Below are positions 1 to 64,000 of a stretch of DNA of 64,000 nucleotides, one piece after another. How positions within the stretch are numbered: position 1 is the first letter of the stretch; every line of letters starts with the position of its first letter. Position numbers and translations under genes: made by a program. The notes below the pieces were generated by a model, which did no database searches, had not been told where the DNA came from, and saw nothing but the letters and a program-made list of their open reading frames with translations. The DNA is from an uncultured Lachnospiraceae bacterium (GTDB lineage Bacteria > Bacillota > Clostridia > Christensenellales > UBA1242): contig CAYLHO010000002.1 in the NCBI GenBank assembly GCA_964383665.1, positions 138,306 through 202,305 on the forward strand. The letters run 5' to 3'.

Positions 1-57
1 GGAGATGATTATTCTTGTAAGAAAGTGGAAATGTACCTTCAAAAACATGGCAAATAA
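1..57 (+). CDS. 3' end of a CDS that begins upstream of the window (product unknown)
   Basis: Frame 1 is open from base 1 to TAA at 55-57 (...GDDYSCKKVEMYLQKHGK*). It is too short to assign a family. Confidence 0.3.
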   Translation, partial: GDDYSCKKVEMYLQKHGK

Positions 58-113
58 ATTTCTCCTTTAATTTTTGCCAAGGAAAGACAGTTTATATGGT
101 TTTAATATGAAAA

Positions 114-142
114 TTGACAAATTAAAGCAGTTTTGATATAAT
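114..142 (+). promoter_or_regulatory. sigma-A-type promoter for the methyltransferase gene
   Basis: TTGACA (114-119), 17-nt spacer, TGa-TATAAT (134-142). It lies about 27 nt upstream of the ATG at 169. Confidence 0.6.
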
Positions 143-168
143 ACAAAATATAGAAAAAGGGAGGAGTT

Positions 169-825
169 ATGATTGAATCAAAATCCTGGAACTGGGATAT
201 AGTTGACAAAAATGATTTCTACTGGAATTCGCCAGCGCCAGAAATTTATTATCTTGCGGAAAACTGGAAATCTAAAAAACTTAACAGAGTTTTAGATATT
301 GGTTGCGGATTTGGAAGAAATGCAATTTTTTTGGCAAAACATGGTTTCACGCTTGACGGGTTCGATTTGTCTAAAACCAGTGTTGAAACAACAATTGAAA
401 AAGCAAAAAATCAAGGAATCGACTTTTCAAACTTCTTTGTTTCGGATATGTTGCATTTGCCATATGAAGACAATACGTTTGATGTTGTTTTAGCTTTTAA
501 TGTTATTTCTCATACCGACAGAGAGGGATTTAAGCAAATTTTAAATGAAATAAAAAGAGTTTTAAAGCCAAACGGGGAAACATATTTTACTCTTGGCTCA
601 AAGGAATCCTTTTGGTTTAGTAATCCTGTTTGCACATATGTTGATGAGAACACAAGAATACGAGTTGAAGATGGTCCAGAGAATGGGATTCCTCATTTCT
701 ATATTGACGATGACGATTGTTTTGAACTTTTTAACGATTTTAAAATAGTAAAGATTAACGAACTTAGAGAACTTACTCAATATGGAAATTTCAGCCCGCA
801 CTATCATGTTTGGCTAAAGAAATAA
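169..825 (+). CDS. class I SAM-dependent methyltransferase (substrate unknown)
   Basis: Complete 218-aa ORF with a GGGAGGAG SD. It has SAM-binding motif I VLDIGCGFGRN followed by the acidic loop GFDLS, as in the Methyltransf_11/25-like Rossmann fold. Confidence 0.85.
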   Translation: MIESKSWNWDIVDKNDFYWNSPAPEIYYLAENWKSKKLNRVLDIGCGFGRNAIFLAKHGFTLDGFDLSKTSVETTIEKAKNQGIDFSNFFVSDMLHLPYEDNTFDVVLAFNVISHTDREGFKQILNEIKRVLKPNGETYFTLGSKESFWFSNPVCTYVDENTRIRVEDGPENGIPHFYIDDDDCFELFNDFKIVKINELRELTQYGNFSPHYHVWLKK

Positions 826-852
826 GTTAAATAAAATGAAAAAAATTAAAAA

Positions 853-877
853 AGCACTTAAAAAAGTGCTTTTTTTT
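853..877 (+). terminator. intrinsic terminator after the methyltransferase gene
   Basis: Stem AGCACTT / AAGTGCT (853-859 / 864-870), loop AAAA, then a T7 run (871-877). Confidence 0.7.
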
Positions 878-980
878 GATTTTAATGCCAAAATTTTTTC
901 ATTGCCTTATCTTTTTTTCTCTTTTGCCTGTCAATTTTTGATTCCCATTGTTTAATTATTTTTTAAGTTTTAGCGGGGAA

Positions 981-1009
981 TTTACATTCTGTTAAAGACA
1001 TGATATAAT
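981..1009 (+). promoter_or_regulatory. orphan consensus-like promoter with no annotated downstream gene
   Basis: TTTACA (981-986), 17-nt spacer, TGa-TATAAT (1001-1009). It points toward the 3' end of the convergent VWA gene. Only an 18-codon ORF (1029-1085) and an A/T-only hairpin follow. Confidence 0.4.
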
Positions 1010-1102
1010 CTTTTTAGAGAAATTGGAAATGACGAACTTGAACAGTGGGTTCACAACAAAACAATTTATTAACTTTTTTGTTTAAAATTTTTGTGGCATG
1101 GG

Positions 1103-2932
1103 TTATTTTTCGAAATCTTGGAAGTTTGTTTTTTGATCATTTTTATTTAAGATTTCGTCGATTGTTACGTTTATAACTTTTCCAACTGCAGGCTTAAATT
1201 CGGTGTTATGATAAACAATCCAAATTATATTTTTATATTGTTTATTGTTTAAATTCATTGTGTCGTAGCCATCGGTAAACACAATTTTGTTGATTTTTGG
1301 GTCTTTAGAAAATTGTTTGGCAGCAAGTTCAAAATCCGTTCCGCCTCTTCCAATAATTTTGAAGTTCTCGATGTCTTTTATGCTTTTAATGTCATTAAAT
1401 CCATAAAATTTTGTGTCGAAACAGCCAACTTTAAGTTTTGATTCTTTTAAAAGCGGTTTAAGTTGCCTTAGGAAACAGATAACAAGAGCATCGCTAACAG
1501 AACCGCTTGTGTCAATTAAAACCTCTGTTTCGGCACGTTCGCTTCTTTCAACATCTTCAATTCTCGATTGGAAGAAATTATCCTCATCGGCGCGTCGAAA
1601 ACTCCAGTTTTCCTCTTCGCTTTCAAGTTCTTTTTTAAGAATTCTGTCCCAGCTTACAACAGGTTTAACATATGTGAGGTCAAAAGTTTTAGTGGAGCTT
1701 GCTGAATCTATTTTAAGTTTTTCTCTAATTTTGTTGCCAAATTTTTCTTTTACTTCTTGATTTTTCTTGCTGAACTCTTCTTCCATCTTTGAGTAGTCAA
1801 CTTTCTCTTGGTTGTTTGAAGGTTTCATTTTTGCGTGGCTATTTTGTTCAATTTTTTCTGCTTTTTTAACAACTTCTTTCCAAATTTTGTGGTTTTGGGT
1901 TGCTTCGCTTTGTTGTTTGGCGCTTGTTGCGCTTCCGTTGTTTACTTCGTTCTGATTTGAGCTTTGATTGTTTTGTTCGTGTTGTTTTGTTTGCTCATTC
2001 TGTTTTTCATTTGAGCCCTGTGCTTTTTGTTGGGTTCCTTGGTTGTTTTGTTGCTTTTGGTTATTTTGACCGCTTTGACCATTTTGATTGTTTTGACTCT
2101 TTTGACCTTGGCCATTTTGTTCTTGCTTGTTTTGTTCTTGCTTGTTTTGTTCTTGCTTGTTTTGTTCTTGCTTGTTTTGTTCTTGAGAATTTTGTTTTTG
2201 ACTGCTTTGGCCTTGTTTATTTTGTCCTTCGGTTTTTTGTTCCCTTCTTTTCTTTAACCAATCCCTTAAGCTTCTTTTCTTTTTCCAGCGTTTCTTTTTC
2301 TTGTCTTTGCTGTTGTTGTTTTGATTTTCGCTTTGCTCTTTTTTGTTTTTGTCTTGATTGGTGTTTTGATTACCATTCTCTTTTTGTTGGTCGTTGCTGT
2401 TTTGACCTTGACTGTCTTTTTTGTTTTCGTCTTGCCCAGAAGAATTGCTGTTGTCTCCGCTTTGTTCTTTGTCTTTGTCTTTGTCTTTGTCTTTGTCTTT
2501 GTCTTTGTCTTTGTCTTTGTCTTGATTTTCTTTTTCTTCAATCAATTTTTTGTATATCGCATCGGCGGATCGTCCCTTTGCTTCTGGCATGTCAATCCAG
2601 TTTTTAATTGAAAGGTTTTGGCTTTTAAGCATTTGATTTATAACCGCGTCGGTTGCAACATTCCAAAGCCAACTGTCTTTGTCTTTGCTTCGGATAATGT
2701 GGTCGAAAGCAACGTGCATAATTTCGTGGGCAAAAACTGCAATTTGTTCGTCATATGTAAGCGAATTCATGAAATTCAGATTGTAATAAACAGCCTTGCC
2801 GTCGGTTTGCGCGGTTGGGGCAGTTGAATCTTCATAAAAATCTAGTTTCGACATTGTAACGCCCAAAAGCGGGAATTTTCTTAAAACCCCGCTTTTTATG
2901 TCTTCAATTAATTTGCTGCTTTCCATGCTCAT
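1103..2932 (-). CDS. putative zinc metallopeptidase (DUF2201_N-like, HExxH) fused to a VWA-like/MIDAS domain through a ~300-aa low-complexity linker
   Basis: 609-aa ORF with a GGAGAAA SD inside the end of the upstream gene (6-nt intergenic gap). N-terminus: FAHEIMHVAFDH...ATDAVINQ (zincin HExxH). C-terminus: LIDTSGSVS ... GRGGTDF ... VFTDGYD, a complete DxSxS..T..D MIDAS. The middle is K/Q/N/E/D/S-rich with (DK)x9 and (QEQNK)x5. Confidence 0.8.
   Translation of the reverse strand: MSMESSKLIEDIKSGVLRKFPLLGVTMSKLDFYEDSTAPTAQTDGKAVYYNLNFMNSLTYDEQIAVFAHEIMHVAFDHIIRSKDKDSWLWNVATDAVINQMLKSQNLSIKNWIDMPEAKGRSADAIYKKLIEEKENQDKDKDKDKDKDKDKDKDKEQSGDNSNSSGQDENKKDSQGQNSNDQQKENGNQNTNQDKNKKEQSENQNNNSKDKKKKRWKKKRSLRDWLKKRREQKTEGQNKQGQSSQKQNSQEQNKQEQNKQEQNKQEQNKQEQNGQGQKSQNNQNGQSGQNNQKQQNNQGTQQKAQGSNEKQNEQTKQHEQNNQSSNQNEVNNGSATSAKQQSEATQNHKIWKEVVKKAEKIEQNSHAKMKPSNNQEKVDYSKMEEEFSKKNQEVKEKFGNKIREKLKIDSASSTKTFDLTYVKPVVSWDRILKKELESEEENWSFRRADEDNFFQSRIEDVERSERAETEVLIDTSGSVSDALVICFLRQLKPLLKESKLKVGCFDTKFYGFNDIKSIKDIENFKIIGRGGTDFELAAKQFSKDPKINKIVFTDGYDTMNLNNKQYKNIIWIVYHNTEFKPAVGKVINVTIDEILNKNDQKTNFQDFEK
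2116..2185. repeat. perfect 15-bp tandem repeat (tttgttcttgcttgt, about 4.7 copies) inside the VWA-peptidase gene
   Basis: Units at 2116, 2131, 2146 and 2161, plus a partial unit at 2176. On the minus strand they encode QEQNK x5. The unit length is divisible by 3. Confidence 0.95.
2468..2521. repeat. perfect 6-bp tandem repeat (gtcttt, about 9 copies) inside the VWA-peptidase gene
   Basis: gtctttgtcttt... run. On the minus strand it encodes (Asp-Lys)x9. Confidence 0.95.
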
Positions 2933-2938
2933 TTTTTG

Positions 2939-3313
2939 CTATTTCTCCGCTTTATAAATTAAACAAAGTGATTGAATTCGCTTCGAAACTTTGTCGATAT
3001 TGCTTGCTGTTAAAATAAATTGCATGTTTTTTGGAAGATTAATTCCATTTATGCTTTTATATTTTAAAAGTCCATAAAATTTTTCTTGCTCTTCTTCGCT
3101 TATTGAATCGATTTTGTCGATAACAAGCATAAATTGCTTTAAACTTTTCGATTTTTCGCTGATTTCCTTAAGCCAAATTGCATTTTCACTTGCAAGATTT
3201 TCGGAAGGGCAAGATGAAGGAAGGACAACTGCAGTTGGAAAATTTTTTGCAGTTAATCCTGTTATAATCATTGGCCATGTTCGGTTGTTATTTAAAACTT
3301 CTAAAATGTCCAT
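2939..3313 (-). CDS. hypothetical 124-aa protein resembling a P-loop-less AAA+ (clamp-loader delta-prime-like) core fragment
   Basis: Its ATG at 3313 overlaps the stop (3301-3303) of the upstream ATPase gene by 13 nt. The stretch FMLVIDKIDSISEEEQEKFYGLLK...MQFILTASN...KRIQSLCLIY resembles Walker B / LLKxLEE / sensor-1 / SRC-like elements of clamp-loader-type AAA+ proteins. No GxxxxGK[ST] motif is present. Confidence 0.55.
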   Translation of the reverse strand: MDILEVLNNNRTWPMIITGLTAKNFPTAVVLPSSCPSENLASENAIWLKEISEKSKSLKQFMLVIDKIDSISEEEQEKFYGLLKYKSINGINLPKNMQFILTASNIDKVSKRIQSLCLIYKAEK

Positions 3314-5811
3314 GATGCACCATTTGCTTTTTTTTGAGTGTTAACATATTTACTGATGTCAATTTCATTAAATTGATAAACAATATCTGTCCAAGAAGCC
3401 TTTGCAATTCGTCCATCGTTTAAACAGCAATATCCGGTTGGGAATTGTGAGGAGTACATAACCTCTTTTGCAAGGCTTTTAAGAAGTAAGTCCTTGCATT
3501 GAGAGCTTGGATGCCCTGAATTGGTGAATGCATCGTTAAGTGCAGAAAGATCATTGCTGTTCTTAAATTCAATTCCAATAGTTTTGTCTTGCCCAAAAAG
3601 CCTTGAACTGTCGTTAATAAATTGATCAAAAGTTAGTTTATATCTAACTTGACGTTGAGGCTTTGCAGGTTCAGGTTGAGGATTTTGAGTTTTAGAATTA
3701 GCTTGCTTTTTTCTTTTAATGTCGTCAAGAGCAATTGCTTTTTCGTTGTCGTTTCCAACCCAAATGCTGTCGAAAGCGGAAAGAATTTCTTCGTCGAGTT
3801 TTTCCGCAATGAAATCTCTAACCTTTTCAATTTGTTGGAAGTTTGCGTGACGAAGCGAAAGAGCAAGTGTGTATTGAACATCAAAGAGAGGTGAAATTTC
3901 GGAATCATCATAGTTGTCGGCTAAAATGTCTTCCATTGTGAGTGGAGGATTTTGAGCGAAACCAACGAATGATTGAGCAATTTTCTCACCAACCTTATTT
4001 GTTATAAGTTCAGCTGCAATAACTCCGTTGTTGTCGTATATTATGTCGGAAATTTGCTCCCAACCGCGAGGGTCAATTGTATATTTTGGTGGCTCTTCTG
4101 GGTCGTAGTTGGAATAGAAAACATCTTTACCATATGTTGCAACAAATGCGGAAACAATTGGGTGGATAACATTTTTTGTTGGGTCGTTTGCTCTTTGTCT
4201 GCTTCCCCATTCAAGCCAGTCCTTGATGTTTAAAGGTAAGTAGATGTGTGCGTCAAATCTTCTGAAAAGTGGCTCTGGCATGTTGTAAGCCGCTTCGCTT
4301 TCGTCTTTGCTGTTTCCCGCTGAAACAACAACAACGTTGTCTGGAAGAACTCCAAGATTTGGACCAATTGATCTGTTTAAAATTAAATCGTAAACCAAAC
4401 TTTGGGTTGTTCCCTTAACATTTGTTATTTCATCAATGAAAAGAACATGATTCTTGTTTGGTTCTTTTTTGCATTTTTCGCATAAATTTGTGTACCAGTT
4501 TGGAGGAACCCAAGTTCCGCCTAATGTTGTTGCGGAGTTAGGGTAGATGTTTTTTCCAAGAACTTCCTCTGGGAGCATTCCATTTCTTAAAACAATTGAT
4601 GTGAAATCTGGGTCGATGTCTCTAATTCTTCTGCTTTTTCCAACACCGCTTGCACCGTGGAGCATGAAAGGCTTGCCTTGATTGATGTAGAATCTGATTT
4701 GATCATCAATTGAAAGCGGAGCTGATTGAACAGTTATTCCATACCCTCTCGATGGTGTCTTTCTTGAATTTTGAATTGTTTTTTTCTTTGTAATTTTTGA
4801 TTGATTTGTTTCTTTCATTTGACTTGCGTCCATAAATGCCTCTCTTATAAAACTTTTATTTGTAAAATCTCCGCCGCCGTCAGTACCATACATCGGATTT
4901 CCATTGCTTTTGATGTTATTAACATTAATTCCGTTGAGATATCCTCTGATTGAGCTGTTTTGCCAAAGGCTGTAATAATCTCCAGAACTAGTAAGATGGA
5001 ATGGAATTGATCCGTGGATAGCATGATCGCTTCGAGCATCAATAAAGTCGTCTTGATTCGTTCCTTTTGGGTTTAATTTTTTTGGCAACCTGTCCCAATT
5101 TAATATTCGCCAAACAATTGGTTCAACTTTAACCCATAAAAATTTTTGACGAGACGTAATCGTTATTCCGTTGCTTAAGTGCATCTCTGAAAAAGAATTG
5201 GTTCTGGTTTTAACCCTAACATATTTTTGACCCTTATAGCTGTATTCGTCGTGATAAATAATTTTTTTTGTGGAGTCAACTCGCCCAATATATTTTTTTC
5301 CTGTTGCAGCAAGCGAGCCGGAAGAGAATAAATTTTCAAGTTCGTTGTTCTTGTCTGCTCCAACAAATGATTGTGGATATTCCCCAAATTCAATTGTGTG
5401 GAGTGTCTGCTTTCTGTATGTAACTGTTGAAAGTTGAAACATTGAGGGGAAGTGCATTTTGTCCGATATAATTTTAGACGCATCAATGTGCATTCTTGGA
5501 ACAATTGAAATGTAATCGAGCAAGGTGTCGCCATAATCTAGTCCGCCGGTCCAGTATATTATGTCAACGCGGTTTGGATCTTGTTCTGCAATTGAACGGA
5601 GCCAATAAGAAGGTCCATTGTCGAATAAATGGTTTAATATTCCATAGTCGGTTGGGTGTGCCTTTTTTATATATTTGTATTTAGACATTTTTTCGATGTC
5701 GTCAAGTGAATCGATAAAAACCAAATCTTCAGTTGTAAAATTTGCGCTTTTATCACCTTGAAGACTTGAGTTTTGAAGTTTAACAGGCTTAAGATATTTA
5801 ACTAGGTCCAT
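3301..5811 (-). CDS. MoxR/AAA_5-like AAA+ ATPase with a ~340-aa N-terminal DUF6273-like domain and a ~130-aa C-terminal extension
   Basis: 836-aa ORF. Walker A LHGASGVGKS, Walker B HVLFIDEITN, sensor-1 VVVVSAGN, and PEPLFRRFD typical of MoxR/AAA_5. The N-terminus carries YWLRS...IVPRMHID and SLWQNSSIRGYLNG...FIREAF motifs. Confidence 0.85.
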   Translation of the reverse strand: MDLVKYLKPVKLQNSSLQGDKSANFTTEDLVFIDSLDDIEKMSKYKYIKKAHPTDYGILNHLFDNGPSYWLRSIAEQDPNRVDIIYWTGGLDYGDTLLDYISIVPRMHIDASKIISDKMHFPSMFQLSTVTYRKQTLHTIEFGEYPQSFVGADKNNELENLFSSGSLAATGKKYIGRVDSTKKIIYHDEYSYKGQKYVRVKTRTNSFSEMHLSNGITITSRQKFLWVKVEPIVWRILNWDRLPKKLNPKGTNQDDFIDARSDHAIHGSIPFHLTSSGDYYSLWQNSSIRGYLNGINVNNIKSNGNPMYGTDGGGDFTNKSFIREAFMDASQMKETNQSKITKKKTIQNSRKTPSRGYGITVQSAPLSIDDQIRFYINQGKPFMLHGASGVGKSRRIRDIDPDFTSIVLRNGMLPEEVLGKNIYPNSATTLGGTWVPPNWYTNLCEKCKKEPNKNHVLFIDEITNVKGTTQSLVYDLILNRSIGPNLGVLPDNVVVVSAGNSKDESEAAYNMPEPLFRRFDAHIYLPLNIKDWLEWGSRQRANDPTKNVIHPIVSAFVATYGKDVFYSNYDPEEPPKYTIDPRGWEQISDIIYDNNGVIAAELITNKVGEKIAQSFVGFAQNPPLTMEDILADNYDDSEISPLFDVQYTLALSLRHANFQQIEKVRDFIAEKLDEEILSAFDSIWVGNDNEKAIALDDIKRKKQANSKTQNPQPEPAKPQRQVRYKLTFDQFINDSSRLFGQDKTIGIEFKNSNDLSALNDAFTNSGHPSSQCKDLLLKSLAKEVMYSSQFPTGYCCLNDGRIAKASWTDIVYQFNEIDISKYVNTQKKANGASWTF

Positions 5812-5831
5812 TTACTATTTTCCTTAATAGA

Positions 5832-5860
5832 CTTATATCACAGAGCAGGGTCAAAGTCAA
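5832..5860 (-). promoter_or_regulatory. promoter of the AAA+/VWA three-gene operon
   Basis: On the minus strand: TTGACT (5860-5855), 17-nt spacer, TGa-TATAAG (5840-5832). It lies about 20 nt upstream of the ATG at 5811 and immediately downstream of the terminator hairpin at 5885-5903. Confidence 0.5.
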
Positions 5861-5879
5861 TAGTCATTTTAAGGGTAAT

Positions 5880-5909
5880 AAAAAACTATCCAAAACGGAT
5901 AGTTTTTTT
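5880..5909. terminator. bidirectional intrinsic terminator hairpin (ends the MacB-like operon on the minus strand)
   Basis: Stem ACTATCC / GGATAGT (5885-5891 / 5897-5903), loop AAAAC, flanked by an A6 run (5880-5885) and a T run (5904-5909). Confidence 0.65.
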
Positions 5910-6077
5910 GCTAGTCCAATCAAATTTTTTGTTTGCACCAAATTCGAAGTTGCACTTCGCAATTCCAAGGTCAATTTTTGTGTAGAGCCCAACTTCTGCT
6001 TTTGCAACAATTTTTTCGCAGTTGCAGATAAACTTAAGTTTTTGCTGATTCAATGCTGTTGGGGCAAGAAGCGCCGC

Positions 6078-8717
6078 TTATTCTGATCTTAATGCTTCAA
6101 CTGGATCTTTTTTCGCAGCTAAACTTGCTGGGATTAAACCCGAGATCAGCGTTAAACCAATGCTAATTAAAATCATAATTAGCGCGGTTGTTATTGGCAA
6201 AGATGCAAGCGTGTAAATTCCGAACATTTTTCCAACAATAAGATTTATGATTCCCGAAATTCCATAGGTCACGGCAATTCCAAAAAGCCCGGACACGCTT
6301 CCAATAATGAATGTTTCCGCAATAAACAAACTTGAAACATCTCGTTTTCTTCCGCCAAGCGAACGAATCACACCAATTTCCTTAACTCTTTCCATAACAG
6401 AAACGTAGGTTATGATTGCAACCATAACAGTTGAAACAACAAGCGAAAGGGCAGTGAAGGCAACAAGCGCGGTTGTTACGATGTTAACCAAATTGTTAAC
6501 AAGCCCAATAACAATTGAAAGGTTGTCGGTGTATTCAATGTCGTCTCGGCTGTCGGCGTTAAGAGTTGTGTTGTTAATTGCAATTGGTTCATCGCTGTTC
6601 CATTTGTCAAGATAATTTGTTACTTCATCTTTAAAATCGAAATCTTTTGGATAGATTTTGATTGTGTTTGGAATTGTCTTTCCGCCAATTTCACGAAGCG
6701 AAAGGCTGTATGTTTTTGTTGAAGCAGAGCCTCCTGTAAGGAAATTCATCGACGACGTGTTTCCAATAAACCCAACGCAATTTTCATATTTTGTTCCGTT
6801 AAGTTCGAAAGAATAGGTGTAAGTTATTCCGCCATATGCCGTTTCGTTGATATAATAACTGTTATATGATGTTATTTCATTATCATTAAAGTATTTAACA
6901 ATTTTCGAATTTAAACTGTTTTCAATAATTGTTTTTGCAAGGGCTTCGGTGTAGTAGAATCCGCTTTCCAAACAGCCATAAGAAATGTTTTCTTTTGGTG
7001 TTAAAATTGCTGTTATTTTAAGTTCAATTCCGTTTTCCCAATCGTCGCTTGAGGTTGGGTTATATGTGAAAGGTTTGGTTGGATTCAAACTTTCGGTGAA
7101 AACATTGTCGTTTGGATACCAAACAAAGGTTTTTCCAAGAATCTCGTCATAACTAAATTTGTCTTTCCATAAACTTTCGGTGTAGTTTGGGTCGTCGGCT
7201 GCTTTATATACAAGGTTCAAAAATTCATCTTGAGAATAGAATCCAAATTGGGCAAGAAGAAGGTCGGAAATTGCATTATTGCTGTTTAAAACAATCATAA
7301 TTTCGTTTTCTTCGGTTGCGAACTTACTTCCGGCAAGCATGTCGTATTGCGAAGAAATGAATTCTTCGTTGTTAATAACTTGCATAAAATCTCCGGCAAA
7401 GAGAGGGATATACTGGGAAAAACTATCATAGCCTTCGGTTTTGTTTAACATTGCCGTGTAGATTTCAAGAGCAGCGGCAAGGGAAATTTTGTTGTGTTCT
7501 TGACCGTTAAATTTGTAAGTTGTGTAAATGTTGTTGGAAAGATTTAAACCATAATCCATTAAAATTGCTGAATAATATTCTTCCGGAAGGGTTTTAACAA
7601 AATTAACATAGTCTTCGGAAATGTCATTTGTTATTCTGAACGAACTTAAATCGCTGCTTCTTTCAACAAGATATTCAATCATTCGTTCAACATTAACATA
7701 TCCGTCAACAGTTGCTTCTTTCAAGGCTTCTTTTGTTGCTGCTTCGCCTTGTGCGACAATAAGTGCATTTAAATTTATTGCCTCCTCGCTTATTGTTATT
7801 GGGTTTCCGGAAAGCATGTCGTTTTGCATGTCGTTTATGTATCCGCGAATTCCTGTTGAAACAGCCAAAACGGTTGCAACGCCAATAATTCCAATTGAGC
7901 CCGCAAGGCAAACCATTAAAGTTCGTTTAAATTTGGATATCAAATTTTTTGAAGAAAGCTTGAAAGCTGACCAAAAAGATAGTTTTGCTTTTTTACTTGG
8001 TTTTTCCTTTTTAACTTTTTCCTCTTTTTCTTCAACTTGGGAATACGGATTTGAATCGGAAACAACATTTCCATCGAGAAGTTTAATTATTCTTGTTGAA
8101 TATTTATCCGCTAAATCTGGGTTGTGGGTTACCATAACAACCAAACATTCTTTTGCAATTTCTTGAATTAAATCCATAATTTGAACGCTTGTTTCACTGT
8201 CCAAAGCGCCGGTTGGCTCATCTGCAAGCAAAATTTCGGGGTCGTTAACAAGCGCGCGGGCAATTGCAACTCTTTGGCATTGTCCGCCCGAAAGCTGATT
8301 TGGCTTCTTGTTATATTGGTCTTTCAGCCCAACCTTGTCGAGCGCTTGCTTTGCGCGTTCTTTTCTTTCCTTCTTTTCAATTCCCGAAATGTTAAGAGCA
8401 AGTTCAACATTTTCCAAAATTGTTTGATGAGGAATTAAATTGTAACTTTGAAAAATGAACCCAACACGATGATTTCGATAGGTGTCCCAATCTCTGTCGG
8501 AATAGCTTTTTGTGCTAACTTTGTCGATAAGAAGGTCGCCGCTGGTGTAGTGGTCAAGTCCGCCAATAATGTTAAGCAGGGTTGTTTTTCCGCAGCCCGA
8601 CGGACCAAGAATTGAAACAAATTCGCTTTCGCGGAAAGTTAAACTAACGCCTTTAAGTGCGTGAACTTTTGAATCGCCAACAACATAATCTTTTTTAATG
8701 TCTTTTAACTCTAACAT
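6078..8717 (-). CDS. fused ABC transporter ATP-binding protein + FtsX/MacB-type permease
   Basis: 879 aa. N-terminal NBD with Walker A GPSGCGKTT, signature LSGGQCQR and Walker B LLADEPT. This is followed by TM1, a ~470-aa extracytoplasmic domain, three C-terminal TMs and the FtsX-family end ...KKDPVEALRSE. GAGG SD. Confidence 0.9.
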   Translation of the reverse strand: MLELKDIKKDYVVGDSKVHALKGVSLTFRESEFVSILGPSGCGKTTLLNIIGGLDHYTSGDLLIDKVSTKSYSDRDWDTYRNHRVGFIFQSYNLIPHQTILENVELALNISGIEKKERKERAKQALDKVGLKDQYNKKPNQLSGGQCQRVAIARALVNDPEILLADEPTGALDSETSVQIMDLIQEIAKECLVVMVTHNPDLADKYSTRIIKLLDGNVVSDSNPYSQVEEKEEKVKKEKPSKKAKLSFWSAFKLSSKNLISKFKRTLMVCLAGSIGIIGVATVLAVSTGIRGYINDMQNDMLSGNPITISEEAINLNALIVAQGEAATKEALKEATVDGYVNVERMIEYLVERSSDLSSFRITNDISEDYVNFVKTLPEEYYSAILMDYGLNLSNNIYTTYKFNGQEHNKISLAAALEIYTAMLNKTEGYDSFSQYIPLFAGDFMQVINNEEFISSQYDMLAGSKFATEENEIMIVLNSNNAISDLLLAQFGFYSQDEFLNLVYKAADDPNYTESLWKDKFSYDEILGKTFVWYPNDNVFTESLNPTKPFTYNPTSSDDWENGIELKITAILTPKENISYGCLESGFYYTEALAKTIIENSLNSKIVKYFNDNEITSYNSYYINETAYGGITYTYSFELNGTKYENCVGFIGNTSSMNFLTGGSASTKTYSLSLREIGGKTIPNTIKIYPKDFDFKDEVTNYLDKWNSDEPIAINNTTLNADSRDDIEYTDNLSIVIGLVNNLVNIVTTALVAFTALSLVVSTVMVAIITYVSVMERVKEIGVIRSLGGRKRDVSSLFIAETFIIGSVSGLFGIAVTYGISGIINLIVGKMFGIYTLASLPITTALIMILISIGLTLISGLIPASLAAKKDPVEALRSE

Positions 8718-8782
8718 CTTAACCTCACATAAAATTTTATAATTTTTAGTGTTTTTTTAATTAAAAACGCAATTTTAAGCAA

Positions 8783-9184
8783 TTATTTTAATAATTTTTG
8801 CAAAATATCATATAAATTTTCCTTTTCGGAAGAATCAAGTTTTACTAGAAAACCATCAATTGAATTGAAAATTTTTGCCTTTCTTTTGCTTAATGTTTCT
8901 GTTCCTTTTTCTGTTATCTTAACAATTGTTTTTCTTGCATCTAACGAGCATTTTGTTTTTGCAATGAATCCCTTCTTTTTAAGGGTTGCCAAAATAACTG
9001 CTGTTCGAGCGGTTGTAACATGAAACATCTTTGAAATTTCACCAGCCGAAAGCCCGTTTGGGGCATCGCTTAAAAGCCTTAAAACAAAATACATTCCCGA
9101 AAAGCCGTCTTGAATTGTTTCTGTAACTTTTTTAAACTTATGATTGCAGAACAGCAAGTAGAAGTCTTTTGCAGCAAAATCCAT
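8783..9184 (-). CDS. MarR-family transcriptional regulator
   Basis: Winged-HTH core SAGEISKMFHVTTARTAVILATLKKKGFIAKTKCSLDARKTIVKITEKG. I place the start at ATG 9184 (MDFAAK...) because GGAGGG (9194-9189) precedes it. The longer TTG start at 9196 would contain its own SD. A 65-nt gap with no terminator leads to the MacB-like gene, so they are probably co-transcribed. Confidence 0.85.
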   Translation of the reverse strand: MDFAAKDFYLLFCNHKFKKVTETIQDGFSGMYFVLRLLSDAPNGLSAGEISKMFHVTTARTAVILATLKKKGFIAKTKCSLDARKTIVKITEKGTETLSKRKAKIFNSIDGFLVKLDSSEKENLYDILQKLLK

Positions 9185-9196
9185 ATTTCCCTCCAA

Positions 9197-9217
9197 ATAT
9201 CTAACACTGTTAGGTAT
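9197..9217. promoter_or_regulatory. 21-bp near-perfect palindrome, putative MarR operator
   Basis: ATAtCTAACA-c-TGTTAGgTAT. The CTAACA/TGTTAG arms are perfect and there is one mismatched outer pair. It overlaps the -10/+1 region of the marR promoter. Confidence 0.55.
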
Positions 9218-9244
9218 TTTACACCTTTGCCTTGATTATGTCAA
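9216..9244 (-). promoter_or_regulatory. promoter of the marR-ABC operon
   Basis: On the minus strand: TTGACA (9244-9239), 17-nt spacer, TAAAAT (9221-9216). Confidence 0.6.
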
Positions 9245-9609
9245 TTGTTTAAATAAAAAATTTTTATTTTTGACTTATAATTTTATGACGCAGATTAAAA
9301 ATTTGGTGTTAATTAAAAATCATTTTAAAAATTAATTTTTAAAAAATTATTAAAAAATTTAAAAATTTTATTAAAAATTCATATTTTTTTGGCCTTTTTA
9401 TTAAAAAAATAATAAATTTTTGCTTTTTTAAAAGTTAAAATATTTTAAATAAACTTTAATTTTTCTTCCTAAAAAAATTAGTGGCTCAAAATCAGAATAT
9501 ATATGGTATAATATAAGAGATTTATAAAAAATAAGGATAATAAAAAGATAAAATAATATAATAAACAACGAAACACTTTGTTGAAAAAAATAATCGATGG
9601 AGAAAGAAA

Positions 9610-10335
9610 ATGATTGAGGTAATCAATTTTTCAAAAAAATATAAAGGCGCAAGCAAATATTCTGCAAAGGATATAAGCTTTTGTGTTGACGATGGGAAGG
9701 TTCTTGGGCTTGTTGGGCTTAACGGAGCGGGAAAGTCAACAACAATTAAGAGCATTGTTGGAATTTTGCCTTTCAGCGAGGGGCAAATTCTTGTTAACGG
9801 AATTGACATCTCAAAAGAGCCATCGAAAGCAAAGCAAACGGTTGGCTATGTCCCGGACGATCATTCTGTTTATGAGAAACTTACCGGAAGGGAATATGTT
9901 AACTATATGGGAAGTCTTTTCGGGGTTTCAAAAGAACTTAAGAAGGAAAGGCTTGAAAAATATTCAAAGCAATTTGGGCTTCGAAACGAACTTGATAATC
10001 AAATTTCAAGTTATTCCCACGGAATGAAACAAAAGATTTGTTTAATTGGGTCTTTAATCCACAATCCAAAACTTTGGGTTTTGGACGAGCCAATGATGGG
10101 GCTTGACCCAACAACGATGAATGAGGTTAAAAGTTGCATTCGAAATTATGTTAAAGAGGGAAACACAGTTTTGTTTTCTTCTCATAATCTTGAAACTGTT
10201 GAAAAAGTTTGCGATCTTGTTGGAATAATTAACAAGGGTAAACTTGTTAAGCTTATAAATCTTGAGGAGGCAAAGAAAGATCCAAACTTTAACTTGGAAC
10301 AACTTTTTGCGGAGGTTACAAAAGAGGAGCAATGA
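9610..10335 (+). CDS. ABC-2-type transporter ATP-binding protein
   Basis: 241 aa, GGAG SD. Walker A GLNGAGKST, degenerate signature YSHGMKQK, Walker B LWVLDEP. Confidence 0.9.
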   Translation: MIEVINFSKKYKGASKYSAKDISFCVDDGKVLGLVGLNGAGKSTTIKSIVGILPFSEGQILVNGIDISKEPSKAKQTVGYVPDDHSVYEKLTGREYVNYMGSLFGVSKELKKERLEKYSKQFGLRNELDNQISSYSHGMKQKICLIGSLIHNPKLWVLDEPMMGLDPTTMNEVKSCIRNYVKEGNTVLFSSHNLETVEKVCDLVGIINKGKLVKLINLEEAKKDPNFNLEQLFAEVTKEEQ

Positions 10336-11933
10336 GAAAAGTTCTGACATACATTGGCTTGCACTTTCGTCTTCAATTTCGAAGCGAGCAAAAATCGGAC
10401 GTAAAGAGCAAAATTGCAACAATTTTTATGACTGTTGCAACTTGCGCTGTTGTTTTGCTGCTTTCGAAATATCTTTTCGACATCATAAGCCGACAAATCC
10501 TCACGGAGGTTTCGCCAGAGCAATTTTCGGTTTTGATTTTTTTAATTGCCGAAATTGCGCTTGTTATTGTTGGCGTTGTTCTTGAAATTAAGTTTTTCTT
10601 AAAGCCGCAGGACATTCAAATTTCTGCAAGATTCCCAATGAGCTCTTTCTCGCTTTTTGTTTCTCAACTTATAATTGTTTACATCTATCTTCTTGGATTT
10701 GCTTTTTTGGGGCTTATGCCTATAATGTCTATTTATGCTTGGTCGGCGGGGATTCTTTCGGGAGCATTTTTCGGGCAGCTTTTGCTTGCAGTTCTTTTCG
10801 CACCATTAATTCCTTTTGCTTTTGCAACAATTCTTGTTGTTCCAACAATGTTTATTATGGTTGCGCTTAAAAACCAAAACACTGTTAAACTTATAATTTT
10901 TTTGCTTTTCCTTATTGGAGCATTTGTTCTTTATAACTATGTTTTAAATTTTCTTGCGGAATATTATGTTCATCAAAAGGTTAATTCGGCAACGCGCAAT
11001 TCGGTTGTTTCTTTTGTTGCCATGTTAAACAACGGTTGGAATTTCTTTTCCTATGTTAACAATCTTGCCTTTGGAACGGAAATTTTGAAAAGCATTGGAA
11101 TCATTCTTTCAATTTCTGTTGTTGTTTTGGGGATTGGAATTGGAATTTCAATTCCGGTTTATGCAAAAGTTAGAGAGAGCGTTCTTGAGGGTAAGAAAGG
11201 AATTTTTAAGAAGAGAACAAAAATAAATTCCGATAATGCTTTTGTTGCAATTTTCAAAAAGGAATTTAAAGAGATTCTTCGAACCCACACCTATGCATAT
11301 TTCTATCTTGGCGTTGCCTTAACAACCCCTGTTATGGTTCTTTTAACAAACAGACTTATTCAAAAAGTTGGCGAGGCGCAAATTGGCGGAAACATTGCTT
11401 TCGGAATTTCAATTCTTGTTGTTTTGGCGTTTATGTGTATGATAAACTCCTTTTCGGCAACTGCAATAAGTCGAGAGGGAAAACATTTTTACATAACAAA
11501 AATTGTTCCCGTTGACTATCGAACCCAACTTCTTTCAAAGGCGCTTTTAAACGCTCTTATTTCGGTTGGGGCGCTTCTTGTTAGTGTTATAATTCTTTGC
11601 AGCATGAACTTCATTTCTGTTTTGCAAGCATTTGTTGTTTTTGTTGTTGCTCTTTTGGTTGCTCTTGGCGTTATTTTCAACGGGTTCAACCTTAATCTTC
11701 GTTTCCCAGCGCTTAAAAGCGGAGGAGAGGGAAATCAAACAAACATAACCATAACAATGTTTATTGGATTTGTTATAAGTGCGCTTGAAGGAGTTGTTGC
11801 AATTGTTTTAAGCTTTATTGTTGAACTTCAATTTATTTACTTAATTCTTGTTGCTGTTGCAATGATTTATGCGCTTGTTAATGCTTTAGTTTTCGCTTTC
11901 ACGGCGAACAAAAAATATGCAGGAATTGAATAG
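10332..11933 (+). CDS. polytopic membrane protein, putative ABC-2 exporter permease
   Basis: 533 aa. ATGA start/stop overlap with the upstream ATPase gene. About 10-12 hydrophobic helices in two blocks separated by a basic cytoplasmic loop (KKGIFKKRTKINSD...). No catalytic motifs. Confidence 0.7.
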   Translation: MRKVLTYIGLHFRLQFRSEQKSDVKSKIATIFMTVATCAVVLLLSKYLFDIISRQILTEVSPEQFSVLIFLIAEIALVIVGVVLEIKFFLKPQDIQISARFPMSSFSLFVSQLIIVYIYLLGFAFLGLMPIMSIYAWSAGILSGAFFGQLLLAVLFAPLIPFAFATILVVPTMFIMVALKNQNTVKLIIFLLFLIGAFVLYNYVLNFLAEYYVHQKVNSATRNSVVSFVAMLNNGWNFFSYVNNLAFGTEILKSIGIILSISVVVLGIGIGISIPVYAKVRESVLEGKKGIFKKRTKINSDNAFVAIFKKEFKEILRTHTYAYFYLGVALTTPVMVLLTNRLIQKVGEAQIGGNIAFGISILVVLAFMCMINSFSATAISREGKHFYITKIVPVDYRTQLLSKALLNALISVGALLVSVIILCSMNFISVLQAFVVFVVALLVALGVIFNGFNLNLRFPALKSGGEGNQTNITITMFIGFVISALEGVVAIVLSFIVELQFIYLILVAVAMIYALVNALVFAFTANKKYAGIE

Positions 11934-11947
11934 GGAGGAAAGAAACA

Positions 11948-14900
11948 ATGAAGAAAATTATGATTTTTTCAATAATCCTAATGCCACTTATTGTTTTAGG
12001 AATTATGTTTCTTAGCGGGTCGATTGTTAAGATGTCAACATATCTTTATGTTGAATATATCGAATTTGTTGATGACGAAATTGTCCTTAACAAAACTTCA
12101 GGCGAAAATGTTTCCCATGCTCTTAAAGTTAACGTTTTCCCAGTTCTTGCAAACAACAAAGAAGTTGAATTTTGGAGTGCAAATGAGAATATAGTTTCGG
12201 TTGATGAAAACGGGAATTTAACAAGCAGAGATTTTGGCTCGACATATGTTTATGCAAAAAGCAAAGAAAACGGAGCGAAACAAGCAACTTGTAAGGTTGT
12301 TGTTACAAGCGAAAAAGTTCACAAAATTTGGGCGGAAAATTCAGTTTCAACAATGTATGTTGGCTCAACCCATCGTTTTAACGTTAAATATGCTCCTTTG
12401 GAAGCAAAGGAAGTTTCTTTTAACATAACTTCATCAAATCCAAGCGCGCTTTATGTTTCCCAGGACGGAGAACTTGTTGCAAGGGCAAAGGGAGCTTCAA
12501 CAATAACAATTTCTCTTAAAAGTGATCCAAACATAACCTGTTCGTTTGATGTTGATGTTAAAGTTAAGGCAGAGGGAATTTGGATTGAAGATTCGTCGTC
12601 GGTTACTTCGGCAAAAACAAGTTTCAGTTTCCCAGAAATTAAGTTTTCGCCTTCAACGGCGGAAGAAAAAATTTCCTATTTTTCAAGCGACTCCTCAATT
12701 GCAACTGTTAACAGCGAAGGGCAAATTCAATTTTTGAAAAGGGGAACTGTTGTTATAACTGCGAAAGCGGAAAACGTTAACGATGAGGTTATAAAATCAT
12801 ACACTTCAACTTTTGGATATTTCAAAAATGTTTCGTTCTCAACTCTTAACGAAAGGGAACTAAATTTTGAGGATTGGCAGAATTCAGATTTAAACTTGAT
12901 TTGGACGGGTTTCCCAGAAGACGGAAATTTGGAAAACATTTCGTTAGTAAGTTCGAACGAAAGCGTTGTTAAAGTTGAAAACGGAAAACTTAAAGTTGTT
13001 GGCGGCGGGGAGGCAACAATAACAATTGTTGCAAAAACCTCGGAAACGGAAACAACAACCGCTTCAATAACTCTTAATGTTAACAGAAAAATTGATTCAA
13101 TTTCTTTTGACCGTCCAAATTTCAGTTTTGTTTCGTCAAGGGCAATTGACCTTGCAACTGCGTTCCCAGCCGACGCAACAGAAAGAATTGAATATGAAAT
13201 TTCTAACACCGAAATTGCAACAGTTGAGAACGGGAAATTGGTTTTTTCGTCGGCTGTTTTAAACAATAAATGCGGAAAAGTTAGCATAACAGCAAAAACA
13301 AAAAGTGGACTTGCAAAAACAATAACTGTTGTCTATTTGGATTCCTCGGTTCAAAGAATTGACTTGGGAAATCAAGACCAATTAAATTTAACGCTTCCAA
13401 AAACCGGTGAACCTTCTCTTTCTTTTGCTGTTGTTTCAACTCGAGATGATTTGAACGATTTAAGCTTAAAAATTGAAAGTGGAAGCGATGTTTTAACTCA
13501 AAATGGTTATATTTTCACACTTAAAAACAACGGTAGCGCTGAAATTGGTGTCTATTTTAACGGCGAAACAAACCCAAGCAAAAGAATTGGTGTAAGCGTT
13601 AAGAAAGATGTTGAGGAAATTCAAAATATAAAAGTTTTTGCAACATGGGAAGGGCTCGATTCCAAACAATATTCTTCAAGCGAAAGAATTTATTCATCAA
13701 GCAAGGTTTTTGAAATTTCATATAATCTTTTCCCTTCCGGAACAACAAAAACAGAGGCGGATTTAGAAATTGTTAGCGGCGATGCTGCTCAAATTGTTGA
13801 CGGAAAAATTTGCTTTGTTAAAGCAGGAAAGGTTAGGGTTAGAATTTTTGCCGACCAAGCAAGCGAGGAGTTTGAAATTGAAAGCACGTTCATGCTTCCA
13901 AATGAAAATACGGTTGTAACAAAAAATGTTGAAATTTTTAAAGGTTCAAGCATTTCAATTTGGAGTTTGATTGAGGTTTTGCCAGAAAATGCCGACAGAA
14001 ATAACATAACATTCCAAACATCTTCAACGTCAATTTCAATTGATGAAAACGGGAACATTTTTGGCGTTTGTGGCGGGGAAGCAAAAATTGAAGTTTCAAT
14101 TCCAACTCCAAATCAAACAATTTCAAAGGAAATTAATGTTTTTGTTAAGGAAAATGCAGAAAAAGTTGTGGTTTTGGGCAATGAAATTGAATTTATAACC
14201 AATCAAACTTATAATTTTAAAAACAAATTTAAGGTTTATCCAGAAACTGCAAACCTTAAAACCCAAATAACATTTGGGGTTGAAAATGAAAATGTTGCCT
14301 ACATAAACTCCGAAGGAAACCTTGTTTTTAAAGAAGCGGGACGCTGCGTTGTTTATGCAAAACTTGAAAATGATTTCGTTGCTCGAATTTCTGTTGCATA
14401 TGTTGGAAACTCTCTTGTTTTAAGAGAAACAACAGCGAATGTTCTTGAGGGAACGAAATTTGTTGTTATTCCTTCAAGTGAGGTTCTTTCAAACGCGAAA
14501 TATAGCGATGATTTTATTTCGTCCTCGGAAAATATTTCTGTTTCAAACGGTCTTTTCATAACTGTTTTGGGAAGCGGAGAAGTTACTTTTGCCGGAGAAA
14601 CTTATTCGCTTAATTGCGTTAAAAAGATTACAAATGTTTCAATTTCGGCTGAAAATGCGTTGGACATCGACTTGCGAGGCGGGAAAAACATAACGGGTCT
14701 TTCAAGTTTGAAACTTGTTGGAAATGTTTTTGGCGCGCAAAGCGAATTTATTGAAACAACTTTTGCTTCCAGCAATTTGACCGTTGCAACGATAAGCCAA
14801 ACAGGTGTTTTAAGTTTCAACTCTGCCGGCGAGGTTGAGATAACTTTCGAGGCAAAATTTGTTGATTCTGTTTTGGGAGCAAACAAAATTTTGCATTCAA

Positions 14901-17900
14901 CAAAAATTAAAATTCAATCAACTTTTGGGGAGATTAATGAAATTGTTCCTTCTCAAACGGGGAAATTTGAATTCACAATTGACGACGAAAACCCGATAAA
15001 CAACATTATAAACATTTGCTCATATGTTAATTCCTTCCCAACGCAAGTTTCAATGACAAGCGAAAATGTTAAACTTGTTCTTTCAAACAACTTGCTTGCA
15101 AACGTTAATGGTCTTGAAATTCAATTTGTTAAAGGGGGAACTCTTGGCGTTGAAATTCAAATTAAACAAGGAGATAAATTCGTTCTTGCTTCAAAAATTG
15201 AATTTGAAATTAAGAAAAATGCCGAAGCAATTTATGTTAACGAAAAAGAAATTGTTAACATGAAAACATATTCATGGAACAAGTCAACTTTGTTCCTTAA
15301 TCCTGTTGCATTCCCAGAGGATTCAAACATCAACAACAAAATAACATGGGAAGTTGTTGAAAACAATGGGGTTGCGGAAGTTGATGCTTCAAAAAACAAA
15401 ATTGTTTTCAAAAAGACAAATGAAACAATTTCAATCAAGTTTACCCTTGGGGAAAACGAAAATATAAAAGAATTTGTTGTTTATCTTAAAGCAACAACAA
15501 TAACGTTTGAGGTTGATGTTGAAAGCGAAACATTTGTTGTCCCTTCAAAAGAACCTTTCACTTTTGTTTCCTCCGAAGGCGAAATTTTAAATTTAATTGT
15601 TAATTTTGGAAGCGAGTTCGCAAGTTTAAGAGAACTTTCGGAAGGTGTTTATGTTATTGATGAATCCTGCGTTGGAAACGTTTTAATAAGTGTTGATGGC
15701 AACGAGAGAACAGTTAAACTTGTTTCAACTTCCAACATAAACAAAATTGAAAACGTTGGAATTTCCGATGTTAAAATGAACGGCGAAACCGAAGTTGTTT
15801 CGGCAATTGAAAATGGTTTAAGCCTTGTAACTGCGTCGAAAGAGGTTGGAATTGAATATATCGTTCCAGTTGGCTATAACAAACTTGGGAACTTAATCAG
15901 TTGTCAAATTGCAACCTCAAATTCCGAAATCGCAACAATTGATGGAACAAAAGTTGTTTTCAAAAAAGCTGGAATTGCTAAAATAACATTAACAATTGCT
16001 TTCGACGATGCCTATGGCGAAAAGAGCATAGCTTTCAGTTTTGAAATTAGATCGACGTTTGGGAACATTGAGGAATTTAACGTTCCGCAAGATTCCTATT
16101 CGTTCCTCTATGACGAACTTGAGCAAAGCGAATTGACTTTCGACATTCTTTCATCGCTCACTCGCGTTTCGCCAAGTTATGGCGAAGTTTCGTTGCCAGA
16201 GGTTTCAATAAATAATAACTCTGTTATTAAATTCATAAACAATAAATTTGAAATTGTTGGGTCGGGAACGGCAAAAATTGAAATTAAATGGGGTAATGCA
16301 ACAAAAATAATCAATGTTGGAATCAGCAAGCAAATTGATGGACTTAAATTTGTTGATAACGGGCAGCCATTAACTCAAATTGTTATTAAAACAAAAACTT
16401 ATAACCTTAACTATGAAATTCTTGCAACAAACAGCGCGTTTGCTCCAACTTTGCGCGATGTTGAAATAACGGTTGTTGGCAATGCAACAATAAACGGAAA
16501 GGTTTTAACATTTAATGAGGTAAACGAAAAATGCGTTGTAACCGTTAAGGCAAAGGACGGAAATGCAACCGCGAACCTTGTTGTTGTTTGCGTAAGCGAA
16601 GATGTTAATGTTATTTCTGCAACAAGTTCTCTTAACAGAACTGTTGTTAAAGCGGGCGAAACAAACATTTTCAATTTCGATTTTGGTGAAACGTTTGTTG
16701 AGCTTTTAAATCCATCAAACGATTCAATCGTTTTCAATTCAACCCTTGGAACTTTTAAGGTAACAAAGGGGCTTGAAGGACAACTTCAATTAAGCAATGG
16801 ACAAATTATAACAATTATTGCAACTCAAGAAGTTGGGGGAATTAATTTCAAAACAGGAGCATGGGAAAGCGGAAAAATAACAGCTCTTGGAAGTTCTTCC
16901 GACGGAAAGGGGATTGACCTTAACGAAATTTATGGAGCAAGCATAAGCCCTGTTTCGGCAAGGACCGAAGCTGGAGCATATGTTGTTGAAATTCTTGTTG
17001 ACGATCCGTCGATTGCGTATGTTGAAAATGGTTTCTTATATTTCATTAAGCAAGGAGAAGTTACTTTAACATTTAAAGCGGGCAACGTTGAAGAAAAACG
17101 AAAGATTGAAAGCACACTGGGGTTCGCAAAGAGCGTTGAATTTGAAAATGCTGACGGACTGCAATTTGAATTTACAACAAGGGAATATGTTTTGCCTGAA
17201 AATATGTTCAGTGTTTTTCCTTCCGATGCATATATTATTGGCGCAACGTTCAAGTCGCTTGACGAATCTGTTTTCAAGGTTGAAAATGGAAAACTCATTT
17301 TTGTTGACGGCGGGACTGCAAACCTTGAACTTTCTGTTGAGATTTCGCGAACTGAAACAATAAGCATCACTAAAGAAGTTTATGTTGTTAATCGTGCAAC
17401 AGGAATTGACTTTTTCGATGGGGAAATTAAAGTTGGAAGAATTGTTAAAAATGCAAAACCAAATTCAACAATGGTTTTAAGTTATGTTATTAATTCGGTT
17501 GGCGTGCTTTCGCCATATAACGTTGTTTTCGAGTCGTCGAATGAAAGCGTTGCAACAATTGCAAATGGAATTGTAACCTTTGTTGGAAACGGAACAACAA
17601 CCATAACCGTTAAAGTTCAAAGCAAATTAAACGACGAAACCCAGTTTGATGCAGTTGCAAGCTTGAAAATTGTTAACAACGAAAATTATGAGATAAAAAG
17701 CATAACCCAAGCTGACAACGAAATCTATTTGGAAAGCGAAAGCGCGAACTTGGGAGTTATCTATCCAAAATTTAATATGTCAGATTTAGATTTTGAGTTT
17801 GTTCAACAAAGCGGATTGGACGTTGTTTCAATTGGCGAAAACGGGGAAATAAACAAAATTTCAGGCGGCGAGGCAACTGTTTTAATAAGAGCCGAAGGGT

Positions 17901-20326
17901 TCGAAAAACTTGTAACAATTTATGTTCATAAGAGAACTGGAATTATTCTTGAAAAAGAAAACGTTGTAACCTCAAAAACGAATTGGAAAATTGGCGTTGA
18001 ATTCAGCCCTTCCGATTCTCTTTCAAGAAAAACAATCAACTATGTTTCAAGCGATGAAAACGTTGCAACAGTTGAAAACGGAAACATTGTTTTCCTTAAA
18101 GAGGGAAGTGTTGTTATAACAATTAATGTTGTTTATAATGGCGAAATTGAAACTTCAAAACAATTCAAAATTCGAAGCACTTTTGGCAAGGTTGAAAGTT
18201 TCAACATTGACGTTTCAAGTTGGACGCTGAAAAACGGCGAGAGCAAGGTTATTTCAATAAGCAACGTATATCCAAGCGATTTCTCGGGCGAACTTTCGAT
18301 TTCTTCGAACAACGAAACGGCATTTAAACTTGAGAAATTAAGCGAGATAAGCTTTAAAGTTGAAGGCTTGAAGCGCGGAACTGGAACAATTGTTGTTAAG
18401 TTCAGTGGAAGCGATTCCTTTGCTCAAAATGTTTCAATTGAGGTTAAACAAATTTCAACATCTGTTGAGTTTCAACAAAACGGGAAAACCGTTTCAAGCA
18501 TTAAATCTTTTGCCAATGTTGTTGATTTAACAGCAATTGTTAAACCTTTCGATTCTAATGAAACCGCGGTTGAATGGGAAGTTGAAAGCGGGAATGCAAC
18601 CGTCAGCGAAAACGGGCAAGTTACATTTGTTGTTGGGGCATATGGCGAGGCAGTTATCGTTGCAAAAGCAAAGGACGGCGGAAGCCAAGGGAAGATAACA
18701 ATAACCTATGTTCAAGAAATTGATGGGTTCAACATTTCACATTCAGGAAAAACAGTTGCTTCGGGCGGAACAGTTTTCTTGGGGTGGAACGTTAACGACC
18801 TCATTTTGGGAATTGAAATTTTGCCAGCAACGCTTAAAGATTTTAACATGTTCGAATATTTCACAATAACTTCTTCAAACGGAAGCACTGCTCAAATTGA
18901 CGAGAATGGAAAAATTCAAATTGCAACTTTAAGCCACGAAACAAATCCATCATTTACTGATGTTATAACAATTAAATATAAGGATTTATATACTAAAACA
19001 ATTAATATTATAAGAGATGGAATTCAAAGAGTTGATTTTGGGAATCACGATAACGAACTCGATTCAACATATGGCTTGCAACAAATGAGATTGTTTGGGA
19101 ACAGGTCGTATTACGATGGAATCCAAAATTACTACCGAATGACTGTTAATGTTTATCCAAACAACAACCTTTCGTCAAACATCATTTGGGAAACTTCCAA
19201 CTCAAACGTTTCTGTTGTTAATGCGAACGGTTATGCTGATATCTATTTCAACAGCATTTCGGGAAGCACTGTTCAAGAAATTTATGATGATGATTTCAGC
19301 AAGGGCGAAATAACAGTTTATGCAAAAAATCAAGCCGGGGAACTCCTTTATTCCTACACTTTCCATATTGTTAATGCAGTTAACGTTTTCGATCAAGCAG
19401 GTTATGTTAACGGCGGAAGTGAAATTGTTTTGCAAAAGAGTTTGGGACATGACGACCAAGCGGCGCTCATTGAAAAAGGAAGTTATGCACGTCTTGACGC
19501 ATATGCTGCAAAAACAACCATTTTTGGAAATGGATTCTTAATTAACTTTGCCCACAGAAACAAAGACACAAGCGAAGCTTCCTATACAAACTATGAAAAC
19601 ATTCAAGTTAACATTAAAAATGCAATAAATTTAACAATCCAAGGCTCAAACTACGACAGCACGCGTGAGTCGTATAACATTGAACTTACGGGAACAGAAA
19701 AACTTTCCTATTGCGAAATTTACTATATGTATCGTTCGGTTGAAAAAACTTCGGGGAACATTTATGTTAAACGCTGTTTATTCAGAACGTTCAAGTCATC
19801 TGGAATAATTGGGTCGGCAAACGACACGAAAAACTTATATCTTGAGGACATAATCATGTTCGACGTTGGAACTCGTGCAATTGAACTCCAAAAAAATGGA
19901 ACAGCATATCTTAAAGGCTTCATCGATGTTTATAACTTCCAAAACAAAGATGCAATTAAAGAATACACATCAATTGGAGCAAGCACCATTATAAACAGGT
20001 TTAACGCAGGCAACATGGTTGTTGAAGTTAACGGCGAAAAATGGGTTAACATGGTTGGAATCTCTTCCAAAGGAACAGATTTAAAAATTTACTATTATAA
20101 TTACGATACGGGAGAATATGAATATAAAGAAAACGGGGACCACACTTCCGCATATGGCCTTACAAGAATAACTTATGGACTTGGAAGTTTGGGAATAACC
20201 GCTTGGTCCTATACGAATGGATCGCAACCGCATTTAACCTATGCCAACGAATTTAAAGATGACGGCTCACTTAATGTTGAATATATGATTTCAACAGTTC
20301 CAAAAATCAAACGTCTTACAACTTAA
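11948..20326 (+). CDS. giant (2792 aa) membrane-anchored surface protein with about 20-25 Big_2-type Ig-like repeats and a non-Ig C-terminal domain (possible beta-helix)
   Basis: GGGAGGAAAG SD 14 nt after the permease stop. N-terminal hydrophobic anchor MKKIMIFSIILMPLIVLGIMFLSG. The signature S[SN]xxxVATVxxxGxVxxxxxGxxxIT recurs throughout, for example SSDSSIATVNSEGQIQFLKRGTVVITAKA and SSDENVATVENGNIVFLKEGSVVITINV. The last ~440 aa lack this pattern. No LPXTG or choline/SLH motif was seen. Confidence 0.85.
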   Translation: MKKIMIFSIILMPLIVLGIMFLSGSIVKMSTYLYVEYIEFVDDEIVLNKTSGENVSHALKVNVFPVLANNKEVEFWSANENIVSVDENGNLTSRDFGSTYVYAKSKENGAKQATCKVVVTSEKVHKIWAENSVSTMYVGSTHRFNVKYAPLEAKEVSFNITSSNPSALYVSQDGELVARAKGASTITISLKSDPNITCSFDVDVKVKAEGIWIEDSSSVTSAKTSFSFPEIKFSPSTAEEKISYFSSDSSIATVNSEGQIQFLKRGTVVITAKAENVNDEVIKSYTSTFGYFKNVSFSTLNERELNFEDWQNSDLNLIWTGFPEDGNLENISLVSSNESVVKVENGKLKVVGGGEATITIVAKTSETETTTASITLNVNRKIDSISFDRPNFSFVSSRAIDLATAFPADATERIEYEISNTEIATVENGKLVFSSAVLNNKCGKVSITAKTKSGLAKTITVVYLDSSVQRIDLGNQDQLNLTLPKTGEPSLSFAVVSTRDDLNDLSLKIESGSDVLTQNGYIFTLKNNGSAEIGVYFNGETNPSKRIGVSVKKDVEEIQNIKVFATWEGLDSKQYSSSERIYSSSKVFEISYNLFPSGTTKTEADLEIVSGDAAQIVDGKICFVKAGKVRVRIFADQASEEFEIESTFMLPNENTVVTKNVEIFKGSSISIWSLIEVLPENADRNNITFQTSSTSISIDENGNIFGVCGGEAKIEVSIPTPNQTISKEINVFVKENAEKVVVLGNEIEFITNQTYNFKNKFKVYPETANLKTQITFGVENENVAYINSEGNLVFKEAGRCVVYAKLENDFVARISVAYVGNSLVLRETTANVLEGTKFVVIPSSEVLSNAKYSDDFISSSENISVSNGLFITVLGSGEVTFAGETYSLNCVKKITNVSISAENALDIDLRGGKNITGLSSLKLVGNVFGAQSEFIETTFASSNLTVATISQTGVLSFNSAGEVEITFEAKFVDSVLGANKILHSTKIKIQSTFGEINEIVPSQTGKFEFTIDDENPINNIINICSYVNSFPTQVSMTSENVKLVLSNNLLANVNGLEIQFVKGGTLGVEIQIKQGDKFVLASKIEFEIKKNAEAIYVNEKEIVNMKTYSWNKSTLFLNPVAFPEDSNINNKITWEVVENNGVAEVDASKNKIVFKKTNETISIKFTLGENENIKEFVVYLKATTITFEVDVESETFVVPSKEPFTFVSSEGEILNLIVNFGSEFASLRELSEGVYVIDESCVGNVLISVDGNERTVKLVSTSNINKIENVGISDVKMNGETEVVSAIENGLSLVTASKEVGIEYIVPVGYNKLGNLISCQIATSNSEIATIDGTKVVFKKAGIAKITLTIAFDDAYGEKSIAFSFEIRSTFGNIEEFNVPQDSYSFLYDELEQSELTFDILSSLTRVSPSYGEVSLPEVSINNNSVIKFINNKFEIVGSGTAKIEIKWGNATKIINVGISKQIDGLKFVDNGQPLTQIVIKTKTYNLNYEILATNSAFAPTLRDVEITVVGNATINGKVLTFNEVNEKCVVTVKAKDGNATANLVVVCVSEDVNVISATSSLNRTVVKAGETNIFNFDFGETFVELLNPSNDSIVFNSTLGTFKVTKGLEGQLQLSNGQIITIIATQEVGGINFKTGAWESGKITALGSSSDGKGIDLNEIYGASISPVSARTEAGAYVVEILVDDPSIAYVENGFLYFIKQGEVTLTFKAGNVEEKRKIESTLGFAKSVEFENADGLQFEFTTREYVLPENMFSVFPSDAYIIGATFKSLDESVFKVENGKLIFVDGGTANLELSVEISRTETISITKEVYVVNRATGIDFFDGEIKVGRIVKNAKPNSTMVLSYVINSVGVLSPYNVVFESSNESVATIANGIVTFVGNGTTTITVKVQSKLNDETQFDAVASLKIVNNENYEIKSITQADNEIYLESESANLGVIYPKFNMSDLDFEFVQQSGLDVVSIGENGEINKISGGEATVLIRAEGFEKLVTIYVHKRTGIILEKENVVTSKTNWKIGVEFSPSDSLSRKTINYVSSDENVATVENGNIVFLKEGSVVITINVVYNGEIETSKQFKIRSTFGKVESFNIDVSSWTLKNGESKVISISNVYPSDFSGELSISSNNETAFKLEKLSEISFKVEGLKRGTGTIVVKFSGSDSFAQNVSIEVKQISTSVEFQQNGKTVSSIKSFANVVDLTAIVKPFDSNETAVEWEVESGNATVSENGQVTFVVGAYGEAVIVAKAKDGGSQGKITITYVQEIDGFNISHSGKTVASGGTVFLGWNVNDLILGIEILPATLKDFNMFEYFTITSSNGSTAQIDENGKIQIATLSHETNPSFTDVITIKYKDLYTKTINIIRDGIQRVDFGNHDNELDSTYGLQQMRLFGNRSYYDGIQNYYRMTVNVYPNNNLSSNIIWETSNSNVSVVNANGYADIYFNSISGSTVQEIYDDDFSKGEITVYAKNQAGELLYSYTFHIVNAVNVFDQAGYVNGGSEIVLQKSLGHDDQAALIEKGSYARLDAYAAKTTIFGNGFLINFAHRNKDTSEASYTNYENIQVNIKNAINLTIQGSNYDSTRESYNIELTGTEKLSYCEIYYMYRSVEKTSGNIYVKRCLFRTFKSSGIIGSANDTKNLYLEDIIMFDVGTRAIELQKNGTAYLKGFIDVYNFQNKDAIKEYTSIGASTIINRFNAGNMVVEVNGEKWVNMVGISSKGTDLKIYYYNYDTGEYEYKENGDHTSAYGLTRITYGLGSLGITAWSYTNGSQPHLTYANEFKDDGSLNVEYMISTVPKIKRLTT

Positions 20327-20356
20327 AAAAACACGCTTTCAAAGCGTGTTTTTTTA
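20323..20356. terminator. bidirectional intrinsic terminator between convergent genes
   Basis: A-run, stem ACACGCTTT / AAAGCGTGT (20331-20349), T7 run. Confidence 0.8.
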
Positions 20357-20689
20357 CATTGATTGTTCTGGGGGAACTTTTTCAAGGCTTGAAACGTTAA
20401 GTGTTGTAATTTGTGTTAAGGAATTGAAAGTTTGGTCGATTGAAATGTTTCTTGCTTTTTCAATTTTGCTGTAGTTAGGAGTTATTTTGTTAAAAATTTG
20501 GATTGCAAAATCAAGGATCTCGGCAACTGAAAGGAACTTTTGTTTGTCATAAACAATAACCTTGTGTTTGTTAAATATTGCAACACCGTGTGAATAATCC
20601 AAATCGGCAATGAAAGAGTCCAAAATTTCAACTTCTTTCTTAAATTCTAATTCTCTTTTTTTTATGAACTTTCTTTGCCTTATTGTCAT
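20354..20689 (-). CDS. hypothetical protein (111 aa)
   Basis: Complete ORF with a GGGAGA SD. No recognisable motif. Confidence 0.55.
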   Translation of the reverse strand: MTIRQRKFIKKRELEFKKEVEILDSFIADLDYSHGVAIFNKHKVIVYDKQKFLSVAEILDFAIQIFNKITPNYSKIEKARNISIDQTFNSLTQITTLNVSSLEKVPPEQSM

Positions 20690-20790
20690 ATTTATCTCCC
20701 TACATATATTTATTATATATCACGCGTTTTTGTTAATGTCAATATCAAAAATAAAAAAATTTTTATTTTTTTGACTAAAAAAAATTTAAT

Positions 20791-20820
20791 TTGACACATC
20801 GCAAAAATTTAAGGTATACT
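20791..20820 (+). promoter_or_regulatory. promoter of the HAD hydrolase gene
   Basis: TTGACA (20791-20796), 18-nt spacer, TATACT (20815-20820). Confidence 0.5.
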
Positions 20821-20845
20821 TGTGGTAAATTAAGGAGAGAAGGAC

Positions 20846-21607
20846 ATGGAAAAATGTGTTATTCTTGTTGACCTCGACGGAACAATTGTTGAAATTGCTG
20901 GGAAAGAAATTAAAGAAAACGTTATTGGCGAAATTAAAAGACTTAAAGAAAATGGGCACATTCTTGTTGTTGCAACCGGAAGGGCAGTTTCAAGCGTTAA
21001 AAACATTTTGGGAGTTGAAAATTTTAACTTTGTTGCATCGATGTTTGGGAACATAATTTTCGATTCAAACGGGAACGTGGAAATTGTTGGGAACTTTTTC
21101 GACGGTGAAGAAGCAAGAAAACTTGTTAATGCGTTTAATGCAAGCGGAAACTACTGGCTTTATAAAACGGCTTTTGAGAATAAGACCATTTTTTTGAACG
21201 AAGAACTTAATCGATTGCATAATGTTAGGGTTGTTTCTAAAAGCGAATTTGAAAGCGATTTGAACAACAACCAAATTTTTCAAATGCTTGCATATGGCGA
21301 GGAAATTGAAAAAGTAAAGGACTATGAAAAATCACAGTTTTTCAGAATGCCTGGTGGCTATTTCGACATAACCCCAAAGGGGAACACAAAGAAAAATGCA
21401 GTTGACTTTTTCAAGAAAAAATTTCCGGGATATAAAACAATTGCAATTGGCGATTCCGAAAACGACGTTGCTGCATTCGAAAATTGTGATGTTTCAATTG
21501 CAATGGGAAATTCTAGCGATGAAATTAAGGCGCACGCAACATATGTTACGAAATCAATTTCGGAAGACGGATTTGTTTATGCCTTTAGAGATATGTTAAA
21601 ACTTTAA
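20846..21607 (+). CDS. Cof-type HAD-IIB family phosphatase
   Basis: 253 aa, AAGGAGAG SD. HAD motif I LVDLDGTIV, motif II VVATGR, motif IV GDSENDVAAFENCDVSIAMGNS. Confidence 0.85.
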   Translation: MEKCVILVDLDGTIVEIAGKEIKENVIGEIKRLKENGHILVVATGRAVSSVKNILGVENFNFVASMFGNIIFDSNGNVEIVGNFFDGEEARKLVNAFNASGNYWLYKTAFENKTIFLNEELNRLHNVRVVSKSEFESDLNNNQIFQMLAYGEEIEKVKDYEKSQFFRMPGGYFDITPKGNTKKNAVDFFKKKFPGYKTIAIGDSENDVAAFENCDVSIAMGNSSDEIKAHATYVTKSISEDGFVYAFRDMLKL

Positions 21608-21678
21608 TATGTCTTCTTTATTTTATTTGAGTTCGATTTTTAACTTTGATATAATAATTTTATTAAAAGGGAAGGGTT

Positions 21679-23397
21679 TTGAAAAAATTATTTCGGTTTT
21701 TTAAGGGGTATAAAAAGCAAATGGTTGGAGCACCGTTGCTTAAGTTTTTTGAAACCATAACCGACATCGTTATTCCGCTTCTTGTTGCAAACATGATTGA
21801 CATAGGCGTTAAGAATCACGATGTTAAATATATTGCAGTTTGGGGCTCGGTTGTTGTTGCGCTTAACATTGTTGGAATTGTTAGCGCAATTCTTTGTGCG
21901 CGCCTTTCGGCAAAAGCATGCTCCGGGGTTAGTTATCAAATGCGCAAGGGCTTATATGAGCACATTAACACTCTTTCCCATGCTGAACTCGACAAGTTTG
22001 GAACGGCATCGCTTAACAACAGAATGACCCATGACGTTTCAAGAATCGACACGGCGCTTGGAATGTTTTTAAGAACAGTTATGCGAACCCCGTTTTTAAT
22101 TATTGGCTCAACTGTTATGGCAATGATAATCGACCTTAAACTTTCGCTTCTTTTCCTTGCTGTTGCGCCGCTTATTTTGCTTGTTGTTTTCTTAATTTTG
22201 AAAAAAACCGAGCCTCTTTATGACAAAACCCAAAAAGATTTGGACAAAGTTTCGGAAATAACCCGCGAAAATTTGGAGGGAGCAAGGGTTATTCGTGCAT
22301 TCAACAAACAAGAGTTTGAGGAAAAAAGATTTTCTTTGGCGGCAAAAAAGCTTAGGAAATCCGCAACAAAAGTTGTTTCAATTTCCTCGCTCATGACGCC
22401 AATAACCGGAACGATAATCAACTTTGCTGTTATTGCGGTTATGTGGTTTGGCGGACTTCAAGTTAACGTTGGAGGTTTAACCCAAGGGCAAATTATTGCG
22501 TTTGTTAACTACCTTCTTCAAATTGCTGCTGCGCTTGTTTCGCTTGCGAACTTGATTATTGCTTTCATTAAAGCATTCAATTGCGCAAACAGAATTAACG
22601 AGGTTTTTGAAACGAAACCTTCGGTTGTTGAAACGAACAAGGAAGAAATTGTTGTTGAAACAACAAATGAAATTCCAAAAATTGAATTTAAAAATGTCAG
22701 CTTTAAATATTCCAATTCCTCAAAAACTGCCGTTAAGAACTTGAGTTTCAAGGCATATCGCGGGCAAACAATTGGAATTATTGGCGGAACAGGAAGCGGG
22801 AAAAGCAGCGTTATTAACCTCATTCCAAGATTCTACGACGCAACAAGCGGAAAGGTTTTGATTGACGGGGTTGACGTTAAAGAATATTCCTTTGGTCAAC
22901 TTCGCGGGAAAATTGGAATTGTTCCTCAAAAAGCAGTTTTGTTTAAGGGCTCGCTTAAGGAAAATCTTCGATGGCGAAAACAAGACGCAACAATTGATGA
23001 AATTCAAAAAGCAATAAGAATTTCGCAAAGCGAGGAGTTTGTTAAGGAACTTCCTGAAAGGTTGAATTTTAAGGTTCAAGCCGGAGGGAAAAACTTTTCG
23101 GGCGGTCAGCGCCAACGCCTAACAATTGCGCGTGCGCTTGTTGGCGACCCCGAAATTCTTATTCTTGACGACAGCGCCTCTGCGTTGGACTTTGCAACCG
23201 ATGCTGCGCTTCGAAAGGCAATTAAAGACGAAGTTGACGCAACGGTTATTTTGGTTTCCCAACGCGCAAATACCGTTCGAAACGCGAACCTCATAATTGT
23301 TATGGAGGGCGGCGATGTTGTTGGAATGGGAACTCATAAGGAACTTATGGAATCTTGCACTGTCTATCAAGAAATCTATTCATCTCAAACAAAATAA
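21679..23397 (+). CDS. ABC transporter permease/ATP-binding protein (type IV exporter half-transporter, subunit 1)
   Basis: 572 aa, TTG start after GGGAAGGG. Six-TM domain plus NBD: Walker A GGTGSGKSS, signature FSGGQRQR, Walker B ILILDDS. Confidence 0.9.
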   Translation: MKKLFRFFKGYKKQMVGAPLLKFFETITDIVIPLLVANMIDIGVKNHDVKYIAVWGSVVVALNIVGIVSAILCARLSAKACSGVSYQMRKGLYEHINTLSHAELDKFGTASLNNRMTHDVSRIDTALGMFLRTVMRTPFLIIGSTVMAMIIDLKLSLLFLAVAPLILLVVFLILKKTEPLYDKTQKDLDKVSEITRENLEGARVIRAFNKQEFEEKRFSLAAKKLRKSATKVVSISSLMTPITGTIINFAVIAVMWFGGLQVNVGGLTQGQIIAFVNYLLQIAAALVSLANLIIAFIKAFNCANRINEVFETKPSVVETNKEEIVVETTNEIPKIEFKNVSFKYSNSSKTAVKNLSFKAYRGQTIGIIGGTGSGKSSVINLIPRFYDATSGKVLIDGVDVKEYSFGQLRGKIGIVPQKAVLFKGSLKENLRWRKQDATIDEIQKAIRISQSEEFVKELPERLNFKVQAGGKNFSGGQRQRLTIARALVGDPEILILDDSASALDFATDAALRKAIKDEVDATVILVSQRANTVRNANLIIVMEGGDVVGMGTHKELMESCTVYQEIYSSQTK

Positions 23398-23424
23398 AAG
23401 TCGAAAATAAATTAGGAGATTAAA

Positions 23425-25437
23425 TTGGCAAAAAAGGAAATTGAACAACAAAGAACAAAAGCGCAGGAACGCGAGTTCAGGAAATTGCAAAAAGCAATTG
23501 CCTCTTTGCCCAAGCCTTCTTTTAATAACCCCGAAAGAGTTCAACCCGCAAAAGAAGTTAACGTTCCAAGCGTCATTCCGGCGGCAATTAATAATCCCGT
23601 TGTTGCTTCAAACGAGGAGAAGGTTCAAAAAATTATTGATGCACCATTAATTTTGGACACCAACTCCAAACGAATTGAAAGCGTTGCAAAAATTAAAAAA
23701 CCAAAAGCTCGCTCAACAATTTTCCGAACCCTTGCCTATCTCAAAAAAGATTGGTGGCTTGTTGTTCTTGCAATTTTGTTTGCAGCAATAAACTCTGTTT
23801 GTGAAATTTTTATCCCAGTTCTAATTGGCGACGGAATTGACTATATCGTTGGGCCAAACGAAGTTCAGTTCGACATGATTTTGAAATATATTGGCTATCT
23901 TTCAATTTGCATTGTTGGATTTGCTCTTTTCAAATGGCTTCTTTCAAGGGTTGCAAATGGGCTTGCCTATCGCGTTGAGCAAAAACTCCATAATGACATT
24001 TTCCAAAAATTCAATAAAGTTCCGCTTAAATATATCGACAATTCAAGCCATGGCGACTTGCAAAGCAGAATGGTTAACGACGTTGACCTTATAACCGATG
24101 GCTTTGTTCTTGGGTTAACAACATTTTTCGATGCGCTTGCAACTGCAGTTTTAACAATTGTTTTTATGCTTCGAATTAACGTCACAATTTCAATTGTTGT
24201 TATTTGCGTAACCCCAATTTCAATTGTTGTTGCTGTTGTTATTGCGAAACTTTGCCACAAACTTTTCAAAAAACAAGCGAAAGCTGTTGGCGACCTTTCT
24301 GGGGTTCTTGTTGAAATGGTTGGGAATCAAAAAATTGTTAAAGGCTTTTCATATGAGGATCGTTCAATTGAAAAGTTTGACGAAATCAATTTGAAACTTA
24401 AAAATGCAAATGAAAAAGCAATGTATTATTCTTCGCTTTCTGCGCCAATTGCGCGTTTTGTTAATGGCTTGCTTTATGCAACCGTTGCAATTATGGGGTG
24501 CTTGTTTGCGCTTAAGGGAACGATGACCGTTGGGAACATTTCGGTTTTGCTTTCGTTTGCGAACAAATATACAAGACCATATAACGACATTGCTGATGTT
24601 TTTGCCGACCTTCAAGCAGCCTATGCCTCGGCGGTTCGTGTTTTCAATGTTTTGGACATGAAAAACGAAATAAGCGATTTTGGTCTTCCAGAAATTAAAA
24701 AATGCACGGGCGAAGTTGTTTTTGAGGACGTAAGTTTTTCCTACACTCAAGAAAAGAAACTTATTCAAACCCTCAACCTTAATGTTAAAAAAGGGCAAAA
24801 GGTTGCAATTGTTGGACCAACAGGCTGCGGCAAGAGCACACTTATAAACTTGCTTATGCGGTTCTATGACGTTGACAAGGGCGAAATTTTTGTAAGCGGC
24901 TATCCAATTGAATCGGTAACCCGAAAAAGCCTTAGACAGCAATATGGAATGGTCCTTCAAGAAACATGGCTGTTTTCCGCGTCAATTCGCGATAACATTG
25001 CCTATGGAAAGGAAAATGCAACCGATGCCGAAATTCGAAAAGCGGCGCGCCTTGCCGGGGCAGACTTCTTCATTCAAACAATGCCAAACGGCTATAACAC
25101 AATCATCAACGAAAATGGCGACAACCTTTCCCAAGGACAAAAGCAACTTATTTGCATTGCGCGCCTTATGCTTGCAAAACCCCCAATGTTAATTTTGGAC
25201 GAGGCAACAAGCAACATTGACACGCGAACCGAGCTTGCAATTCAAAGCGCGTTCGACAAAATGATGGAAGGGAAAACAAGTTTCATCGTTGCCCACAGGC
25301 TTTCAACAATTGTTTCGGCGGACTTAATTCTTGTTATGAACAAAGGAAACATAATTGAGCAGGGAACTCATAAACAGCTTCTTGCCCAAAAGGGTTTCTA
25401 CTACAATTTATATAACAGTCAGTTCAGCAGATATTAA
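23425..25437 (+). CDS. ABC transporter permease/ATP-binding protein (half-transporter, subunit 2) with a ~100-aa N-terminal extension
   Basis: 670 aa, TTG start 7 nt after AGGAG. Walker A GPTGCGKST, signature LSQGQKQL, Walker B MLILDEAT. The N-terminal ~100 residues are hydrophilic and precede TM1. Confidence 0.9.
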   Translation: MAKKEIEQQRTKAQEREFRKLQKAIASLPKPSFNNPERVQPAKEVNVPSVIPAAINNPVVASNEEKVQKIIDAPLILDTNSKRIESVAKIKKPKARSTIFRTLAYLKKDWWLVVLAILFAAINSVCEIFIPVLIGDGIDYIVGPNEVQFDMILKYIGYLSICIVGFALFKWLLSRVANGLAYRVEQKLHNDIFQKFNKVPLKYIDNSSHGDLQSRMVNDVDLITDGFVLGLTTFFDALATAVLTIVFMLRINVTISIVVICVTPISIVVAVVIAKLCHKLFKKQAKAVGDLSGVLVEMVGNQKIVKGFSYEDRSIEKFDEINLKLKNANEKAMYYSSLSAPIARFVNGLLYATVAIMGCLFALKGTMTVGNISVLLSFANKYTRPYNDIADVFADLQAAYASAVRVFNVLDMKNEISDFGLPEIKKCTGEVVFEDVSFSYTQEKKLIQTLNLNVKKGQKVAIVGPTGCGKSTLINLLMRFYDVDKGEIFVSGYPIESVTRKSLRQQYGMVLQETWLFSASIRDNIAYGKENATDAEIRKAARLAGADFFIQTMPNGYNTIINENGDNLSQGQKQLICIARLMLAKPPMLILDEATSNIDTRTELAIQSAFDKMMEGKTSFIVAHRLSTIVSADLILVMNKGNIIEQGTHKQLLAQKGFYYNLYNSQFSRY

Positions 25438-25439
25438 AA

Positions 25440-25460
25440 ACGGCATAAGCCGTTTTTTTT
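25440..25460 (+). terminator. intrinsic terminator after the ABC exporter pair
   Basis: Stem ACGGC / GCCGT, loop ATAA, T8 run. Confidence 0.7.
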
Positions 25461-25698
25461 CTTTCAAATTGAAAAATTTAATTGAAAAATATTGTAAGAG
25501 TTTTAACAAAATTTTTCGAAAAATTTACACTTTTTGTTATAAAATAAACTTTTTTTCTTTAAAAAAGCCCGAAAATACGGCGGTTTGTCGAATTTTTAAG
25601 AAAAATAAAAAAATTTTTAAAAAAAGCGTGAAAATGTTTTGCGTTTTTGGGAATGCTATGTATAATAATAAGGAAATCTAAAAAAGGAGGGGGATGAT

Positions 25699-26223
25699 AT
25701 GAAGTTAAAAGCTAAGTTGATCTCAACAATCGCTGCGTTTGCTATGGTTCTTTGCTTAACAATCGTTGGTGTTTGGGCAGCTGCTTCAGTTAAGGTAAAC
25801 GTAACTGGAACTGTTACATACTCAACTCAAGACGTTAACGTTAAAGTTGAAGGCTCAATCGCTGGTATTGTAGGCGCTAGCGAAAAAACTTTCACTCAAG
25901 AATGGGACGCTGATGACACAACCGGCGAAGCAACATGGGCTCTTGGAGACATCGCATTCGAAAAGAACGCACAAGTTGTTATCACATTGAAAGTTACAAA
26001 CCTCAGCACAGAAGATAACATCACAGCTACATTGTCAAACCAAGGCGCTGCTTCTGGAACAAACACAACAGCAGCTCTCGGAGCAACAACAACAGCAACA
26101 ATCAACGCTTCTGCTTCTGAAACAAAGAATTCACAAGAATTCACTTTCACAATCACTGTTGGTGACTGGAACAAAGCAGCAAGCTACACAATTGATCTTG
26201 ACTTAGATATCGTTAAGGCTTAA
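25699..26223 (+). CDS. small secreted T/A/N/G-rich protein with a SipW/TasA-type signal peptide (putative matrix or fibre subunit)
   Basis: 174 aa with a very strong SD (AAGGAGGGGG). Signal peptide MKLKAKLISTIAAFAMVLCLTIVGVWAAAS resembles the ...GGTWAAF... end of TasA-family signal peptides. The only cysteine lies in the signal peptide, so the mature part has none. Codon usage is atypical for the window (ATC 10 : ATT 2, AAC 9 : AAT 1, TTC 4 : TTT 1). Confidence 0.6.
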   Translation: MKLKAKLISTIAAFAMVLCLTIVGVWAAASVKVNVTGTVTYSTQDVNVKVEGSIAGIVGASEKTFTQEWDADDTTGEATWALGDIAFEKNAQVVITLKVTNLSTEDNITATLSNQGAASGTNTTAALGATTTATINASASETKNSQEFTFTITVGDWNKAASYTIDLDLDIVKA

Positions 26224-26253
26224 TTGTTTAGTTGAAAGAAAAGGGTTATTTCA

Positions 26254-26299
26254 TCATAAATAAGAAATTATTTATGAAAGAGATAACTCTTTTTTTTTA
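26254..26299 (+). terminator. tandem hairpins / terminator after the secreted-protein gene
   Basis: A 10-bp AT-rich stem TCATAAATAA / TTATTTATGA (26254-26277), then AAAGAG / CTCTTT with a T9 run (26277-26299). Confidence 0.5.
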
Positions 26300-26430
26300 G
26301 TTTTATATTGCTTTTTTGTTTAAAAGAAAAAATTAATTTGAAAATTACCCATAAAACTTTTTGAGTTTTGAATTAAATAATATATAATGTAAAGGTAAAT
26401 ACTAATATAAAAGGAAATTAGAGGGGGAAA

Positions 26431-27168
26431 ATGAAAAGACTTTCGAAAGCATTTAATGTTATAACCGATGTCATTTTCTTTTTGGTAATGGGGTTGCTTA
26501 TTGTTTACCTTGTTATTTCATTCTCTGCTAAATTTTCTCATGGTGTTCCTTCCTATTTTGGCTATTCCTATGTTCGCGTTATGTCGCGCTCGATGGAGGC
26601 AAGCGGAATTTACAAGGGAGACATTGTTGTTCTTAAAAGAGTTAACGTTTCCGAAATTAAAGTTGGAGATGTTATTGCATACTATCTTTATGACGGCTCG
26701 CCGGTCCAATTCCCTGCAGATGGGGACGAACCTGAAGAAGTTTTGGACTATCCAACAAACCAAGAGTCTCATAAAACAACAATAATTTTCCACCAAGTTG
26801 TTTCCATTCGCGTTGATAAATACGGTCATCGCTGGTTTAGGACGTATGGAACAAGCAACATAAACACCGAAACAGGTAAACCAATTCTTGACCCATGGGT
26901 TCGCGGGGATTATGTTATTGGAATTTATAATCAAACATGGGTTGCAAGTGTTATTAAGTTCATAACCTCAACAGCCGGAATCATAACAATTGTTGTTGTT
27001 CCGTCGGCGCTTGTTGCGCTAATGCTTCTTTTCAGCATGATCGACACGGTTGACAAAATGATGAAAATGAAAAAACTTGCAGCAGCGCTTCCAACAACCT
27101 CGGGGCTTATTGAGGGTGAGGACAATCCGGACGCAGAAAAGCCGCCGGAAGAGCAAAAAGACGAATAG
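26431..27168 (+). CDS. sipW: signal peptidase I, SipW/archaeal-ER type (S26B), with a C-terminal TM segment and acidic tail
   Basis: 245 aa, GAGGGGG SD. N-terminal TM, catalytic-Ser box VMSRSMEAS (compare SGSMEP), GDIVVLKR, His box IIFHQVVSI. It also has an extra C-terminal TM (IITIVVVPSALVALMLLF) and an E/D/P-rich end. Confidence 0.75.
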   Translation: MKRLSKAFNVITDVIFFLVMGLLIVYLVISFSAKFSHGVPSYFGYSYVRVMSRSMEASGIYKGDIVVLKRVNVSEIKVGDVIAYYLYDGSPVQFPADGDEPEEVLDYPTNQESHKTTIIFHQVVSIRVDKYGHRWFRTYGTSNINTETGKPILDPWVRGDYVIGIYNQTWVASVIKFITSTAGIITIVVVPSALVALMLLFSMIDTVDKMMKMKKLAAALPTTSGLIEGEDNPDAEKPPEEQKDE

Positions 27169-27197
27169 AAAAAACGCTTTGATAAAAGCGTTTTTTT
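27169..27197. terminator. bidirectional intrinsic terminator between convergent genes
   Basis: A-run, stem CGCTTT / AAAGCG (27175-27190), loop GATA, T7 run. Confidence 0.75.
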
Positions 27198-28239
27198 AAA
27201 TCACATTGTTTTGAACCCTTTTAATCATTTGATTAATTTCCCTGTTTGCATTCATAACAATGATTTCTGTGTTTGGATTATCGGATTTCCAAACCCTAAA
27301 AATCTCATCGGCAAAGGCTTGACCAATTTTTGGAACCAAACGGAAATCAAGGCAAATTTCTTTAAACTTATTCATTCCTGTCATTAGGCGTCTTGCTTGC
27401 GAACGAGAAATGTAGATTGATTCACTTTCATTATATTCAAGGCGTTTAACTGAAATAATGGTTTTGCAAAAACCTTCATCTGGATCTGCAAATTGATTGA
27501 AAACTTCGCTTAAAGAAATTTTATTTGCAATGCTAATTTTGAATGCAACAGCTGTCCCTTTAAATTGCTTATTTTTTTGAACAATTGCTTTATCGTCGTC
27601 GGGTTTGGAAAGATTTGCGGTTGAGAATGTTAAGTCGTTTGCAAGAATTAAGAAATAGTCGGCGCATTTTGACGAAAAGAAAATTCCTTCTCCCGTGTGT
27701 GATTTTGGGTTCGTTGTAACTTTCCCTTTCATAAGTTCGAAAACCGAATGTTCAATATTTTCAAGATTAAATTTTCTTTTAATTTTCTCGAAAATTCCAA
27801 CCCCATTATCAATTACATAGGTTGTAACATCAACCGACGTTATGCTCATAATAACTTTAATTTCATTTCCTTCGGAATGTTCAATTGCGTTGTTAAAAAT
27901 TTCTGAATAGATATAATCAAAAATTTCTCGTGCATTTTGGGGGAGGAATGAAACTAAAGGTCGAACCTCGCTTAACGATTCAAATTCACTTATTTTTCCA
28001 ATTGAATATTTAAATTCCTTATCAACAGGAACAAGCGTAAGTTTTTGGGTTCTTCCAACTCGTTTTTTTCGAATAACATTATCATTTGAGAGCTTATTAA
28101 TAAGCTTATAAATTGCTTGAACTGAAACTCCAAATTCATTTGAAAGGTTATGGATTAATTCCGCATCTAAAAGATGTTGGGAAATATTAACTAAAATTTT
28201 TTCAATTAATGTGTTTTTATTTTCTTTACTTATCGACAT
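27196..28239 (-). CDS. wHTH + GHKL (HATPase_c, SpoIIAB-like) + STAS-like (DUF4325) fusion protein
   Basis: 347 aa, GGAG SD. N-terminal HTH LSNEFGVSVQAIYKLINKL. Bergerat-fold boxes: N box EIFNNAIEHS, G1 VIDNGVGI, G2 HTGEGIFF. The C-terminal SRSQARRL...DFRLVPKIGQAFADEIFRVW matches the DUF4325 STAS-like signature. Confidence 0.75.
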   Translation of the reverse strand: MSISKENKNTLIEKILVNISQHLLDAELIHNLSNEFGVSVQAIYKLINKLSNDNVIRKKRVGRTQKLTLVPVDKEFKYSIGKISEFESLSEVRPLVSFLPQNAREIFDYIYSEIFNNAIEHSEGNEIKVIMSITSVDVTTYVIDNGVGIFEKIKRKFNLENIEHSVFELMKGKVTTNPKSHTGEGIFFSSKCADYFLILANDLTFSTANLSKPDDDKAIVQKNKQFKGTAVAFKISIANKISLSEVFNQFADPDEGFCKTIISVKRLEYNESESIYISRSQARRLMTGMNKFKEICLDFRLVPKIGQAFADEIFRVWKSDNPNTEIIVMNANREINQMIKRVQNNVI

Positions 28240-28288
28240 GTTTTTTCTCCATTGTAATTATATCCCTTGTGTCAAGATATATAACTAA

Positions 28289-28408
28289 ATTGTAAACTTA
28301 AATTTAACAATTGTCAACTTAAATTTAACAATTGTAAACTTAACAAAGGTTAATTGTAAACTTAATGATGATTGATTGTAAACTTAAGGTCTTTAATTGT
28401 AAACTTAA
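28289..28408. repeat. six direct copies of the 13-bp motif ATTGTAAACTTAA, phased every 21-22 bp (putative operator or iteron array)
   Basis: Copies start at 28289, 28310 (variant ATTGTcAACTTAA), 28331, 28353, 28375 and 28396. The spacings are 21, 21, 22, 22 and 21 bp. Copies 1-3 belong to a longer 21-bp unit (…ATTTAACA spacer). The array lies between divergent genes. Confidence 0.9.
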
Positions 28409-28440
28409 TTTTGCACTTTTGCAATTTTAAACGATTTGTT

Positions 28441-28469
28441 TTGAAAAAAGGTTGTATATATTATATAAT
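28441..28469 (+). promoter_or_regulatory. promoter of the HD hydrolase gene
   Basis: TTGAAA (28441-28446), 17-nt spacer, TATAAT (28464-28469). It starts 33 bp after the last repeat copy. Confidence 0.55.
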
Positions 28470-28488
28470 ATATTTGTAGGAAGGAAAA

Positions 28489-29070
28489 ATGGACTATCAA
28501 GAAGAGTTTAAGAAAATTTTTAAGGAAAACATAAAGCGCGAAGGCTCTGACAAACTTTTGGAGTGGCTTGAAAAAAGTGATTTTTTCTCTGCGCCTGCGT
28601 CAACAAAATTCCACAGCGCCCATGAAGGCGGTCTTTGCGAGCACAGCGTTAAGGTTTACGAAAGATTTTTGAAACTTGTTAGAAACGAGTTTGGCGAAAA
28701 TTTTGAGGAAAAAATTTCAAAAGAAAGCATCGCATTAATTGCGCTTTGTCATGACGTTTGCAAAGTTAACACCTATAAAACAGACTTTCGAAATGTTAAG
28801 GAAAACGGGGCATGGGTTCAAAAGCCATATTATGCCGTTGACGACAAGTTGCCATATGGTCATGGCGAAAAATCGGTTTACATAATCAACGGATTCACTC
28901 GCCTTTCTCGCGAGGAAGCGCTTGCAATAAATTGGCACATGGGCGCGTTTGACCTTCGAGTTCAAGGCGGAAGTTATGCGCTTAAAGATGCATATTTGGC
29001 ATATCCAACCGCGCTTCTTCTCCACATTGCCGATGTTATGGCAACATATTTAGACGAGGAACAGGGTTAA
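28489..29070 (+). CDS. HD-domain phosphohydrolase (YhaM-like HD domain without the OB fold)
   Basis: 193 aa, AGGAAGGA SD. Motifs APASTKFHSAHEGGLCEHS ... ALCHDVCK ... YGHGEKS ... LLLHIADVMAT, consistent with an H..HD..D metal-binding set. Confidence 0.75.
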   Translation: MDYQEEFKKIFKENIKREGSDKLLEWLEKSDFFSAPASTKFHSAHEGGLCEHSVKVYERFLKLVRNEFGENFEEKISKESIALIALCHDVCKVNTYKTDFRNVKENGAWVQKPYYAVDDKLPYGHGEKSVYIINGFTRLSREEALAINWHMGAFDLRVQGGSYALKDAYLAYPTALLLHIADVMATYLDEEQG

Positions 29071-29076
29071 GAAAAA

Positions 29077-29101
29077 ACTTGGGTTATCCCAGGTTTTTTT
29101 C
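29077..29101 (+). terminator. intrinsic terminator after the HD gene
   Basis: Stem ACTTGGG / CCCAGGT (one G-U pair), loop TTAT, T8 run. Confidence 0.7.
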
Positions 29102-29130
29102 TTTTCAAATGGGAATTTATGTGATACAAT
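29102..29130 (+). promoter_or_regulatory. promoter directly abutting the divIB/ftsQ-like ATG (possible leaderless transcript)
   Basis: TTTTCA (29102-29107), 17-nt spacer, TGa-TACAAT (29122-29130). The ATG at 29137 is exactly 6 nt after the -10 box and no SD is present. Confidence 0.5.
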
Positions 29131-29136
29131 TTACAT

Positions 29137-30042
29137 ATGAAATTTTTAAAGAAGCATAAAAAAGCAACAATAATTTGTTCCTGTGTTTTGGTTTTGCTTA
29201 TTGTTCTTGTTATTTTAATGTTCACTCTTTTTTCGCTTAAAGAGGTTAAAGTTGAATATAAAACAGGAAGGATTAATTTAACCGATGAAATAACAACCGA
29301 AATTGAAAACGAAGCGCTTAAAACGGGCGGCTCGGTTTTGTTTTTGGGAAAGGAAAAGCTTATTTCGCGCCTTGAAAAGCAATTCCCATATTTAAAAATT
29401 GTTAACATTGAAACTCAAATTCCAAACAAACTTGTTATCCATGCTGTTGAGCGCGAGGAATTTTTTGCAATCAATTCCGGCGAAAAATCGTATTTTCTTG
29501 ATGAGGAATTCAAAATTCTTAAAGTTGAAAATTCAACGTACGTAAAGCAAGAAAATGGGCCTGTTTTGCTTTCATTTGGAAGCGTTTTTCTTGATGAAAG
29601 TTCAAAAGCATACGCCGCACCAATCGATCTTAACCTTTCGGGCGCAGAAGCAGGGCAGGTTTTAAGCATTGCAAGTTCAAGCGATGAAAACTCATATTTT
29701 TCAAAGAAACTTGAAACAATTTCGCGTTCAATTTTAACTGCTTTTGAAGAAAACAAATTTCAAATTTCTGATGTTCGAAGCAAATATTTAAGTTTCGATG
29801 TTTTCTTTAAACCAATTGAGGTTTCAACAGTTGTTTCATGGCAACCTTGCTTAAAAATTGTTGACACAGCAAATTTTGAAACGCAAATTATTCTTGCCGA
29901 TTCGGATTTGACCGAAAAAATTTCGGTTATGAACGAGGCATTTTCTGCTGCTTCAAAAAATCCAGCGCTTTTAACAAACAAAGTTCTCTATGTTTTCGAA
30001 AACAACAACAAGGAAATTGCTTATTCGTTTTTAGACAAATGA
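29137..30042 (+). CDS. FtsQ/DivIB-like cell-division protein
   Basis: 301 aa. Short basic N-terminus, a single TM (IICSCVLVLLIVLVILMFTLF), then a POTRA-like start LKEVKVEYKTGRINLTDE. Its position is immediately upstream of ftsA-ftsZ. Confidence 0.6.
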   Translation: MKFLKKHKKATIICSCVLVLLIVLVILMFTLFSLKEVKVEYKTGRINLTDEITTEIENEALKTGGSVLFLGKEKLISRLEKQFPYLKIVNIETQIPNKLVIHAVEREEFFAINSGEKSYFLDEEFKILKVENSTYVKQENGPVLLSFGSVFLDESSKAYAAPIDLNLSGAEAGQVLSIASSSDENSYFSKKLETISRSILTAFEENKFQISDVRSKYLSFDVFFKPIEVSTVVSWQPCLKIVDTANFETQIILADSDLTEKISVMNEAFSAASKNPALLTNKVLYVFENNNKEIAYSFLDK

Positions 30043-30071
30043 TTGACATTCAATTTTTGGCGTTATATAAT
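30043..30071 (+). promoter_or_regulatory. consensus promoter for the membrane-protein gene inserted in the division cluster
   Basis: TTGACA (30043-30048), 17-nt spacer, TATAAT (30066-30071). Confidence 0.65.
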
Positions 30072-30088
30072 CACAATAGGAGATACAT

Positions 30089-30790
30089 ATGAAAAAGTTT
30101 TTATTATCATTTGTTTCATTAATTTTCTCGTCAGTTATGCTTGTTGCGCTAATTTGCCCGCTTTCAAGTTTCCAAAACAAGTTGAAGGATTCCGGCGAGG
30201 ATAAAAAATCTTTTGCCCAACAGGTTACAATGCTCGATTTCGTTGAAAGTTTGTTCGCAAACGAAGAAAAAGCAGATGAAGCCGAGAAAGACTACTTGGC
30301 AAAGAATGTTGAAATAACAAATGAAGTTTCAAATGATGATTCAATTTCAAACGAGAACAAACTTACTGAAATTAATGTCAGGAAATTGAACTCAAGAGAG
30401 ATTGCGAAACGTGACGTTTTCAATTTTGCAACAATAGAAAATCTTGCAATTGAATATGAAATTGCCGGTGGGAATCTAATAACCCAAACAAAAGCTGTTG
30501 GCGGGCTTTCAATTGCATTCTTGATTTGTGTTGGGCTTGTTATTGTTGTTAACGTTTTGGCTTTGCTTATAAGCAGCCCAAAACTTAGAGGTGTTGCCTC
30601 GTTCTTAACCTTCCTTGCGTGTCTTTTAAGCATTGCAATTGTTATCGTTTTGGAAGTTGCATTCAGTGTTACAGGAATTCTTTACACATTATATGCAAAA
30701 GCTCTTTGGGCAGGATATGTTGTTATTGCCTACACAGCAGTTTATTTCTTATTCCGACTTTTCATTAATTCAAAGTTAAAGAAAATGTAA
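30089..30790 (+). CDS. hypothetical membrane protein (233 aa)
   Basis: AGGAGA SD. N-terminal signal/TM, an acidic coiled region, then about 4 C-terminal TM helices. No family recognised. Confidence 0.6.
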   Translation: MKKFLLSFVSLIFSSVMLVALICPLSSFQNKLKDSGEDKKSFAQQVTMLDFVESLFANEEKADEAEKDYLAKNVEITNEVSNDDSISNENKLTEINVRKLNSREIAKRDVFNFATIENLAIEYEIAGGNLITQTKAVGGLSIAFLICVGLVIVVNVLALLISSPKLRGVASFLTFLACLLSIAIVIVLEVAFSVTGILYTLYAKALWAGYVVIAYTAVYFLFRLFINSKLKKM

Positions 30791-30817
30791 ATTTTAATTT
30801 TTAAATTTTAAGAAAAA

Positions 30818-30844
30818 CAGTTGACTTTCTCAACTGTTTTTTTT
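30818..30844 (+). terminator. intrinsic terminator
   Basis: Stem CAGTTGA / TCAACTG, loop CTTTC, T8 run. Confidence 0.75.
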
Positions 30845-30916
30845 ATAATTATAAAAAAATTGATTAAATATACATAATCAGTTTGCGCAAAAGAAAAACC
30901 AAGGAGAAACGCGAAG

Positions 30917-32071
30917 ATGCAAAAGAAATATGCTGCAATTATGGACATCGGCTCATCGAAAATAACCGTTCTAATTGGCCAACAAGGGGTTAACAATTCC
31001 TTTGTTATCAAGGGGAAGGGTGAAGCGGACTACGCTGGTTTTTCCGATGGGGAATTCCTTGAAATTGACGAGCTTAAATATGCTTGCGGGTTTGCCCTTT
31101 CAAAGGCTCAAGAACAAGCAAGAATGAAAGTTGAAGCGCTTTATGTTGGCGTTCCTGCGGAGTTTTCTTTTTGCGATTGCACAGAAGTTGAAACCTGCTT
31201 TAAAAGAAAGGTTAAAATCACGAATGAAGATGTTTCCTATCTATATTCTAAAGCGCTTAATAAAGAAATTATGAAGTCGAAAACTCTTGTTTCTTGTTCG
31301 CCGCTTTGGTTTAAACTTGACGACGGGCGAAGAACTTTTGATTTTGGTCAACAAAAGACAACATTGCTTCGCGCCAAGGTTAGTTTGATTTATGTTGAGA
31401 ATTCGTTTATTTCGCTTTTCAATGAAACTTTGGGGCAACTTGGAATTGAATCGGTTGAATATATTTCTTCCTCTCTTGCCCAAGCAAACTACCTTTTAAC
31501 GCCGTTTGAACAACAACGTGGAGCAATTATTGTTGACATTGGCTACATAACAACAAGTGTTTGTGGAGTTCTTGGAAGTGGGCTTGCCGGATTAAGTGCA
31601 TTTTCGCTTGGGGGAGCGCACATAAGCGGAGATTTCTGCGAGGGATTTGAAATTTCCTTTGCAGAAGCCGAACAACTTAAAAAAGAAATTGTGTTAAGTG
31701 TAAATTCAAAAAAGGCAGGGAATTATGAGATTAATGTTGAAAATCAAGTTTTGTTTGTGCCAATTGCTTCTGCAAATGAAATAGTTCGCGAAAGGATTGA
31801 AATGATTGCTTCTTTCATCATGCGAAGTTTCCAAAAGTTTTCAGAGCAAAATTTGGAAAATGCCCAAGTTTACTTGACAGGCGGGGGGCTTTCGTATATA
31901 ACTGGAGGTAGAGAATACCTTGAAAAATGCCTTGGAAGAGATATAAAACTTCTTGCTCCAGACGTCCCGGCATTTTCAAAGCCAAATTTTTCAAGTTCGC
32001 TTTCAGTTTTGAGCGAAGCGCTTAAAAAACAAGTTAAAACCACAAATTGGTTCACAAAATTATTTAATTAA
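30917..32071 (+). CDS. ftsA: cell division protein FtsA
   Basis: 384 aa, AAGGAGAA SD. Actin-fold phosphate-1 motif [15 protein letters not shown], later [10 protein letters not shown] and [11 protein letters not shown]. Adjacent to ftsZ. Confidence 0.9.
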
Positions 32072-32081
32072 GGAGAAATTT

Positions 32082-33287
32082 ATGTATTCAGAAAACAGCA
32101 TTGGCCCAGTTGCCAACATTAAAGTTGTTGGAATTGGTGGAGGCGGAAACAACGCCGTTAACCGCATGATTAATGCGAACATAACAAGCGCACAATTTGT
32201 TGCAATTAACACAGATAAACAAGCGCTTTTAATGAGCAAGGCAGATTTACGCCTTCAAATTGGTGAAAAATTAACAAGAGGACTTGGCGCAGGCGCCGAT
32301 CCTGAAGTTGGTCAAAAAGCTGCCGAGGAAAGCAAAGCAAGCATAACAGAAATGCTTAAGGATTCCGACCTTGTTTTCATAACCGCAGGAATGGGCGGAG
32401 GAACAGGAACGGGAGCTGCTCCTGTTGTTGCTCAAATCGCAAAAGACATGGGAATTTTAACAATTGCTGTTGTAACAAAACCTTTTAATTTTGAAGGCAG
32501 AAAGAGAATGGAAAATGCTGAAAGAGGATTGGAAGGGCTTAGAAAATATGTTGACACATTGGTTGTTATTCCAAACGACAAGTTGTTGAAACTTGTTCCA
32601 AAAGGAACGCCAATTGTTGAGGCATTCCGCTATGCAGACGATGTTTTACGTCAAGGAATTCAAGGAATTTCCGACTTAATTGTAACTCCAAGCTTAATCA
32701 ACCTCGACTTTGCCGATGTACGTTCAATCATGAAAAACAAAGGCCTTGCCCACATGGGAATTGGTCGCGGAAAAGGCGAAAACAAAACAATTGAGGCTGT
32801 TCGTCAAGCTGTTTCAAGTCCACTTCTTGAAACAACAATTGAAGGCGCAACGGGTGTTTTGATTAACGTTAAGGGCGGAAACGACTTGCCTCTTGATGAA
32901 GTTTATGAGGCTGTTGACCTTGTTAAGGAAGTTGTTGACGAAACTGGAAACATCATTTTCGGTGCTGCAATTGACGAGGCAATGAATGATGAAGTTGAAA
33001 TAACAATCATTGCAACAGGCTTTAAAGGAACACCAGACGAAGAACCTGAAGTTGAAAAAGCACGTGAAGACGTTCAAGCATATGGAAGTTTCGACAAGGA
33101 AAAATATGACCAATATGTTCAAAAGAACGAAACAAACGCTCTTGGACTTGGCGTTAGAAGAGTTGTTGAGGAAAGACGTCCAGAACCTGAACTAGAAATT
33201 GTTGAAGAACCAATTCAAACTTCAAGAATTTCAATTCGCGAAGCCGACATTCCTCCATTCCTTAGAAAAATTAAAAAAGACAGATAG
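32082..33287 (+). CDS. ftsZ: cell division GTPase FtsZ
   Basis: 401 aa. [15 protein letters not shown], tubulin signature [18 protein letters not shown], and the C-terminal peptide DIPPFLRK. Confidence 0.98.
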
Positions 33288-33291
33288 AAAG

Positions 33292-33315
33292 CAGGGCAGA
33301 TGCCCTGTTTTTTTG
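33292..33315 (+). terminator. intrinsic terminator after ftsZ
   Basis: Stem CAGGGC / GCCCTG followed by a T7 run. Confidence 0.75.
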
Positions 33316-33342
33316 TTGCAAAAACAAATAAAAATTATTGTT

Positions 33343-33370
33343 TTGTTTGAAATAAAAATTGTGGTAAAAT
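33343..33370 (+). promoter_or_regulatory. promoter abutting the gpmI ATG (possible leaderless transcript)
   Basis: TTGTTT (33343-33348), 16-nt spacer, TGg-TAAAAT (33362-33370). The ATG at 33377 is 6 nt after the -10 box and there is no SD. Confidence 0.5.
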
Positions 33371-33376
33371 TCTTGT

Positions 33377-34900
33377 ATGATAACAATGACAATTTTAGAT
33401 GGTTATGGCGAAAGAAACGAAAAAGAAGGGAATGCAATTTTCGGAAATTCACCTAACATAAACAAACTCAAAAAATCTTTCCCAAATTGTTTGCTTGAGG
33501 CAAGCGGAAAGGCTGTTGGGCTTTCGGAAGGGCAAATGGGAAACAGCGAAACTGGGCATTTAAACCTTGGAAGTGGGCGTGTTGTTTTTCAAGACCTTGA
33601 AAGGATTAATCAGGCAATTGAGAACTGCTCGTTTCAAAAGAATGAGGTTATAAAAGAAGCTGCGGCTTATGCTAAAAAGAACAAAAGCAATGTCCATGTT
33701 ATGGGGCTTTGTTCAAACGGCGGAATTCACAGCAAAATTGAGCATGCAAAACAACTTATTCTTTCACTAAAAAAGTTGGGAGTTAAGAAAGTATATTTCC
33801 ATGCGTTCCTTGATGGACGCGACACTCCAATTGACAGCGGAATTGGTTATTTTGGCGAAGTTTCTCGTTTTCTTAAAGAAGAGGAAATTGGCGAAGTTAT
33901 AACTGTTTCAGGGCGTGTTTACGCAATGGACAGAGAGCAGCGCTTCGAGCGAGTTCAACGTGTTTATAACATGCTAACAGGAACAGGGGCGGAAGGATAT
34001 AACGAGGTTTCAAATCTTCGAAAAGCAATTGAAAACAACTATAACAAAGGTGTTTACGATGAATTTATGCCCCCAATAAAACTTGTTGGAAGCCCGGATA
34101 TTGAAAGCGGAGATGTTATTATTTCCTATAACTTTCGAACCGACAGAATGCGCGAATTGATTTCTGCACTTTCTCAAAAAAATTTTAAGGCATTTGAACG
34201 CAAAAAACTTGAAAATCTTTATGTTGCAACCATGACGGAATATGACAAAACATTCAAAAACATAAATGTTATTTTTAAACCAGAAAAAATTAAAAACTGT
34301 CTTTCTGAGGTTCTTGCGAAAAACAATTTAAAACAACTTCGAATTGCTGAAACAACGAAATATGCGCATGTGACCTTCTTTTTCAACGGAGGAATTGAAA
34401 AACCTTTTCAAGGAGAGGAAAGAAGTCTTGTTGAAAGCATTAATGTTCAAAATTTTTCCTCTGTTCCAAAAATGAGAGCAAAGGAAATTACGCAAAGGGC
34501 AATTTCGGCAATTAAGAGCAAAAAATATGACTTTATATTAATCAATCTTTCAAATCCCGACATGATTGGACACACTGGCGATTTCAACGCGGCAAAAAAA
34601 GCGATTAAATTTGTTGATAAATGCGCCAATCAAATTGTTAAGGCAACCCTTAAATTTGGAGGCGATGCAATTGTTACGGCGGACCATGGGAACGCGGAAC
34701 TCATGTTTGAGAACGGAAAAGTTGTTACCTCCCACACAACCAATCCTGTTCCATTCATTCTTGCAAGCAAACGTTTAAAAAATTGCGAGTTAAAAGAGCA
34801 TGGGAAACTTGGAAACGTTGCTCCAACAATTTTGGAGTTGTTTGGGATTAAAAAACCAAAAGAAATGACGGAAAATTCGCTTTTAATTAATAAAAATTGA
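33377..34900 (+). CDS. gpmI: 2,3-bisphosphoglycerate-independent phosphoglycerate mutase
   Basis: 507 aa. ILDGYG...NAI, catalytic-Ser region GQMGNSETGHLNLGSGR, C-terminal ADHGNAE. Confidence 0.92.
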   Translation: MITMTILDGYGERNEKEGNAIFGNSPNINKLKKSFPNCLLEASGKAVGLSEGQMGNSETGHLNLGSGRVVFQDLERINQAIENCSFQKNEVIKEAAAYAKKNKSNVHVMGLCSNGGIHSKIEHAKQLILSLKKLGVKKVYFHAFLDGRDTPIDSGIGYFGEVSRFLKEEEIGEVITVSGRVYAMDREQRFERVQRVYNMLTGTGAEGYNEVSNLRKAIENNYNKGVYDEFMPPIKLVGSPDIESGDVIISYNFRTDRMRELISALSQKNFKAFERKKLENLYVATMTEYDKTFKNINVIFKPEKIKNCLSEVLAKNNLKQLRIAETTKYAHVTFFFNGGIEKPFQGEERSLVESINVQNFSSVPKMRAKEITQRAISAIKSKKYDFILINLSNPDMIGHTGDFNAAKKAIKFVDKCANQIVKATLKFGGDAIVTADHGNAELMFENGKVVTSHTTNPVPFILASKRLKNCELKEHGKLGNVAPTILELFGIKKPKEMTENSLLINKN

Positions 34901-34979
34901 ATTTTATTTTGTTATTAATTTATAATTGTATATAATAATATTTAGTTAAAGTTACTAAAAATTGGCAATTGGAGGCTCT

Positions 34980-37661
34980 ATGAGAATTATTCCAAGAAAA
35001 ATTAAGGTTAAAACAGAGTTTATTAAAGGTGTTACGTTAACCGACATCATCTTTGCATTTATTGGTGTTGGTGTTGCGGTTGCGCTTTTCACTGCTAACT
35101 TTCCATATCACGTTTGGGTTGGGGTTGGCTGGCTTATTGTTGCCTTCAGCCTTTTCCTTCCGGTTGCCGATGGAATTAGATTTTATTACACGTTAGGATA
35201 TTTGTTTAGGTTTTTTGCGCAAAAGAAAAAATATTCGAAAGACGCAAAAAAAGAAAGCTCAAACATCTCAACAATAATTCCTTTTGTTGGGTTCGAGCAA
35301 GACAGATTTATTAACTATAAAGATTACTATGCGCAAGTTATTGAAATCACACCTGTTGAGTTCGGACTTTTGAATGAGTTTAAGCAAAACATGCTTATTG
35401 AAACATTTGCAAATGCGCTTCGTCGTTTAACCGAAACGCAAACCGCAAACATAATTAAACTTAGCAAAGCAATGATTCTCGACAACTATGTTTATGTTGA
35501 GGACAGAAAGTATGATTCCCTTCTCGACCTTCAAATTGAAGGGGAAATGACTGCAAAAGAAGTTGAAGCGAGAGCAGGAATTTTTGAGGACAGGGTTTCA
35601 CGTGTTGAATCCATGAACCGCCAAGAAAAAGTTTATAAAGATTACTATTATTTCGTTGTTTATGGAAAAGATAAAGAAATTTTGGAAACAACAATCAACG
35701 GAATTATGACAACGCTTTCAAATTCCGTAACTCCAATGACAACGAAGAAGTTGGCAGGACGCGAACTTGTTGTTTTTGTTAAAGCAACCTTTGGAAAAGA
35801 ATTTGATGAAAGAGAACTTGATTCAATTGCAATGGATAAGTATTACGATTGGGCAGTTCCAAAAGAACTTAAATTTAAAGCCGCTGGTTACACTGTTGAT
35901 GGAAGAGGCTATCGACAATTTGTTGTTAACGACTATCCTCTTAACGTTCCAAATGCTTGGGGATTTAATTTCTTTTCGCAGGACAGAACAAAAGTTATTG
36001 TTAAAATTAAGCCTGTTCAAAAGTTGAAAGCTGAACGAAACATCGATAAGGCAATTATGGAAATGGAAAGTAAGGCAGCTTATTCAGCAAAGAGCAGTAG
36101 GGTTATTGAAAACGAAACCCACAGAGAAACGCTGAAACAACTTCTTGTTAGCCTTAAAAACAACAATGAACAACTTTTTGATGTTAACACCTACGTAATT
36201 TGTGAGGAGGCGGCAAGAAAAGAAGTTAAAGCAATCTTGAAACAAGAAGGCTTTAAAATTTCTGAATTGTTTGGTCGACAAGTTGATGGGTTCATAAGCT
36301 CAAACATTTCAATGAGAGATAACATCAAAGATACAATGCGTGGAATGCCAACAACAACTCTTGCAGCAATTTTCCCATTCATTTCGGGGGCGCTTCAAGA
36401 TAAAGATGGGTTCTATATTGGATATAATGAATACCCAATTTTCGTTGACTTCTTTGTTAGAAACAGAGACAGAGTTAACAGCAACATGATGATTGTTGGT
36501 AAATCTGGTTCGGGAAAATCTTTCGCAACAAAAACTTTGCTTTCAAACTTTGCTGCGGATAACACAAAAATATTTATTCTTGACCCAGAAGATGAATATA
36601 CAGTTCTTGCAGGGAATTTGCATGGAAAAGTTATTGATGTTGGGTCTTCATCGATGGGAATTATTAATCCTTTTCACATAATGACAACTCTTAAAGACGA
36701 CATTAAAGATGTTTCGGAAGTTTACGACGAAGAAGATGAAAAGGAAGAAGATAACGGAAAGCTCAAACTTAAAGAATCAACCGACACATTTTCAACCCAC
36801 CTTCAATTCGTTGAGCAGTTCTTTAAGGTTATTCTTAATGGAATGGACAGCGATTCGTTTGAGGCTCTTAACTCGCTTGTTGTTGAAATGTATAACGAAA
36901 AGGGAATCGATTCAAACACCGATCTTGAAAAACTCAAGCCAGAGGATTATCCAATCTTTGATGACCTTTACAGAATTATTCTTGATCGCGTTGAAAAAGA
37001 AACCGACGAATATCACAAACGCAATTTGTTAACAATTCAAACATACATCAAGAAATTTGCAACTGGGGGAAGAAACAGTAATCTTTGGAATGGTCCAACC
37101 TCAATAAGCACAAAAGAAAATTTCGTTTCCTTTAACTTCCGTTCTCTTCTTGCAAACAGAAACGAGGTTATTGCGAACGCACAAATGCTTTTGATATTTA
37201 AATATTTGGATAATGAAATTATTAAAAATCGTGACTTCAACATTCGTTTTAAAACCAACAGAAAAATTATTGTTGCCGTTGACGAAGCCCACATTTTCAT
37301 TAATCCAGAATATCCAATTGCTTTGGATTTCATGGCGCAAATGGCAAAACGTATTCGTAAGTATTCAGGAATGCAAATTGTTATTACGCAAAACATTAAG
37401 GACTTCGTTGGAACTCCGGAAATTCAACGTCAATCAACGGCTGTTATTAACGCCAGCCAATACTCAATGATTTTCTCACTTTCGCCAAACGACTTGAACG
37501 ACCTTGTTGAGTTGTATCGAAAATCGGGGGAAATCAACAACGAGGAACAAAACAGCATCGTTACGGCTGGGGTTGGTCAGTGTTTCTTCATAACTGGGGC
37601 AATGAACCGAACCATGATGCAAATTGAAGCACCAGATTCAATAAGAAAGATATTTGAATAA
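34980..37661 (+). CDS. VirB4-family (AAA_10/TraE-like) ATPase with an N-terminal PrgI/VirB3-like membrane segment
   Basis: I use ATG 34980 (MRIIPRK...), 5 nt after GGAGG, rather than TTG 34962. The N-terminus IPRKIKVKTEFIKGVTLTDIIF plus 2 TMs resembles PrgI/VirB3. Walker A IVGKSGSGKSFATK, FILDPEDEY, Walker B IIVAVDEAHIF, ITQNIKDF. Confidence 0.75.
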   Translation: MRIIPRKIKVKTEFIKGVTLTDIIFAFIGVGVAVALFTANFPYHVWVGVGWLIVAFSLFLPVADGIRFYYTLGYLFRFFAQKKKYSKDAKKESSNISTIIPFVGFEQDRFINYKDYYAQVIEITPVEFGLLNEFKQNMLIETFANALRRLTETQTANIIKLSKAMILDNYVYVEDRKYDSLLDLQIEGEMTAKEVEARAGIFEDRVSRVESMNRQEKVYKDYYYFVVYGKDKEILETTINGIMTTLSNSVTPMTTKKLAGRELVVFVKATFGKEFDERELDSIAMDKYYDWAVPKELKFKAAGYTVDGRGYRQFVVNDYPLNVPNAWGFNFFSQDRTKVIVKIKPVQKLKAERNIDKAIMEMESKAAYSAKSSRVIENETHRETLKQLLVSLKNNNEQLFDVNTYVICEEAARKEVKAILKQEGFKISELFGRQVDGFISSNISMRDNIKDTMRGMPTTTLAAIFPFISGALQDKDGFYIGYNEYPIFVDFFVRNRDRVNSNMMIVGKSGSGKSFATKTLLSNFAADNTKIFILDPEDEYTVLAGNLHGKVIDVGSSSMGIINPFHIMTTLKDDIKDVSEVYDEEDEKEEDNGKLKLKESTDTFSTHLQFVEQFFKVILNGMDSDSFEALNSLVVEMYNEKGIDSNTDLEKLKPEDYPIFDDLYRIILDRVEKETDEYHKRNLLTIQTYIKKFATGGRNSNLWNGPTSISTKENFVSFNFRSLLANRNEVIANAQMLLIFKYLDNEIIKNRDFNIRFKTNRKIIVAVDEAHIFINPEYPIALDFMAQMAKRIRKYSGMQIVITQNIKDFVGTPEIQRQSTAVINASQYSMIFSLSPNDLNDLVELYRKSGEINNEEQNSIVTAGVGQCFFITGAMNRTMMQIEAPDSIRKIFE

Positions 37662-37662
37662 T

Positions 37663-37693
37663 AAAAAAAACTCGCATTGTTGCGAGTTTTTTT
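37663..37693. terminator. bidirectional intrinsic terminator (VirB4-like gene / greA)
   Basis: A8 run, stem CTCGCA / TGCGAG, loop TTGT, T7 run. Confidence 0.85.
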
Positions 37694-37704
37694 ATGAAAT
37701 CTAA

Positions 37705-38175
37705 TTAGGCTTTGATTGAAAGAATTTTATATTCAATTTCTCCGCCTGGGGTTGTAACTGTAACGGTTTCACCTTTTTTCTTTCCAAGAAGAGCTCTTCC
37801 AACAGGACTTTCGTTTGAAATCAATCCTTTAAGAGGGTCGCTTTCGGTTGAACCAATAATTTGATATTCAACTTCTTCTTCGAAAGTTTCGTCGTAGAGT
37901 TTAACAGTGCAACCAACGGAAACACTGCTTGTTGAAAGATCTTTTTTGTTAATTATTTCGCAGTTACGAAGTTTAACTTCAATTTCAGCAATTTCTGCTT
38001 CAATTTGACCTTGTTCTTCTTTTGCTGCGTCATATTCTGCGTTTTCTGAAAGATCACCAAATTCTCTTGCAATTCCAATTTTCTTTGTTACTTCTGGTCT
38101 TCTAACAGTTTTTAATTCAACGAGTCTTTCCTCGAGTTGTTTTTTGCCTTCTGGTGTTAAAAATGTTTTTTCCAT
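37705..38175 (-). CDS. greA: transcription elongation factor GreA
   Basis: 156 aa, AGGAGGA SD. LTPEGKKQLEERL...GDLSENAEYDAAKEEQ, the coiled-coil finger with acidic tip, plus the C-terminal FKBP-like domain. Confidence 0.95.
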   Translation of the reverse strand: MEKTFLTPEGKKQLEERLVELKTVRRPEVTKKIGIAREFGDLSENAEYDAAKEEQGQIEAEIAEIEVKLRNCEIINKKDLSTSSVSVGCTVKLYDETFEEEVEYQIIGSTESDPLKGLISNESPVGRALLGKKKGETVTVTTPGGEIEYKILSIKA

Positions 38176-38190
38176 TCTGTCCTCCTGTTA

Positions 38191-38226
38191 ATAAAAAGAA
38201 GAGCCATTGATAAATCAATGTTCTTC
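38191..38226 (-). terminator. terminator-like hairpin + U-tract inside the greA leader (possible attenuator)
   Basis: Minus-strand RNA: GAAGAACAUUGA-UUUA-UCAAUGgCUCUUC (12 bp with 1 bulge) followed by UUUUUAUU. It ends 15 nt before the greA ATG and lies downstream of the putative promoter at 38239-38267. Confidence 0.55.
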
Positions 38227-38238
38227 AAAAGCAGATAG

Positions 38239-38267
38239 ATAATACACCAATCGAATTAACATGTCAA
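38239..38267 (-). promoter_or_regulatory. putative greA promoter
   Basis: On the minus strand: TTGACA (38267-38262), 17-nt spacer, TATTAT (38244-38239). Confidence 0.5.
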
Positions 38268-38325
38268 CTAATTTTTTTGAGATTATCCACTTATTTTTTA
38301 TTTATATTCAACTTAAGCAAAATTA

Positions 38326-38541
38326 TTAAAGATCTTGCGAAAAATCGCTGCCGGAATTATCCTTGTGAATTGATTTTTCATAGGTTGAAAGTATGTTTAA
38401 AAGCTGACGTTTTGTTTTTCCCGCAAAAATTGCTTTAATTTCTGGAGAATCAGGATTGTTTCCTCCAATTTCGCAAATTTTGTTAACAAGATCTTGTTTT
38501 GTTTCTTTCTTTCCAAGATTTTTTGAGTTAAAACCGTTCAT
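38326..38541 (-). CDS. hypothetical small protein (71 aa)
   Basis: ATG at 38541 lies 7 nt after AAGGAAGG. The TTG at 38547 in the ORF track sits too close to the SD. No motif recognised. Confidence 0.5.
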   Translation of the reverse strand: MNGFNSKNLGKKETKQDLVNKICEIGGNNPDSPEIKAIFAGKTKRQLLNILSTYEKSIHKDNSGSDFSQDL

Positions 38542-38603
38542 TATCAAACCTTCCTTATATTTTTATTTTAGTATCTATTTAAACAAAAAGCAAGAAAAAT
38601 TTT

Positions 38604-39020
38604 TTACTTTTCAAAAATCAACGCGTCTTCGCCGTTTGAGTAGTATTTTTTACGTTCATATTTTTGAGCGTATCCACAGGACATGTAAAAATTTTGCGCG
38701 GCAGAATTGCTTTCTCTAACTTCAAACCAAATTTTCTTGCCAAGTTTTTCAAGAGATGAAAGAAGAGATTTGCCAATTCCGTTTCGTTTATAACTTTCTT
38801 TTGTTGCAATCAAAAGGAGATTGATATCGTCGAAATTGTCTTGAGCAATTAAAAAGCCAACGACCTCTTCTTTTTCCTTTGCAATAAAAAACAGAGAGGA
38901 AGGGGAGGAAAGTGAACTTTCAAACTGGTTTAAATTCCAACTTTCGTTTCCAAATTGTTCATTTGAAATTTCCAAAACTTGTTTAAGGTCTTCCTTTGAA
39001 ACGCTATTTTGAATTTGCAT
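38604..39020 (-). CDS. rimI: ribosomal-protein-alanine N-acetyltransferase (GNAT)
   Basis: 138 aa. GNAT motif A KRNGIGKSLL. Overlaps the tsaB stop and follows the tsaE-tsaB-rimI order. Confidence 0.8.
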   Translation of the reverse strand: MQIQNSVSKEDLKQVLEISNEQFGNESWNLNQFESSLSSPSSLFFIAKEKEEVVGFLIAQDNFDDINLLLIATKESYKRNGIGKSLLSSLEKLGKKIWFEVRESNSAAQNFYMSCGYAQKYERKKYYSNGEDALIFEK

Positions 39021-39636
39021 TTAAATTTGCCTCCGCTTGACTTGGGCGAATGTAGAGAGGAACAAGTTCGGTTTCAGATATAAATTCGTTGTTTTCTGCC
39101 TTGTTTTCGGCAAGGGCAAGAAGTGATTTTGCCGAAAGCGAAACAATTTCAGTTTCAAAAGGTAATTTTTCAATTGAAACAAGGTTTTTAAGCCCATAAA
39201 CTTCGTTTTTGGTAATCATTTTTGGCTTTTCAATTTCTTTATCCATGTTGAAACTGGAAACGAAATAAAGCCCGCTTAACGCATCCAAAATTGCTGTTTT
39301 GTTTTCTTTTGTGCTTCTGCTTGCAATAAGTTCCAATGAATTGATTGAAATTGCTTTCATGTTTGGTTTTGTTGAAAGAATTGCTTTGGCGGTTGCAATT
39401 GAAATTCGAAGCCCTGTGAAAGACCCTGGGCCAACAACAACAGCAAGGGCGTCAATTTCGTTTAGGAAATCGCTTGTGTTTTTCGCTCCTGCTTCTGCAA
39501 AAAGTTTTTCAACTTCAACAAGCAAATTTTCGGAGTGCTTTGAATTGGAGTCAATTGCTTTAAAATATGTTTTTCCGTTGTGGGAAAGGGCAATGTGTGC
39601 TTCAGCAAATGCCGTGTTTAAACATAGAATATTCAT
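39004..39636 (-). CDS. tsaB: tRNA t6A37 biosynthesis protein TsaB
   Basis: 210 aa. ...LAVVVGPGSFTGLRISIATAKA..., the YeaZ/TsaB signature. 4-nt overlap with tsaE. Confidence 0.88.
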   Translation of the reverse strand: MNILCLNTAFAEAHIALSHNGKTYFKAIDSNSKHSENLLVEVEKLFAEAGAKNTSDFLNEIDALAVVVGPGSFTGLRISIATAKAILSTKPNMKAISINSLELIASRSTKENKTAILDALSGLYFVSSFNMDKEIEKPKMITKNEVYGLKNLVSIEKLPFETEIVSLSAKSLLALAENKAENNEFISETELVPLYIRPSQAEANLNANSK

Positions 39637-40046
39637 TTTATTTCCTCGATTTTAATTTCTCTTTCGTTATCTGAAATTTTGTTTATTGTTATTTTTTTGT
39701 ATGGCGGAGAGAAAAGCCCTTCAACGTTCTCCGCCCATTCAACTAAAACAATTCCGTCATTTTTTTTGAAATAGTCCTCAAATCCAAGTTCATAGGCTTC
39801 TTCTTTCGACGAAAGGCGATACATGTCGAAATGATACATTTTCTCTTTTCCAACAAATTCATTAAGCAAAGTAAATGTTGGGCTTGTTACTATTTCAGAA
39901 ATTCCAAGTCCTTTTGCAAAACCTTTTGTGAAAGTTGTTTTTCCCGCGCCAAGATCCCCAGAAAGAACAATTACGCATGGGGATTTAATTGATTTCGCAA
40001 ATTCGGTTGCAAAATTCATTGTTTCATCAGCACTTTTTGTTATCAA
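39633..40046 (-). CDS. tsaE: tRNA t6A37 biosynthesis ATPase TsaE
   Basis: P-loop LSGDLGAGKTTFTKG, SPTFTL, HFDMYRL. I place the start at TTG 40046, 8 nt after AAGGAGA. The 170-aa ORF-track version would overlap the PAP2 gene by 119 nt. Confidence 0.85.
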   Translation of the reverse strand: MITKSADETMNFATEFAKSIKSPCVIVLSGDLGAGKTTFTKGFAKGLGISEIVTSPTFTLLNEFVGKEKMYHFDMYRLSSKEEAYELGFEDYFKKNDGIVLVEWAENVEGLFSPPYKKITINKISDNEREIKIEEIK

Positions 40047-40578
40047 TTTTTTTGTCTCCTTTTTTGTAAAGTGAAATTCCAATTGTTGAGAACACAATTC
40101 CTTCGGCAAGAGCAACAAGTGTGTCGGAAAGGTAGTGTTGCCCAAGATACATTCGTGAAACTATAACAAATCCAACAAAAATTGTAAAGAGAACGCTTGA
40201 AAGAACTTTAATCCAAGGTCTTTTTGAGGATTTAAAAATTATGTAGACACAAAAACAAGCGATGATCGTTGCGCTTAAAGTATGCCCGCTTGGCATCGAT
40301 GCGCCGCTTCCCGGAAAAATGTTTTTAATTTCTCCGCTTGCAACATATGGTCGTGGGCGGGAAATTAATGCTTTCATAATCCAGTTCGCAAGTAAACTTA
40401 AAAGATAGGTTAAACTGAAATAGAGTGCATATTTTTTGTTAACTAAAATATAGATTGTTAAAACGGCAATTGCAAAGCCAATATAGTTTCCAAGTTGGGA
40501 AATTAACTTAAAAAAATTATCCCAAAACGGGGAGGATATTGTTTGAAGAGTTTTTATTATTTCAATTTCAAATTTCAT
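40027..40578 (-). CDS. PAP2-family lipid phosphatase (undecaprenyl-diphosphatase / PgpB-like)
   Basis: 183 aa with about 5 TMs. Motifs KALISRPRP, PSGH, SRMYLGQHYLSD. Confidence 0.85.
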   Translation of the reverse strand: MKFEIEIIKTLQTISSPFWDNFFKLISQLGNYIGFAIAVLTIYILVNKKYALYFSLTYLLSLLANWIMKALISRPRPYVASGEIKNIFPGSGASMPSGHTLSATIIACFCVYIIFKSSKRPWIKVLSSVLFTIFVGFVIVSRMYLGQHYLSDTLVALAEGIVFSTIGISLYKKGDKKIDNKKC

Positions 40579-40613
40579 CTTTCTAGTATTTCAAAATAAA
40601 GCCAAAAATATTT

Positions 40614-41864
40614 TTAGCTTTTTTTCTTTCCCCCTTTTTTCTTTTTGTTTAGATTTTGCAAATATGGGGAGTAGATTATTATTGCTGAAATCCCAGTTCC
40701 GATTAAGATAATTTGCCAAAGTTCAAATTTGAAAGTTATATATTGAACATGATTTGCAACAAGCGCAAGTCCGCCGGTTGTTGATATTCCAACAAGAATG
40801 TTTCCGTTGTTATCGGTTCGATAGATGCATTTTTCGTTAACTCCGCAGTTTTCAAGCCGTTCAAGCGTTTCATCGGAAGGGTGTCCATAGCTGTTTTTCC
40901 CAACAGAAATAACTGCGTATTCTGGTTTAACGATGTCAAGAAATTCCTCTGTTGAGGAATATTTGCTCCCATGATGGGCAATTTGTAAAATGTCAATATC
41001 AAAATACATTTCAGAGAATCCTGCGTATTGGTTGGATTCAACTTTACTTACAAATTCCGATTCGATTCTTGAACTTCCATCGCCGGTTAGCATAATTTTT
41101 CTTCCCATATATTCAACAATAATAATTGGGGAGTAGTCGTTTGTAACCGCTTCGCCTTTGGATAAATATACTTTTCCGGTTATTGGCGCAAAAAAGTTAA
41201 CAGCCCACATCGAACTTGATGTTGCTGCTTCTTCCTCCGAATAAGATGAAGAGTGAATTCGGAGATATTCATTTGTGTAAATCTTTTTGCAGCCAGATTC
41301 TTCAATCTCTTTGTCTAATTTTGATATAACGTTGCGATATGTTTCGTCGCTTGAGGTTGGTGCGCCAGCCGGAATTTCCCATGGAATATCGTCGGAAGTT
41401 TTTTCGTTATAGTAATAAATTTGTGGAAGATAACAATTTTTAACAAGATAGTTGTCAAAAACATATGATGCGCCTCCAATGTGGTCGGCATCGGGGTGGG
41501 TTAAAATTAAATAATCGATAACTTCTTGCTCATCTTCTTCTCGAAAGGCAAAATTGTTTAAATAATTTTTAAATTTGTTATGACTTGTGGATTTTTTATC
41601 GCCGCAGTCGATAAGCATAGTTTCGCCCGTTGGAAATTGTATTAAAGCCGCCGAGCCTTGTTCAACGTCGATGAAATGCGCTTTTAAGCCGTTTTCGTAA
41701 ACTTCGCTTGAAAGAGCATCTTTGTTATAATAAAAATTAACAAAATTTTCAACTTTCTCTTTGAAGAAAAAAGTTGAACAAAGAGCAAGAACAATTAAGC
41801 CAAAAATTATTGTTCTAACCAAAAGCTTTTTCTTTTCAACTGTTTTCTTGTCTTTTTTATCCAA
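40614..41864 (-). CDS. membrane-anchored MBL-fold hydrolase (ComEC C-terminal-domain-like, no channel domain)
   Basis: 416 aa, TTG start after AAGGAAAC. N-terminal TM, HxHxDH variant LILTHPDADHIGG, later AHHGSKYSS, a C-terminal TM and a Lys-rich tail. Confidence 0.75.
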   Translation of the reverse strand: MDKKDKKTVEKKKLLVRTIIFGLIVLALCSTFFFKEKVENFVNFYYNKDALSSEVYENGLKAHFIDVEQGSAALIQFPTGETMLIDCGDKKSTSHNKFKNYLNNFAFREEDEQEVIDYLILTHPDADHIGGASYVFDNYLVKNCYLPQIYYYNEKTSDDIPWEIPAGAPTSSDETYRNVISKLDKEIEESGCKKIYTNEYLRIHSSSYSEEEAATSSSMWAVNFFAPITGKVYLSKGEAVTNDYSPIIIVEYMGRKIMLTGDGSSRIESEFVSKVESNQYAGFSEMYFDIDILQIAHHGSKYSSTEEFLDIVKPEYAVISVGKNSYGHPSDETLERLENCGVNEKCIYRTDNNGNILVGISTTGGLALVANHVQYITFKFELWQIILIGTGISAIIIYSPYLQNLNKKKKGGKKKS

Positions 41865-41889
41865 AAGTTAATCGTTTCCTTATTTTTTC

Positions 41890-43257
41890 TTAAATTTTGT
41901 TAAGTTCAAATCCGTCCTTCGTGTCTTTAATTAAAAAACCTTTGCTTTTAATTAAATCGCGAAGTTCGTCAGATTTTGCCCAGTTCTTTTCAATTCGGGC
42001 TTGAACGCGTTCATTTGCCAATTTTTTAATTTCGTCTGGAATTTCAATCTCTTCTTCTTTTCCAAGATTTAAACTTAAAACTTGGTCGAATTTCATGAGA
42101 AGATTGAAAACTTCCTTGCTTTTTGGCTCGTTTTTAAGCATTTTCCAAACGATTCCAACAGCAAGAGGAAGATTTAAATCGTCGGAAATTGCGTTTCTGA
42201 AATCTTTTTCATATTGCGCAAGATTATCCTCGTTTGCTTTTTCTGTTCCATTTTTGTTTTCCAAAGCCAGTTGCTTAAGAGATTTAAGAGCTTGTTTTGC
42301 GGAGGACAATCCGTCGAAAGTGAAATTAAGGCTTTTTCGATAGTGAGTTAAAAGATTAAGATATCTGAAATCGAGAGGGGAGAATCCTTTTTCAATAAGT
42401 TCGTCAAGGGTGTATAAATTCCCAAGGCTTTTTCCCATTTTTCCACCGTCAACTTGTAGGAATTCAACGTGCATCCAATTTTTAACAACTTGTTTTCCCT
42501 CTTTTGCGTCGTTTTGTGCAATTTCATTTTCGTGGTGGATTGGTTTGTGGTCGATTCCGCCGGTGTGGATATCGATTGAGTTTCCAAGATATTTTTCGCC
42601 CATTGCCGAGCATTCAATATGCCAACCTGGGCAACCAATTCCCCATGGGCTTTCCCATTTCATAATGTGTTGTTCAGGAACGAATTTCCAAAGTGCGAAA
42701 TCGAAAGGGTGGTGTTTTTGTTGATTCTCGTCAATTCTGTTAACGCCGGTTGTTGAAAGGTCTTTCCCTGAAAGCGCGCCATATGCTTTGAATTTTTGCA
42801 CATCGAAATACACACCGTCGTCAATTATATATGTGTAACCCTTTGCTTCAAGCTTTTTAATGAACGAAATCATTTCGTTAATATGCTCGGTTGCCTTTGC
42901 AACGTGTTCTGGGAACTCAATGTTAAGGCGGGAAGCGTCACGATAGAAACAATTTGTGTAGAACTTTGCAATTTCATATGGATCTTTGTTTTCGCGTTTA
43001 GCGGCAAGTTCCATTTTGTCGTCGCCGTCGTCGGAATCGGAAACAAGGTGTCCAACATCGGTTAAGTTCATAACCCCGTTAATTTTGAATCCGCAATATT
43101 TCAAACTTTTGCGCAAAAAATCCATAAAAAGATATGCGCGCATGTTTCCAATGTGTGGGAAATAATATACGGTTGGCCCGCAGGTGTACATTTTAACAGT
43201 GTTGTTTTCAACAATAAGATCTTCTTTTTTTCTTGTTAAAGAATTAAATATTTTCAT
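41890..43257 (-). CDS. cysS: cysteine--tRNA ligase
   Basis: 455 aa, AGGAG SD. HIGN (HIGH variant), CPGWHIEC zinc site, KMGKS. Confidence 0.95.
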   Translation of the reverse strand: MKIFNSLTRKKEDLIVENNTVKMYTCGPTVYYFPHIGNMRAYLFMDFLRKSLKYCGFKINGVMNLTDVGHLVSDSDDGDDKMELAAKRENKDPYEIAKFYTNCFYRDASRLNIEFPEHVAKATEHINEMISFIKKLEAKGYTYIIDDGVYFDVQKFKAYGALSGKDLSTTGVNRIDENQQKHHPFDFALWKFVPEQHIMKWESPWGIGCPGWHIECSAMGEKYLGNSIDIHTGGIDHKPIHHENEIAQNDAKEGKQVVKNWMHVEFLQVDGGKMGKSLGNLYTLDELIEKGFSPLDFRYLNLLTHYRKSLNFTFDGLSSAKQALKSLKQLALENKNGTEKANEDNLAQYEKDFRNAISDDLNLPLAVGIVWKMLKNEPKSKEVFNLLMKFDQVLSLNLGKEEEIEIPDEIKKLANERVQARIEKNWAKSDELRDLIKSKGFLIKDTKDGFELNKI

Positions 43258-43308
43258 TTTTATACTCCTAGGTTTATATATTCGATTATGTTTTTTCTGG
43301 TGCGATTG

Positions 43309-45489
43309 CTATTGCAAAGAACTAACAACCGCGGTCATACATAAATCAAAATATCTTGGAGGAAGCGACATAACCGAAAGGGCATTGTTCTTGGAATAGA
43401 TAAATTTTTCGCCGTCTTTCAAAAGATCGGTTGTTTTGAAGAAATATATGCTTCCAAGATTGCAATAGACGCTGCTTAAGTTGATTGGCTTGTTAAATTC
43501 AACAACGCAAGCAAGCTTAAGCCCTTGATTTATGTTAAGAAGCGAACTGAAAGTTATTTCGCCCTCATTACGGTTAATTTTGAAGTCGTAGGTTTGAATT
43601 TTCTCAACAAATTTCCCCGCGTCAACAAACATTCCGTTAAAGTTACTTATTTCCGTTGTTTGTGCTTTATAGTCTTTAACATCAAATTTAATTTTCTTAA
43701 ATTGAGGGAAAAGAGGGTTTTCAATTGCGTTGATAATCTTTTCAAAGCGATCGTCGATGTCGAGAGTGTGAAGAATTTGAATAACAAAATTTTCTTGTGC
43801 TTCATCAAGAAGTTTCAGGAGATATTTTCGCTCAATTTGTCCGTCATTTGTTTCTTCCAAAACAAAAGCATTATAAAGTTTTCCAATTTTATATTCGCCC
43901 CAAATCAACTTTTTGAAAAGCGATTTGAAAGGTTCGAAGTTGGAAATTTTTTCAAAATTTTTGTTTGAATATTCTCTTCCGTTAAGGAACGCTGTTTTAA
44001 GGCGGTCAACTTGTTTTTCAATTTCACTTGGCAAAACCTTTCCAATTGCAAGTTGGTCCTCAATGTCCAAAATGTTGATGTCTGCTTTTTTAGCAAGGGT
44101 TTGGAGCATTTGGTTTTTCCAATTTTCATCTTCAAACTTTTTAATTGCGTTTGAACTAAAAATTTTTGCGGCTTCGTCTTTTCCGCAGTTAACAAGGCAT
44201 TCTGTTAAATATTTTGCTTCTTTGAATCGACCAAGTCCAAAAAGTTGGCAGGCAAATTCAACCATTTGGGCGGTTAAGTTTTCGCTTCCGAAAAGCGCGC
44301 AAAAACGAATTGCCCATTTTGCTTCTTTAATGTCGTCTTTTCTTGAAACAACGTCATAAAGTTTTTCTGCAAAGTTTTCAAGTCCTTCTTTTTCAAAAAC
44401 GTTGAAAAGATAGGTTAAGTTTATGAGCTTTGAAAGAATGTTCTCTTCTTTAACAACGTTAATTAAATATGTTTTTAAAACGTTGTTAGCCGGAAATCCG
44501 CTTGCAAGATTAAGATCAATTTTGTCGAAAGGAATTCCAAGAGTTCTTTCTTGAGGCTCTTTAATTTTGCGCCTTGCAGCGTAAACAAATTGTTTTTCTG
44601 TTTTAACCTCTGGACTTTTAATTATTTCAAGTTTTTCCGCAATTGCTTCTTTAAAAGCAGGGGAGGTTGCCTTTTCATAGAGGTCGTTAAGACGGGTTAG
44701 GGCTTCGTTGTCGCTTCCAAATGCAACAAAGACACCTGCAAGTTTTCCCTTTTCTTCTTCAGGAATGTTGTCGTAAAGGCGCTTGTCTAACTCAAGAAAA
44801 GTTTCGCGTTTGAACTTTTTTAAAATGTGGGAATTTTGATCTTCATTTGCCTCGTCGGAAATAAAATCGTCGATAAGCATTCTGATTCCGCGAGCAGTGT
44901 TGAAATCGGTTATGATTTCAAGAAGTTTATATTTGTTTTCTTTGTTCGAGTTAAGATATGAAATTGTCCATTCTTCGTTTTCGTTGAAAAAATTTTGCAT
45001 GAATTCAACTGCAGGACGCTTCCAATTGAAAAGCGTTTCGGTTTTGTCGCTTTCAAAAGCTTTAATTATAAGCGGCAAGTATAAATTCTTGTCGACATCA
45101 CAATTTTTAACAATTTCAACAAAACGATCGAAATATCTTTCAAGGAAAGAATAACTTTCTTTAACAGAGCTGTATTTGATTTGACCAATTTGCCCAACAA
45201 AAATTTTGCGAACAAAATGGAAAACGCTTTCATATTTTTTTGCTGTTAAAAGAAGTGCAACGAAATTTGAAAGGGCAAACATATAGTTTTTAAGTTGAAA
45301 AATTAAGTCGGAAAAAGAATTGATGCTTTCTTCGCTCAAGTTTTCGTTTGTTATGTTGTCTGCCAAAAATTTAATTTCCTCTTCGGAAAGAGAACGGCTT
45401 ATAAATGCTTCAGCGTCAACCTCAATTTCAAAGCCAAAAAATTGTTTAAGTTTTGATTCAATTTGATTAATATCTTTTAAAATTTCCAT
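43309..45489 (-). CDS. large helical-repeat protein with a probable C-terminal DUF4132-like domain
   Basis: 726 aa. The alpha-helical N-terminal two thirds and the C-terminal block LIWGEYKIGKLYNAFVLEE...VIQILHTLDIDD...PLFPQFKKIKFDV resemble DUF4132. Function unknown. Confidence 0.45.
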   Translation of the reverse strand: MEILKDINQIESKLKQFFGFEIEVDAEAFISRSLSEEEIKFLADNITNENLSEESINSFSDLIFQLKNYMFALSNFVALLLTAKKYESVFHFVRKIFVGQIGQIKYSSVKESYSFLERYFDRFVEIVKNCDVDKNLYLPLIIKAFESDKTETLFNWKRPAVEFMQNFFNENEEWTISYLNSNKENKYKLLEIITDFNTARGIRMLIDDFISDEANEDQNSHILKKFKRETFLELDKRLYDNIPEEEKGKLAGVFVAFGSDNEALTRLNDLYEKATSPAFKEAIAEKLEIIKSPEVKTEKQFVYAARRKIKEPQERTLGIPFDKIDLNLASGFPANNVLKTYLINVVKEENILSKLINLTYLFNVFEKEGLENFAEKLYDVVSRKDDIKEAKWAIRFCALFGSENLTAQMVEFACQLFGLGRFKEAKYLTECLVNCGKDEAAKIFSSNAIKKFEDENWKNQMLQTLAKKADINILDIEDQLAIGKVLPSEIEKQVDRLKTAFLNGREYSNKNFEKISNFEPFKSLFKKLIWGEYKIGKLYNAFVLEETNDGQIERKYLLKLLDEAQENFVIQILHTLDIDDRFEKIINAIENPLFPQFKKIKFDVKDYKAQTTEISNFNGMFVDAGKFVEKIQTYDFKINRNEGEITFSSLLNINQGLKLACVVEFNKPINLSSVYCNLGSIYFFKTTDLLKDGEKFIYSKNNALSVMSLPPRYFDLCMTAVVSSLQ

Positions 45490-45495
45490 GGTAAG

Positions 45496-45524
45496 ATTAT
45501 ATCAAATAAATAATAATAAAACAA
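45496..45524 (-). promoter_or_regulatory. promoter abutting the ATG of the 726-aa gene (possible leaderless transcript)
   Basis: On the minus strand: TTGTTT (45524-45519), 17-nt spacer, TGa-TATAAT (45504-45496). The ATG at 45489 is exactly 6 nt after the -10 box and there is no SD. Confidence 0.55.
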
Positions 45525-45525
45525 C

Positions 45526-46371
45526 TTAATCATTAAGTTTTTTATTAAAAATTTCCTCAATTGTTGTGTTTAAATCGTTGTTTTGAAGTAATGTTGAAAG
45601 TTGGTCCTCGTTTAGCATTTTAATTTTTCCGTTTGAGAATTTAACAAAGAAAAATGTATATTTCTCTTTGCTTGTTTCCTTGAGAAGTTTGAAAAGAGGG
45701 ACGGAAGAATTAAGGTAGATGTTTTTTATTGGTAAGATGTCTTTTTTCTTTTTTTCAATTTGACTTATAAGCGGGGCATATGTTCCGTTAAATTTCCCTT
45801 CAAAAATTCCGCAAAAAAGAAAAATTGAAATAAGCCCAAAAGAAAAATTAATTTGAAAAAATGCGGAAATTATGAAAAAAATTAAAAAAATTAATGAAAA
45901 AATTAAATTTATTGCACAAGAAATTTTATAAACGGTTTTTTCTTTAAATTTTAATTTTAAAATTGAGGTTAAAATTCGACCTCCGTCAAGAGGAAATGCA
46001 GGCAACAAATTAAAAACCATAAGCGAAAAATTCGACAAGGCAAAAGTGTATGTCACGATATATGTTTGAGGGAAAATCCACCAAAGCATAATTGTTATTG
46101 CAAGCAAAAGCGCGTTAACAATTGGCCCGGCAAGAGCAATTTTAATTTCGTCGCGAGGGCTGAAACAGTAGTTTTTAAATGAAACGCAAGCCCCATAAGG
46201 CAAAATCCAAACTTTGTTAAGTCCATAGCCAAGTTTTTTTGCAGCATTTGCATGGGCAAGTTCGTGAAGTGAAATTGCAATTATGTATGGAATTAGAACC
46301 GAGCCAAATCCAGTTAAAATTAATATTAACAAAAAAACATATGTTAAAGGGTGAACTCGAAGTGCTTTCAT
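45526..46371 (-). CDS. M50-family site-2 metalloprotease (SpoIVFB-like)
   Basis: 281 aa, polytopic. HELAHA zinc motif within a TM, second motif FNLLPAFPLDGGRIL, and a soluble C-terminal ~80 aa. Confidence 0.85.
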   Translation of the reverse strand: MKALRVHPLTYVFLLILILTGFGSVLIPYIIAISLHELAHANAAKKLGYGLNKVWILPYGACVSFKNYCFSPRDEIKIALAGPIVNALLLAITIMLWWIFPQTYIVTYTFALSNFSLMVFNLLPAFPLDGGRILTSILKLKFKEKTVYKISCAINLIFSLIFLIFFIISAFFQINFSFGLISIFLFCGIFEGKFNGTYAPLISQIEKKKKDILPIKNIYLNSSVPLFKLLKETSKEKYTFFFVKFSNGKIKMLNEDQLSTLLQNNDLNTTIEEIFNKKLND

Positions 46372-46470
46372 TTAGATATAACTTATGATTGGAATTTGAA
46401 ATATATAATTTTTTTGACAATTTCCAAGACAAAAACATATTATGCTTTTAGTAAATTTTAAGGAGGTAAA

Positions 46471-47472
46471 ATGAAAAAATTTGCAATTTTTCTTGCGCTG
46501 ATTATTGGAAGTTTTTCAATTGTTTTTGCAGGTTGCGGAAGCAGCAATGTAATTCGCGTTAACGAAGTTACGCACAGCATTTTCTATGCGCCTTTCTATG
46601 CTGCAATCAATCTTGGATTCATGGAAGAAGAGAACATTGAAATTGATCTTACAAACGGCGGAGGATCAGATCAATCAATGACAGCGCTTTTAAGCGGAAG
46701 CGCCGACATGGCTCTTCTTGGCCCTGAAACAGCGGTTTATGTTGTTGGCGAGGGAGCAAAAAATTCGCCAGTTATCGTTGGACAATTAACAAAACGCGAT
46801 GGCTCGCTTCTTGTTGGAAGAACAAACGAAACAAACTTTGATTGGAGCAATTTGGCGGGCAAAGAAATTATTGGAGGGCGAAGAGGCGGGTCTCCGGCAA
46901 TGTCTCTTCAATATGCAGTTCAATTGGCTGGTAACACAATTGGAACAGCGCCAGAGCAATGTAACATAAATCTTGATGTTGCGTTCAATCTTGTTGTTGG
47001 GGCTTTCGAGGCAGGGCAAGGCGACTACTGCACAATGTTTGAACCAACCGCAAGCGAATATGTTGCCGCTGGGAAAGGTTATATTGTTGCTGCTGTTGGG
47101 CAAGCAAGCGGGGAAGTTCCGTTCACATGCTTTATGGCAATGCAAAATTATATTAGCAAGAATGAATCAAAAGTTGAGGGATTCTTGCGCGCAGTAACCC
47201 GAGCTTATAACTATCTCATTTCGGCAACAGATGAACAAATTGTTGACGCGCTTAAACCTTCATTCTCAACAACAACCGATGAAATTATTGTTTCATCTGT
47301 TCGAAACTACATTTCATACGACATGTGGAAAAGCACACCTGTTATGAATGAAGAGGATTTTAACAGATTGCAAGATGTTATGGAAAATGCGGGCGAACTT
47401 GACAAGAGAATAAGTTTTGGAAACGTTGTTAACAACACCTATGCACAACGAGTTGTTGATTCCCTTAAGTAA
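46471..47472 (+). CDS. ABC-transporter substrate-binding lipoprotein, NMT1/THI5-SsuA-like
   Basis: 333 aa, AAGGAGG SD. Lipobox VFAGC. HSIFYAPFYAA...LLSGSADMALLGPE is typical of the nitrate/sulfonate/bicarbonate-type SBP fold. No adjacent permease or ATPase. Confidence 0.7.
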   Translation: MKKFAIFLALIIGSFSIVFAGCGSSNVIRVNEVTHSIFYAPFYAAINLGFMEEENIEIDLTNGGGSDQSMTALLSGSADMALLGPETAVYVVGEGAKNSPVIVGQLTKRDGSLLVGRTNETNFDWSNLAGKEIIGGRRGGSPAMSLQYAVQLAGNTIGTAPEQCNINLDVAFNLVVGAFEAGQGDYCTMFEPTASEYVAAGKGYIVAAVGQASGEVPFTCFMAMQNYISKNESKVEGFLRAVTRAYNYLISATDEQIVDALKPSFSTTTDEIIVSSVRNYISYDMWKSTPVMNEEDFNRLQDVMENAGELDKRISFGNVVNNTYAQRVVDSLK

Positions 47473-47494
47473 TTAAGAATTATTAAAAATAATT

Positions 47495-47525
47495 AGAGAA
47501 GAAATTTTCTTCTCTTTTATTTTTT
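47495..47525 (+). terminator. intrinsic terminator after the SBP gene
   Basis: Stem AGAGAAGA / TCTTCTCT, loop AATT, T-rich tail. Confidence 0.65.
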
Positions 47526-47641
47526 CTTAAACATGTAAAATATGCAAAAAAATCATAAAAAATTAATATTTTTTTAAAAATATTTAATTAAATTTGATTT
47601 TTTTAATGAATTAATAAAAATTTAAAATCATATTTTAAATT

Positions 47642-48988
47642 ATGAAAGTTTCCAAATTGGAAAAGTTTTATTACGGAATTGGAGAGTTGGGGTATTCAAC
47701 AATAACTTCAACACTTTCAAATTTTATTATGTTTTTTGGGACGAGTGTTCTTGGAATTTCTGGGTCACTTATGGGGCTTGCTGTTTCGCTTGGAGTTTTT
47801 TGGGATGCAATTTCCGACCCCATTGTTGGCCATTATTCCGACAATTTAAATTCACCGCTAGGGCGTCGCCACCCGTTCATGCTTGTTGGAATTTTTGGGC
47901 TTTGCGCTGTTAATTTAACAATTTGGCTTGTTCCACAATCTGCGCCAATGGCCGTTAAGTTTGTTTGGATTTTAATTTCGCTTTTGGCAATTCAAACATT
48001 TTCAACATTCTTTGGAACGCCGCACATGGCACTTGGGCTTGAAATGACAACGAACTCAAATGAACAAACTTCAATTCAATGTTATCGAACGGTTTTCTCG
48101 CTTATTGGAATGATGCTGCCAACAATTTTTATGTTTATTTTCATGCCTTCAACTTCGTCGAATCAAGGGCAACTTCAAACTCAAGGTTATGTTAACACGG
48201 CATATGCTTCATCAATTTTATGTTTAATTTTTGGGCTTATAACAATTTTTGGAACGCTTAAACGGCAAGTTTGCTGCCCTAAACCAAGAGAAAAAAAACG
48301 AAAAGGTTTGCTGAAATCACTTTTTTTCGATGTTTTTGGAATTTTAAGAAAAAAACAATATCGAATTTTAATTTTGGGTTATTCAATAAGTCTTTTGGCA
48401 TCGTCAATTCTAACCGCCGCCGGCATGCATATGTTCACATATTGTTTTCATTTTAGTTCGCAGCAAATTTCAATTGTTCTTGCTTCGTTCATACTTTCTG
48501 CTGTTGTTTCTCAATTTGTTTGGAGCAAGATTTCTGGGAAAATTGGAAAAAAGAAAACTTTAATTCGTGGAATTTCTTTTGGAATTATTGCAATTTTTGT
48601 TGTTTGGGTGTTCTTCCTTTTAAGAGATTTATTTTCAACAAGTGTTCTTTTTTGGATCATTCTTCCATTAATTTTTCTTGTGGGATTTGGAACAGGAGTT
48701 TTATTTTCGTTTCCAATTTCACTTTTTGGCGATGTTATGTTGAAAGATGTTGAAATTTGCGGAACAAACAAAGTTGGGGTCTATTCTGGGATTATGACGC
48801 TTGCTTCAAAAGTTAGCAATGCGTTTGCTCTTGCAATTATTGGAGTTGTTCTCGATCTTATCCATTTTTCCTCATCTTCTCCTGTTCAGCCTCTTTCTGT
48901 TCAAAATGGGCTTGGGCTTTTGGTTTTGCTTGGAACGGTTTTGTCGCTTGGAATTTCGGTTGCCATATTTGGAAAATTTGAGGAATAA
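47642..48988 (+). CDS. MFS transporter, glycoside-pentoside-hexuronide (GPH) cation symporter family
   Basis: 448 aa, 12 TMs. N-terminal YGIGELGYS...FWDAISDPIVGHYSDN...GRRHPF is the GPH signature. No SD upstream. Confidence 0.8.
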   Translation: MKVSKLEKFYYGIGELGYSTITSTLSNFIMFFGTSVLGISGSLMGLAVSLGVFWDAISDPIVGHYSDNLNSPLGRRHPFMLVGIFGLCAVNLTIWLVPQSAPMAVKFVWILISLLAIQTFSTFFGTPHMALGLEMTTNSNEQTSIQCYRTVFSLIGMMLPTIFMFIFMPSTSSNQGQLQTQGYVNTAYASSILCLIFGLITIFGTLKRQVCCPKPREKKRKGLLKSLFFDVFGILRKKQYRILILGYSISLLASSILTAAGMHMFTYCFHFSSQQISIVLASFILSAVVSQFVWSKISGKIGKKKTLIRGISFGIIAIFVVWVFFLLRDLFSTSVLFWIILPLIFLVGFGTGVLFSFPISLFGDVMLKDVEICGTNKVGVYSGIMTLASKVSNAFALAIIGVVLDLIHFSSSSPVQPLSVQNGLGLLVLLGTVLSLGISVAIFGKFEE

Positions 48989-49041
48989 GTTTGACAGTTT
49001 CAAATTAAAAGTGTAATCTTTTTTGAAAAAGGGGAGGTTGC

Positions 49042-50223
49042 ATGGGAAAATTTGGAACAATTTCATATGGAGTTAGAACTCCAATCATAAAACGAGGGGA
49101 CGATCTTGTTGAAATTGTTACAACAAGTGTTTTAAACGCTCTTAAAGAGAATAATTTGGAACTTCAAGACAGAGATGTTGTTGGCGTTACGGAAGCAGTT
49201 GTTGGAATTGCGCAAGGAAATTTTGCAACGGTTGATCAAATTGCAAAAGATGTTGAAAAACATTTTAAAGACAAAACAGTTGGGCTTATTTTTCCAATTA
49301 TGAGCAGAAACAGATTTTCACTTTTGCTTAAAGGAATTTCCATGGGCTGCAAAAAACTTATAATAATGCTTTCCTATCCTTCTGACGAAGTTGGAAACCC
49401 ATTAATTTCACAACAAAAACATTACGAAAGCGGAATAAACCTATATGGCAAGGCTCTTTCCGAGGAAGAGTTCAGAAATGCATTTGGCGAAACAAAACAT
49501 CTTTTTACAGGTGTTGACTACATTGAATTTTATAAACAAATTGCAGGGCAAAACTGCGAAATTATTTTTGGAAACAAAGCTGAAAACATTTTGGACTACA
49601 CAAAATTTGTTATAAACGCGGACATTCACACTCGGAAGCAAACAAAACAACATTTAATTGATTGCGGCGCAGAAAAGGTTGTTTCCCTTGATGAACTTCT
49701 AACAGAAAGTGTTGACGGAAGCGGTTATAATGAGGAATATGGTCTTCTTGGAAGCAACATTAACACCGACGACACTGTTAAGCTTTTCCCTCGAGGAACA
49801 CGAAAGTTTGCCTATGACCTTCAAAAGAGATTTAAGGAACTTACTGGCAAAACAGTTGAATGTTTGGTTTATGGCGATGGCGCATTTAAAGACCCTGTTG
49901 GGAAAATTTGGGAACTTGCCGACCCTGTTGTCAGCCCCGGGTTCACCGATGGACTTTTGGGAACGCCAAATGAGATTAAACTTAAGTATATTTCTGAAAC
50001 GCGTCTTGCAAACCTTTCGGGCGAAGAGGCAAGCGAGGAATTTAAGAAAATTGTTAGAGAGAAAAAGGGCGACTCAAAGCAAAACAATCGCGCGGCTCTT
50101 GGAACAACCCCGCGCCAACTTACAGATTTAATTGGTTCGCTTTGCGATTTAACAAGCGGAAGCGGCGACAAGGGAACTCCAGTTGTTTTAATTCAAAACT
50201 ATTTCAAGAACTATGCTGATTAA
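49042..50223 (+). CDS. F420-0:gamma-glutamyl ligase (CofE)-family protein, long form
   Basis: 393 aa, GGGGAGG SD. N-terminal GVRTPIIKRGDDLVEIV...DRDVVGVTEAVVGIAQGN resembles the CofE/PF01996 fold start. Function in this organism is unknown. Confidence 0.5.
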   Translation: MGKFGTISYGVRTPIIKRGDDLVEIVTTSVLNALKENNLELQDRDVVGVTEAVVGIAQGNFATVDQIAKDVEKHFKDKTVGLIFPIMSRNRFSLLLKGISMGCKKLIIMLSYPSDEVGNPLISQQKHYESGINLYGKALSEEEFRNAFGETKHLFTGVDYIEFYKQIAGQNCEIIFGNKAENILDYTKFVINADIHTRKQTKQHLIDCGAEKVVSLDELLTESVDGSGYNEEYGLLGSNINTDDTVKLFPRGTRKFAYDLQKRFKELTGKTVECLVYGDGAFKDPVGKIWELADPVVSPGFTDGLLGTPNEIKLKYISETRLANLSGEEASEEFKKIVREKKGDSKQNNRAALGTTPRQLTDLIGSLCDLTSGSGDKGTPVVLIQNYFKNYAD

Positions 50224-50234
50224 AATAAACAAAA

Positions 50235-50261
50235 ACAGCCAAAAAATTATGGCTGTTTTTT
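50235..50261 (+). terminator. intrinsic terminator
   Basis: Stem ACAGCCA / TGGCTGT, 8-nt loop, T run. Confidence 0.7.
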
Positions 50262-50350
50262 CTTTTTCATGGCAAAAATTTATTAATAATTTTTGTTGTT
50301 TTTTAAAAAACGGTGTATAATTAAAACAAGTTAGAAAGGAGGCGGTTTTA

Positions 50351-52810
50351 ATGTTCTTGGAAACAAGTGAAAGTTTGGAAAAAACCCTTATGGAAGCAAG
50401 CGCGGTTGCGCTCCGATTTGGCGGCGAAATGGTTGAAACCGAGCATATTCTTTATGGGCTTACAAAAGTTAACTGCACTGCAAAGAAAATTTTAAAGGAG
50501 TTTGGAGTTACCGATTCAAAACTTCTTAACATATTCAGAGAGAACAACGAGGAGGAAGCTTTTTTCGACAGCGTTGTTTTAACCCCTGCTGTTAAGGAAA
50601 TTTTCAAAATTGCTCAAACAATTGCTCTTCAACTTAATCATAATTTTCTTGGAACGGAGCATTTGCTTCTTGCTCTTGTTTCGTCGCAAGATTGTTTTGC
50701 AACAAGGCTTTTAACAAGCTATTTCAAAGTTAATGTTCAAGAGCTTAAAAACAAGGTTGTTTCTTTCCTTCAAGGAAAAGGGTATGGCGAAGGCGAGGAA
50801 ACAGAAATTCAAAAACAAGACAACCAAAAACAATCCAATTTGCCAGAAAAACTTTTGGAAATTGGAAGTGATTTCACTCTTAAAGCCCGTCAGGGGAAAA
50901 TTGACCCAATCATTGGAAGGGAAAAGGAAATTGAAAGAGTTATTGAAATTCTTTGCCGAAAAACAAAAAACAACCCTGTTCTAATTGGAGAGGCAGGTGT
51001 TGGAAAAACTGCTGTTGTTGAGGGGCTTGCCCTTGCAATTGTTCGAGGCGAAGTTCCCGACCTTCTTAAGAACAAGGAAATTTTCTCGCTTGAAATTGGA
51101 AGTCTTATGGCTGGAACGAAATATCGCGGGGCAATGGAGGAAAAACTTAAGGACGCAATTGAAACTATAATTGCAAACAAGAACATTATTGTTTTCATTG
51201 ATGAAATCCACACTCTTGCTCAAGCTGGGGCAGAAAAGGGCGAAACAAGCCCTTCTGATATGCTTAAACCATATCTTTCTCGTGGGGAACTTCAAACAAT
51301 TGGTGCAACAACAACCGATGAATATCGAAAATTTATTGAGAAGGATAAAGCGCTTGAAAGAAGATTCCAACCAATTGTTGTTGAACCTCCAACGGTTGAG
51401 CAAACAATTGAAATTTTAAAAGGTCTTCGCGACAGCTATGAAGCCTTCCACAAAGTTAAAATAACCGATGAGGCAATTGAGGCGGCGGCAACTCTTTCCG
51501 ACAGATATATCATGGACAGAAGTTTGCCAGACAAGGCAATTGATTTAATTGACGAAGCAGCGTCGAAAGCAAAAGTTAATTTCAGTTTGAAGCCAACCGA
51601 GGTCAGGGAAAAAGAGGACAAACTTAAACAACTTCAAGCATCGCGCGATGAAGCAAGTTTGGAACGCAATTATGAAAAGGCTGCAAAAATTCAATCCGAA
51701 ATTGTTAAACTTGAAGATGCTTTAGAAAAACTTAACAAGTCGCTTAACAGAACGGATAAGAAAGTTAATGCAATTGGGGCAAGCGAAGTTGCCGATGTTG
51801 TTGCTCGCTGGACGGGGATTCCAGTTAATAAAATAACCGAAACGGAAAAAGAAAAACTTATCAATCTTGAAAACATTTTGCATAAGCGCGTTATTGGGCA
51901 AGACGAAGCGGTTGAAGCTGTTGCAAAAGCAATTCGCCGAAGCCGTGTTGGGCTTCAAGATGCTAAACGGCCAATTGGCTCATTCTTATTCATGGGGCCA
52001 ACTGGCGTTGGGAAAACCGAACTTTCAAAAGCAATTGCCGAAGCCATGTTCGACAACGAGAACAACATTGTTCGTCTTGACATGAGCGAATATATGGAAC
52101 CACATTCTGTTGCAAAGCTTATTGGAGCGCCTCCTGGATATGTTGGGTTTGATGAAGGTGGGCAACTTACCGAGGCTGTTCGTCGAAAACCATATTGCGT
52201 TGTTCTTTTTGATGAAATTGAAAAAGCACACCCCGACATTTTCAACGCACTCTTGCAAATTTTGGACGACGGGCGCCTAACTGATTCGCAAGGAAGAACA
52301 GTTAACTTCCGAAACACGATCATAATTTTAACAAGCAACATTGGGGCTCAAGAGGTTCAACGTCAAAGCCGTCTTGGATTTGAAACAGGCGAAAATGAAG
52401 AAGAATCTTTTGATGAAATTAAACATATTTATATTGATGCGCTCCGAAAGAAATTTAAGCCAGAGTTCTTAAACAGAATTGACGTGACTTGTGTTTTCCA
52501 TTCTCTTTCGCTTGACGATTTCACAAAAATTGCAAAGATTCTTATGAAAAACATCAACAAGCGCCTTCAAAAACAGGGAATCGAACTTAAGTTAACAGAA
52601 CGTGCTCTTTCCTATATTGTTTCGCAAGGAGCAGATGCGGAATATGGGGCAAGACCGCTTCGAAGGTTTATTCAGCAACATGTTGAAGATGCAATTGCAG
52701 AAAAGATTTTGCTTGGAGATCTTGAAAAACAAGGAACGATAATCATCGATTTTGAAAACGTCAGATTAACGTTTAAAAACGATTTAAGTTCTTATGAACA
52801 AAATCAATAA
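50351..52810 (+). CDS. clpC: ATP-dependent Clp protease ATP-binding subunit ClpC
   Basis: 819 aa, AAGGAGG SD. Two Clp_N repeats, AAA-1 GEAGVGKTA / IVFIDEIH, a UVR-like linker, AAA-2 GPTGVGKTE / VVLFDEIEKAH. Confidence 0.93.
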   Translation: MFLETSESLEKTLMEASAVALRFGGEMVETEHILYGLTKVNCTAKKILKEFGVTDSKLLNIFRENNEEEAFFDSVVLTPAVKEIFKIAQTIALQLNHNFLGTEHLLLALVSSQDCFATRLLTSYFKVNVQELKNKVVSFLQGKGYGEGEETEIQKQDNQKQSNLPEKLLEIGSDFTLKARQGKIDPIIGREKEIERVIEILCRKTKNNPVLIGEAGVGKTAVVEGLALAIVRGEVPDLLKNKEIFSLEIGSLMAGTKYRGAMEEKLKDAIETIIANKNIIVFIDEIHTLAQAGAEKGETSPSDMLKPYLSRGELQTIGATTTDEYRKFIEKDKALERRFQPIVVEPPTVEQTIEILKGLRDSYEAFHKVKITDEAIEAAATLSDRYIMDRSLPDKAIDLIDEAASKAKVNFSLKPTEVREKEDKLKQLQASRDEASLERNYEKAAKIQSEIVKLEDALEKLNKSLNRTDKKVNAIGASEVADVVARWTGIPVNKITETEKEKLINLENILHKRVIGQDEAVEAVAKAIRRSRVGLQDAKRPIGSFLFMGPTGVGKTELSKAIAEAMFDNENNIVRLDMSEYMEPHSVAKLIGAPPGYVGFDEGGQLTEAVRRKPYCVVLFDEIEKAHPDIFNALLQILDDGRLTDSQGRTVNFRNTIIILTSNIGAQEVQRQSRLGFETGENEEESFDEIKHIYIDALRKKFKPEFLNRIDVTCVFHSLSLDDFTKIAKILMKNINKRLQKQGIELKLTERALSYIVSQGADAEYGARPLRRFIQQHVEDAIAEKILLGDLEKQGTIIIDFENVRLTFKNDLSSYEQNQ

Positions 52811-52823
52811 TTTAAGAAAAAAA

Positions 52824-52855
52824 TAAAAAAATCACGAAATTTCCGTGATTTTTTA
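52824..52855. terminator. bidirectional intrinsic terminator (clpC / ytxH-like)
   Basis: A-run, stem ATCACG / CGTGAT, 7-nt loop, T5 run. Confidence 0.75.
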
Positions 52856-52861
52856 TTGTTT

Positions 52862-53059
52862 TTATGCGTTTTGAGCATTATTTTTTGATTTTTTAAGATT
52901 CTTTTTAACTTTGTTTGCTTCCTGCTTTATCATTTTAATTTCGTCCTTAACCATTGTTTCTCCTTCATCGGCAAGGTCTTGAACTTGCTTGCAATATTTA
53001 TGAAGAACAATTCCAAAAAGTCCGCCAACCATAAGCCCAACAATAAATCCTTCTTTCAT
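52862..53059 (-). CDS. YtxH-like small membrane-anchored protein
   Basis: 65 aa. N-terminal Gly-zipper TM FIVGLMVGGLFGIVL followed by a charged amphipathic helix. GGAGAA SD. Confidence 0.55.
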   Translation of the reverse strand: MKEGFIVGLMVGGLFGIVLHKYCKQVQDLADEGETMVKDEIKMIKQEANKVKKNLKKSKNNAQNA

Positions 53060-53156
53060 ACAGTTTTCTCCTTTTAAGCTTTTTGCTTAACTTTAGTGTT
53101 TGCAAAAACGTCTATTTTATTCTTTGCTGGCATAGGTTAAAAGGAAAGGGAAAATT

Positions 53157-53414
53157 ATGTTTAATTTTTTTTCAGAGATTAAAAAGGAACTTAAAATTCC
53201 AAACTCCGATGGGGATTATAATCTTGTTTTAACAAGCGGAAAAGCGCTTTATGCCGAAGGGGCAAAAGGGCTTATTCTTCTTTCAACCGAGCAAGTTATG
53301 TTTCGAGTTAAGGGGAAGATTATTAGCGTTTTTGGCAAAAATTTGAAGCTTAAAGAAATGGGAAACCAAACAATTTGCATTGTTGGAGAAATTGAAAAAA
53401 TTGAGGAATCATAA
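53157..53414 (+). CDS. yqfC: YabP/YqfC-family sporulation protein
   Basis: 85 aa. The pattern ...LVLTSGKALYAEGAKGLILLSTEQVMFRVKGKIISVFGKNLKLKEM...ICIVGEIEKIE matches YqfC. It lies directly upstream of yqfD and in the yqfC-yqfD-...-ybeY-era order known from Bacillus. Confidence 0.65.
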   Translation: MFNFFSEIKKELKIPNSDGDYNLVLTSGKALYAEGAKGLILLSTEQVMFRVKGKIISVFGKNLKLKEMGNQTICIVGEIEKIEES

Positions 53415-53415
53415 C

Positions 53416-54582
53416 TTGAAAATAAAAATTTTTAAACGAGCAAAGAAAGAAAAAAGAAGCAAAAAAACAAGCGTAACTTTTTCTCTTTCGGGCTATAACT
53501 TTGAGCGCTGGCTTAACGTCCTTTCGAACAAGGGAGTTGAGATTTTATCTGCGGAAAAAATTGATGTTAAAAATTCGAAACTTGAAGTTGAAATTGAAAG
53601 AGAAAAACAAGTTGAAACCTTTTTAAAATCAAAAAATTTTCAAGTTGTTGGAAAGCAATATAACGGGCTTGCACGCCCTCTTAAATTTTTTGGAACTCAT
53701 TTTGGAATTATAATTGGAATTTTTCTCTGTTTTTGTTTTTATGTTGTTGCTTCTGGCTATGTTTGGCGAATTGAAATTATGGGTAACGAAAATGTTAACT
53801 CAAATGAAATTATTGAAGTTCTTGATGAGAATGGGGTTTCAATTTTTTCTCCGTTAAACCGAAATTCAAATGAAGAAATTGAAAAAATTGTTTTAAATAA
53901 TTTTAAGAACGTTAGCATGGTTAGCGTTGTTAAAAAAGGAACTTCAATTATAGTTAACATTAAAGAAAAACTTATAACAAACGAAAATCAGGGGTTTGGG
54001 GCTCTTTTGGCAAGCGAAGACGGAACAATTAAAAACATAAAATTAATTCAAGGAACGCCGGTTGTTAAGGTTGGAGATGTTGTTCGCGCAGGCGACGAAC
54101 TTGTTGCTCCATATGTTGTTGACAGCAGTGGGAATTGCATTCCAATCGAACCAAAAGCGGAAATCACTTTTGAATTTTTGCTTTCTGGGCAAAGCGTTCA
54201 TAACAACACGGTTCAAGTTCAAAAAAGAACAGGACGAAATGTTTGCGAAAGAAAAATGAGTTTTTTGGACAGGGAAATTGTAACAACAAAGGTTGAAGTT
54301 CCGTTCGAAATTTATGAGCTTGAAAGAAGTGAAACATATCTTTCAACATCAACCTTGCCGCTTAAGTATGTAACTTTAACATATCATGAAATTGAAAACG
54401 TTACAATTGAAAAAAGTTTTTCAGAGGTTAAAGACGAGAAAATTCAGGAAGCAAAGTCGCTTGCGTTTGCGCGAAAGGCGGAGCAGGACAGCGTTGTTTA
54501 CGAGAATTATGTTATAACGGAAAAAGGCGATCAAACAATTGTTGACTATGTTGTTTGCGTTGAAAGAACGGTTACCAGTTAA
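53416..54582 (+). CDS. yqfD: stage IV sporulation protein YqfD-like
   Basis: I use TTG 53416, 7 nt after GAGGAA and just past the yqfC stop. The ORF-track start at 53380 overlaps yqfC. VTFSLSGYNFERWLN..., a central TM, then VWRIEIMGNENV... is typical of YqfD. Confidence 0.75.
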   Translation: MKIKIFKRAKKEKRSKKTSVTFSLSGYNFERWLNVLSNKGVEILSAEKIDVKNSKLEVEIEREKQVETFLKSKNFQVVGKQYNGLARPLKFFGTHFGIIIGIFLCFCFYVVASGYVWRIEIMGNENVNSNEIIEVLDENGVSIFSPLNRNSNEEIEKIVLNNFKNVSMVSVVKKGTSIIVNIKEKLITNENQGFGALLASEDGTIKNIKLIQGTPVVKVGDVVRAGDELVAPYVVDSSGNCIPIEPKAEITFEFLLSGQSVHNNTVQVQKRTGRNVCERKMSFLDREIVTTKVEVPFEIYELERSETYLSTSTLPLKYVTLTYHEIENVTIEKSFSEVKDEKIQEAKSLAFARKAEQDSVVYENYVITEKGDQTIVDYVVCVERTVTS

Positions 54583-54601
54583 AAACATTTTAATCAAAAA
54601 A

Positions 54602-54621
54602 ACGCCAAATGGTGTTTTTTT
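54602..54621 (+). terminator. intrinsic terminator after yqfD
   Basis: Stem ACGCC / GGTGT (one G-U pair) followed by a T7 run. Confidence 0.6.
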
Positions 54622-54658
54622 CTATGCAAAGGACCAAAAAAGTGTTATAATATAAAAT

Positions 54659-55111
54659 ATGAATAAAGTATGTTTTAAAAACGTTTTTTCGCCATGTTTT
54701 AAGAAAATGGCAACAAAACTTTTCAGTGATGCCGTTGAAAAAAATTATGGAACGGATAAGAATTTTTTTGCAAACATTAAATTTGTTTCGGAAAGCGAGA
54801 TTCAAAAATTAAACAGAGAGTTTAGGCAAATTGACAGGGTTACAGATGTCCTTTCATTCCCAAATTACGATGATCCTCAAAATGCAAGTTTTGAAGAAGA
54901 CGATGTTTTCTTGGGAGATATTGCAATTTGCAAATCTGTTGCAAAAAAACAAGCAAAAGAATTTGGACACAGCCTTAAACGTGAACTTTGTTTTCTTGCT
55001 CTCCATGGTTTTTTGCACATAATGGGATACGACCATGTTGAAAAAGAGGACGAGGAAAAAATGATGGGGCTTGCAAACGAAATTTTAAGAGAAAATGGAG
55101 TTGAAAGATGA
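54659..55111 (+). CDS. ybeY: rRNA maturation endoribonuclease YbeY
   Basis: 150 aa. Zinc motif HGFLHIMGYDH. 4-nt overlap with era. TGt-TATAAT (54643-54651) lies 7 nt before the ATG and there is no SD. Confidence 0.9.
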   Translation: MNKVCFKNVFSPCFKKMATKLFSDAVEKNYGTDKNFFANIKFVSESEIQKLNREFRQIDRVTDVLSFPNYDDPQNASFEEDDVFLGDIAICKSVAKKQAKEFGHSLKRELCFLALHGFLHIMGYDHVEKEDEEKMMGLANEILRENGVER

Positions 55112-55974
55112 AAGCGGGATATGTTGCAGTTATTGGAAAAACAAACGCAGGGAAAAGCACTTTAATTAATGAACTTTTGGGCGTTAAACTTAATATTGTT
55201 TCTCATAAAAAACAAACAACAAGAAACAACATTCTTGGAGTTTTAACGGAAAAGAACTCTCAATTTGTTTTCATCGACACTCCGGGAATTCACCGAAGTC
55301 AAAACCAGCTTGACAAGGCTATGAACAAAAGCGTTCGAAATGCGAAGGAAGGGGCAGATGTTGTTGTTTATTTGATCGACGGTTCAAAAGCTTTTTCAAG
55401 CGAAGAAATTGCGTCGATGGCTTCACTTTCCGAAATGGATAACTTGATTGTTGCTGTTAGCAAAATTGATTTAACAACCCCAGAAAAACTTGCCGAGAAT
55501 TTGGTTAAATTGAATGAAATTTCGGCAAAGGCAATTGTTCCGTTTTCCTCGAAGAAACGAAAAAATTTGGGGCTTCTGAAAGAGGAAATTTTGAAACTTC
55601 TTCCAACGCAGGAAATGATTTTCCCGGAAGACGAAATAACGGATAGGTCAACAAAATTTTTCTGCAGCGAGATTGTTCGTGAAAAAATTTTAAACTTCAC
55701 GAATGAGGAAATTCCGCATGGTGTTTTTTGTGGTGTTGTTTCTTTCGAGGAAGATGAAAGGAAAATTGAAATTTTGATTGATGTTGTTTGCGAAAAAGAA
55801 TCCCACAAGGCAATTATAATTGGCAAGGGCGGGGGAACCCTTAAGCGAATTGGAACAAGCGCAAGAATCGACATGGAAAAATTCCTTGGGAAAAAAGTTA
55901 TGTTAAAACTCTTTGTTAAAGTTGAAAAGGATTGGCGAAACAAACAGTCGTTCATTTCGTCGAATGGCTTTTAG
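55108..55974 (+). CDS. era: GTPase Era
   Basis: 288 aa. G1 GKTNAGKST, G3 DTPG, G4 SKID, and a C-terminal KH domain (IIGKGGGTLKRIG). Confidence 0.95.
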   Translation: MKAGYVAVIGKTNAGKSTLINELLGVKLNIVSHKKQTTRNNILGVLTEKNSQFVFIDTPGIHRSQNQLDKAMNKSVRNAKEGADVVVYLIDGSKAFSSEEIASMASLSEMDNLIVAVSKIDLTTPEKLAENLVKLNEISAKAIVPFSSKKRKNLGLLKEEILKLLPTQEMIFPEDEITDRSTKFFCSEIVREKILNFTNEEIPHGVFCGVVSFEEDERKIEILIDVVCEKESHKAIIIGKGGGTLKRIGTSARIDMEKFLGKKVMLKLFVKVEKDWRNKQSFISSNGF

Positions 55975-55984
55975 AATTGGGATA

Positions 55985-56012
55985 TTGACAACTTTTGTGA
56001 ATATGATAGAAT
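55985..56012 (+). promoter_or_regulatory. promoter of the 160-aa hypothetical gene
   Basis: TTGACA (55985-55990), 16-nt spacer, TGa-TAGAAT (56004-56012). Confidence 0.6.
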
Positions 56013-56034
56013 ATATCCACATGGAGGTTTATTT

Positions 56035-56517
56035 ATGTCAGAATTAAGATACACCGAAAAAGAAATTTACGATTTTGAAGACAGAAGACTTTTGAACTTT
56101 TTTGAAGATTCAATTTTGTTAAATGGTTCGTTTCAAACAACGCTTAACAACTTAACCGCAGCAACTGCACTTGTTGACAGGGGGTTGATTTCAGTTTACA
56201 ACCCAAAAATTGACGTTGTTTTCAGCCAATGCAAAAAGAATTTCATCTCTCTTGGACGTTGCTCAAAAGAAAAATTTGATGAAGATAAATTTATGGATTT
56301 CAACTTGAGATTTCGCAGGTTTGGGGAAAGCTTGGAAAATTGCTTTGACGACCTCAAATCCAATTGCGATTTAAATGAAAGAACGCGACTTGTTGATCGT
56401 GAGGAAATTGTTCAAGGGCTTTATGACAAATGTTACGTTGCCTATAAATCATGCAGAGCAGAACGCAACATGAAGGAAAATTCAATTAAGGCAATAAAAA
56501 ATCAGTTTGAATTATAG
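56035..56517 (+). CDS. hypothetical protein (160 aa, Cys-containing, acidic)
   Basis: GGAGG SD. No recognisable motif. Confidence 0.55.
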   Translation: MSELRYTEKEIYDFEDRRLLNFFEDSILLNGSFQTTLNNLTAATALVDRGLISVYNPKIDVVFSQCKKNFISLGRCSKEKFDEDKFMDFNLRFRRFGESLENCFDDLKSNCDLNERTRLVDREEIVQGLYDKCYVAYKSCRAERNMKENSIKAIKNQFEL

Positions 56518-56535
56518 AAAAATTTTTTAAGAGAG

Positions 56536-56566
56536 GGAACTTTTTAAGTTCCTTTTCTTTTTTTTG
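56536..56566 (+). terminator. intrinsic terminator
   Basis: Stem GGAACTT / AAGTTCC, loop TTT, long T-rich tail. Confidence 0.8.
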
Positions 56567-56627
56567 TCTTTCAGAAATTACTTTATATTTAGTTATATAT
56601 AATCTAAGAGAAAAACCCGCATTTTAA

Positions 56628-56656
56628 TTGCAATAAAAGGGGTTATGTGGTAGAAT
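56628..56656 (+). promoter_or_regulatory. ileS promoter
   Basis: TTGCAA (56628-56633), 17-nt spacer, TGg-TAGAAT (56648-56656). This leaves a leader of only about 40 nt. Confidence 0.6.
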
Positions 56657-56701
56657 GTGAAATGTAAATTTTACGTTCAAACTTTTAACTAGGAGAGAAA
56701 A

Positions 56702-59700
56702 ATGAAAAAAGAAACTGCAATGCCATCGCTTGTGAAAAACGAAGAAGAAATTTTAAAATTTTGGAACGACAACAAAATTTTTGAAAAATTAAAAAAACAA
56801 AATGAAAAAACTGGGAAATACTATGCTTTTCTTGATGGTCCAATAACTGCAAACTACATTATGGGGCTTCATCACGCATGGAACCGTTCTCTTAAAGATG
56901 TTATGCTTAGATTCGCAGGTATGAATGGGTGTGCTGCGCACTATCAAAACGGGTTCGATGCCCACGGGCTTCCGGTTGAACTTCGTGTTGAAAAAGAATT
57001 AAATCTTAACAGCAAGAAAGAAATTGAAAAATATGGCGTTGAAAACTTTATTGAAAAATGTTTGGGAGTTGTTGACAAATATTCCTCAAAGATAACTGAA
57101 CAATCGAAACGTCTTGGGCAATGGATGGACTGGGACGATTCCTATTTCACAAATTCCGATCAAAACATAACTGCAATTTGGCATTTCCTTAAAGTGTGTC
57201 ATGAAAAAGGTTGGATAAGCGAAAAATATCGCCCAACGCCTTGGTGTATTCGTTGCGGAACTGCACTTTCCGAACATGAAATGGGGGACGCAGATGCATA
57301 TAAGGAAGTTGAACACACAGCTGTTTTCTTCAAACTTCCTGTTCTTGGAACGAACAACTCGGTTATTGTTTGGACAACAACACCTTGGACTCTTTCATCA
57401 AACGTGGCTGTTGCCGTTAACCCAGAGTTTAAATATTCAATTTGTAAAGTTAAAAGCGACACGCGCAACTTGATTGTTTGTTCAAGCATGCTTAAAGTTC
57501 TTAAAGGCGACCTTGTTGAGGTTGTTGAGGAAATTTCAGGGAAAGACCTTGTTGGACTTTCATATGAAACATGTTTCCCAGAATTTGACGAACAAAACTT
57601 TGAACATAAAATTGTTGCTTGGGATCAAGTTGATTCTGTTGAGGGCTCGGGCATGGTTCATATTGCCCCAGGCTGCGGAGCGGAGGACTTCGATTTAGGG
57701 CAAAGCATTGGACTTAAAAATATCATGCCAATCGACGAGGCGGGGAATTTCTATAACGGATTTGGTTTCCTTTCCGGGAAAAACGCCAACGAGGTTGCCG
57801 ACCTTGTTTTTGAAGAACTTAAGGCAAGGGGAAAACTTTACTACACCCACAAATATAAACACCGCTATCCACATTGCTGGCGTTGCAAAAATCCGGTTCT
57901 CTATCGTCTTGTTAAAAACTGGGTTATTAAAATGGACGAAATTCGTCCAGCGCTTATTAAAGCAATTTACGATGTTGAATTCCAACCTGAATTTATGAAA
58001 AAACGTATGCTCGATTGGCTTAACAACATGGGGGATTGGTCGATTTCAAGAAAACGTTATTATGGTGTTCCTCTTCCAATCTATAAATGCCCACATTGCG
58101 GAAAGTTAACGGTTGTTGGAAGCCTTGAGGAACTTGCGAGACTTTCAAGCCAAGAAGAAGTTGACTCCCTCCCACATATCCATAAACCATACATCGACAA
58201 AATTAAAATAACTTGCCCAAATTGCGGCGAAAAAGTTGAGAGAATTCCAGAAGTTGGCGATTGCTGGCTTGATGCGGGAATAACACCTTTCTCAACGAAA
58301 AAATATTTTTCTGACAAGGAATTTTTCGAAAAGAATTTTCCAATTGAGGTTGTTCTTGAAGGAAAAGAACAAATTAGACTTTGGTTCTATTCTTTGCTTG
58401 TTATGAGCGTTGCGTTAACAGGGCGCGCGCCATACAAAAAGATTGTTTGCACTGCGATGCTTCTTGATCGCGATGGGAACAAACTTTCGAAATCCAGCCC
58501 AAACAATATTCCAATTGACGAGGCATTTGAGAAAATTGGAGCGGACATTGTTCGCTATATGTTCTCCTCAAACAACATGACAAGCGACGTTAGATTCTCG
58601 TTTGAGGCAACAGATGAAATCAGACGCAAGATTTTGGGCTTCTGGAATAATTATGTTTTCTTTAACACATATGCATCAATCGACAATCCTCGTCTTGATG
58701 GCTTTAAGCCAAACTTGGAATCGCTTGATTTAACCGATCGTTGGTTGCTTGCAAAATTAAACAAGTTTGTTCGCGATTCATTTGAAAATTATAAAAATCA
58801 AAAGTTCTTTGCAGTAACAAACGATTTTGAAGAACTTTCCGACGAACTTTCGAATTGGTATATTCGTGTTAACAGACGCAGATTCTGGAAATCGGAAGAT
58901 GAGGAAGACAAACTTTGCGCTTATTTCACTCTTTTCACGGCAATTAAAACAATTTGTCAGGTTATGAGCCCAATAATTCCGTTTATAACAGAATATATTT
59001 GGCAAAACATGGTGCGCGAACTTGAAGGTGATGCAAAAGAAAGCATTTTCCTTGAAAATTTCCCATCTGCACTTGAGGAATTTGACGATCAAAAACTTAT
59101 TGACGACACAAACGTAATTCGAAATGTAATCGCAATTGCGCTTCGCCTTCGAAATGAAAATCAAATCAAAATTAAACAACCTCTTAAACATCTTTATGTT
59201 TTGATGTCAAATGCAAATGTTGACGCGATTAAGGAATATGAGGAACTTATTAAAGAAGAACTCAACATTAAGGAAATAACTTTTGAGGAGGACAATACAA
59301 AGTTTAACGACGAGTTCTTAACAGTTAACTTTAAGGCGGCAGGGGCAAGGCTTAAAGGCGCTGTTCAACAACTTAAAAACACCCTTGCTTTGCTTTCGGA
59401 CGAAGAGCAAAAGAAACTTGTTGAACAATTTAAAAATGGAAATGTTGAGGTTGAGGGCTTCGAACCTTTGCCAGCCGAAGTTTTCATTCTTTCAAGCAAA
59501 CCAAAGAAAGATTTTGTTATTGCAAGCGAAAACGGACTTACATGCGTTCTTGACATAACAATTGACGAAAATCTTATGCTTGAAGGGCTTTCAAGAGAAC
59601 TTATAAGAACAATTCAAGTTTTAAGAAAAGAAGCTAACTTCAAGGTTGAGGAAAGAATTGAAGTTGCTCTTAAAACAGAAAGCGAAACGCTTTCCAAGGT

Positions 59701-59845
59701 GATTTCAAAATATAGCGAAAGAATTAAAGCAGAAGTTTTGGGTAAAAACTTTGTTGAAGGAATTGAAAATCCAACAATTGAACGTGAAGTTGAAATTCAA
59801 GAGGAAAAAGTTTTAATTCAACTTAAGGGGCAAAATGCAAACTAA
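56702..59845 (+). CDS. ileS: isoleucine--tRNA ligase (long, type-2-like form)
   Basis: 1047 aa, AGGAGAG SD. PITANYIMGLHHAWN (HIGH region), CP1 editing domain, two CxxC pairs (CPHCG...CPNCG) before KLSKS. Confidence 0.95.
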   Translation: MKKETAMPSLVKNEEEILKFWNDNKIFEKLKKQNEKTGKYYAFLDGPITANYIMGLHHAWNRSLKDVMLRFAGMNGCAAHYQNGFDAHGLPVELRVEKELNLNSKKEIEKYGVENFIEKCLGVVDKYSSKITEQSKRLGQWMDWDDSYFTNSDQNITAIWHFLKVCHEKGWISEKYRPTPWCIRCGTALSEHEMGDADAYKEVEHTAVFFKLPVLGTNNSVIVWTTTPWTLSSNVAVAVNPEFKYSICKVKSDTRNLIVCSSMLKVLKGDLVEVVEEISGKDLVGLSYETCFPEFDEQNFEHKIVAWDQVDSVEGSGMVHIAPGCGAEDFDLGQSIGLKNIMPIDEAGNFYNGFGFLSGKNANEVADLVFEELKARGKLYYTHKYKHRYPHCWRCKNPVLYRLVKNWVIKMDEIRPALIKAIYDVEFQPEFMKKRMLDWLNNMGDWSISRKRYYGVPLPIYKCPHCGKLTVVGSLEELARLSSQEEVDSLPHIHKPYIDKIKITCPNCGEKVERIPEVGDCWLDAGITPFSTKKYFSDKEFFEKNFPIEVVLEGKEQIRLWFYSLLVMSVALTGRAPYKKIVCTAMLLDRDGNKLSKSSPNNIPIDEAFEKIGADIVRYMFSSNNMTSDVRFSFEATDEIRRKILGFWNNYVFFNTYASIDNPRLDGFKPNLESLDLTDRWLLAKLNKFVRDSFENYKNQKFFAVTNDFEELSDELSNWYIRVNRRRFWKSEDEEDKLCAYFTLFTAIKTICQVMSPIIPFITEYIWQNMVRELEGDAKESIFLENFPSALEEFDDQKLIDDTNVIRNVIAIALRLRNENQIKIKQPLKHLYVLMSNANVDAIKEYEELIKEELNIKEITFEEDNTKFNDEFLTVNFKAAGARLKGAVQQLKNTLALLSDEEQKKLVEQFKNGNVEVEGFEPLPAEVFILSSKPKKDFVIASENGLTCVLDITIDENLMLEGLSRELIRTIQVLRKEANFKVEERIEVALKTESETLSKVISKYSERIKAEVLGKNFVEGIENPTIEREVEIQEEKVLIQLKGQNAN

Positions 59846-60692
59846 CAACGAATGGAAAGATTATGAAATAATTGCGACCGGAAACGGCGAAAAACTTGAG
59901 AGATGGGGGAATGTTAAACTTCTTCGCCCCGACCCTCAAGTTATTTGGCCTGCACAAAAAGATCTTTCAAAAGAAAAAGGGCTTAATGCAAGATATGTTC
60001 GAATGTCAACCGGCGGCGGATATTGGGAAAACATTTTGCCAATGCCGGAGGAATGGAAAGTTTCGTGGAGGAATCTTAAATTTCTTGTTAAACCAATGGG
60101 GTTTAAACATACTGGGCTTTTCCCAGAGCAGGCGGTTAACTGGGCGAAAATGATTGACCTAATTAAAAACGCAAATCGCCAGATCAAGGTTTTAAACCTT
60201 TTTGCCTACACAGGCGGGGCTTCGGTTGCCTGTGCAAGTGCGGGGGCAAGCGTTGTCCACATCGATTCAAGCAAAGGCATGGTTGAAAGGGCAAAGGAAA
60301 ACTTGGCGCTTTCGGGATTGAAGGACAGGCCTGTTCGATTTATAATTGAGGATTGCAAAAAGTTTGTTGAGCGCGAAATTCGACGAGGGAACAGATATGA
60401 CGCAATAATCATGGACCCGCCTTCATATGGTCGCGGACCAAGCGGGGAAATTTGGAAAATTGAGGATAATCTTTTCGAATTTGTTAATCTTTGTTTCAAA
60501 GTTTTAAGCGATAATCCACTTTTTGTTTTAATAAATTCCTACACAACCGGGCTTCAACCTCAAGTTATTAAAAACATTTTGCTTCTTAACGCAAAAAATC
60601 CAAATGCTAAATGTGAAGCATATGAAGTTGGGCTCCCAACCGACGAAGGAATTATTTTGCCTTGTGGGGCGAGCGGACTTTTAACATTTTAA
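59835..60692 (+). CDS. class I SAM-dependent (rRNA-type, RlmI/RlmK-like) methyltransferase
   Basis: 285 aa, overlapping the ileS stop by 11 nt. VLNLFAYTGGASVA (motif I) and IIMDPPSYGRGP (motif IV DPP). Confidence 0.8.
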   Translation: MQTNNEWKDYEIIATGNGEKLERWGNVKLLRPDPQVIWPAQKDLSKEKGLNARYVRMSTGGGYWENILPMPEEWKVSWRNLKFLVKPMGFKHTGLFPEQAVNWAKMIDLIKNANRQIKVLNLFAYTGGASVACASAGASVVHIDSSKGMVERAKENLALSGLKDRPVRFIIEDCKKFVEREIRRGNRYDAIIMDPPSYGRGPSGEIWKIEDNLFEFVNLCFKVLSDNPLFVLINSYTTGLQPQVIKNILLLNAKNPNAKCEAYEVGLPTDEGIILPCGASGLLTF

Positions 60693-60701
60693 GGAGAAAA
60701 T

Positions 60702-61484
60702 ATGAAAGAAAATTTGGACATAATTTATGAAGACAATCATGTTATTGTTGTTATAAAACCTCAAAACATTCCAACGCAAGAAGATGAAAGCGGCGATTTG
60801 GACTTGCTTTCCATGGTCAAGCAATATATTAAAGAAAAATATAATAAACCGGGGAATGTTTATGTTGGCTTAGTCCACAGGCTCGATCGCCCAACAGGCG
60901 GGGTTATGGTTTTTGCCAAAACTTCAAAAGCCGCTTCAAGGCTTTGCAAAGAAATTCAAGATGGAACGCTGAAAAAGGAATATTTAACAGTTTTGGAAGG
61001 GCAACTTCCCCTCAAAACAAAACATCTTGTTAACTATCTTAAAAAGGACGAAGAACGCAACGTTGTTAAAGTTGCTCCAATGGGCGAACAAGGAGCTAAA
61101 AGGGCGGAACTTGTTTACGATATTGTTGAGGTTGAAAAAGAATTTAAAGACGTTAATTTAGCGCCAAGTCAAAAAATTAATGAAAACTCTCTTGAAGAAA
61201 AAGCACCAAAGCACGCGCGCGAACTTTCAAAAATTTTGACGCTTGCAAAAGTTCAACTTATAACCGGAAGAGGACATCAAATTCGTGTTCAATTTTCAAA
61301 TTTAAAAGCACCAGTTTTTGGCGATGTTAAATATGGAAATGGAAACGGAAAAACAAATGAACTTGCGCTTTGGGCATACAAACTTGAGTTTGTCCACCCA
61401 ACAACAAAAGAAAAAATGAGTTTCACGGTTCTTCCTCCTTCCGAAAAAGAACCTTGGAACAAATTTAATTTGAATCGCATTTAA
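60702..61484 (+). CDS. RluA-family pseudouridine synthase
   Basis: 260 aa, AAGGAGAA SD. Catalytic motif GLVHRLDRPTGGVMVFAKT and GRGHQIRVQ. No N-terminal S4 domain. Confidence 0.88.
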   Translation: MKENLDIIYEDNHVIVVIKPQNIPTQEDESGDLDLLSMVKQYIKEKYNKPGNVYVGLVHRLDRPTGGVMVFAKTSKAASRLCKEIQDGTLKKEYLTVLEGQLPLKTKHLVNYLKKDEERNVVKVAPMGEQGAKRAELVYDIVEVEKEFKDVNLAPSQKINENSLEEKAPKHARELSKILTLAKVQLITGRGHQIRVQFSNLKAPVFGDVKYGNGNGKTNELALWAYKLEFVHPTTKEKMSFTVLPPSEKEPWNKFNLNRI

Positions 61485-61504
61485 GAATTTAGGAGATGTT
61501 AAGC

Positions 61505-63265
61505 ATGAAAAAAAGAAGCGAAATTGAGGAAAAATTCAAGTGGGATTTAAGCGGTTATTTTAAAAATGACGACGAGTTTTTAAAAGAATTTGAATTTTTG
61601 AAATCACAAATCAATTTTCTCGATTCCTACAAGGGAAAACTAAACAACGAAAAAATAATTTTGCAGTGCTTAAGGAAAAGCGACGAATTCGACCGACGCT
61701 TGGAGGTTCTTTATGTTTATGCAACGCTTAAAACAAGAGAAGATGCAGCAAACTCATTCTATCAGGAGCGAGCAAATCAGGTTGGTTGGCTGGTAAGTCA
61801 AATTTCAACTCAAACTTCTTTTGTTGGCGTTGAGATTAAGAAAAATCCAAATTCGCTTTTAGAAAAACTTCAAAAAGAAAGCGAATTTAAAAACTATTTT
61901 AAGTCAATTTTAAGAAATAAAAAGCACATTCTTTCCGAAAAAGAGGAAAAAATCCTTTCAATGAGTGGGGATATGGCTGGCGGTTTTTCCGATAACTTCG
62001 ATTTATTCGACGATGCCGATTTAAAGTTTCCTTCGGTTAAAGATTCCCAAGGTAAATTGCATAAGTTGAACCATTCAACATATATGGAATTTATGCAAAG
62101 CGAGGACAGAACTCTCCGAAAAAACACTCTTAAAAAATTTAATGGGCAATATGGAAAGTTTAACAACTTTCTCTCATCAAATTATATTTCAAACGTTAAG
62201 GCCGATGTTTTTTATGCAAAAGCATCAAAATATAAAAATTGCCTCGACAAATCAATTTATCTCGAGGAGGCAAGCCGAAAGGTTTACGACACTTTAATTT
62301 CGTCAATCAATTGCAATTTGCCAGTTTTTTATGAATATTTCGATGTTAAAAGAAGAAGTCAAGAACTTAGTGAATTTGCTTTGTTTGATCAATATGTTAA
62401 GGAAAAAAGCATAAAGAAAAAATATACTTTCAACGAAGCAATTGAAATAATTAAAAAAGCAACAGCACCCCTTGGAAGTTTCTACACTTCACTTATCGAC
62501 AAGGCGGTTTCGGAAAGATGGATTGATATCTATCCAAACGAAAATAAAGACAGCGGAGCATTTTCGTGGGGTGCGTATGGGAAAAATCCAGTTCTCCTAA
62601 CGAATTTTATTGGCGATTCAAACAGCGTTTTCACTCTTGCCCATGAACTTGGTCACAGCATGCACACATATTTTTCAAATTCAAATTTGAATCCCGATCA
62701 AGCCCCATACACAATTTTTGTTGCAGAAGTTGCAAGCACGGTTAATGAAATGTTGCTTTTAAAATATTTCCTTGAAAATTCAAAAAATAATGATGAAAAA
62801 ATATATTATTATGATTATTTTTTAAGTGAATTTAAATCAACCGTTTTCCGTCAAACAATGTTTAGCGAGTTTGAACAATTTGCTCATGAAAAAGTTGAAA
62901 ATGGCGAGCCAATTTCAGCTGAAATTTTAAATAAATATTATTATGAATTAAATCAAAAATATTTTGGAAAAAATGTTAAATTAATTCCAGAAATTAAATT
63001 TGAATGGTCAAGAATTCCGCATTTTTATAACTCTTTTTATGTTTATAAATATGCAATTGGAATGATTAGTGCTGTTTATCTTGTTGAAAAAATAATTCCG
63101 GAAAAGCCAGAAATGTATATCAACTTTTTGAAAAGCGGAAGCACAAAATCGCCAATCGAATTGCTTTTCGATGCGGGGGTTGATCTTAACAAACAAGAAA
63201 CATTTAACTTTGCATTTTCTTGCGTTGAAAAAATGCTTGAAAATTGGAAAAAACTTTTAAAATAA
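61505..63265 (+). CDS. pepF: oligoendopeptidase F (M3B)
   Basis: HELGHSMH zinc motif and a typical PepF N-terminus (KKRSEIEEKFKWDL). I prefer ATG 61505, 10 nt after AGGAG, to ATG 61496, which is only 1 nt after it. Confidence 0.88.
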   Translation: MKKRSEIEEKFKWDLSGYFKNDDEFLKEFEFLKSQINFLDSYKGKLNNEKIILQCLRKSDEFDRRLEVLYVYATLKTREDAANSFYQERANQVGWLVSQISTQTSFVGVEIKKNPNSLLEKLQKESEFKNYFKSILRNKKHILSEKEEKILSMSGDMAGGFSDNFDLFDDADLKFPSVKDSQGKLHKLNHSTYMEFMQSEDRTLRKNTLKKFNGQYGKFNNFLSSNYISNVKADVFYAKASKYKNCLDKSIYLEEASRKVYDTLISSINCNLPVFYEYFDVKRRSQELSEFALFDQYVKEKSIKKKYTFNEAIEIIKKATAPLGSFYTSLIDKAVSERWIDIYPNENKDSGAFSWGAYGKNPVLLTNFIGDSNSVFTLAHELGHSMHTYFSNSNLNPDQAPYTIFVAEVASTVNEMLLLKYFLENSKNNDEKIYYYDYFLSEFKSTVFRQTMFSEFEQFAHEKVENGEPISAEILNKYYYELNQKYFGKNVKLIPEIKFEWSRIPHFYNSFYVYKYAIGMISAVYLVEKIIPEKPEMYINFLKSGSTKSPIELLFDAGVDLNKQETFNFAFSCVEKMLENWKKLLK

Positions 63266-63278
63266 CAGGAGATAAAAA

Positions 63279-64000
63279 TGGAAATCCTTTCACCTGCCGG
63301 AAACATGGAAAAATTGAAAACTGCAATATATTTTGGTGCAGACGCCGTTTATGTTGCAGGAAAAAAGTTTGGGCTTCGTGCTTTTGCTGGGAACTTTGAT
63401 GAAAATGAACTTAAGGAAGCAGTTAATTTTGTCCATTCAAACGGCAAGAAAATTTATGTTACGGTTAACATTGTCGCTCATAACAGCGATTTTGATGGGC
63501 TTGATGAATATCTTAAATTTTTGGAAAAAATTGGCGTTGACGCAATAATTGTTTCGGACATCGGAATAATTTGCCTTGCGAAACAAGTTGCGCCAAAGCT
63601 TGAAATTCATGTCAGCACTCAAGCAAATGTAACAAATAAATATGTTGCAAAATTCTATGCCGATCTTGGTGCAAAAAGAATTGTTATTGCTCGCGAACTT
63701 TCAATTAATGAAATTAAGGAAATTCGGGATTTTCTTCCAAACGAAATTGAACTTGAAGCTTTTGTTCATGGAGCAATGTGCATAAGTTATTCAGGAAGAT
63801 GTTTGCTTTCAAACTATCTAACCGGGCGCGACGGAAACAGGGGAGCATGTGTTCAAGCATGCCGCTGGGAATATACAATCTGCGAAAAAAGCCGTTGCGG
63901 CAATGGATATGAAATTCAGGAAGATAACCGCGGAACATATATTTTAAATTCCAAGGATTTGAACATGATTTCGCACCTTAAAGAACTTGAAGAAGCGGGA
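63279..64000 (+). CDS. peptidase U32 family protein (5' part; continues past the window end)
   Basis: AGGAGA SD. The frame is open from ATG 63279 to the window end. MEILSPAGN...GADAVYVAG...EAFVHGAMCISYSGRCLLSNYLTGRDGNRGACVQACRW is the U32 signature. Confidence 0.85.

Follow-up and report, generated by a model that had tools for sequence, protein, structure and literature searches.

We found that a 609-aa zincin-VWA protein encoded in the window (the whole 64-kb stretch of DNA analyzed) carries a long polar insert, which we take, with a probability of about 0.7, to be a disordered, slippage-evolved and length-tolerant flexible tether at an insertion-permissive site of its family. Replication slippage of in-frame, A-rich 3-, 6- and 15-bp repeats lengthens and shortens this insert, and near-identical strains differ in its length at three or more sites, always with the reading frame kept. 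The tether role is inferred from the disorder and the lack of a length constraint, which a functionless neutral insert would fit as well; free length variation is compatible with a spacer. The features are listed in Table 1.

Table 1. Features of the zincin-VWA locus, numbered within the window (aa, residues of the 609-aa protein unless stated otherwise)
Feature	Positions	Strand	Remarks
Gene for the zincin-VWA protein, 609 aa	1103–2932	minus	ORF; DUF2201_N + DUF2201
VWA domain, aa 428–597	1142–1651	minus	MIDAS motif DTSGS at 1499–1513
Second conserved helix, aa 380–411	1700–1795	minus	E384, F387, N391 invariant (alignment, AF2)
Conserved helix directly after the insert, aa 348–366	1835–1891	minus	H348, W351 invariant in 104 sequences
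Low-complexity polar insert, aa 133–350, 218 aa	1883–2536	minus	Composition, AF2, alignment of 104 relatives
Decayed 9-bp/27-bp repeats in GQ/NN-rich stretch	2055–2107	minus	TRF 72–80% matches; older expansions
Perfect 15-bp array, 4.7 copies	2115–2185	minus	Encodes (QEQNK)x4 + QEQN; strain-polymorphic
Basic patch KKKKRWKKKRSLRDWLKKRREQK, aa 211–233	2234–2302	minus	Single conserved island within the insert
AAC AAC AAC AGC (NNNS, aa 205–208)	2309–2320	minus	Other strains: expanded to long (AAC)n
Perfect (GACAAA) array, 9.7 copies	2466–2523	minus	Encodes (DK)x9, aa 138–155 (2468–2521); strain-polymorphic
Minimal zincin core, aa 1–132	2537–2932	minus	HEIMHVAFDH at 2699–2728
124-aa cassette protein	2939–3313	minus	Degenerate AAA domain by look of sequence
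Partner ATPase, 836 aa	3301–5811	minus	Divergent MoxR/dynein-like AAA+; sub-threshold AAA_3, AAA, AAA_5

Membership of the protein in the zincin-VWA family was clear from Pfam, where DUF2201_N matched aa 19–199 (E = 1.4e-24) and the VWA-like DUF2201 matched aa 471–589 (E = 7.5e-11), with 87.6 bits for PF13203 (gathering cut-off 23.2) and 42.7 bits for PF09967 (26.4). Both models also stayed above their gathering cut-offs after the insert was deleted from the protein, and a weak match to M48 was obtained as well. The HExxH motif is HEIMH at aa 69–73; across 104 homologues there is no variation at H69, E70, H73 and H78 or at the MIDAS residues D474, S476, S478, D554 and G555, and hardly any at T553. 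The zincin core was predicted by AF2 with pLDDT values of 87–98 and aligned with a 153-aa phage homologue (TM 0.74, rmsd 2.0); since this homologue stands alone, it shows that the zincin fold is complete before the insert begins. The VWA domain matched integrin I domains and NorD with a probability of 1.0 (Foldseek). When the family profile was compared with the PDB, the top match was the polyQ tract of TBP, which is compositional, followed by the minigluzincin MJ1213 at E = 0.003; HtpX (E = 0.065) and BepA (E = 0.3–0.6) matched more weakly. A scan of genome contigs returned a single relative, 41% identical, and a scan of metagenome contigs returned none. Four papers were found to mention DUF2201, once or twice each, and by title or abstract none of them is recognizable as a functional study.

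The low-complexity segment described in the initial annotation is real, although at 218 aa it is shorter than the roughly 300 aa given there. K, Q, N, E, D, S and G make up 89% of its residues (Q49, K40, N38, S20, E19, D16 and G13), only 10 residues are hydrophobic and 2 aromatic, and the net charge is +10. To call it hyper-charged was an overstatement: 37% of the residues are indeed charged, but Q and N together reach 40%. No comparable stretch was present in the 39 other ORFs of the window (~18,400 aa), indicating that the insert is not the product of a genome-wide bias. The reading frame is unbroken across 650 nt of repeats; ORFs at 1900–2607, 2027–2257 and 2321–2611 on the plus strand and at 2266–2541 in the alternative minus frame were dismissed as mechanical by-products of the repeats. 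The insert has the characters of a disordered linker, being polar, Q-rich, located between folded modules, unconserved in homologues and predicted to be disordered. The AlphaFold check that had been proposed came out in favor of disorder, with pLDDT below 50 at aa 157–219 and 276–337 (AF2, alignment of 104 sequences) and 90–98 in the domains flanking the insert. AF2 also placed a long helix at aa 222–274 (10-residue block means 58–87) and ran a helix at aa 123–148 into the (DK) repeat with dropping pLDDT; going by this model, the insert may not be random coil throughout but stiffly helical in part. Compared with ER/K single alpha-helices, the DK and QEQNK patterns are non-canonical, and relatives show EK and EEKRK runs there. 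Directly behind the insert, a helix was predicted at aa 349–366, the mean pLDDT being 64 for aa 341–350, 95 for aa 351–360 and 84 for aa 361–370.

Apart from the arrays within the insert, no coding tandem array of the window exceeds a TRF score of 100. By TRF, matches amount to 100% in the 15-bp array and to 98% in the period-6 array taken in its wider extent; the core of the latter (2466–2523) is perfect. The nine DK dipeptides were read correctly in the initial annotation, as was the perfect 15-bp repeat of 4.7 copies; its product, given as five QEQNK units, is four units followed by QEQN. Identical codons are used in all repeat copies, including Lys AAG, which accounts for only 5 of the 50 Lys codons outside the linker. 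The units measure 6, 15 and 3 bp, all multiples of 3, and their copies are near-identical. Older arrays, now decayed, lie beside the perfect ones, at 2055–2107 (periods 9 and 27) and at 2115–2242 (periods 30 and 45). The copy numbers of 9.7 and 4.7 rest on the single assembly of the window, and k = 31 contigs show the arrays to be long.

Copy numbers differed between strains 99.0–99.6% identical, with 9 versus 3, 4.7 versus 1.7 and 3 versus at least 9 copies of the respective units. The Logan contig L011, 99.6% identical to the window overall, carries 3 copies of GACAAA, corresponding to a 36-bp deletion, and ends in (AAC)x8.7. Two further contigs, L016 and L017 (~99% identical to the window), carry the 15-bp unit 1.7 times, corresponding to a 45-bp deletion, and start with (AAC)x9. 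A contig 100% identical to the window (L015) begins within the 15-bp array, and five Logan contigs terminate within the GACAAA array. Relatives had been proposed as the place to look for copy-number polymorphism, and the number is indeed not fixed. Together with the codon-identical copies, these differences bear out the suggestion of recent expansion or ongoing slippage, and the linker length proved as variable between strains as had been predicted. On/off phase variation was ruled out, since the units are multiples of 3 inside the ORF and every allele seen is in frame.

A similar pattern was observed at greater distances. Two homologues 98% identical to each other (P0001 and P0214) differ by one perfect 12-aa tandem duplication directly after the basic motif, and members of the P0116 cluster carry (EK)1–5 where the window protein has (DK)9. 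Exactly the two repeat-encoded blocks are missing from the four closest relatives, which are 63–69% identical overall. Within clusters at 90% identity, indels fall mostly inside the insert, and in clusters with long inserts the internal indels are almost confined to variable polar regions; indels outside these regions lie near the termini or belong to one truncated member of the P0115 cluster. Among 104 family members, in which lengths were measured by alignment columns, the site between residues L130 and H348 holds a polar insert of 13–217 aa (median 41.5). None is without a polar insert, the minimum in 104/104 being 13 aa at the main site and 19 aa at a second variable site. The pooled composition of these inserts is Q 23.5%, N 14%, G 11%, E 10.6%, D 9%, K 8.6% and S 8%, and in most homologues the net charge of the middle region is negative (−1 to −49). 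Similar inserts occur in hundreds of independent assemblies, and a Clostridia MAG from the Hadza gut (L001) carries a long one there too, about 250 aa by eye and rich in N, S, Q and D. Judged from these sequences, polar low-complexity inserts in this place are normal for the family and no peculiarity of this gene, the window protein being an extreme case. The placement of the insert between the catalytic and MIDAS domains was right in part: it follows the zincin core, yet it lies inside Pfam DUF2201_N, bracketed by the invariant Y127 and the invariant H348/W351. When the insert was deleted, DUF2201_N spanned both sides, across the H348/W351 helix.

The strongly basic patch noted at the outset was confirmed at aa 211–233, with a net charge of +13 over aa 209–233. 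K212, K214, R215, W216, K218, K219, S221, L222, D224, W225 and K227 are the same in all four of the closest relatives, and conservation of the RW..SL.DW pattern is limited to this closest subclade. The AF2 helix in the patch begins at aa 222. A membrane-binding amphipathic helix was considered unlikely, the patch being strongly hydrophilic and its hydrophobic moment low (0.37). This clade-specific, Trp-containing motif is probably a binding site, putatively for a polyanion or a partner protein. Within the insert, this +13 patch is the only candidate for polyanion binding; most homologues' inserts are net negative.

The gene for the partner ATPase lies upstream of the VWA gene in all loci examined, and the same order of these adjacent genes was found in L001, L002, L003–L008 and the same-species contigs. 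Between them, the gene for the 124-aa protein is present in L001, L002, L004 and the same-species contigs; this protein gave weak matches only, to pol III gamma/tau and Avs1b. The ATPase scored below the cut-offs over full domains, with 20.7 bits for AAA_3 (cut-off 27) and 18.2 bits for AAA_5 (cut-off 22). Several of its homologues have precomputed matches to PF07726 or PF07728, one of them being named 'AAA family ATPase', and PDB sequence and profile searches with the ATPase gave no match. In three samples the ATPase gene is frameshifted, and on this account the whole cassette may be under relaxed selection in the window species.

Placed after the complete minimal zincin core and before the helical module (H348/W351) that leads to the VWA domain, the insert would most likely form a flexible, solvated tether. 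Such a tether would allow the peptidase head to move freely relative to a VWA adaptor, which would in turn work with the adjacent MoxR-like AAA+ ATPase. The exact length seems little constrained, the polar, non-hydrophobic composition appears to be kept, and the basic Trp-containing motif of the clade would be the sole selected element of the insert. The invariant H348/W351 behind it hint at a more specific role, for example docking back on the peptidase.

It is also conceivable, though unlikely in our judgment, that the insert is functionless, neutral junk left by slippage where an A-rich tract encodes a surface loop tolerant of anything polar, in a cassette that is possibly decaying in this lineage. 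The ATPase frameshifts would agree with this, as would the unconstrained length, which varies from 13 to 217 aa in the family with certain members down to 13 aa, and the polymorphism at three sites between strains that share at least 99% identity; inside the insert, L016 differs from the window by 4 non-synonymous and 2 synonymous substitutions. However, every one of the 104 members retains a polar insert, these inserts are polar throughout and lack hydrophobic residues, the ORF is intact over the 650 nt of repeats, and the basic motif is kept in relatives 63–69% identical while the sequence around it turns over. That the repeats were collapsed, expanded or made chimeric in a metagenome-assembled genome appears scarcely credible. 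In favor of it, no identical 609-aa protein is on record in the protein collection searched, and every Logan contig of the species breaks within the arrays. These breaks are expected, because Logan contigs by construction contain each 31-mer only once (PMC12424806), and for the same reason they verify that at least five samples have perfect arrays exceeding k in length; the full protein is absent from large protein collections because the arrays break k = 31 assemblies. Moreover, the sequence flanking the arrays is 99.8–100% identical to the window, the short alleles (3 and 1.7 copies) fit with unique flanks into one 31-mer and were therefore directly observed by reads, and such inserts recur in independent assemblies by the hundreds.

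The insert might instead act as a polyanion-binding, condensate-forming or prion-like module, in which Q/N tracts self-associate and the +13 patch binds nucleic or teichoic acid, so that the protein is concentrated or switched. The Q/N content of the 218 aa, the conserved Trp residues of the +13 patch and the compositional TBP match speak for such a module, and prion-like domains rich in Q/N have precedents in bacteria, for example that of C. botulinum Rho (PMC4703818), likewise a Q/N-rich disordered insertion in a cytoplasmic enzyme of a Clostridia-type organism. We nevertheless regard it as very improbable. The insert reaches the Q/N-richness of prion-like domains (40%) but not their low charge; compared with the bacterial examples, it is far more charged (37%) and has almost no aromatic or hydrophobic residues, which is unfavorable for amyloid and for sticker-driven phase separation. 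The net negative inserts of most homologues show that polyanion binding is no family property, and the basic motif is restricted to one small subclade.

A more speculative extension of the tether reading, to which we assign a similarly low likelihood, is a tunable latency tether. By analogy with minigluzincin zymogens, in which a C-terminal tail docks, the H348/W351 helix could dock on the zincin active site and the ATPase could pull the VWA side to release it; in a variant, switchable self-assembly could be driven by the Q/N-rich tract. If this were true, changes of tether length and of the basic motif brought about by slippage would produce differences in activation threshold between strains or within a population, and the protein would be a conflict or quality-control protease. 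The insert as we read it, a slippage-evolved flexible tether, is an ordinary feature of a known kind, slippage-driven linker growth, and leaves the understanding of such systems unchanged. It provides a clean, coordinate-level case in which in-frame repeat slippage builds and rebuilds a long disordered insert within a bacterial enzyme of the cytoplasm, marks a family-wide permissive site in the uncharacterized DUF2201 zincin-VWA proteins, and flags two conserved elements, the H348/W351 helix and the basic RW..SL.DW motif.

Q-linkers, reportedly described by Wootton and Drummond in 1989, are interdomain tethers rich in Q, E, S, R and P in bacterial cytoplasmic regulatory proteins. Their typical length is 15–25 aa. 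Like them, the insert is Gln-rich, polar, without hydrophobic residues, poorly conserved in both sequence and length and located between independently folding modules, whereas it is about ten times longer, also rich in N and K, encoded by perfect DNA repeats and endowed with a conserved basic motif. In the cell-wall-anchored surface proteins ClfA/Sdr of S. aureus, a Ser-Asp dipeptide repeat region, itself an in-frame VNTR, spans the cell wall and faces the host. The window protein shares with them a dipeptide repeat from a short in-frame unit, a strain-variable copy number and an extended spacer; unlike them, it was found to have neither a signal peptide nor a transmembrane segment (maximum Kyte-Doolittle 19-residue value 1.37). 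Minigluzincins and M48-like zincins (MJ1213 projannalysin, 4qhf; HtpX; BepA) resemble it in the peptidase core, with a marginal sequence relation, but lack both the VWA fusion and a low-complexity insert.

A close known parallel comes from jumbo phages, for which a MoxR-vWA pair has been described (Iyer et al. 2021, PMC7824862) whose vWA protein carries a metallopeptidase at its N terminus. Both Pfam domains, the HExxH and MIDAS residues and the upstream AAA+ ATPase in a cassette are shared with these DUF2201 + MoxR systems. The phage versions listed are mostly 380–450 aa, too short for such an insert, whereas that of the Clostridia clade is variable and reaches 218 aa here. The Clostridia cassette further differs by the added 124-aa protein and by an 836-aa ATPase with an N-terminal extension of ~370 aa. 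A distant-mode DNA search with the whole cassette against phage genomes gave no match. PADLOC gave no convincing match to a defense system, only weak ones to DolB and Avs1b, and NCBIfam gave none. The locus is chromosomal, with ABC transporters close by and ftsQAZ ~26–30 kb off within the window.

The 609-aa zincin-VWA protein begins with a DUF2201_N match in Pfam ('putative metallopeptidase', E=1.4e-24), ends with a DUF2201 match ('VWA-like', E=7.5e-11), and has neither a signal peptide nor a transmembrane segment. The initial annotation had placed a hyper-charged linker of about 300 aa in it; the insert is actually 218 aa long and is Q/N-rich and polar instead, with 40% Q+N and 37% charged residues. 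K, Q, N, E, D, S and G account for 89% of aa 133-350 (Q49, K40, N38, S20, E19, D16, G13), hydrophobic residues number just 10, and the net charge is +10; a basic patch lies at aa 211-233 (net charge +13 across aa 209-233). The two repeats described earlier, (DK)x9 and a perfect 15-bp array, were both found. Codons are identical between repeat copies, which have in common AAG for Lys, a codon that is rare elsewhere in the gene (5/50 Lys codons). The perfect arrays are flanked by decayed ones with periods of 9/27 and 30/45, a sequence pattern that indicates older rounds of expansion. No comparable low-complexity stretch was found in the 39 other ORFs of the window (~18,400 aa), and no coding tandem array outside the insert exceeds a TRF score of 100 anywhere in the window; the insert is therefore not due to a genome-wide bias. 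The ORFs at 1900-2607 (+), 2027-2257 (+), 2321-2611 (+) and 2266-2541 (-) were rejected as genes, being a mechanical result of the stop-poor repeats; off-frame ORFs across the repeats would encode Leu/Phe/Cys/Val-rich or KT-repeat products.

Features of the zincin-VWA gene and its neighbours
Feature	Position	Strand	Remarks
Zincin-VWA gene	1103..2932	minus	ORF, 609 aa
Low-complexity insert	1883-2536	minus	aa 133-350, 218 aa
(DK)x9	2468-2521	minus	within perfect period-6 (GACAAA) tract 2466-2523
15-bp array, perfect, x4.7	2115-2185	minus	encodes QEQNK x4 + QEQN
(AAC)n site	2309-2320		
VWA domain	aa 428-597		AlphaFold2 block means 75-97
124-aa protein	2939-3313	minus	upstream of VWA gene
836-aa protein (AAA+ ATPase)	3301-5811	minus	upstream of VWA gene

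A search with the protein minus its insert returned 1,607 homologues; among the 120 listed, the longest has 701 aa and the shortest 412 aa, apart from a fragment of 370 aa. In an alignment of 104 homologues, H69, E70, H73, H78, W90, N91, T94, D95, S122 and Y127 are invariant before the insert and H348 and W351, then E384, F387, N391 and W428, after it, as are the MIDAS residues D474, S476 and S478 together with D554, T553 being nearly so. When the insert was deleted, the DUF2201_N match in Pfam crossed the junction (construct residues 19-240). The same 104-homologue alignment was used for AlphaFold2 prediction, with confidence expressed as 10-residue block means of pLDDT. Block means were 87-98 over aa 1-140, and the last core helix (123-148) enters the DK repeat as confidence drops. 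The pLDDT was <50 at aa 157-219 and 276-337, and a helix comprising the basic patch and the QEQNK repeat was predicted at 222-274 (block means 58-87); helices at 349-366 and 380-411 follow (84-98). The insert is shown to be genuine, polar and disordered. In Foldseek comparisons the C-terminal domain resembles integrin I domains and NorD of the NorQD complex, and the whole protein matches many phage 'metallopeptidase/VWA-like' proteins, mostly of 380-450 aa. A 153-aa phage protein aligns with the N-terminal core alone (TM 0.74, rmsd 2.0), so the zincin core is complete ahead of the insert. Against the PDB, the family profile ranked the polyQ tract of TBP first, a match of composition alone; weak matches were to minigluzincin MJ1213 (E=0.003), HtpX (E=0.065) and BepA (E=0.3-0.6).

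The insert occupies a site that is permissive across the family. Between alignment columns L130 and H348, the segment in the 104 proteins ranges from 13 to 217 aa (median 41.5, third quartile 76), the window protein having the longest, and a second variable segment, W351-E384, ranges from 19 to 164 aa (32 aa in the window protein). Hydrophobic residues are nearly absent from the pooled L130-H348 inserts, whose main components are Q 23.5%, N 14%, G 11%, E 10.6%, D 9%, K 8.6% and S 8%. A Hadza-gut Clostridia MAG (L001) carries an N/S/Q/D-rich insert of ~250 aa, judged by eye, at the equivalent site. The middle region is net negative in most homologues and net positive only in the window protein's small subclade, where inserts are about 78, 112, 124 and 217 aa long. 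P0001, P0002 and P0003, its three nearest relatives at 63-69% overall identity, lack exactly two blocks of the window protein: (DK)9 and a ~75-aa block holding the QEQNK repeats. The motif KKKKRW.KK.SL.DW[FL]K is kept in all four proteins.

Length also changes between close relatives. Within clusters of >=90% identity, internal indels are nearly confined to the variable polar regions, the exceptions being changes close to the protein ends and one truncated protein in the P0115 cluster. Members of the P0116 cluster have (EK)1-5 where the window protein has (DK)9, a perfect 12-aa tandem duplication, KQEQQNNQPKPS, directly after the basic motif separates P0001 from P0214 (98% identical), and indels are of 6 and 31 aa in the P0054 cluster and of 3, 9, 9 and 17 aa in the P0032 cluster. 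By design, no 31-mer occurs more than once in Logan contigs (PMC12424806), so a perfect array longer than k should interrupt them. Five contigs of the window's species (L009, L010, L012, L013 and L014; 99.84-99.98% identical to the window) all stop 27-28 nt inside the GACAAA array, and L015 (100% identical over 2,144 nt) begins within the 15-bp array; perfect arrays longer than k are thus confirmed in several samples. Three other contigs pass through an array that is shorter than in the window. One of them, L011 (SRR17244096; 99.6% identical across 3,572 columns), has GACAAA x3, exactly 36 bp (6 units) shorter than the window, and its sequence stops after 8.7 copies of AAC, at a site that reads AAC x3 and then AGC in the window. 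L016 (SRR14160744) and L017 (SRR14160746), about 99% identical, begin within an (AAC)x9 run and have 1.7 copies of the 15-bp unit, with exactly 45 bp (3 units) missing. At least three in-frame arrays of the insert therefore vary among near-identical strains, and its length changes through in-frame slippage at several sites. The strain hypervariability proposed in the initial annotation is borne out, since repeat numbers differ between orthologues in contigs 99-99.6% identical to the window. An assembly artefact is excluded as the source of the arrays and of their polymorphism, and could affect only the window's exact copy numbers.

The locus is chromosomal. ABC transporter genes lie close to the cassette, the window also carries ftsQ/A/Z (29-33 kb), and a distant-mode search of the cassette DNA against phage genomes gave no match. 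The ATPase-VWA gene order is kept in all related loci examined; the 124-aa protein sits between the two in L001, L002, L004 and the same-species contigs, and is missing from this place in the P0006 loci. The 836-aa protein has Walker motifs and full-length yet sub-threshold matches to AAA_3, AAA and AAA_5, and several of its homologues have precomputed AAA_3/AAA_5 matches or are named 'AAA family ATPase'. In jumbo phages, a MoxR AAA+/vWA pair whose vWA partner has an N-terminal metallopeptidase was described as a chaperone-cochaperone pair (PMC7824862). PADLOC and NCBIfam scans gave nothing convincing. The ATPase N-terminal ~370 aa form a large extension that, in the window protein, matches no Pfam family; PF19789 occurs in some homologues, and homologues as a whole vary in length between about 500 aa, for likely fragments, and 1,191 aa. 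By eye, the 124-aa protein looks like a degenerate AAA domain, with a Walker-B-like LVIDKID and a sensor-like ILTAS; it has no Pfam family and only weak matches, to DNA pol III gamma/tau and Avs1b. L012, L013 and L014, from three samples, match the window apart from a 1-bp deletion at ~5201 (codon 204 of the ATPase), which splits the ATPase into two ORFs, one of 211 aa and one of 627 aa. No more than 15 nt from there, L011 shows two SNPs and an insertion of 3 bp. Some strains may thus have lost a working cassette, or the site near 5201 may be locally prone to mutation. L019 (SRR22923251) is 93% identical to the window across the methyltransferase gene (1-897 compared) and loses synteny directly after it, with a KwaA-like (Kiwa) gene and ankyrin-repeat genes in place of the cassette; the region on this flank may be variable and resemble an island.

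We infer that the insert most likely acts as a flexible tether joining the zincin head to a helical-plus-VWA adaptor, which would work with the AAA+ ATPase, and that selection probably acts on polar composition and on the basic motif specific to the clade rather than on length. The insert could also be purely neutral, all the more so given the ATPase frameshift in three samples. Polyanion binding could apply to the basic patch only. A prion-like or condensate-forming insert is disfavoured by its high charge and lack of aromatic residues.

Q-linkers are well known, and so is in-frame repeat polymorphism. New here are the record for the uncharacterised DUF2201 zincin-VWA family, its three polymorphic sites in this gene and two conserved elements, around and inside the insert. 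A large-scale survey of low-complexity regions of prokaryotic proteins exists (PMC6821194); a literature search found the term DUF2201 in four papers, just once or twice in each.

The full 609-aa protein is absent from a collection of 15 billion proteins. The neighbouring ATPase as query retrieved one 100% identical protein and a small surrounding cluster, and the NCBI contig bearing the identical ATPase contributed no 609-aa product to the collection. Logan contigs (k=31) break at the repeats of the 609-aa protein, and such collections probably contain too few repeat-rich proteins. Elsewhere in the window, an ORF of 2,792 aa (11948-20326), with weak Big_2/Ig-like matches in the corresponding Logan contig, probably encodes a large surface protein. 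An intergenic tandem array of about 5.7 copies of 21-22 bp units (AATTGTAAACTTAA...) lies at 28288-28409, between a HATPase_c/DUF4325 gene (27196-28239, minus) and an ORF at 28489-29070, upstream of the ftsQ/A/Z cluster.

Follow-up and report, generated by a model that had tools for sequence, protein, structure and literature searches.

A divergent SipW-like signal peptidase gene paired with the gene of a candidate fibre subunit in an uncultured gut Firmicute

We analysed a stretch of 64,000 nucleotides (the window) from an uncultured, spore-forming gut Firmicute and propose, with somewhat more confidence than doubt, that a protein of 174 residues encoded in it (ORF 25699..26223, plus strand) forms, as its abundant major subunit, a SipW-dependent fibre located at the cell surface or outside the cell. 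The gene has its own expression signals and is followed by the gene of an S26B-type signal peptidase, and its product combines a strongly conserved leader peptide, common to a large family, with a mature domain predicted to fold into a beta-sandwich (Table 1).

Table 1. Features of the subunit and signal peptidase genes, in window coordinates (the slash marks the predicted cleavage site)
Feature	Position	Strand	Remark
Conserved promoter and 5' leader block	25627..25698	+	near-invariant among the window, L001 and L002
Leader peptide, codons 1-27, MKLKAKLISTIAAFAMVLCLTIVGVWA	25699..25779	+	predicted cleavage V-W-A/A
Mature subunit (147 aa) and stop codon	25780..26223	+	N-terminal strand AASVKVNVTGTVTYSTQDVNVKV, then beta-sandwich body
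Intrinsic terminator of the subunit gene	26232..26300	+	long hairpin followed by a U-run; RNA fold
Sigma-70-type promoter of the peptidase gene	26361..26388	+	TTGAGT, 16 nt, TATAAT
Divergent S26B, SipW-like signal peptidase I, 245 aa	26431..27168	+	TIGR02228 score
Short hairpin with T-runs on both sides, AAAAACGCTTT-GAT-AAAAGCGTTTTTTT	27170..27197		read from the sequence by inspection only

The Shine-Dalgarno sequence of the subunit gene (AAGGAGGGGG, 25684-25693) lies 5 nt 5' of the ATG, with a duplex energy of -14.5 kcal/mol against the canonical anti-Shine-Dalgarno sequence. The original prediction had called it the strongest in the window; strong it is, but it ranks second among 39 genes, since a clpB/clpC-like gene at 50351 reaches -19.3 kcal/mol. 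The promoter comprises a -35-like TTGCGT (25639-25644), a 16-nt spacer and a -10 element TATAAT (25661-25666). It was missed in a generic promoter scan because the -35 element of the window fits the consensus at only three of six positions; its counterpart in the orthologous loci L001 and L002 is TTGAAA, and sequence farther upstream of the conserved block could not be aligned among the three. At the 3' end, the RNA fold of the terminator has a dG of -29.5 kcal/mol (z = -8.56, with 0 of 200 shuffles as stable) and an equivalent in both L001 and L002, so that by this terminator the subunit gene is monocistronic. The peptidase gene has a promoter of its own, which fits 10 of 12 consensus positions, is the best promoter match in the region and lies in a block, TTG(A/G)ATTAAATAATATATAAT, conserved in L001 and L002. 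The short hairpin beyond it, which is not in the list of the terminator scan, is likely a bidirectional terminator; it separates the peptidase gene from gene 27196..28239, which is convergent with it. Across the whole window, scans for Rfam families and tRNAs returned no match, and a PADLOC scan of this inserted convergent gene and of other unknown genes gave nothing informative.

Codon usage sets the subunit gene apart from the remainder of the window. The counts given earlier (ATC 10:2 over ATT, AAC 9:1 over AAT, TTC 4:1 over TTT) were reproduced exactly on recount, and the accompanying statement that neighbouring genes prefer ATT, AAT and TTT holds for ATT and TTT but not for AAT (AAC 706 against AAT 550 in the other genes). 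Taking Phe, Tyr, Ile and Asn together, C- and T-ending codons stand at 25:4 in the subunit gene and at 1367:2687 in the background of long ORFs (odds ratio 12.3, p = 9e-9), and the NNC fraction of 0.79 is the most extreme in the window, where the 38 other genes range from 0.16 to 0.54. Such a clear outlier could also mark horizontal acquisition, as the original prediction had suggested, but we reject a foreign origin as very improbable because orthologues (L001, L011 and L004), including those of other lineages, show the bias again, and because synteny is conserved, with the order ABC-ABC-subunit-peptidase-HD-ftsQ-x-ftsA-ftsZ being identical in L001, L002, L010 and L011. Against acquisition stand also the GC3 of the gene (0.33, within the 0.19-0.40 of the window), the absence of mobile-element genes flanking the subunit-peptidase pair, and the direction of the skew, C over U at Phe, Tyr, Ile and Asn, which is reportedly a general signature of translational selection. 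High expression, likewise predicted beforehand, is the best reading of codon bias, Shine-Dalgarno sequence, conserved promoter and private terminator together, and by its codon bias the subunit is probably among the most abundant proteins of these cells. At L012, which holds tandem paralogues, the bias is found in the first gene and is absent from the second and third.

The peptidase ORF starts 208 nt 3' of the subunit ORF, close to the 200 bp originally given. Its product exceeds the cut-off of TIGR02228 (archaeal/ER-type signal peptidase I) by a narrow margin (55.3 bits against 51.85, E 6.5e-15) and scores 56.3 bits on the SipW equivalog NF046067, far under the cut-off of 190. Judged from its sequence, it is a genuine, if divergent, S26B/SipW-type peptidase, in line with the earlier assignment, and a SipW-like enzyme rather than an orthologue of SipW. 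The Pfam S24/S26 models gave nothing at E<=1, and single-sequence and profile searches of the PDB no match. The invariant residues are S52, S54 and M55 (SxSM), H121 (TIIFH), G140-T141-x-N143, D154 and D160, of which the motifs M-S52-x-S54-M55 and T-I-I-F-H121 are invariant across eight homologues; the Ser and His motifs are also present in the peptidases of L012, L014 and L017. On these motifs, assigned by resemblance to Ser47/His87 of SipW and Ser56/His96 of SEC11A, the predicted enzyme has the box B catalytic serine and the box D histidine, not the bacterial-type lysine. Box E reads G140-T141-S-N143 (GTSN) and not the canonical GDNN. The box E aspartate of SEC11A is structural and pairs with the arginine after the catalytic histidine; both partners are replaced here (H121-Q122 and G-T141), and D154 and D160 are candidate catalytic residues. 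The chain is laid out as a first transmembrane segment, an extracellular catalytic domain with an insertion of 27 residues, a second transmembrane segment and a conserved cytoplasmic tail (hydrophobic segments at about 7-35 and 177-206; 11 D/E against 6 K/R in the 42-residue tail). The C-terminal membrane segment had been taken for an unusual extra; it is in fact normal for SipW of Bacillus subtilis, which has the same arrangement with a functional cytoplasmic tail.

The peptidase gene immediately follows the subunit gene in the window, L001, L002, L010 and L011. The same holds for L017, whose subunit shows about 35% identity and whose upstream genes are different, and for L004, where both flanks differ; in L012 and L014 it comes directly after three tandem paralogues. 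By gene order, the pairing is thus evolutionarily conserved in four or five genomic contexts. No peptidase gene lies within 3-10 kb of the family members L013, L015/L016 and L020. A scan of genome contigs returned only two loci because its patterns were back-translated from the invariant leader of close orthologues; a metagenome scan with alignment A6 returned seven.

The end of the leader reads VGVWA/AAS (MKLKAKLISTIAAFAMVLCLTIVGVWA followed by AAS), which agrees with the predicted ending ...TIVGVWAAAS. Among 29 orthologues all 27 leader residues are invariant at about 60% identity of the mature parts, and in L004 the leader is still identical at 27 of 27 positions with a mature part of only 32% identity. 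Across 149 cluster representatives, information per column amounts to 2.96 bits in the leader, 2.68 bits at positions 28-52 and 1.72 bits in the body, leaving the leader and the first mature strand as the most conserved segments, a gradient which the TasA family displays as well. Profile-profile comparison by hhalign of the family (A4, 64 sequences) with the TasA family (A7, 30 sequences) aligned columns 1-30 only (probability 68.7%, E 4.5e-5), with the two leaders in register including G-x-W-A-A; the mature TasA chain in PDB 8aur begins at A28, after GGGTWA. The TIGR04088 signal-peptide model, a check proposed beforehand, gave no match even at E<=10 for the full subunit or its first 44 residues, and the same was true of TIGR04089 and TIGR04090. 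Two TasA-family proteins served as positive controls on TIGR04088 (cut-off 19 bits), TasA itself with 38.0 bits and another with 46.7 bits. In a scan of 64 relatives, none of the three models was among the 25 families listed of 55 matched. NF053819 (EF0750 LPXTG), found in 31 of the 64, was dismissed, since it matched the leader region only, with some 14 bits where 47 are required. To see if an RNA-level constraint accounts for the invariant leader, synonymous differences between the window and L004 were counted; in this small sample they are lower in the leader by a factor of about two (5/24 against 26/44), but strong selection on codons close to the start would have the same effect.

From these data we infer that the adjoining peptidase cleaves the leader. 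It is conceivable that the N-terminus instead stays uncleaved as a signal-anchor, giving a small membrane-tethered ectodomain, with the peptidase serving other substrates, for example as a general signal peptidase. The long and extremely conserved h-region is typical of functional transmembrane helices, and the lineage genome is apparently small (UMGS687 MAG: 634 kb, 74% completeness), so that one signal peptidase might serve all substrates; in such a genome the enzyme could be no dedicated one but the sole type I signal peptidase. The family moreover has paralogues with an uncleavable transmembrane segment: L012, L014 and L019 each encode one with a longer segment and no V-x-A site, which looks, by sequence, like an uncleaved membrane anchor. 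However, it is precisely the loss of the cleavage motif that sets these paralogues apart from the rest, in which the conserved G-V-(W/F/L)-A/A obeys the -3/-1 rule (V in 122 of 149 representatives at -3; A in 132 or S in 17 at -1). With the motif of the subunit also lining up with the known TasA cleavage site, and the adjacency to the peptidase gene preserved despite changing flanks, we consider the signal-anchor unlikely.

The mature part of 147 residues consists to 54% of T, A, N, G and V and is devoid of Cys, Pro, His, Met and Arg, as expected from the original description of a T/A/N/G/V-rich, cysteine-free chain. An AlphaFold2 model of the monomer showed a beta-sandwich of 11 strands (pLDDT 87.8, pTM 0.83), in which the first 10 mature residues are the least confident part (pLDDT 55). 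In two Foldseek searches of the PDB, FimA-type pilins came out on top (E 7.7e-5 to 3.8e-4, probability 0.98-1.00), at TM-scores of only 0.31-0.40 and RMSD values of 9.5-13.8 A, and no TasA chain was among the 50 matches listed of about 1000; fold comparisons of this kind can miss TasA relatives (PMC9245690). Neither Pfam nor NCBIfam assigned the subunit to a family. PF12389 did not match it at E<=1, nor did this model appear in the family listing of 75 long relatives, and NF046066 gave no match at E<=10; in the positive controls, TasA scored 509 bits on NF046066 and PF12389 was found in all TasA homologues. Against TasA alone, hhalign aligned columns 1-51 at a probability of 18.5%. Membership of the mature domain in the TasA/camelysin family (PF12389) is hence rejected by HMM and profile-profile comparison, and of the designation TasA-like the leader half stands in so far as it is in register with TasA, although it fails TIGR04088, while the mature half does not, with no TasA, BsaA or Pfam model matching. 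Sequence and profile searches of the PDB with the subunit returned chance-level matches only, for example Cu/Zn SOD and BACOVA_04980. A sortase-assembled pilin was also rejected, given the absence of an LPXTG motif, of a C-terminal hydrophobic tail (the chain ends ...IDLDLDIVKA) and of a sortase among the neighbours.

The likeness to FimA of type 1 chaperone-usher pili deserves separate consideration. FimA is the best Foldseek match to both models, is similar in size and in its T/A/G/V/N-rich composition, and has a donor strand TVNGGTVHFKGEVVNA (AATTVNGGTVHFKGEVVNA in PDB 2jty) which resembles the N-terminal consensus of the family, TVNLGGTVSFTATDV.A, at an equal distance from the cleavage site; the matched structures are self-complemented pilins. 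In contrast, the TM-scores are low, hhalign against FimA gave a non-significant E of 0.11, and no chaperone or usher domains were seen in the scanned genes of the window, the host being probably a monoderm spore-former that would lack an outer membrane. Another difference is that FimA leaders are ordinary Sec signals, cleaved by LepB. The chaperone-usher class was therefore set aside, the likeness in fold being suggestive only, and the resemblance is most likely convergent, if any. The Foldseek matches may reflect the common T/A/G/V/N-rich strand composition.

The family is large and unnamed, with 860 clusters at 50% identity, all members having the leader and the first mature strand in common. 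Among the 149 best cluster representatives, 75 are at least 270 residues long and 46 of these 75 carry LRR_5 domains; many long members reach 300-990 residues with C-terminal BspA-type LRR domains. The earlier view of a distinct minimal family consequently holds for distinct and fails for minimal. Hosts are uncultured human and pig gut Firmicutes, and among the database copies checked, all those with a name are called "hypothetical protein". No second family member, neither an anchor-type nor an LRR paralogue, was found in the window. Compared with L001, the window subunit retains 61% identity and its housekeeping neighbours 88-98%, a fast divergence that fits an exposed protein.

A common N-terminal module with variable C-terminal LRR domains is also what one would expect of a surface-display or attachment module. 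The subunit could accordingly be an abundant surface or coat protein that does not polymerise, from which the peptidase removes the leader, and whose beta-sandwich serves as a monomeric module (a wall- or membrane-associated stalk or coat) displaying the LRR adhesin domains in the long paralogues. The weak pilin likeness (TM 0.31-0.40) and the lack of assembly chaperone, sortase and usher genes nearby speak for such a protein, to which we concede a limited chance. On the other hand, conservation is higher in the first mature strand than across the domain body, as in TasA and as expected of an inter-subunit strand, and this strand coincides with the stretch that the monomer model predicts with the lowest confidence. 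Furthermore, operons join codon-biased major, unbiased minor and anchor-type paralogues, mirroring a major/minor/anchor logic, and no known wall-binding domain was detected in the subunit. That the N-terminal strand is both conserved and of low confidence in the monomer model may be a hint of donor-strand exchange.

A structural protein of the spore (coat, exosporium or appendage), in place of a vegetative fibre, was weighed as well. TasA was first described as a spore-associated protein, CotN, and SipW activity is required for the placement of TasA in spores, a dependence that we count in favour of this reading. The organism has sporulation genes (YqfD in the window; SpoIVA beside family members in L007, L012 and L014), and a second paralogue of the same lineage is located between spoIIR-sleB-ypeB, which it directly follows, and the gerA operon. 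The window copy, however, adjoins the division genes ftsQ/ftsA/ftsZ and not sporulation genes, its promoter has a consensus -10 element and, in L001 and L002, a -35 element matching the housekeeping sigma type at five of six positions, and strong translational codon selection is more typical of bulk growth-phase proteins. We therefore hold a spore protein to be quite unlikely.

For the fibre that we favour, we propose a model in which a strong, conserved promoter would drive the subunit gene alone, translation would be efficient, and the product would be exported by Sec via the specialised leader of 27 residues. The adjoining ER/archaeal-type peptidase with its two transmembrane segments would recognise the leader and cut after V-W-A27, thereby freeing a conserved N-terminal beta-strand, AAS.(T)V.V(T/G)G.V.(Y/F). 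This strand may then be inserted, as a donor strand, into the beta-sandwich of the following subunit, resulting in a non-covalent chain; here we infer from models of the monomer. Strand donation between subunits is the principle by which TasA, BsaA and AbpA fibres as well as chaperone-usher pili are built. The longer paralogues, in which the same leader and assembly module are fused to BspA-type LRR domains, would provide the adhesive subunits of the fibre, and the paralogue without a cleavage motif, present in other lineages, could act as membrane anchor or nucleator. Points against the model are the low TM-scores of the FimA matches, the failure of the leader on TIGR04088, the GTSN box of the peptidase, the family members with no peptidase gene within 3-10 kb, and the window having neither an anchor-type nor an LRR paralogue. 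More tentatively, and with less than even confidence, the locus may represent an unrecognised but widespread class of SipW-dependent pili in uncultured gut Clostridia, in which the subunit fold is unrelated to TasA, a leader-plus-donor-strand cassette is common to shaft subunits, LRR-tipped adhesins and uncleaved, anchored base subunits, and a co-evolving atypical S26B peptidase (GTSN, without the Arg-Asp salt bridge) reads the near-invariant leader and couples cleavage to polymerisation.

The closest comparison is offered by tapA-sipW-tasA of B. subtilis (TasA PF12389, SipW MEROPS S26B), where the gene of an ER/archaeal-type peptidase likewise lies beside that of its secreted substrate. The TasA leader also has 27 residues, a short K-rich start and the in-register end G-x-W-A/A, SipW shares the C-terminal membrane segment and cytoplasmic tail, and the related operons, in which a major subunit occurs together with other paralogues and an anchor-like protein, recall tasA/tapA. 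In contrast to that system, subunit and peptidase are separate transcription units here, the leader fails TIGR04088, the mature domain is a plain predicted beta-sandwich of 147 rather than 234 residues, with no PF12389 or TasA-profile match and no TasA among the 50 Foldseek matches listed, many family members carry LRR adhesin domains, and the peptidase departs from SipW in score (56 vs 190 bits), insertion (27 aa) and box E (GTSN for GDNN). The sipW-bsaA-bsaB-bsaC system of Clostridium perfringens (BsaA family TIGR04090) is likewise clostridial, with a SipW-dependent matrix or fibre subunit of similarly small size and paralogous subunits within one operon. BsaA has been proposed to assemble by N-terminal donor-strand exchange at the outer face of the membrane upon SipW cleavage (PMC11580942), as we propose for our subunit. 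A Lys-Asn isopeptide lock has been described for BsaA; the subunit here differs in lacking a TIGR04090 match and in having no VWA protein, sortase or type IV pilus gene nearby. In Pyrobaculum calidifontis, the beta-rich AbpA is processed by signal peptidase I and polymerises by donor strands without chaperone or usher, alongside an anchor or nucleator protein (PMC9245690). Processed beta-rich subunits, the absence of chaperone and usher, and an anchor-type partner, which we propose for our subunit as well, are features of the archaeal bundling pili AbpA/AbpB and other TasA-like archaeal filaments; AbpA itself is, however, a jelly-roll TasA homologue with no dedicated peptidase gene nearby (PMC9245690), whereas the fold here looks unlike it and a dedicated archaeal-type peptidase adjoins the subunit.

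The locus suggests that the SipW logic of private ER-type peptidase, specialised leader and N-terminal strand has been applied to a different, pilin-like family. To our knowledge, the TasA jelly-roll is common to all known examples of SipW-dependent fibres, and among the protein scaffolds of biofilms, in Gram-positive bacteria as in archaea, these fibres (TasA, BsaA, AbpA-like) are understood best. If the more tentative reading as a new class of pili is true, it would constitute a third principle of Gram-positive pilus assembly beside sortase pili and type IV pili, employed by small-genome organisms that are possibly attached to hosts or to other cells. Its probable high abundance makes the subunit a candidate for a major surface antigen, an adhesin scaffold and a phage receptor of these organisms, and the combination of an invariant leader with an abundant exposed protein could serve as a handle for detecting or enriching these organisms. 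In addition, large numbers of family members are fusions with BspA-type LRR adhesin domains.

From comparative gene order, a conserved partnership between the secreted subunit and the S26B peptidase encoded next to it could be shown. The arrangement in the window (HAD, ABC, ABC, subunit, peptidase, HD, ftsQ, membrane protein, ftsA, ftsZ) is shared by two GTDB genomes, 'uncultured Firmicutes' UMGS687 (locus L001) and a related MAG, and by further metagenome contigs, with one additional convergent gene inserted in this order in the window. Between the window and L001, the housekeeping neighbours are 88–98% identical, the peptidase 72% and the subunit 61%. Subunit and peptidase stay together through changes of their flanks: the peptidase is still adjacent in metagenome locus L017, where the subunit is ~35% identical and the upstream genes have changed, and in L004, where the mature part is 32% identical and both flanks have changed, while in loci L012 and L014 three tandem paralogues followed by the peptidase lie between holA and der. 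No peptidase was found within 3–10 kb of the family members in L013, L015/L016 and L020, and no second family member was found in the window, which holds only one copy. The peptidase forms a single cluster (P0273, 164 members at ≥90% identity), while the subunit of the same organisms is spread over more than 100 (P0001–P0120) at the 90% level, so that the mature subunit domain diversifies much faster than the peptidase and its own leader. The convergent gene has a GC content of 31.6%, lies between the peptidase and HD genes and is absent from this position in L001 and in the compared locus L002; it is probably a lineage-specific insertion, for which PADLOC returned no more than a weak CARF-like match to the HTH region.

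Features of the subunit–peptidase region and of the second paralogue
Feature	Position	Strand	Basis or remark
SD, AAGGAGGGGG	25684-25693	+	5 nt from ATG of subunit gene
Subunit ORF, 174 aa	25699..26223	+	sequence reading
Hairpin and U-run 3' of subunit stop codon	26232-26300	+	dG -29.5 kcal/mol, z -8.6
Sigma-70-type promoter TTGAGT, 16 nt, TATAAT	26361-26388	+	5' of peptidase ORF
ER/archaeal-type (S26B) signal peptidase, 245 aa	26431..27168	+	TIGR02228
Convergent gene, 347-aa protein: N-terminal HTH-like region, HATPase_c, C-terminal STAS-like DUF4325	27196..28239	-	domain scan
Family paralogue P0166, 196 aa	L015 7621..8211 (also L016)		spoIIR-sleB-ypeB 5', gerA operon 3'

The subunit gene is monocistronic, strongly signalled and codon-optimised, and its product is a secreted protein with a predicted beta-sandwich fold. 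Its SD reaches a duplex energy of -14.5 kcal/mol with a canonical anti-SD and is strong, as had been noted, but ranks second rather than first among the 39 genes compared, being surpassed only by that of a clpB/clpC-like gene at 50351. The codon counts reported earlier for the gene were reproduced exactly. Taking C versus U in the third position at Phe, Tyr, Ile and Asn as reporters of translational selection, we counted 25 C-ending and 4 T-ending codons, compared to 1367 and 2687 in the background of long ORFs (odds ratio 12.3, p 9e-9). The supposed preference of neighbouring genes for AAT was wrong, since the other genes use AAC 706 times and AAT 550 times. Horizontal transfer, which had been offered as an alternative source of the codon skew, is rejected in view of synteny, of GC3 and of orthologues that show the bias again. 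Among the tandem paralogues of L012, the first is codon-biased (0.64, background 0.33) and neither of the other two is. A separate skew was observed in the 38 window genes besides the subunit gene (e.g. 169..63265), where Val is encoded by GTT 1267, GTA 54, GTC 31 and GTG 22 times, GTT thus making up 92%, which is extreme for a sequence of 36% GC; for Leu, CTT (896) lies far above TTA (303). These counts point to a mutational bias in the lineage or to an unusual tRNA-Val/Leu repertoire; a tRNA scan found no tRNA genes in the window.

The subunit begins with MKLKAKLISTIAAFAMVLCLTIVGVWA/AAS (slash, predicted cleavage), and 54% of its 147 mature residues are T, A, N, G or V, with Cys, Pro, His, Met and Arg lacking. 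A word-indexed search yielded 134 clusters of related proteins of 168–178 aa, none of them informatively named or carrying a Pfam domain, and named copies in NCBI and JGI are labelled 'hypothetical protein'. Residues 1–27 are invariant in 29 of these proteins, the mature parts of which are ~60% identical. An exhaustive profile search at E≤1e-3 enlarged the family to 860 clusters (50% identity), of which 316 reach E≤1e-10. All of the best 149 clusters begin with a leader of the type M-[ST]-L-K-x-K-L-x-S-x-I-x-A-F-x-x-V-x-x-L-x-x-V-G-V-[WFL]-A, followed by A-x-x-x-x-V-x-x-G-G-x-V-S-F-x-A-x-D-V-x-A-x-V-x-G; the leader is specialised and extremely conserved. Conservation declines from the leader (mean 2.96 bits per column) over mature positions 28–52 (2.68) to the remainder (1.72), a leader-first gradient like that of the TasA family, for which the same segments give 3.57, 2.91 and 2.50 bits. 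Half of the best 149 (75) are at least 270 aa long; 46 of these 75 carry BspA-type LRR_5 repeats, and other long members carry LRR_8, Flg_new_2 or DUF285. The family is modular, including LRR fusions as well as anchor-type paralogues: the last of the three tandem copies in L012 and L014, and a similar protein in locus L019, have a longer hydrophobic segment devoid of V-x-A (e.g. IGVALFFIIRERENIIEVDG) and look like uncleaved membrane anchors.

The description of the subunit as TasA-like holds for the kind and register of the leader, but neither for the TIGR04088 leader model nor for the mature domain. Against a TasA-family alignment built from database sequences, all with PF12389, the first 30 columns of the family profile align and no others (probability 68.7%, E 4.5e-5), placing MsLKAKLvSTIAAfcmVicLl.VGVwAAs opposite M.iKKKlglGvaSAALGlSLVGGGTWAAFN. 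Mature TasA begins at A28, directly after GGGTWA (PDB 8aur, to which our TasA query is identical over residues 28–261). The subunit remained undetected even at E≤10 by the TIGR04088, BsaA and 'alternate' leader models, while TasA scored 38 bits in the same run. We thus assign the leader, on alignment grounds, to the TasA kind and register, yet to a distinct class; for the mature domain, profile comparison detected no sequence relationship to TasA.

The neighbouring ORF was correctly taken for an S26B-type peptidase. Its TIGR02228 score of 55.3 bits is just above the cut-off of 51.85; with the SipW equivalog model it scores 56.3 bits, far under the cut-off of 190, and neither the S24/S26 models of Pfam nor sequence searches of the PDB gave a match. 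An alignment of eight homologues shows M-S52-x-S54-M55, T-I-I-F-H121, G140-T141-x-N143, D154 and D160 to be invariant. Box E reads GTSN in place of GDNN. In human SEC11A, the box E Asp has a structural role, paired with the Arg that comes next after the catalytic His, and the Asp used in catalysis lies further on; both salt-bridge partners are replaced here (H121-Q122; G-T141), which looks like a coordinated change and not decay. The invariant D154 and D160 are candidates for the catalytic Asp, and the ORF is classified as a divergent, putatively active ER/archaeal-type signal peptidase. Hydropathy places membrane segments at about 7–35 and 177–206, ahead of a conserved 42-residue tail. The second segment, earlier called unusual, is normal, because B. 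subtilis SipW (catalytic Ser47, His87 and Asp106) likewise has a C-terminal tail facing the cytoplasm. The peptidases of L012 (2641..4062) and L014 (8984..10381) have a long Ala/Thr/Ser/Lys-rich tail, a low-complexity extension of ~240 aa after the second membrane segment, which by the expected topology would be cytoplasmic, an odd location for such a sequence.

Structure prediction gave a pLDDT of 78 for the full-length model from 29 orthologues, and for the mature domain, modelled from 71 diverse sequences, an 11-strand beta-sandwich (pLDDT 87.8, pTM 0.83), of which the first ten residues are least confident (pLDDT 55). When both models were compared with the PDB by Foldseek, FimA, self-complemented and wild-type, came out on top (E 7e-5 to 4e-4, probability 0.98–1.00), but with TM-scores of no more than 0.27–0.40 and an RMSD of 9–15 Å; lower in the lists were CfaB, a Bacteroidales fimbrial protein and Gram-positive adhesin domains, and no TasA chain was among the 50 matches listed. 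The FimA donor strand AATTVNGGTVHFKGEVVNA, appended in PDB 2jty to self-complement the subunit, resembles the mature N-terminal consensus of our family; hhalign of the family with FimA gave E 0.11, which we rate as noise. The pilin resemblance is a mechanistic hint and probably convergent rather than homologous.

We consider it likely that the subunit is secreted, abundant and processed by the neighbouring peptidase, taken together. The peptidase would cut after A27, and the conserved N-terminal strand thereby freed would mediate strand exchange between subunits, as documented for BsaA (PMC11580942), AbpA (PMC9245690) and TasA. LRR-bearing paralogues would act as adhesive subunits, and the uncleaved paralogue would anchor or nucleate the fibre. 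Polymerisation by strand exchange has about an even chance of being correct, the main rival being an abundant surface module that does not polymerise; further ones are an uncleaved signal anchor and a spore-associated role, the latter prompted by the position of the second paralogue, P0166, after spoIIR-sleB-ypeB. This possibly spore-related member has ~17 extra cytoplasmic residues ahead of its leader, keeps VGVWA/A and, given nearby NCBI accession numbers, probably stems from the MAG lineage to which the P0035-type orthologues also belong. Sporulation and germination genes of the lineage include YqfD in the window (53380..54582) and SpoIIR, SleB, YpeB and GerA in L015. With a UMGS687 MAG from pig faeces measuring 634 kb at 74% completeness and 36.2% GC (PMC8772591), the host lineage would combine spore formation with an unusually small genome.

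A SipW-type peptidase with its cognate fibre subunit is a known type of system. The subunit family, leader class, peptidase subtype and LRR-fusion architecture are absent from Pfam (2025 copy) and from NCBIfam release 20, a literature search on TasA-like pili and signal peptidase in Clostridia returned no paper, and the host lineage is uncultured. Elsewhere in the window, a 2792-aa protein (11948..20326, +) with Big_2 and hyaluronate-lyase N-terminal beta domains is probably a giant surface protein; the genes for an ABC ATPase and for a 533-aa protein without family lie 5' of it, and it does not belong to the subunit family. Between iPGM and greA, an 899-aa HerA/TraG-type P-loop ATPase (34962..37661, +) gives a weak PADLOC mad8/HerA match, and at 1103..5811 (-) a DUF2201 metallopeptidase/VWA-like protein adjoins an 836-aa protein without family.

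Follow-up and report, generated by a model that had tools for sequence, protein, structure and literature searches.

The gene at 27196-28239 on the minus strand of the window (the whole 64-kb stretch of DNA analysed) and the direct repeats upstream of it probably form an autonomous cassette, in which the encoded 347-aa protein would act as an ATP/STAS-gated repressor that assembles head to tail on its own promoter. The protein belongs to a single-chain wHTH-GHKL-DUF4325 family that we define here by a length of ~345 aa, the three domains in this order and at least three phased direct repeats (21/22 bp) immediately upstream; at this locus the array comprises six full repeats and one degenerate repeat. 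Pairs of a GHKL kinase and a STAS protein have long been seen as sigma-factor switches, and in 2026 such pairs were found to control immune operons and a toxin, in the two-gene CapK/CapS and three-gene VapKSC modules (Chambers et al., EMBO J 2026; PMC13373217). New here is a much larger, cross-phylum, single-chain relative that comes without a partner or a target operon. The sequence-only reading of this DNA regarded the function of the family as not established, and indeed no paper describing it was found in the searchable literature.

A winged helix, a GHKL ATPase and a STAS-like domain in one chain

The coding sequence and its domains are located as follows.

27196-28239, minus strand: coding sequence of the 347-aa wHTH-GHKL-STAS-like protein, from the open reading frame list (stop codon 27196-27198)
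28003-28170, minus strand: wHTH, residues ~24-79 (AlphaFold secondary structure, weak HTH Pfam matches, hhalign to the CapS wHTH)
27520-27951, minus strand: GHKL (Bergerat) ATP-binding domain, residues ~97-240 (Pfam, Foldseek, invariant residues)
27199-27513, minus strand: STAS-like DUF4325 domain, residues ~243-347 (PF14213, Foldseek, hhalign to VapS)

The reading frame starts with an ATG that is preceded by GGAG. Its product is confirmed to consist of an N-terminal wHTH, a SpoIIAB-like GHKL domain and a DUF4325 STAS-like domain, as had been proposed from the sequence: the Pfam match to DUF4325, the invariant GHKL boxes and the AlphaFold/Foldseek matches all agree, and the quoted HTH, NNAIEHS, DNGVGI, TGEGIFF and C-terminal motifs are all present. 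Profile matches had been named as a check, and this check came out in two parts. DUF4325 (PF14213) matched residues 281-334 with an E-value of 4.7e-11 and 42.7 bits, well above the gathering cut-off of 23, while HATPase_c stayed just below its cut-off for the protein itself (E 8.4e-5, 23.4 vs 26.4 bits) and HATPase_c_2 gave an E-value of 2.4e-3; relatives pass both HATPase cut-offs.

In an alignment of 76 homologues, most residues of the quoted motifs were invariant or nearly so. The key positions are N116, N117 and H121 in the N box (NNAIEHS), D144, G146 and G148 in the G1 box (DNGVGI) and G183, F187 and F188 in the G2 box (TGEGIFF). N116, N117, H121, D144, G146, G148 and G183 are invariant, as are K171, G172 and K173, and a KGK-TT motif in the lid is likewise invariant. 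The STAS-like domain has the invariant motifs SRSQA-R and LDF..V..IGQAFADE, and its conserved segment GQAFADEIFRVW includes Q307, F309, D311, E312, R315 and V316.

The AlphaFold model of the protein (pLDDT 89.3, pTM 0.85) places wHTH helices at residues 26-36 and 40-52 and a wing at 56-61/64-69. The recognition helix is SVQAIYKLINKL (residues 40-52), and GVSVQAIYKLINKL (residues 37-50) represents helix 3 of the wHTH. The best structural matches found by Foldseek were SpoIIAB for the GHKL domain (1til_E, 1l0o_A and 1tid_A, E ~1e-6; E 1.7e-6 with a target-normalised TM of 0.80) and RsbV for the C-terminal ~80 residues (6m37_A and 6m36_G, rmsd 1.9 A over 75-81 columns). At the sequence level the only bridge from the C-terminal domain to a known STAS-type protein runs via VapS, itself a DUF4325 protein (E 2.7e-17). 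[quoted passage not shown]

Phased direct repeats accompany the gene across phyla

The region upstream of the gene contains the following repeats.

28288-28408, minus strand: six direct repeats, TTAAGTT(T/G)ACAATT in gene orientation (repeat scan)
28395-28408, 28374-28387 and 28352-28365, minus strand: distal three repeat units (spacings begin 21, 22)
28330-28343, 28309-28322 and 28288-28301, minus strand: next three repeat units (repeats 4 to 6)
28270-28275, minus strand: degenerate seventh repeat (cTTGACAcaa), read from the sequence, in phase at 21 bp; the proximal three of the six plus one repeats show the family geometry

The array noted directly upstream of the gene is real. With at most one mismatch, AATTGTAAACTTAA matched eight times against 1.68 expected, and none of 100 shuffles reached eight; moreover, the six repeats, spaced 21, 22, 22, 21 and 21 bp from distal to proximal, are the only phased site cluster in the window. 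The same TTAAGTT(T/G)ACAATT repeat lies upstream of the L005 and L008 orthologues, which also have the degenerate seventh copy. It is likewise found upstream of the L010 homologue, which is non-syntenic and 45% identical, and the repeat therefore accompanies the gene into a different context.

Across the family, three direct GGTTGACAAT-type repeats, 21 and then 22 bp apart, were found just upstream of the start codon at 72 of 80 loci from many phyla. The best phased triplet had a median score of 34.2 bits, whereas random windows of the same loci reached 7.5 at the 99th percentile and at most 10; the 72 loci exceed this percentile and 52 of the 80 exceed all controls. A minority lacks the canonical triplet: eight genomic loci, a subgroup with a TKPTV helix and, for the most part, the more divergent viral copies; on these viral homologues the scan with the canonical motif was weak (10/53 above background). 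The repeat period corresponds to two helical turns, in most cases 21 bp from R1 to R2 and 22 bp from R2 to R3 (p 8e-9). Most of the family has three copies, as opposed to the six to seven seen here.

The recognition helix and the wing change together with the repeat variant in at least five clades, which are also phylogenetic clades, so that the covariation amounts to about five independent events. Among the operator variants are GTTGTCGAT and GGGTTTACAA, and among the clades defined by their helix are SKQAASRH and SRQRAHRY. Since the repeats are found with the gene in different phyla and vary in step with the recognition helix, there is strong comparative support for the upstream repeats as the family's conserved operator, putatively read by the wHTH. 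The link between protein and repeats that was suspected from this one locus is thus borne out by the homologues. The covariation of helix and repeat would represent a small natural specificity code for the wHTH.

The family is widespread and has no constant partner

More than 6,463 full-length homologues were found. These form at least 1,254 clusters at 50% identity (E<=1e-30), have a uniform length of ~345 aa and are distributed patchily across phyla at a flat ~35-40% identity. All-against-all clustering of open reading frames within 6 kb on either side at 80 loci revealed no conserved partner gene. Among 142 flanking genes no Pfam or PADLOC family occurred more than twice, and neither a cognate sigma factor nor a PP2C phosphatase recurred at the 80 loci or in these flanking genes. 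No PIN gene adjoins the gene of the 347-aa protein, and none recurs at the 80 loci.

The patchy spread at flat identity would suit a single-gene stress or anti-phage module, with sensor and effector in one protein that is kept poised by self-repression. Such a module is compatible with the autorepressor cassette, and we regard it as unlikely, yet as the strongest of the other readings. The protein has domain types in common with CapK, VapK and VapS, and VapKSC protects against a phage (PMC13373217). Furthermore, 58 uncultivated viral or prophage contigs carry a family gene, next to integrase, repressor, endolysin, terminase or tail-fibre genes, which are the usual positions of accessory genes. 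Against this module speaks that tblastn searches found no family match in 50,697 GenBank phage records (INPHARED) or 72,556 plasmids (PLSDB). PADLOC assigned the 347-aa protein to no system model, its one hit being confined to the HTH portion of a CARF-associated model. The linkage of homologues to defence islands, raised as a possibility in the sequence-only reading, did not materialise, the 142 flanking genes showing no enrichment for defence genes. There is also no recognisable effector domain, and longer family representatives add no known effector fusion, an RHS-repeat case being the sole instance of an extra domain. Finally, in the lineage studied here the gene resides in stable synteny among housekeeping genes.

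The divergent HD gene is a neighbour specific to this lineage

On the other side of the array lies a divergent gene, whose presence was correctly noted from the sequence.

28489-29070, plus strand: HD-type phosphohydrolase gene, 193 aa (Pfam HD, phrog_28876)

Its product reaches 21.1 bits for Pfam HD (cut-off 22) and matches phrog_28876 at 1.1e-48, and the gene has its own promoter (28441-28469) and its own terminator (29069-29103). We rejected a common transcript of the HD gene and ftsQAZ, as a strong hairpin with a T-run behind it and a separate extended -10 lie between them. Linkage of family members to HD hydrolases was restricted to the window and two syntenic orthologues (0/80 other loci), and the HD gene is a lineage-specific neighbour, not a partner of the family.

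In this lineage, the protein could mainly serve to regulate the HD gene locally, the extra repeats extending repression to the HD promoter. Three related species have kept the pair of genes and the expanded array, and the surplus of repeats over the usual three would be explained. However, the distal repeat stops 32 bp before the -35 hexamer of the HD gene, and nowhere else is an HD gene linked to the family, which makes this local role rather doubtful.

The gene was also described as part of a small accessory pocket. If this is taken to mean a recent insertion it does not hold, since orthologues (70% and 56% identity) are present at the same location and the GC content is not anomalous. Pfam detected no signal-peptidase domain in the region 26431-27168 that was labelled 'sipW'.

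An invariant glutamine replaces the phospho-serine of known switches

VapS is phosphorylated at Ser48, a validated phospho-serine, and this phosphorylation leads to toxin release (PMC13373217). In the 347-aa protein the aligned position is a glutamine.

27319-27321, minus strand: codon of Gln307, aligned with VapS Ser48 (TTG on the plus strand, CAA on the minus strand)

The pairing of Q307 with Ser48 is based on a short ungapped hhalign block (residues 289-304 against VapS 30-45, E 6.8e-4), three further ungapped residues and agreement in motif and topology, as distinct from a residue-by-residue superposition. From the sequences we infer that the family motif LDFxGVxxIGQAF corresponds to LDLsxVxFiDSSG. 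Q307 is invariant in the 76 sequences and followed by Ala or Gly; a phosphorylatable Ser or Thr is thus absent from the N-terminus of STAS helix 2. Ser278, Ser280, Thr175, Thr229 and Thr260 are also invariant and could be alternative phospho-acceptors.

Because the canonical phospho-serine position is occupied by an invariant glutamine, a phosphorylation switch of the SpoIIAA/RsbV type appears unlikely for this protein. The proposal of an ATP- or phosphorylation-controlled intramolecular switch thereby loses its second limb in the SpoIIAA/RsbV form. More likely, the switch consists of a reversible ATP/ADP- or ligand-dependent docking, or of a kinase acting on another site or protein. The full version of the disfavoured model, partner switching within one chain, would have the GHKL domain phosphorylate the fused STAS serine and so open or close the DNA-binding domain. 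It draws on the closeness of the GHKL domain to SpoIIAB, a Ser-kinase and anti-sigma factor, on that of the C-terminal domain to RsbV, on the invariant ATP-binding residues and on CapK/CapS and VapK/VapS, where exactly such phosphorylation governs DNA binding or toxin release. The glutamine at the required position, and the lack of a PP2C phosphatase or sigma factor linked to the gene, render this model improbable. A single-chain family without the phospho-serine on which the known versions depend must, as far as can be judged from the alignment, therefore work differently.

A single-chain rearrangement of parts known from CapK/CapS and VapKSC

In SpoIIAB/SpoIIAA and RsbW/RsbV, kinase and STAS antagonist are separate proteins without a DNA-binding domain that act on a sigma factor, and a PP2C phosphatase resets the switch; their STAS serine is essential, whereas the 347-aa protein lacks it. 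This separation of the two proteins was the original background to the fusion seen here, and it needs CapK/CapS and VapKSC as further context (PMC13373217). These are the closest characterised systems. The 347-aa protein belongs to neither and is a single-chain rearrangement of parts of their type.

CapK/CapS sets the precedent for a GHKL kinase combined with a STAS-wHTH autorepressor: its wHTH repressor, bound to its own promoter, forms oligomers along the DNA, and its GHKL domain resembles SpoIIAB (PMC13373217). The kinds of domain (HTH, STAS and anti-sigma-type GHKL) are common to both, and there is weak profile similarity of the wHTH to that of CapS (hhalign E 3.3e-4) and of the GHKL N/G1 boxes to those of CapK (E 2.4e-4). 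The arrangement differs, as CapK/CapS has two genes (HTH-STAS-GHKL followed by STAS-wHTH) where we find one open reading frame in the order wHTH-GHKL-STAS. The CapS STAS domain is not a DUF4325 domain and has Ser54 as phospho-acceptor, in contrast to DUF4325 with Gln, and CapS binds TTAA palindromes as a dimer, in contrast to direct GTTGACAAT repeats at 21/22 bp. Lastly, capKS is located upstream of immune operons, whereas the neighbours here are heterogeneous and none is conserved.

VapKSC resembles the 347-aa protein in other respects: VapS and the C-terminal domain are both DUF4325, and the VapK N box, EIYANSFEHS, is similar to EIFNNAIEHS. Nevertheless, VapKSC consists of three separate proteins including a PIN toxin, while the 347-aa protein has neither PIN partner nor toxin. 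VapK and VapS have no DNA-binding wHTH or operator, unlike the 347-aa protein with its wHTH and repeats.

The repeats double as promoter elements

The best promoter match for the gene falls within the array.

28289-28317, minus strand: best sigma-70-like promoter of the 347-aa protein gene (promoter scan, 11/12 matches)

Repeat 5 supplies its predicted -35, TTGACA (28317-28312), and repeat 6 its -10, TACAAT (28294-28289); the spacer between them is 17 nt long. The scan gave five more such chained repeat-to-repeat matches on the strand of the gene. The degenerate seventh repeat covers about +8 to +13 of the inferred transcript, whose predicted start lies near 28282, and has the place of R3 in the family triplet.

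The family repeats read in the same way, with R1 as a putative -35 (TTGACA), R2 as a putative -10 ((G/T)ACAAT) and a 17-18 nt spacer; R3 would be located in the leader, just downstream of a start site that is inferred from consensus promoter matches alone. R1 is exactly TTGACA at 40 of 49 loci versus 23 of 49 for R3 (p 6e-4), a T at the third hexamer base, which yields TACAAT, is more frequent in R2 (17/49) than in R1 (5/49; p 0.007), and a T at +7, with which the -10-like hexamer ends, occurs in 43/49 R2, 34/49 R1 and 29/49 R3. Beyond the seed, G at -1 is present in 71% of the sites, A at +6 in 93% and T at +7 in 69%.

The repeats might accordingly be read as nothing but tandem sigma-70 promoters, serving high or host-independent expression and unbound by the encoded protein. 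All adjacent repeat pairs do score as promoters, and all repeat variants retain a TTxACA / xAxAAT character. However, the G at -1 and the A at +6 are conserved outside the hexamers, the variants follow the changes in recognition helix and wing, R3 is too near the start codon for a -35 role, and a promoter alone would have no need of three phased copies whose 21/22 bp asymmetry stays fixed from phylum to phylum. We therefore consider unbound promoters very unlikely. The superficial look of an iteron origin (six direct repeats with a 21-22 bp period beside a wHTH gene, as if for a Rep-like initiator) is effectively refuted by the GHKL and STAS folds in place of a Rep fold, the absence from all 72,556 plasmids, the unrelated chromosomal contexts and the fact that the repeats coincide with promoter hexamers whose distance to the start codon is fixed.

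A model for head-to-tail autorepression

In the autorepressor cassette that we favour, three or more protomers would line up head to tail along one DNA face, covering the -35, the -10 and the early leader, and the occlusion of these elements would lead to tight autorepression. Head-to-tail assembly is proposed because the operator consists of direct repeats, and a GHKL-to-STAS contact between neighbouring protomers could supply this translational mode of assembly. The AlphaFold model is a compact monomer, into which a GHKL-STAS contact fits equally well in cis as in trans. Whether the oligomer forms would depend on the nucleotide state of the GHKL domain, together with the way in which this domain touches the STAS-like domain. 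The input can be guessed at by analogy with CapK/VapK: single-stranded DNA, which activates CapK/CapS, would be one example of a possible stress signal. At this locus the family triplet has been expanded to six full and one degenerate repeat, towards the divergent HD gene.

Autorepressors on phased direct repeats that overlap their own promoter have a parallel in OmpR/PhoB-type winged-helix proteins, which also read direct repeats head to tail on one DNA face. As response regulators, however, those proteins are under the control of a receiver domain, and their sites lie one helical turn apart; here the sites lie two turns apart and GHKL plus STAS takes the controlling part.

A bolder extension, to which we attach little credence, is that the protein is a portable, host-independent effector encoded by one gene, with the sigma-70 promoter consensus itself as its DNA target. 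At a low level it would assemble cooperatively, head to tail, on its own triple-repeat promoter and so be held off. Once a stress or infection signal is received via GHKL/STAS, it would be released and accumulate, and it might then occupy near-consensus -35/-10 promoters genome-wide, or trap sigma-70 there in an anti-sigma-like manner, with strong phage early promoters among the targets and transcriptional shutdown or dormancy as the outcome. If true, innate defence or stress arrest would have gained a new mode.

For the autorepressor cassette, the conserved operator, with three GTTGACAAT repeats doubling as -35, -10 and leader site, provides an experimental handle, and the cassette may serve as a compact, broad-host, self-limiting expression module. 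At this locus, transcription of the gene would end at a hairpin that a simple terminator scan missed and that RNA folds revealed.

27168-27197, both strands: terminator-like bidirectional hairpin, shared with the convergent upstream gene (RNA folds)

On the two strands the hairpin folds at -12.1 and -14.1 kcal/mol (z about -4.3 for both).

A single-chain protein from a very large family

The minus-strand gene at 27196-28239 codes for a 347-residue protein and has an ATG start codon preceded by GGAG. The sequence-only reading had described its product as a winged helix-turn-helix (wHTH), a GHKL ATPase and a STAS-like domain in one chain, and this architecture was confirmed by Pfam, an AlphaFold model and Foldseek. 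In Pfam, the expected DUF4325 domain scored above its cut-off, while the ATPase stayed below threshold:

Residues 27-69: HTH region, weak matches to several HTH families
Residues ~100-195: HATPase_c / HATPase_c_2, sub-threshold match
Residues 281-334: DUF4325 STAS-like domain, E 4.7e-11

The AlphaFold model, for which 76 homologues served as input, was confident (pLDDT 89.3, pTM 0.85). In it, a three-helix bundle carrying a beta-hairpin wing is followed by an alpha/beta GHKL core and then, at the C-terminus, by a unit of alternating alpha and beta elements. The top Foldseek match in the PDB was the anti-sigma kinase SpoIIAB (E 1.7e-6, target-normalised TM 0.80), and RsbV chains aligned with the last ~80 residues at 1.9 A rmsd. 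All motifs quoted in the sequence-only reading fell on invariant or near-invariant positions of the family alignment (76 homologues), which also contained the invariant motifs ELxKGKxTT in the ATP-lid region (residues 168-176) and SRSQAxR where the STAS-like domain begins (residues 278-284).

At the 90% identity level, this length and architecture were shared by more than 6,463 clusters. With clustering at 50% identity, an exhaustive profile search gave 1,254 clusters under a threshold of E<=1e-30 and 2,705 under E<=1e-10, nearly all members being 335-365 aa long and matching end to end. In a single case (P0251, 684 aa), a complete wHTH-GHKL-DUF4325 module followed an RHS-repeat-containing N-terminal region; it is RHS-tip cargo or else a fusion made in gene calling. 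Carriers in one-genome-per-species data (more than 568) included Proteobacteria, Acidobacteria, Chloroflexi, Patescibacteria, Cyanobacteria, Planctomycetes, Spirochaetes and Firmicutes, all with about 34-41% identity to the window protein. This flat identity and the patchy distribution suggest horizontal spread of the family. Source annotations read just 'DUF4325 domain-containing', 'STAS-like domain-containing' or 'anti-sigma regulatory factor', and DUF4325 came up in just three papers of the searchable literature, each time in passing. Among regulators of the GHKL-kinase/STAS type, the window protein is a new one-chain form, and it stands for a very large uncharacterised family.

Phased upstream repeats form a conserved, predicted operator

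A repeat array lies upstream of the gene, and no second phased cluster was found in the 64-kb window:

28288-28408: six repeats TTAAGTT(T/G)ACAATT (gene orientation), period 21-22 bp

The same unit was present ahead of both syntenic orthologues; the decisive case was L010, where it precedes a 45% homologue whose surroundings are unrelated. When the 300 nt preceding each of 80 genomic homologues were searched for repeats without a preset motif, (G)GTTGACAA(T) came out three times, 21-22 bp apart, in most of these loci. The weight matrix made from these sites had informative positions without seed forcing (G at -1 71%, A at +6 93%, T at +7 69%). Over the 80 loci, the best phased triplet within 160 nt upstream scored a median of 34.2 bits, whereas random windows from the same loci averaged -6.7, with 7.5 at the 99th percentile and 10 at most. 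This score exceeded the random 99th percentile in 72/80 loci, and all controls, including reverse complement and in-gene windows, in 52/80. These comparisons show the upstream repeats to be the conserved, phased predicted operator of the family, which is both clear and testable, and it is very probable that the family protein itself recognizes them.

TTGACA equals the -35 consensus, and (G/T)ACAAT resembles a -10. The 21/22 bp period places each -10-like hexamer 17/18 nt past the -35-like hexamer of the preceding repeat, so that the promoter scan gave a chain of matches along the strand of the gene; its best match (TTGACA-17-TACAAT, 28317-28289) agreed at 11/12 positions. The three repeats, from the most distal (R1) to that nearest the start codon (R3), differed in base usage.

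Table. Base usage in the three upstream repeats (49 loci)
Repeat; exactly TTGACA; T at hexamer position 3 (giving TACAAT); T at +7 (last base of the -10-like hexamer)
R1; 40/49; 5/49; 34/49
R2; 27/49; 17/49; 43/49
R3; 23/49; 11/49; 29/49

These differences were significant for exact TTGACA between R1 and R3 (p 6e-4) and for hexamer position 3 between R1 and R2 (p 0.007). The R1-R2 spacing was 21 bp in 33/49 loci and the R2-R3 spacing 22 bp in 42/49 (p 8e-9), with R3 starting a median of 24 nt upstream of the start codon. In the simplest reading, R1 would serve as the -35, R2 as the -10, and R3 would lie at about +8 to +16 in a leader of ~30 nt. Exactly these R1, R2 and R3 places are taken in the window by repeats 5 and 6 and a degenerate seventh copy (TTGACA, 28275-28270), and four additional copies lie further upstream of this promoter triplet.

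Recognition helices covary with the repeats

When loci were sorted by repeat variant, the recognition helix was sorted too.

Table. Recognition helices and upstream repeats
SRQAVNKH; GGTTGACAAT
SKQAASRH, GKGN wing; GTTGTCGAT
TPQAV(L/S)LH; CTTTAAAATA
SRQRAH(R/Q/W/V)Y; GGGTTTACAA
SRQ(S/T)IA(A/T)RL; GCTTTACAT
S(V/T)QA(I/V)Y(K/N)L (window's clade); TAAGTT(T/G)ACAAT

The triple direct repeat was absent from the ~110 nt upstream in the clade with a TKPTV..KY helix (L013, L015, L035, L061, L086). What is conserved in this clade instead is one TTTACA -35, which overlaps with a TTTACA/TGTAAA palindrome (TTTACAttttGTAAA); this part of the family may thus have changed from head-to-tail to dimeric binding. 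Since the helix/repeat groups are also phylogenetic clades, the covariation counts as about five independent events; as comparative evidence of cognate recognition it is good, though short of proof.

Relation to known GHKL-STAS systems

A 2026 paper on both CapK/CapS and VapKSC (PMC13373217) describes CapK as an ssDNA-activated HTH-STAS-GHKL kinase, CapS as a STAS-wHTH autorepressor that loses its dimeric state on Ser54 phosphorylation, and VapS as a STAS antitoxin that VapK phosphorylates on Ser48, freeing a PIN toxin. Among the protein sequences from its supplement, VapS proved a genuine member of DUF4325 (E 2.7e-17), unlike CapS and CapK. In profile comparisons, the family wHTH matched that of CapS (E 3.3e-4), the GHKL N/G1 boxes matched CapK (E 2.4e-4) and VapK (E 1.9e-3), and window-protein residues 289-304 matched VapS 30-45 without gaps (E 6.8e-4). 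Because this similarity is at the domain level only, the family uses the same kinds of parts but is outside both systems. The ssDNA-contact lysines of CapK lie in a YKGKRR motif, whereas the family's KGK (ELxKGKxTT) is found elsewhere in the GHKL domain. Direct sequence bridges from the family to SpoIIAA failed, so the relationship to canonical STAS domains is at the fold level only.

Extending the 289-304/30-45 block by three residues puts the invariant Gln307 on VapS Ser48, with motif agreement around it between the family (ICLDFRLVPKIGQAF), VapS (VILDFSNVKMFASPF) and the classic STAS motif (LNLEDLSFMDSSG). To our knowledge, a phospho-acceptor defines all characterised partner-switching STAS domains, whereas the family has Gln307 there. 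The earlier interpretation of a switch gating DNA binding was partly supported: the array does belong with the gene, but phosphorylation of the SpoIIAA/RsbV kind is an unlikely trigger.

Overall, we consider it probable, rather than certain, that the family is an autonomous, ATP/STAS-gated autorepressor cassette. A head-to-tail oligomer would bring about autorepression, protein on R1, R2 and R3 blocking RNA polymerase. The gating part is more tentative, at somewhat below an even chance: the GHKL nucleotide state and GHKL-STAS docking would control oligomer assembly. By analogy with CapK, a stress (ssDNA-like) input may be possible.

Genomic neighbourhood and mobile elements

The sequence-only reading had placed the gene in an accessory pocket, beside a 'sipW pair' and a divergent HD hydrolase gene:

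25699-26223, plus strand: 174-aa protein of the putative 'sipW pair', weak Big_5 match only (Pfam)
26431-27168, plus strand: 245-aa protein of that pair, in which Pfam found no signal-peptidase domain
28489-29070, plus strand: HD gene, monocistronic, with its own promoter and terminator hairpin

When every ORF lying up to 6 kb from the gene was clustered across 80 loci, no partner gene recurred, generic ABC transporters alone coming back at scattered positions. No Pfam family occurred more than twice among 142 immediately flanking genes, and a PADLOC census of flanking genes showed no enrichment of defence genes. Linkage to the HD hydrolase was limited to the window's own lineage. The window and its 70% and 56% orthologues share the order ABC-ABC / 174-aa / 245-aa / gene / HD / FtsQ-like / FtsA / FtsZ. 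By this synteny, the locus has been inherited stably in the window's lineage rather than inserted recently; its GC content is unremarkable.

The HD protein scored just under the Pfam HD cut-off and matched phage family phrog_28876 'metal-dependent phosphohydrolase' over its full length (1e-48). A separate extended -10 lies upstream of ftsQ. The stretch from the distal operator repeat to the promoter of the HD gene contains an 8-bp tandem repeat (TTTTGCAN, 2.8 copies, 28407-28428). Upstream in the window is a giant ORF of 2,792 aa (11948-20326, plus strand).

The family had no match in 50,697 GenBank phages or 72,556 plasmids. In IMG/VR, a relative of 30-39% identity was present on 58 of 2.9 million contigs (uncultivated viral/prophage), beside integrases, repressors, endolysins, small terminases and tail fibres. 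Such neighbours are typical of the accessory-gene slots of temperate phages, and a defence or lysogenic-conversion role of these copies would be compatible with them. In these divergent copies the canonical repeat was mostly missing, and several had variant phased repeats, such as AGTAGCAAGT twice at 22 bp in L146. Positions 1-50 of contig L010, which carries the non-syntenic 45% homologue, resemble part of a tRNA gene, which could be an integration-site mark.
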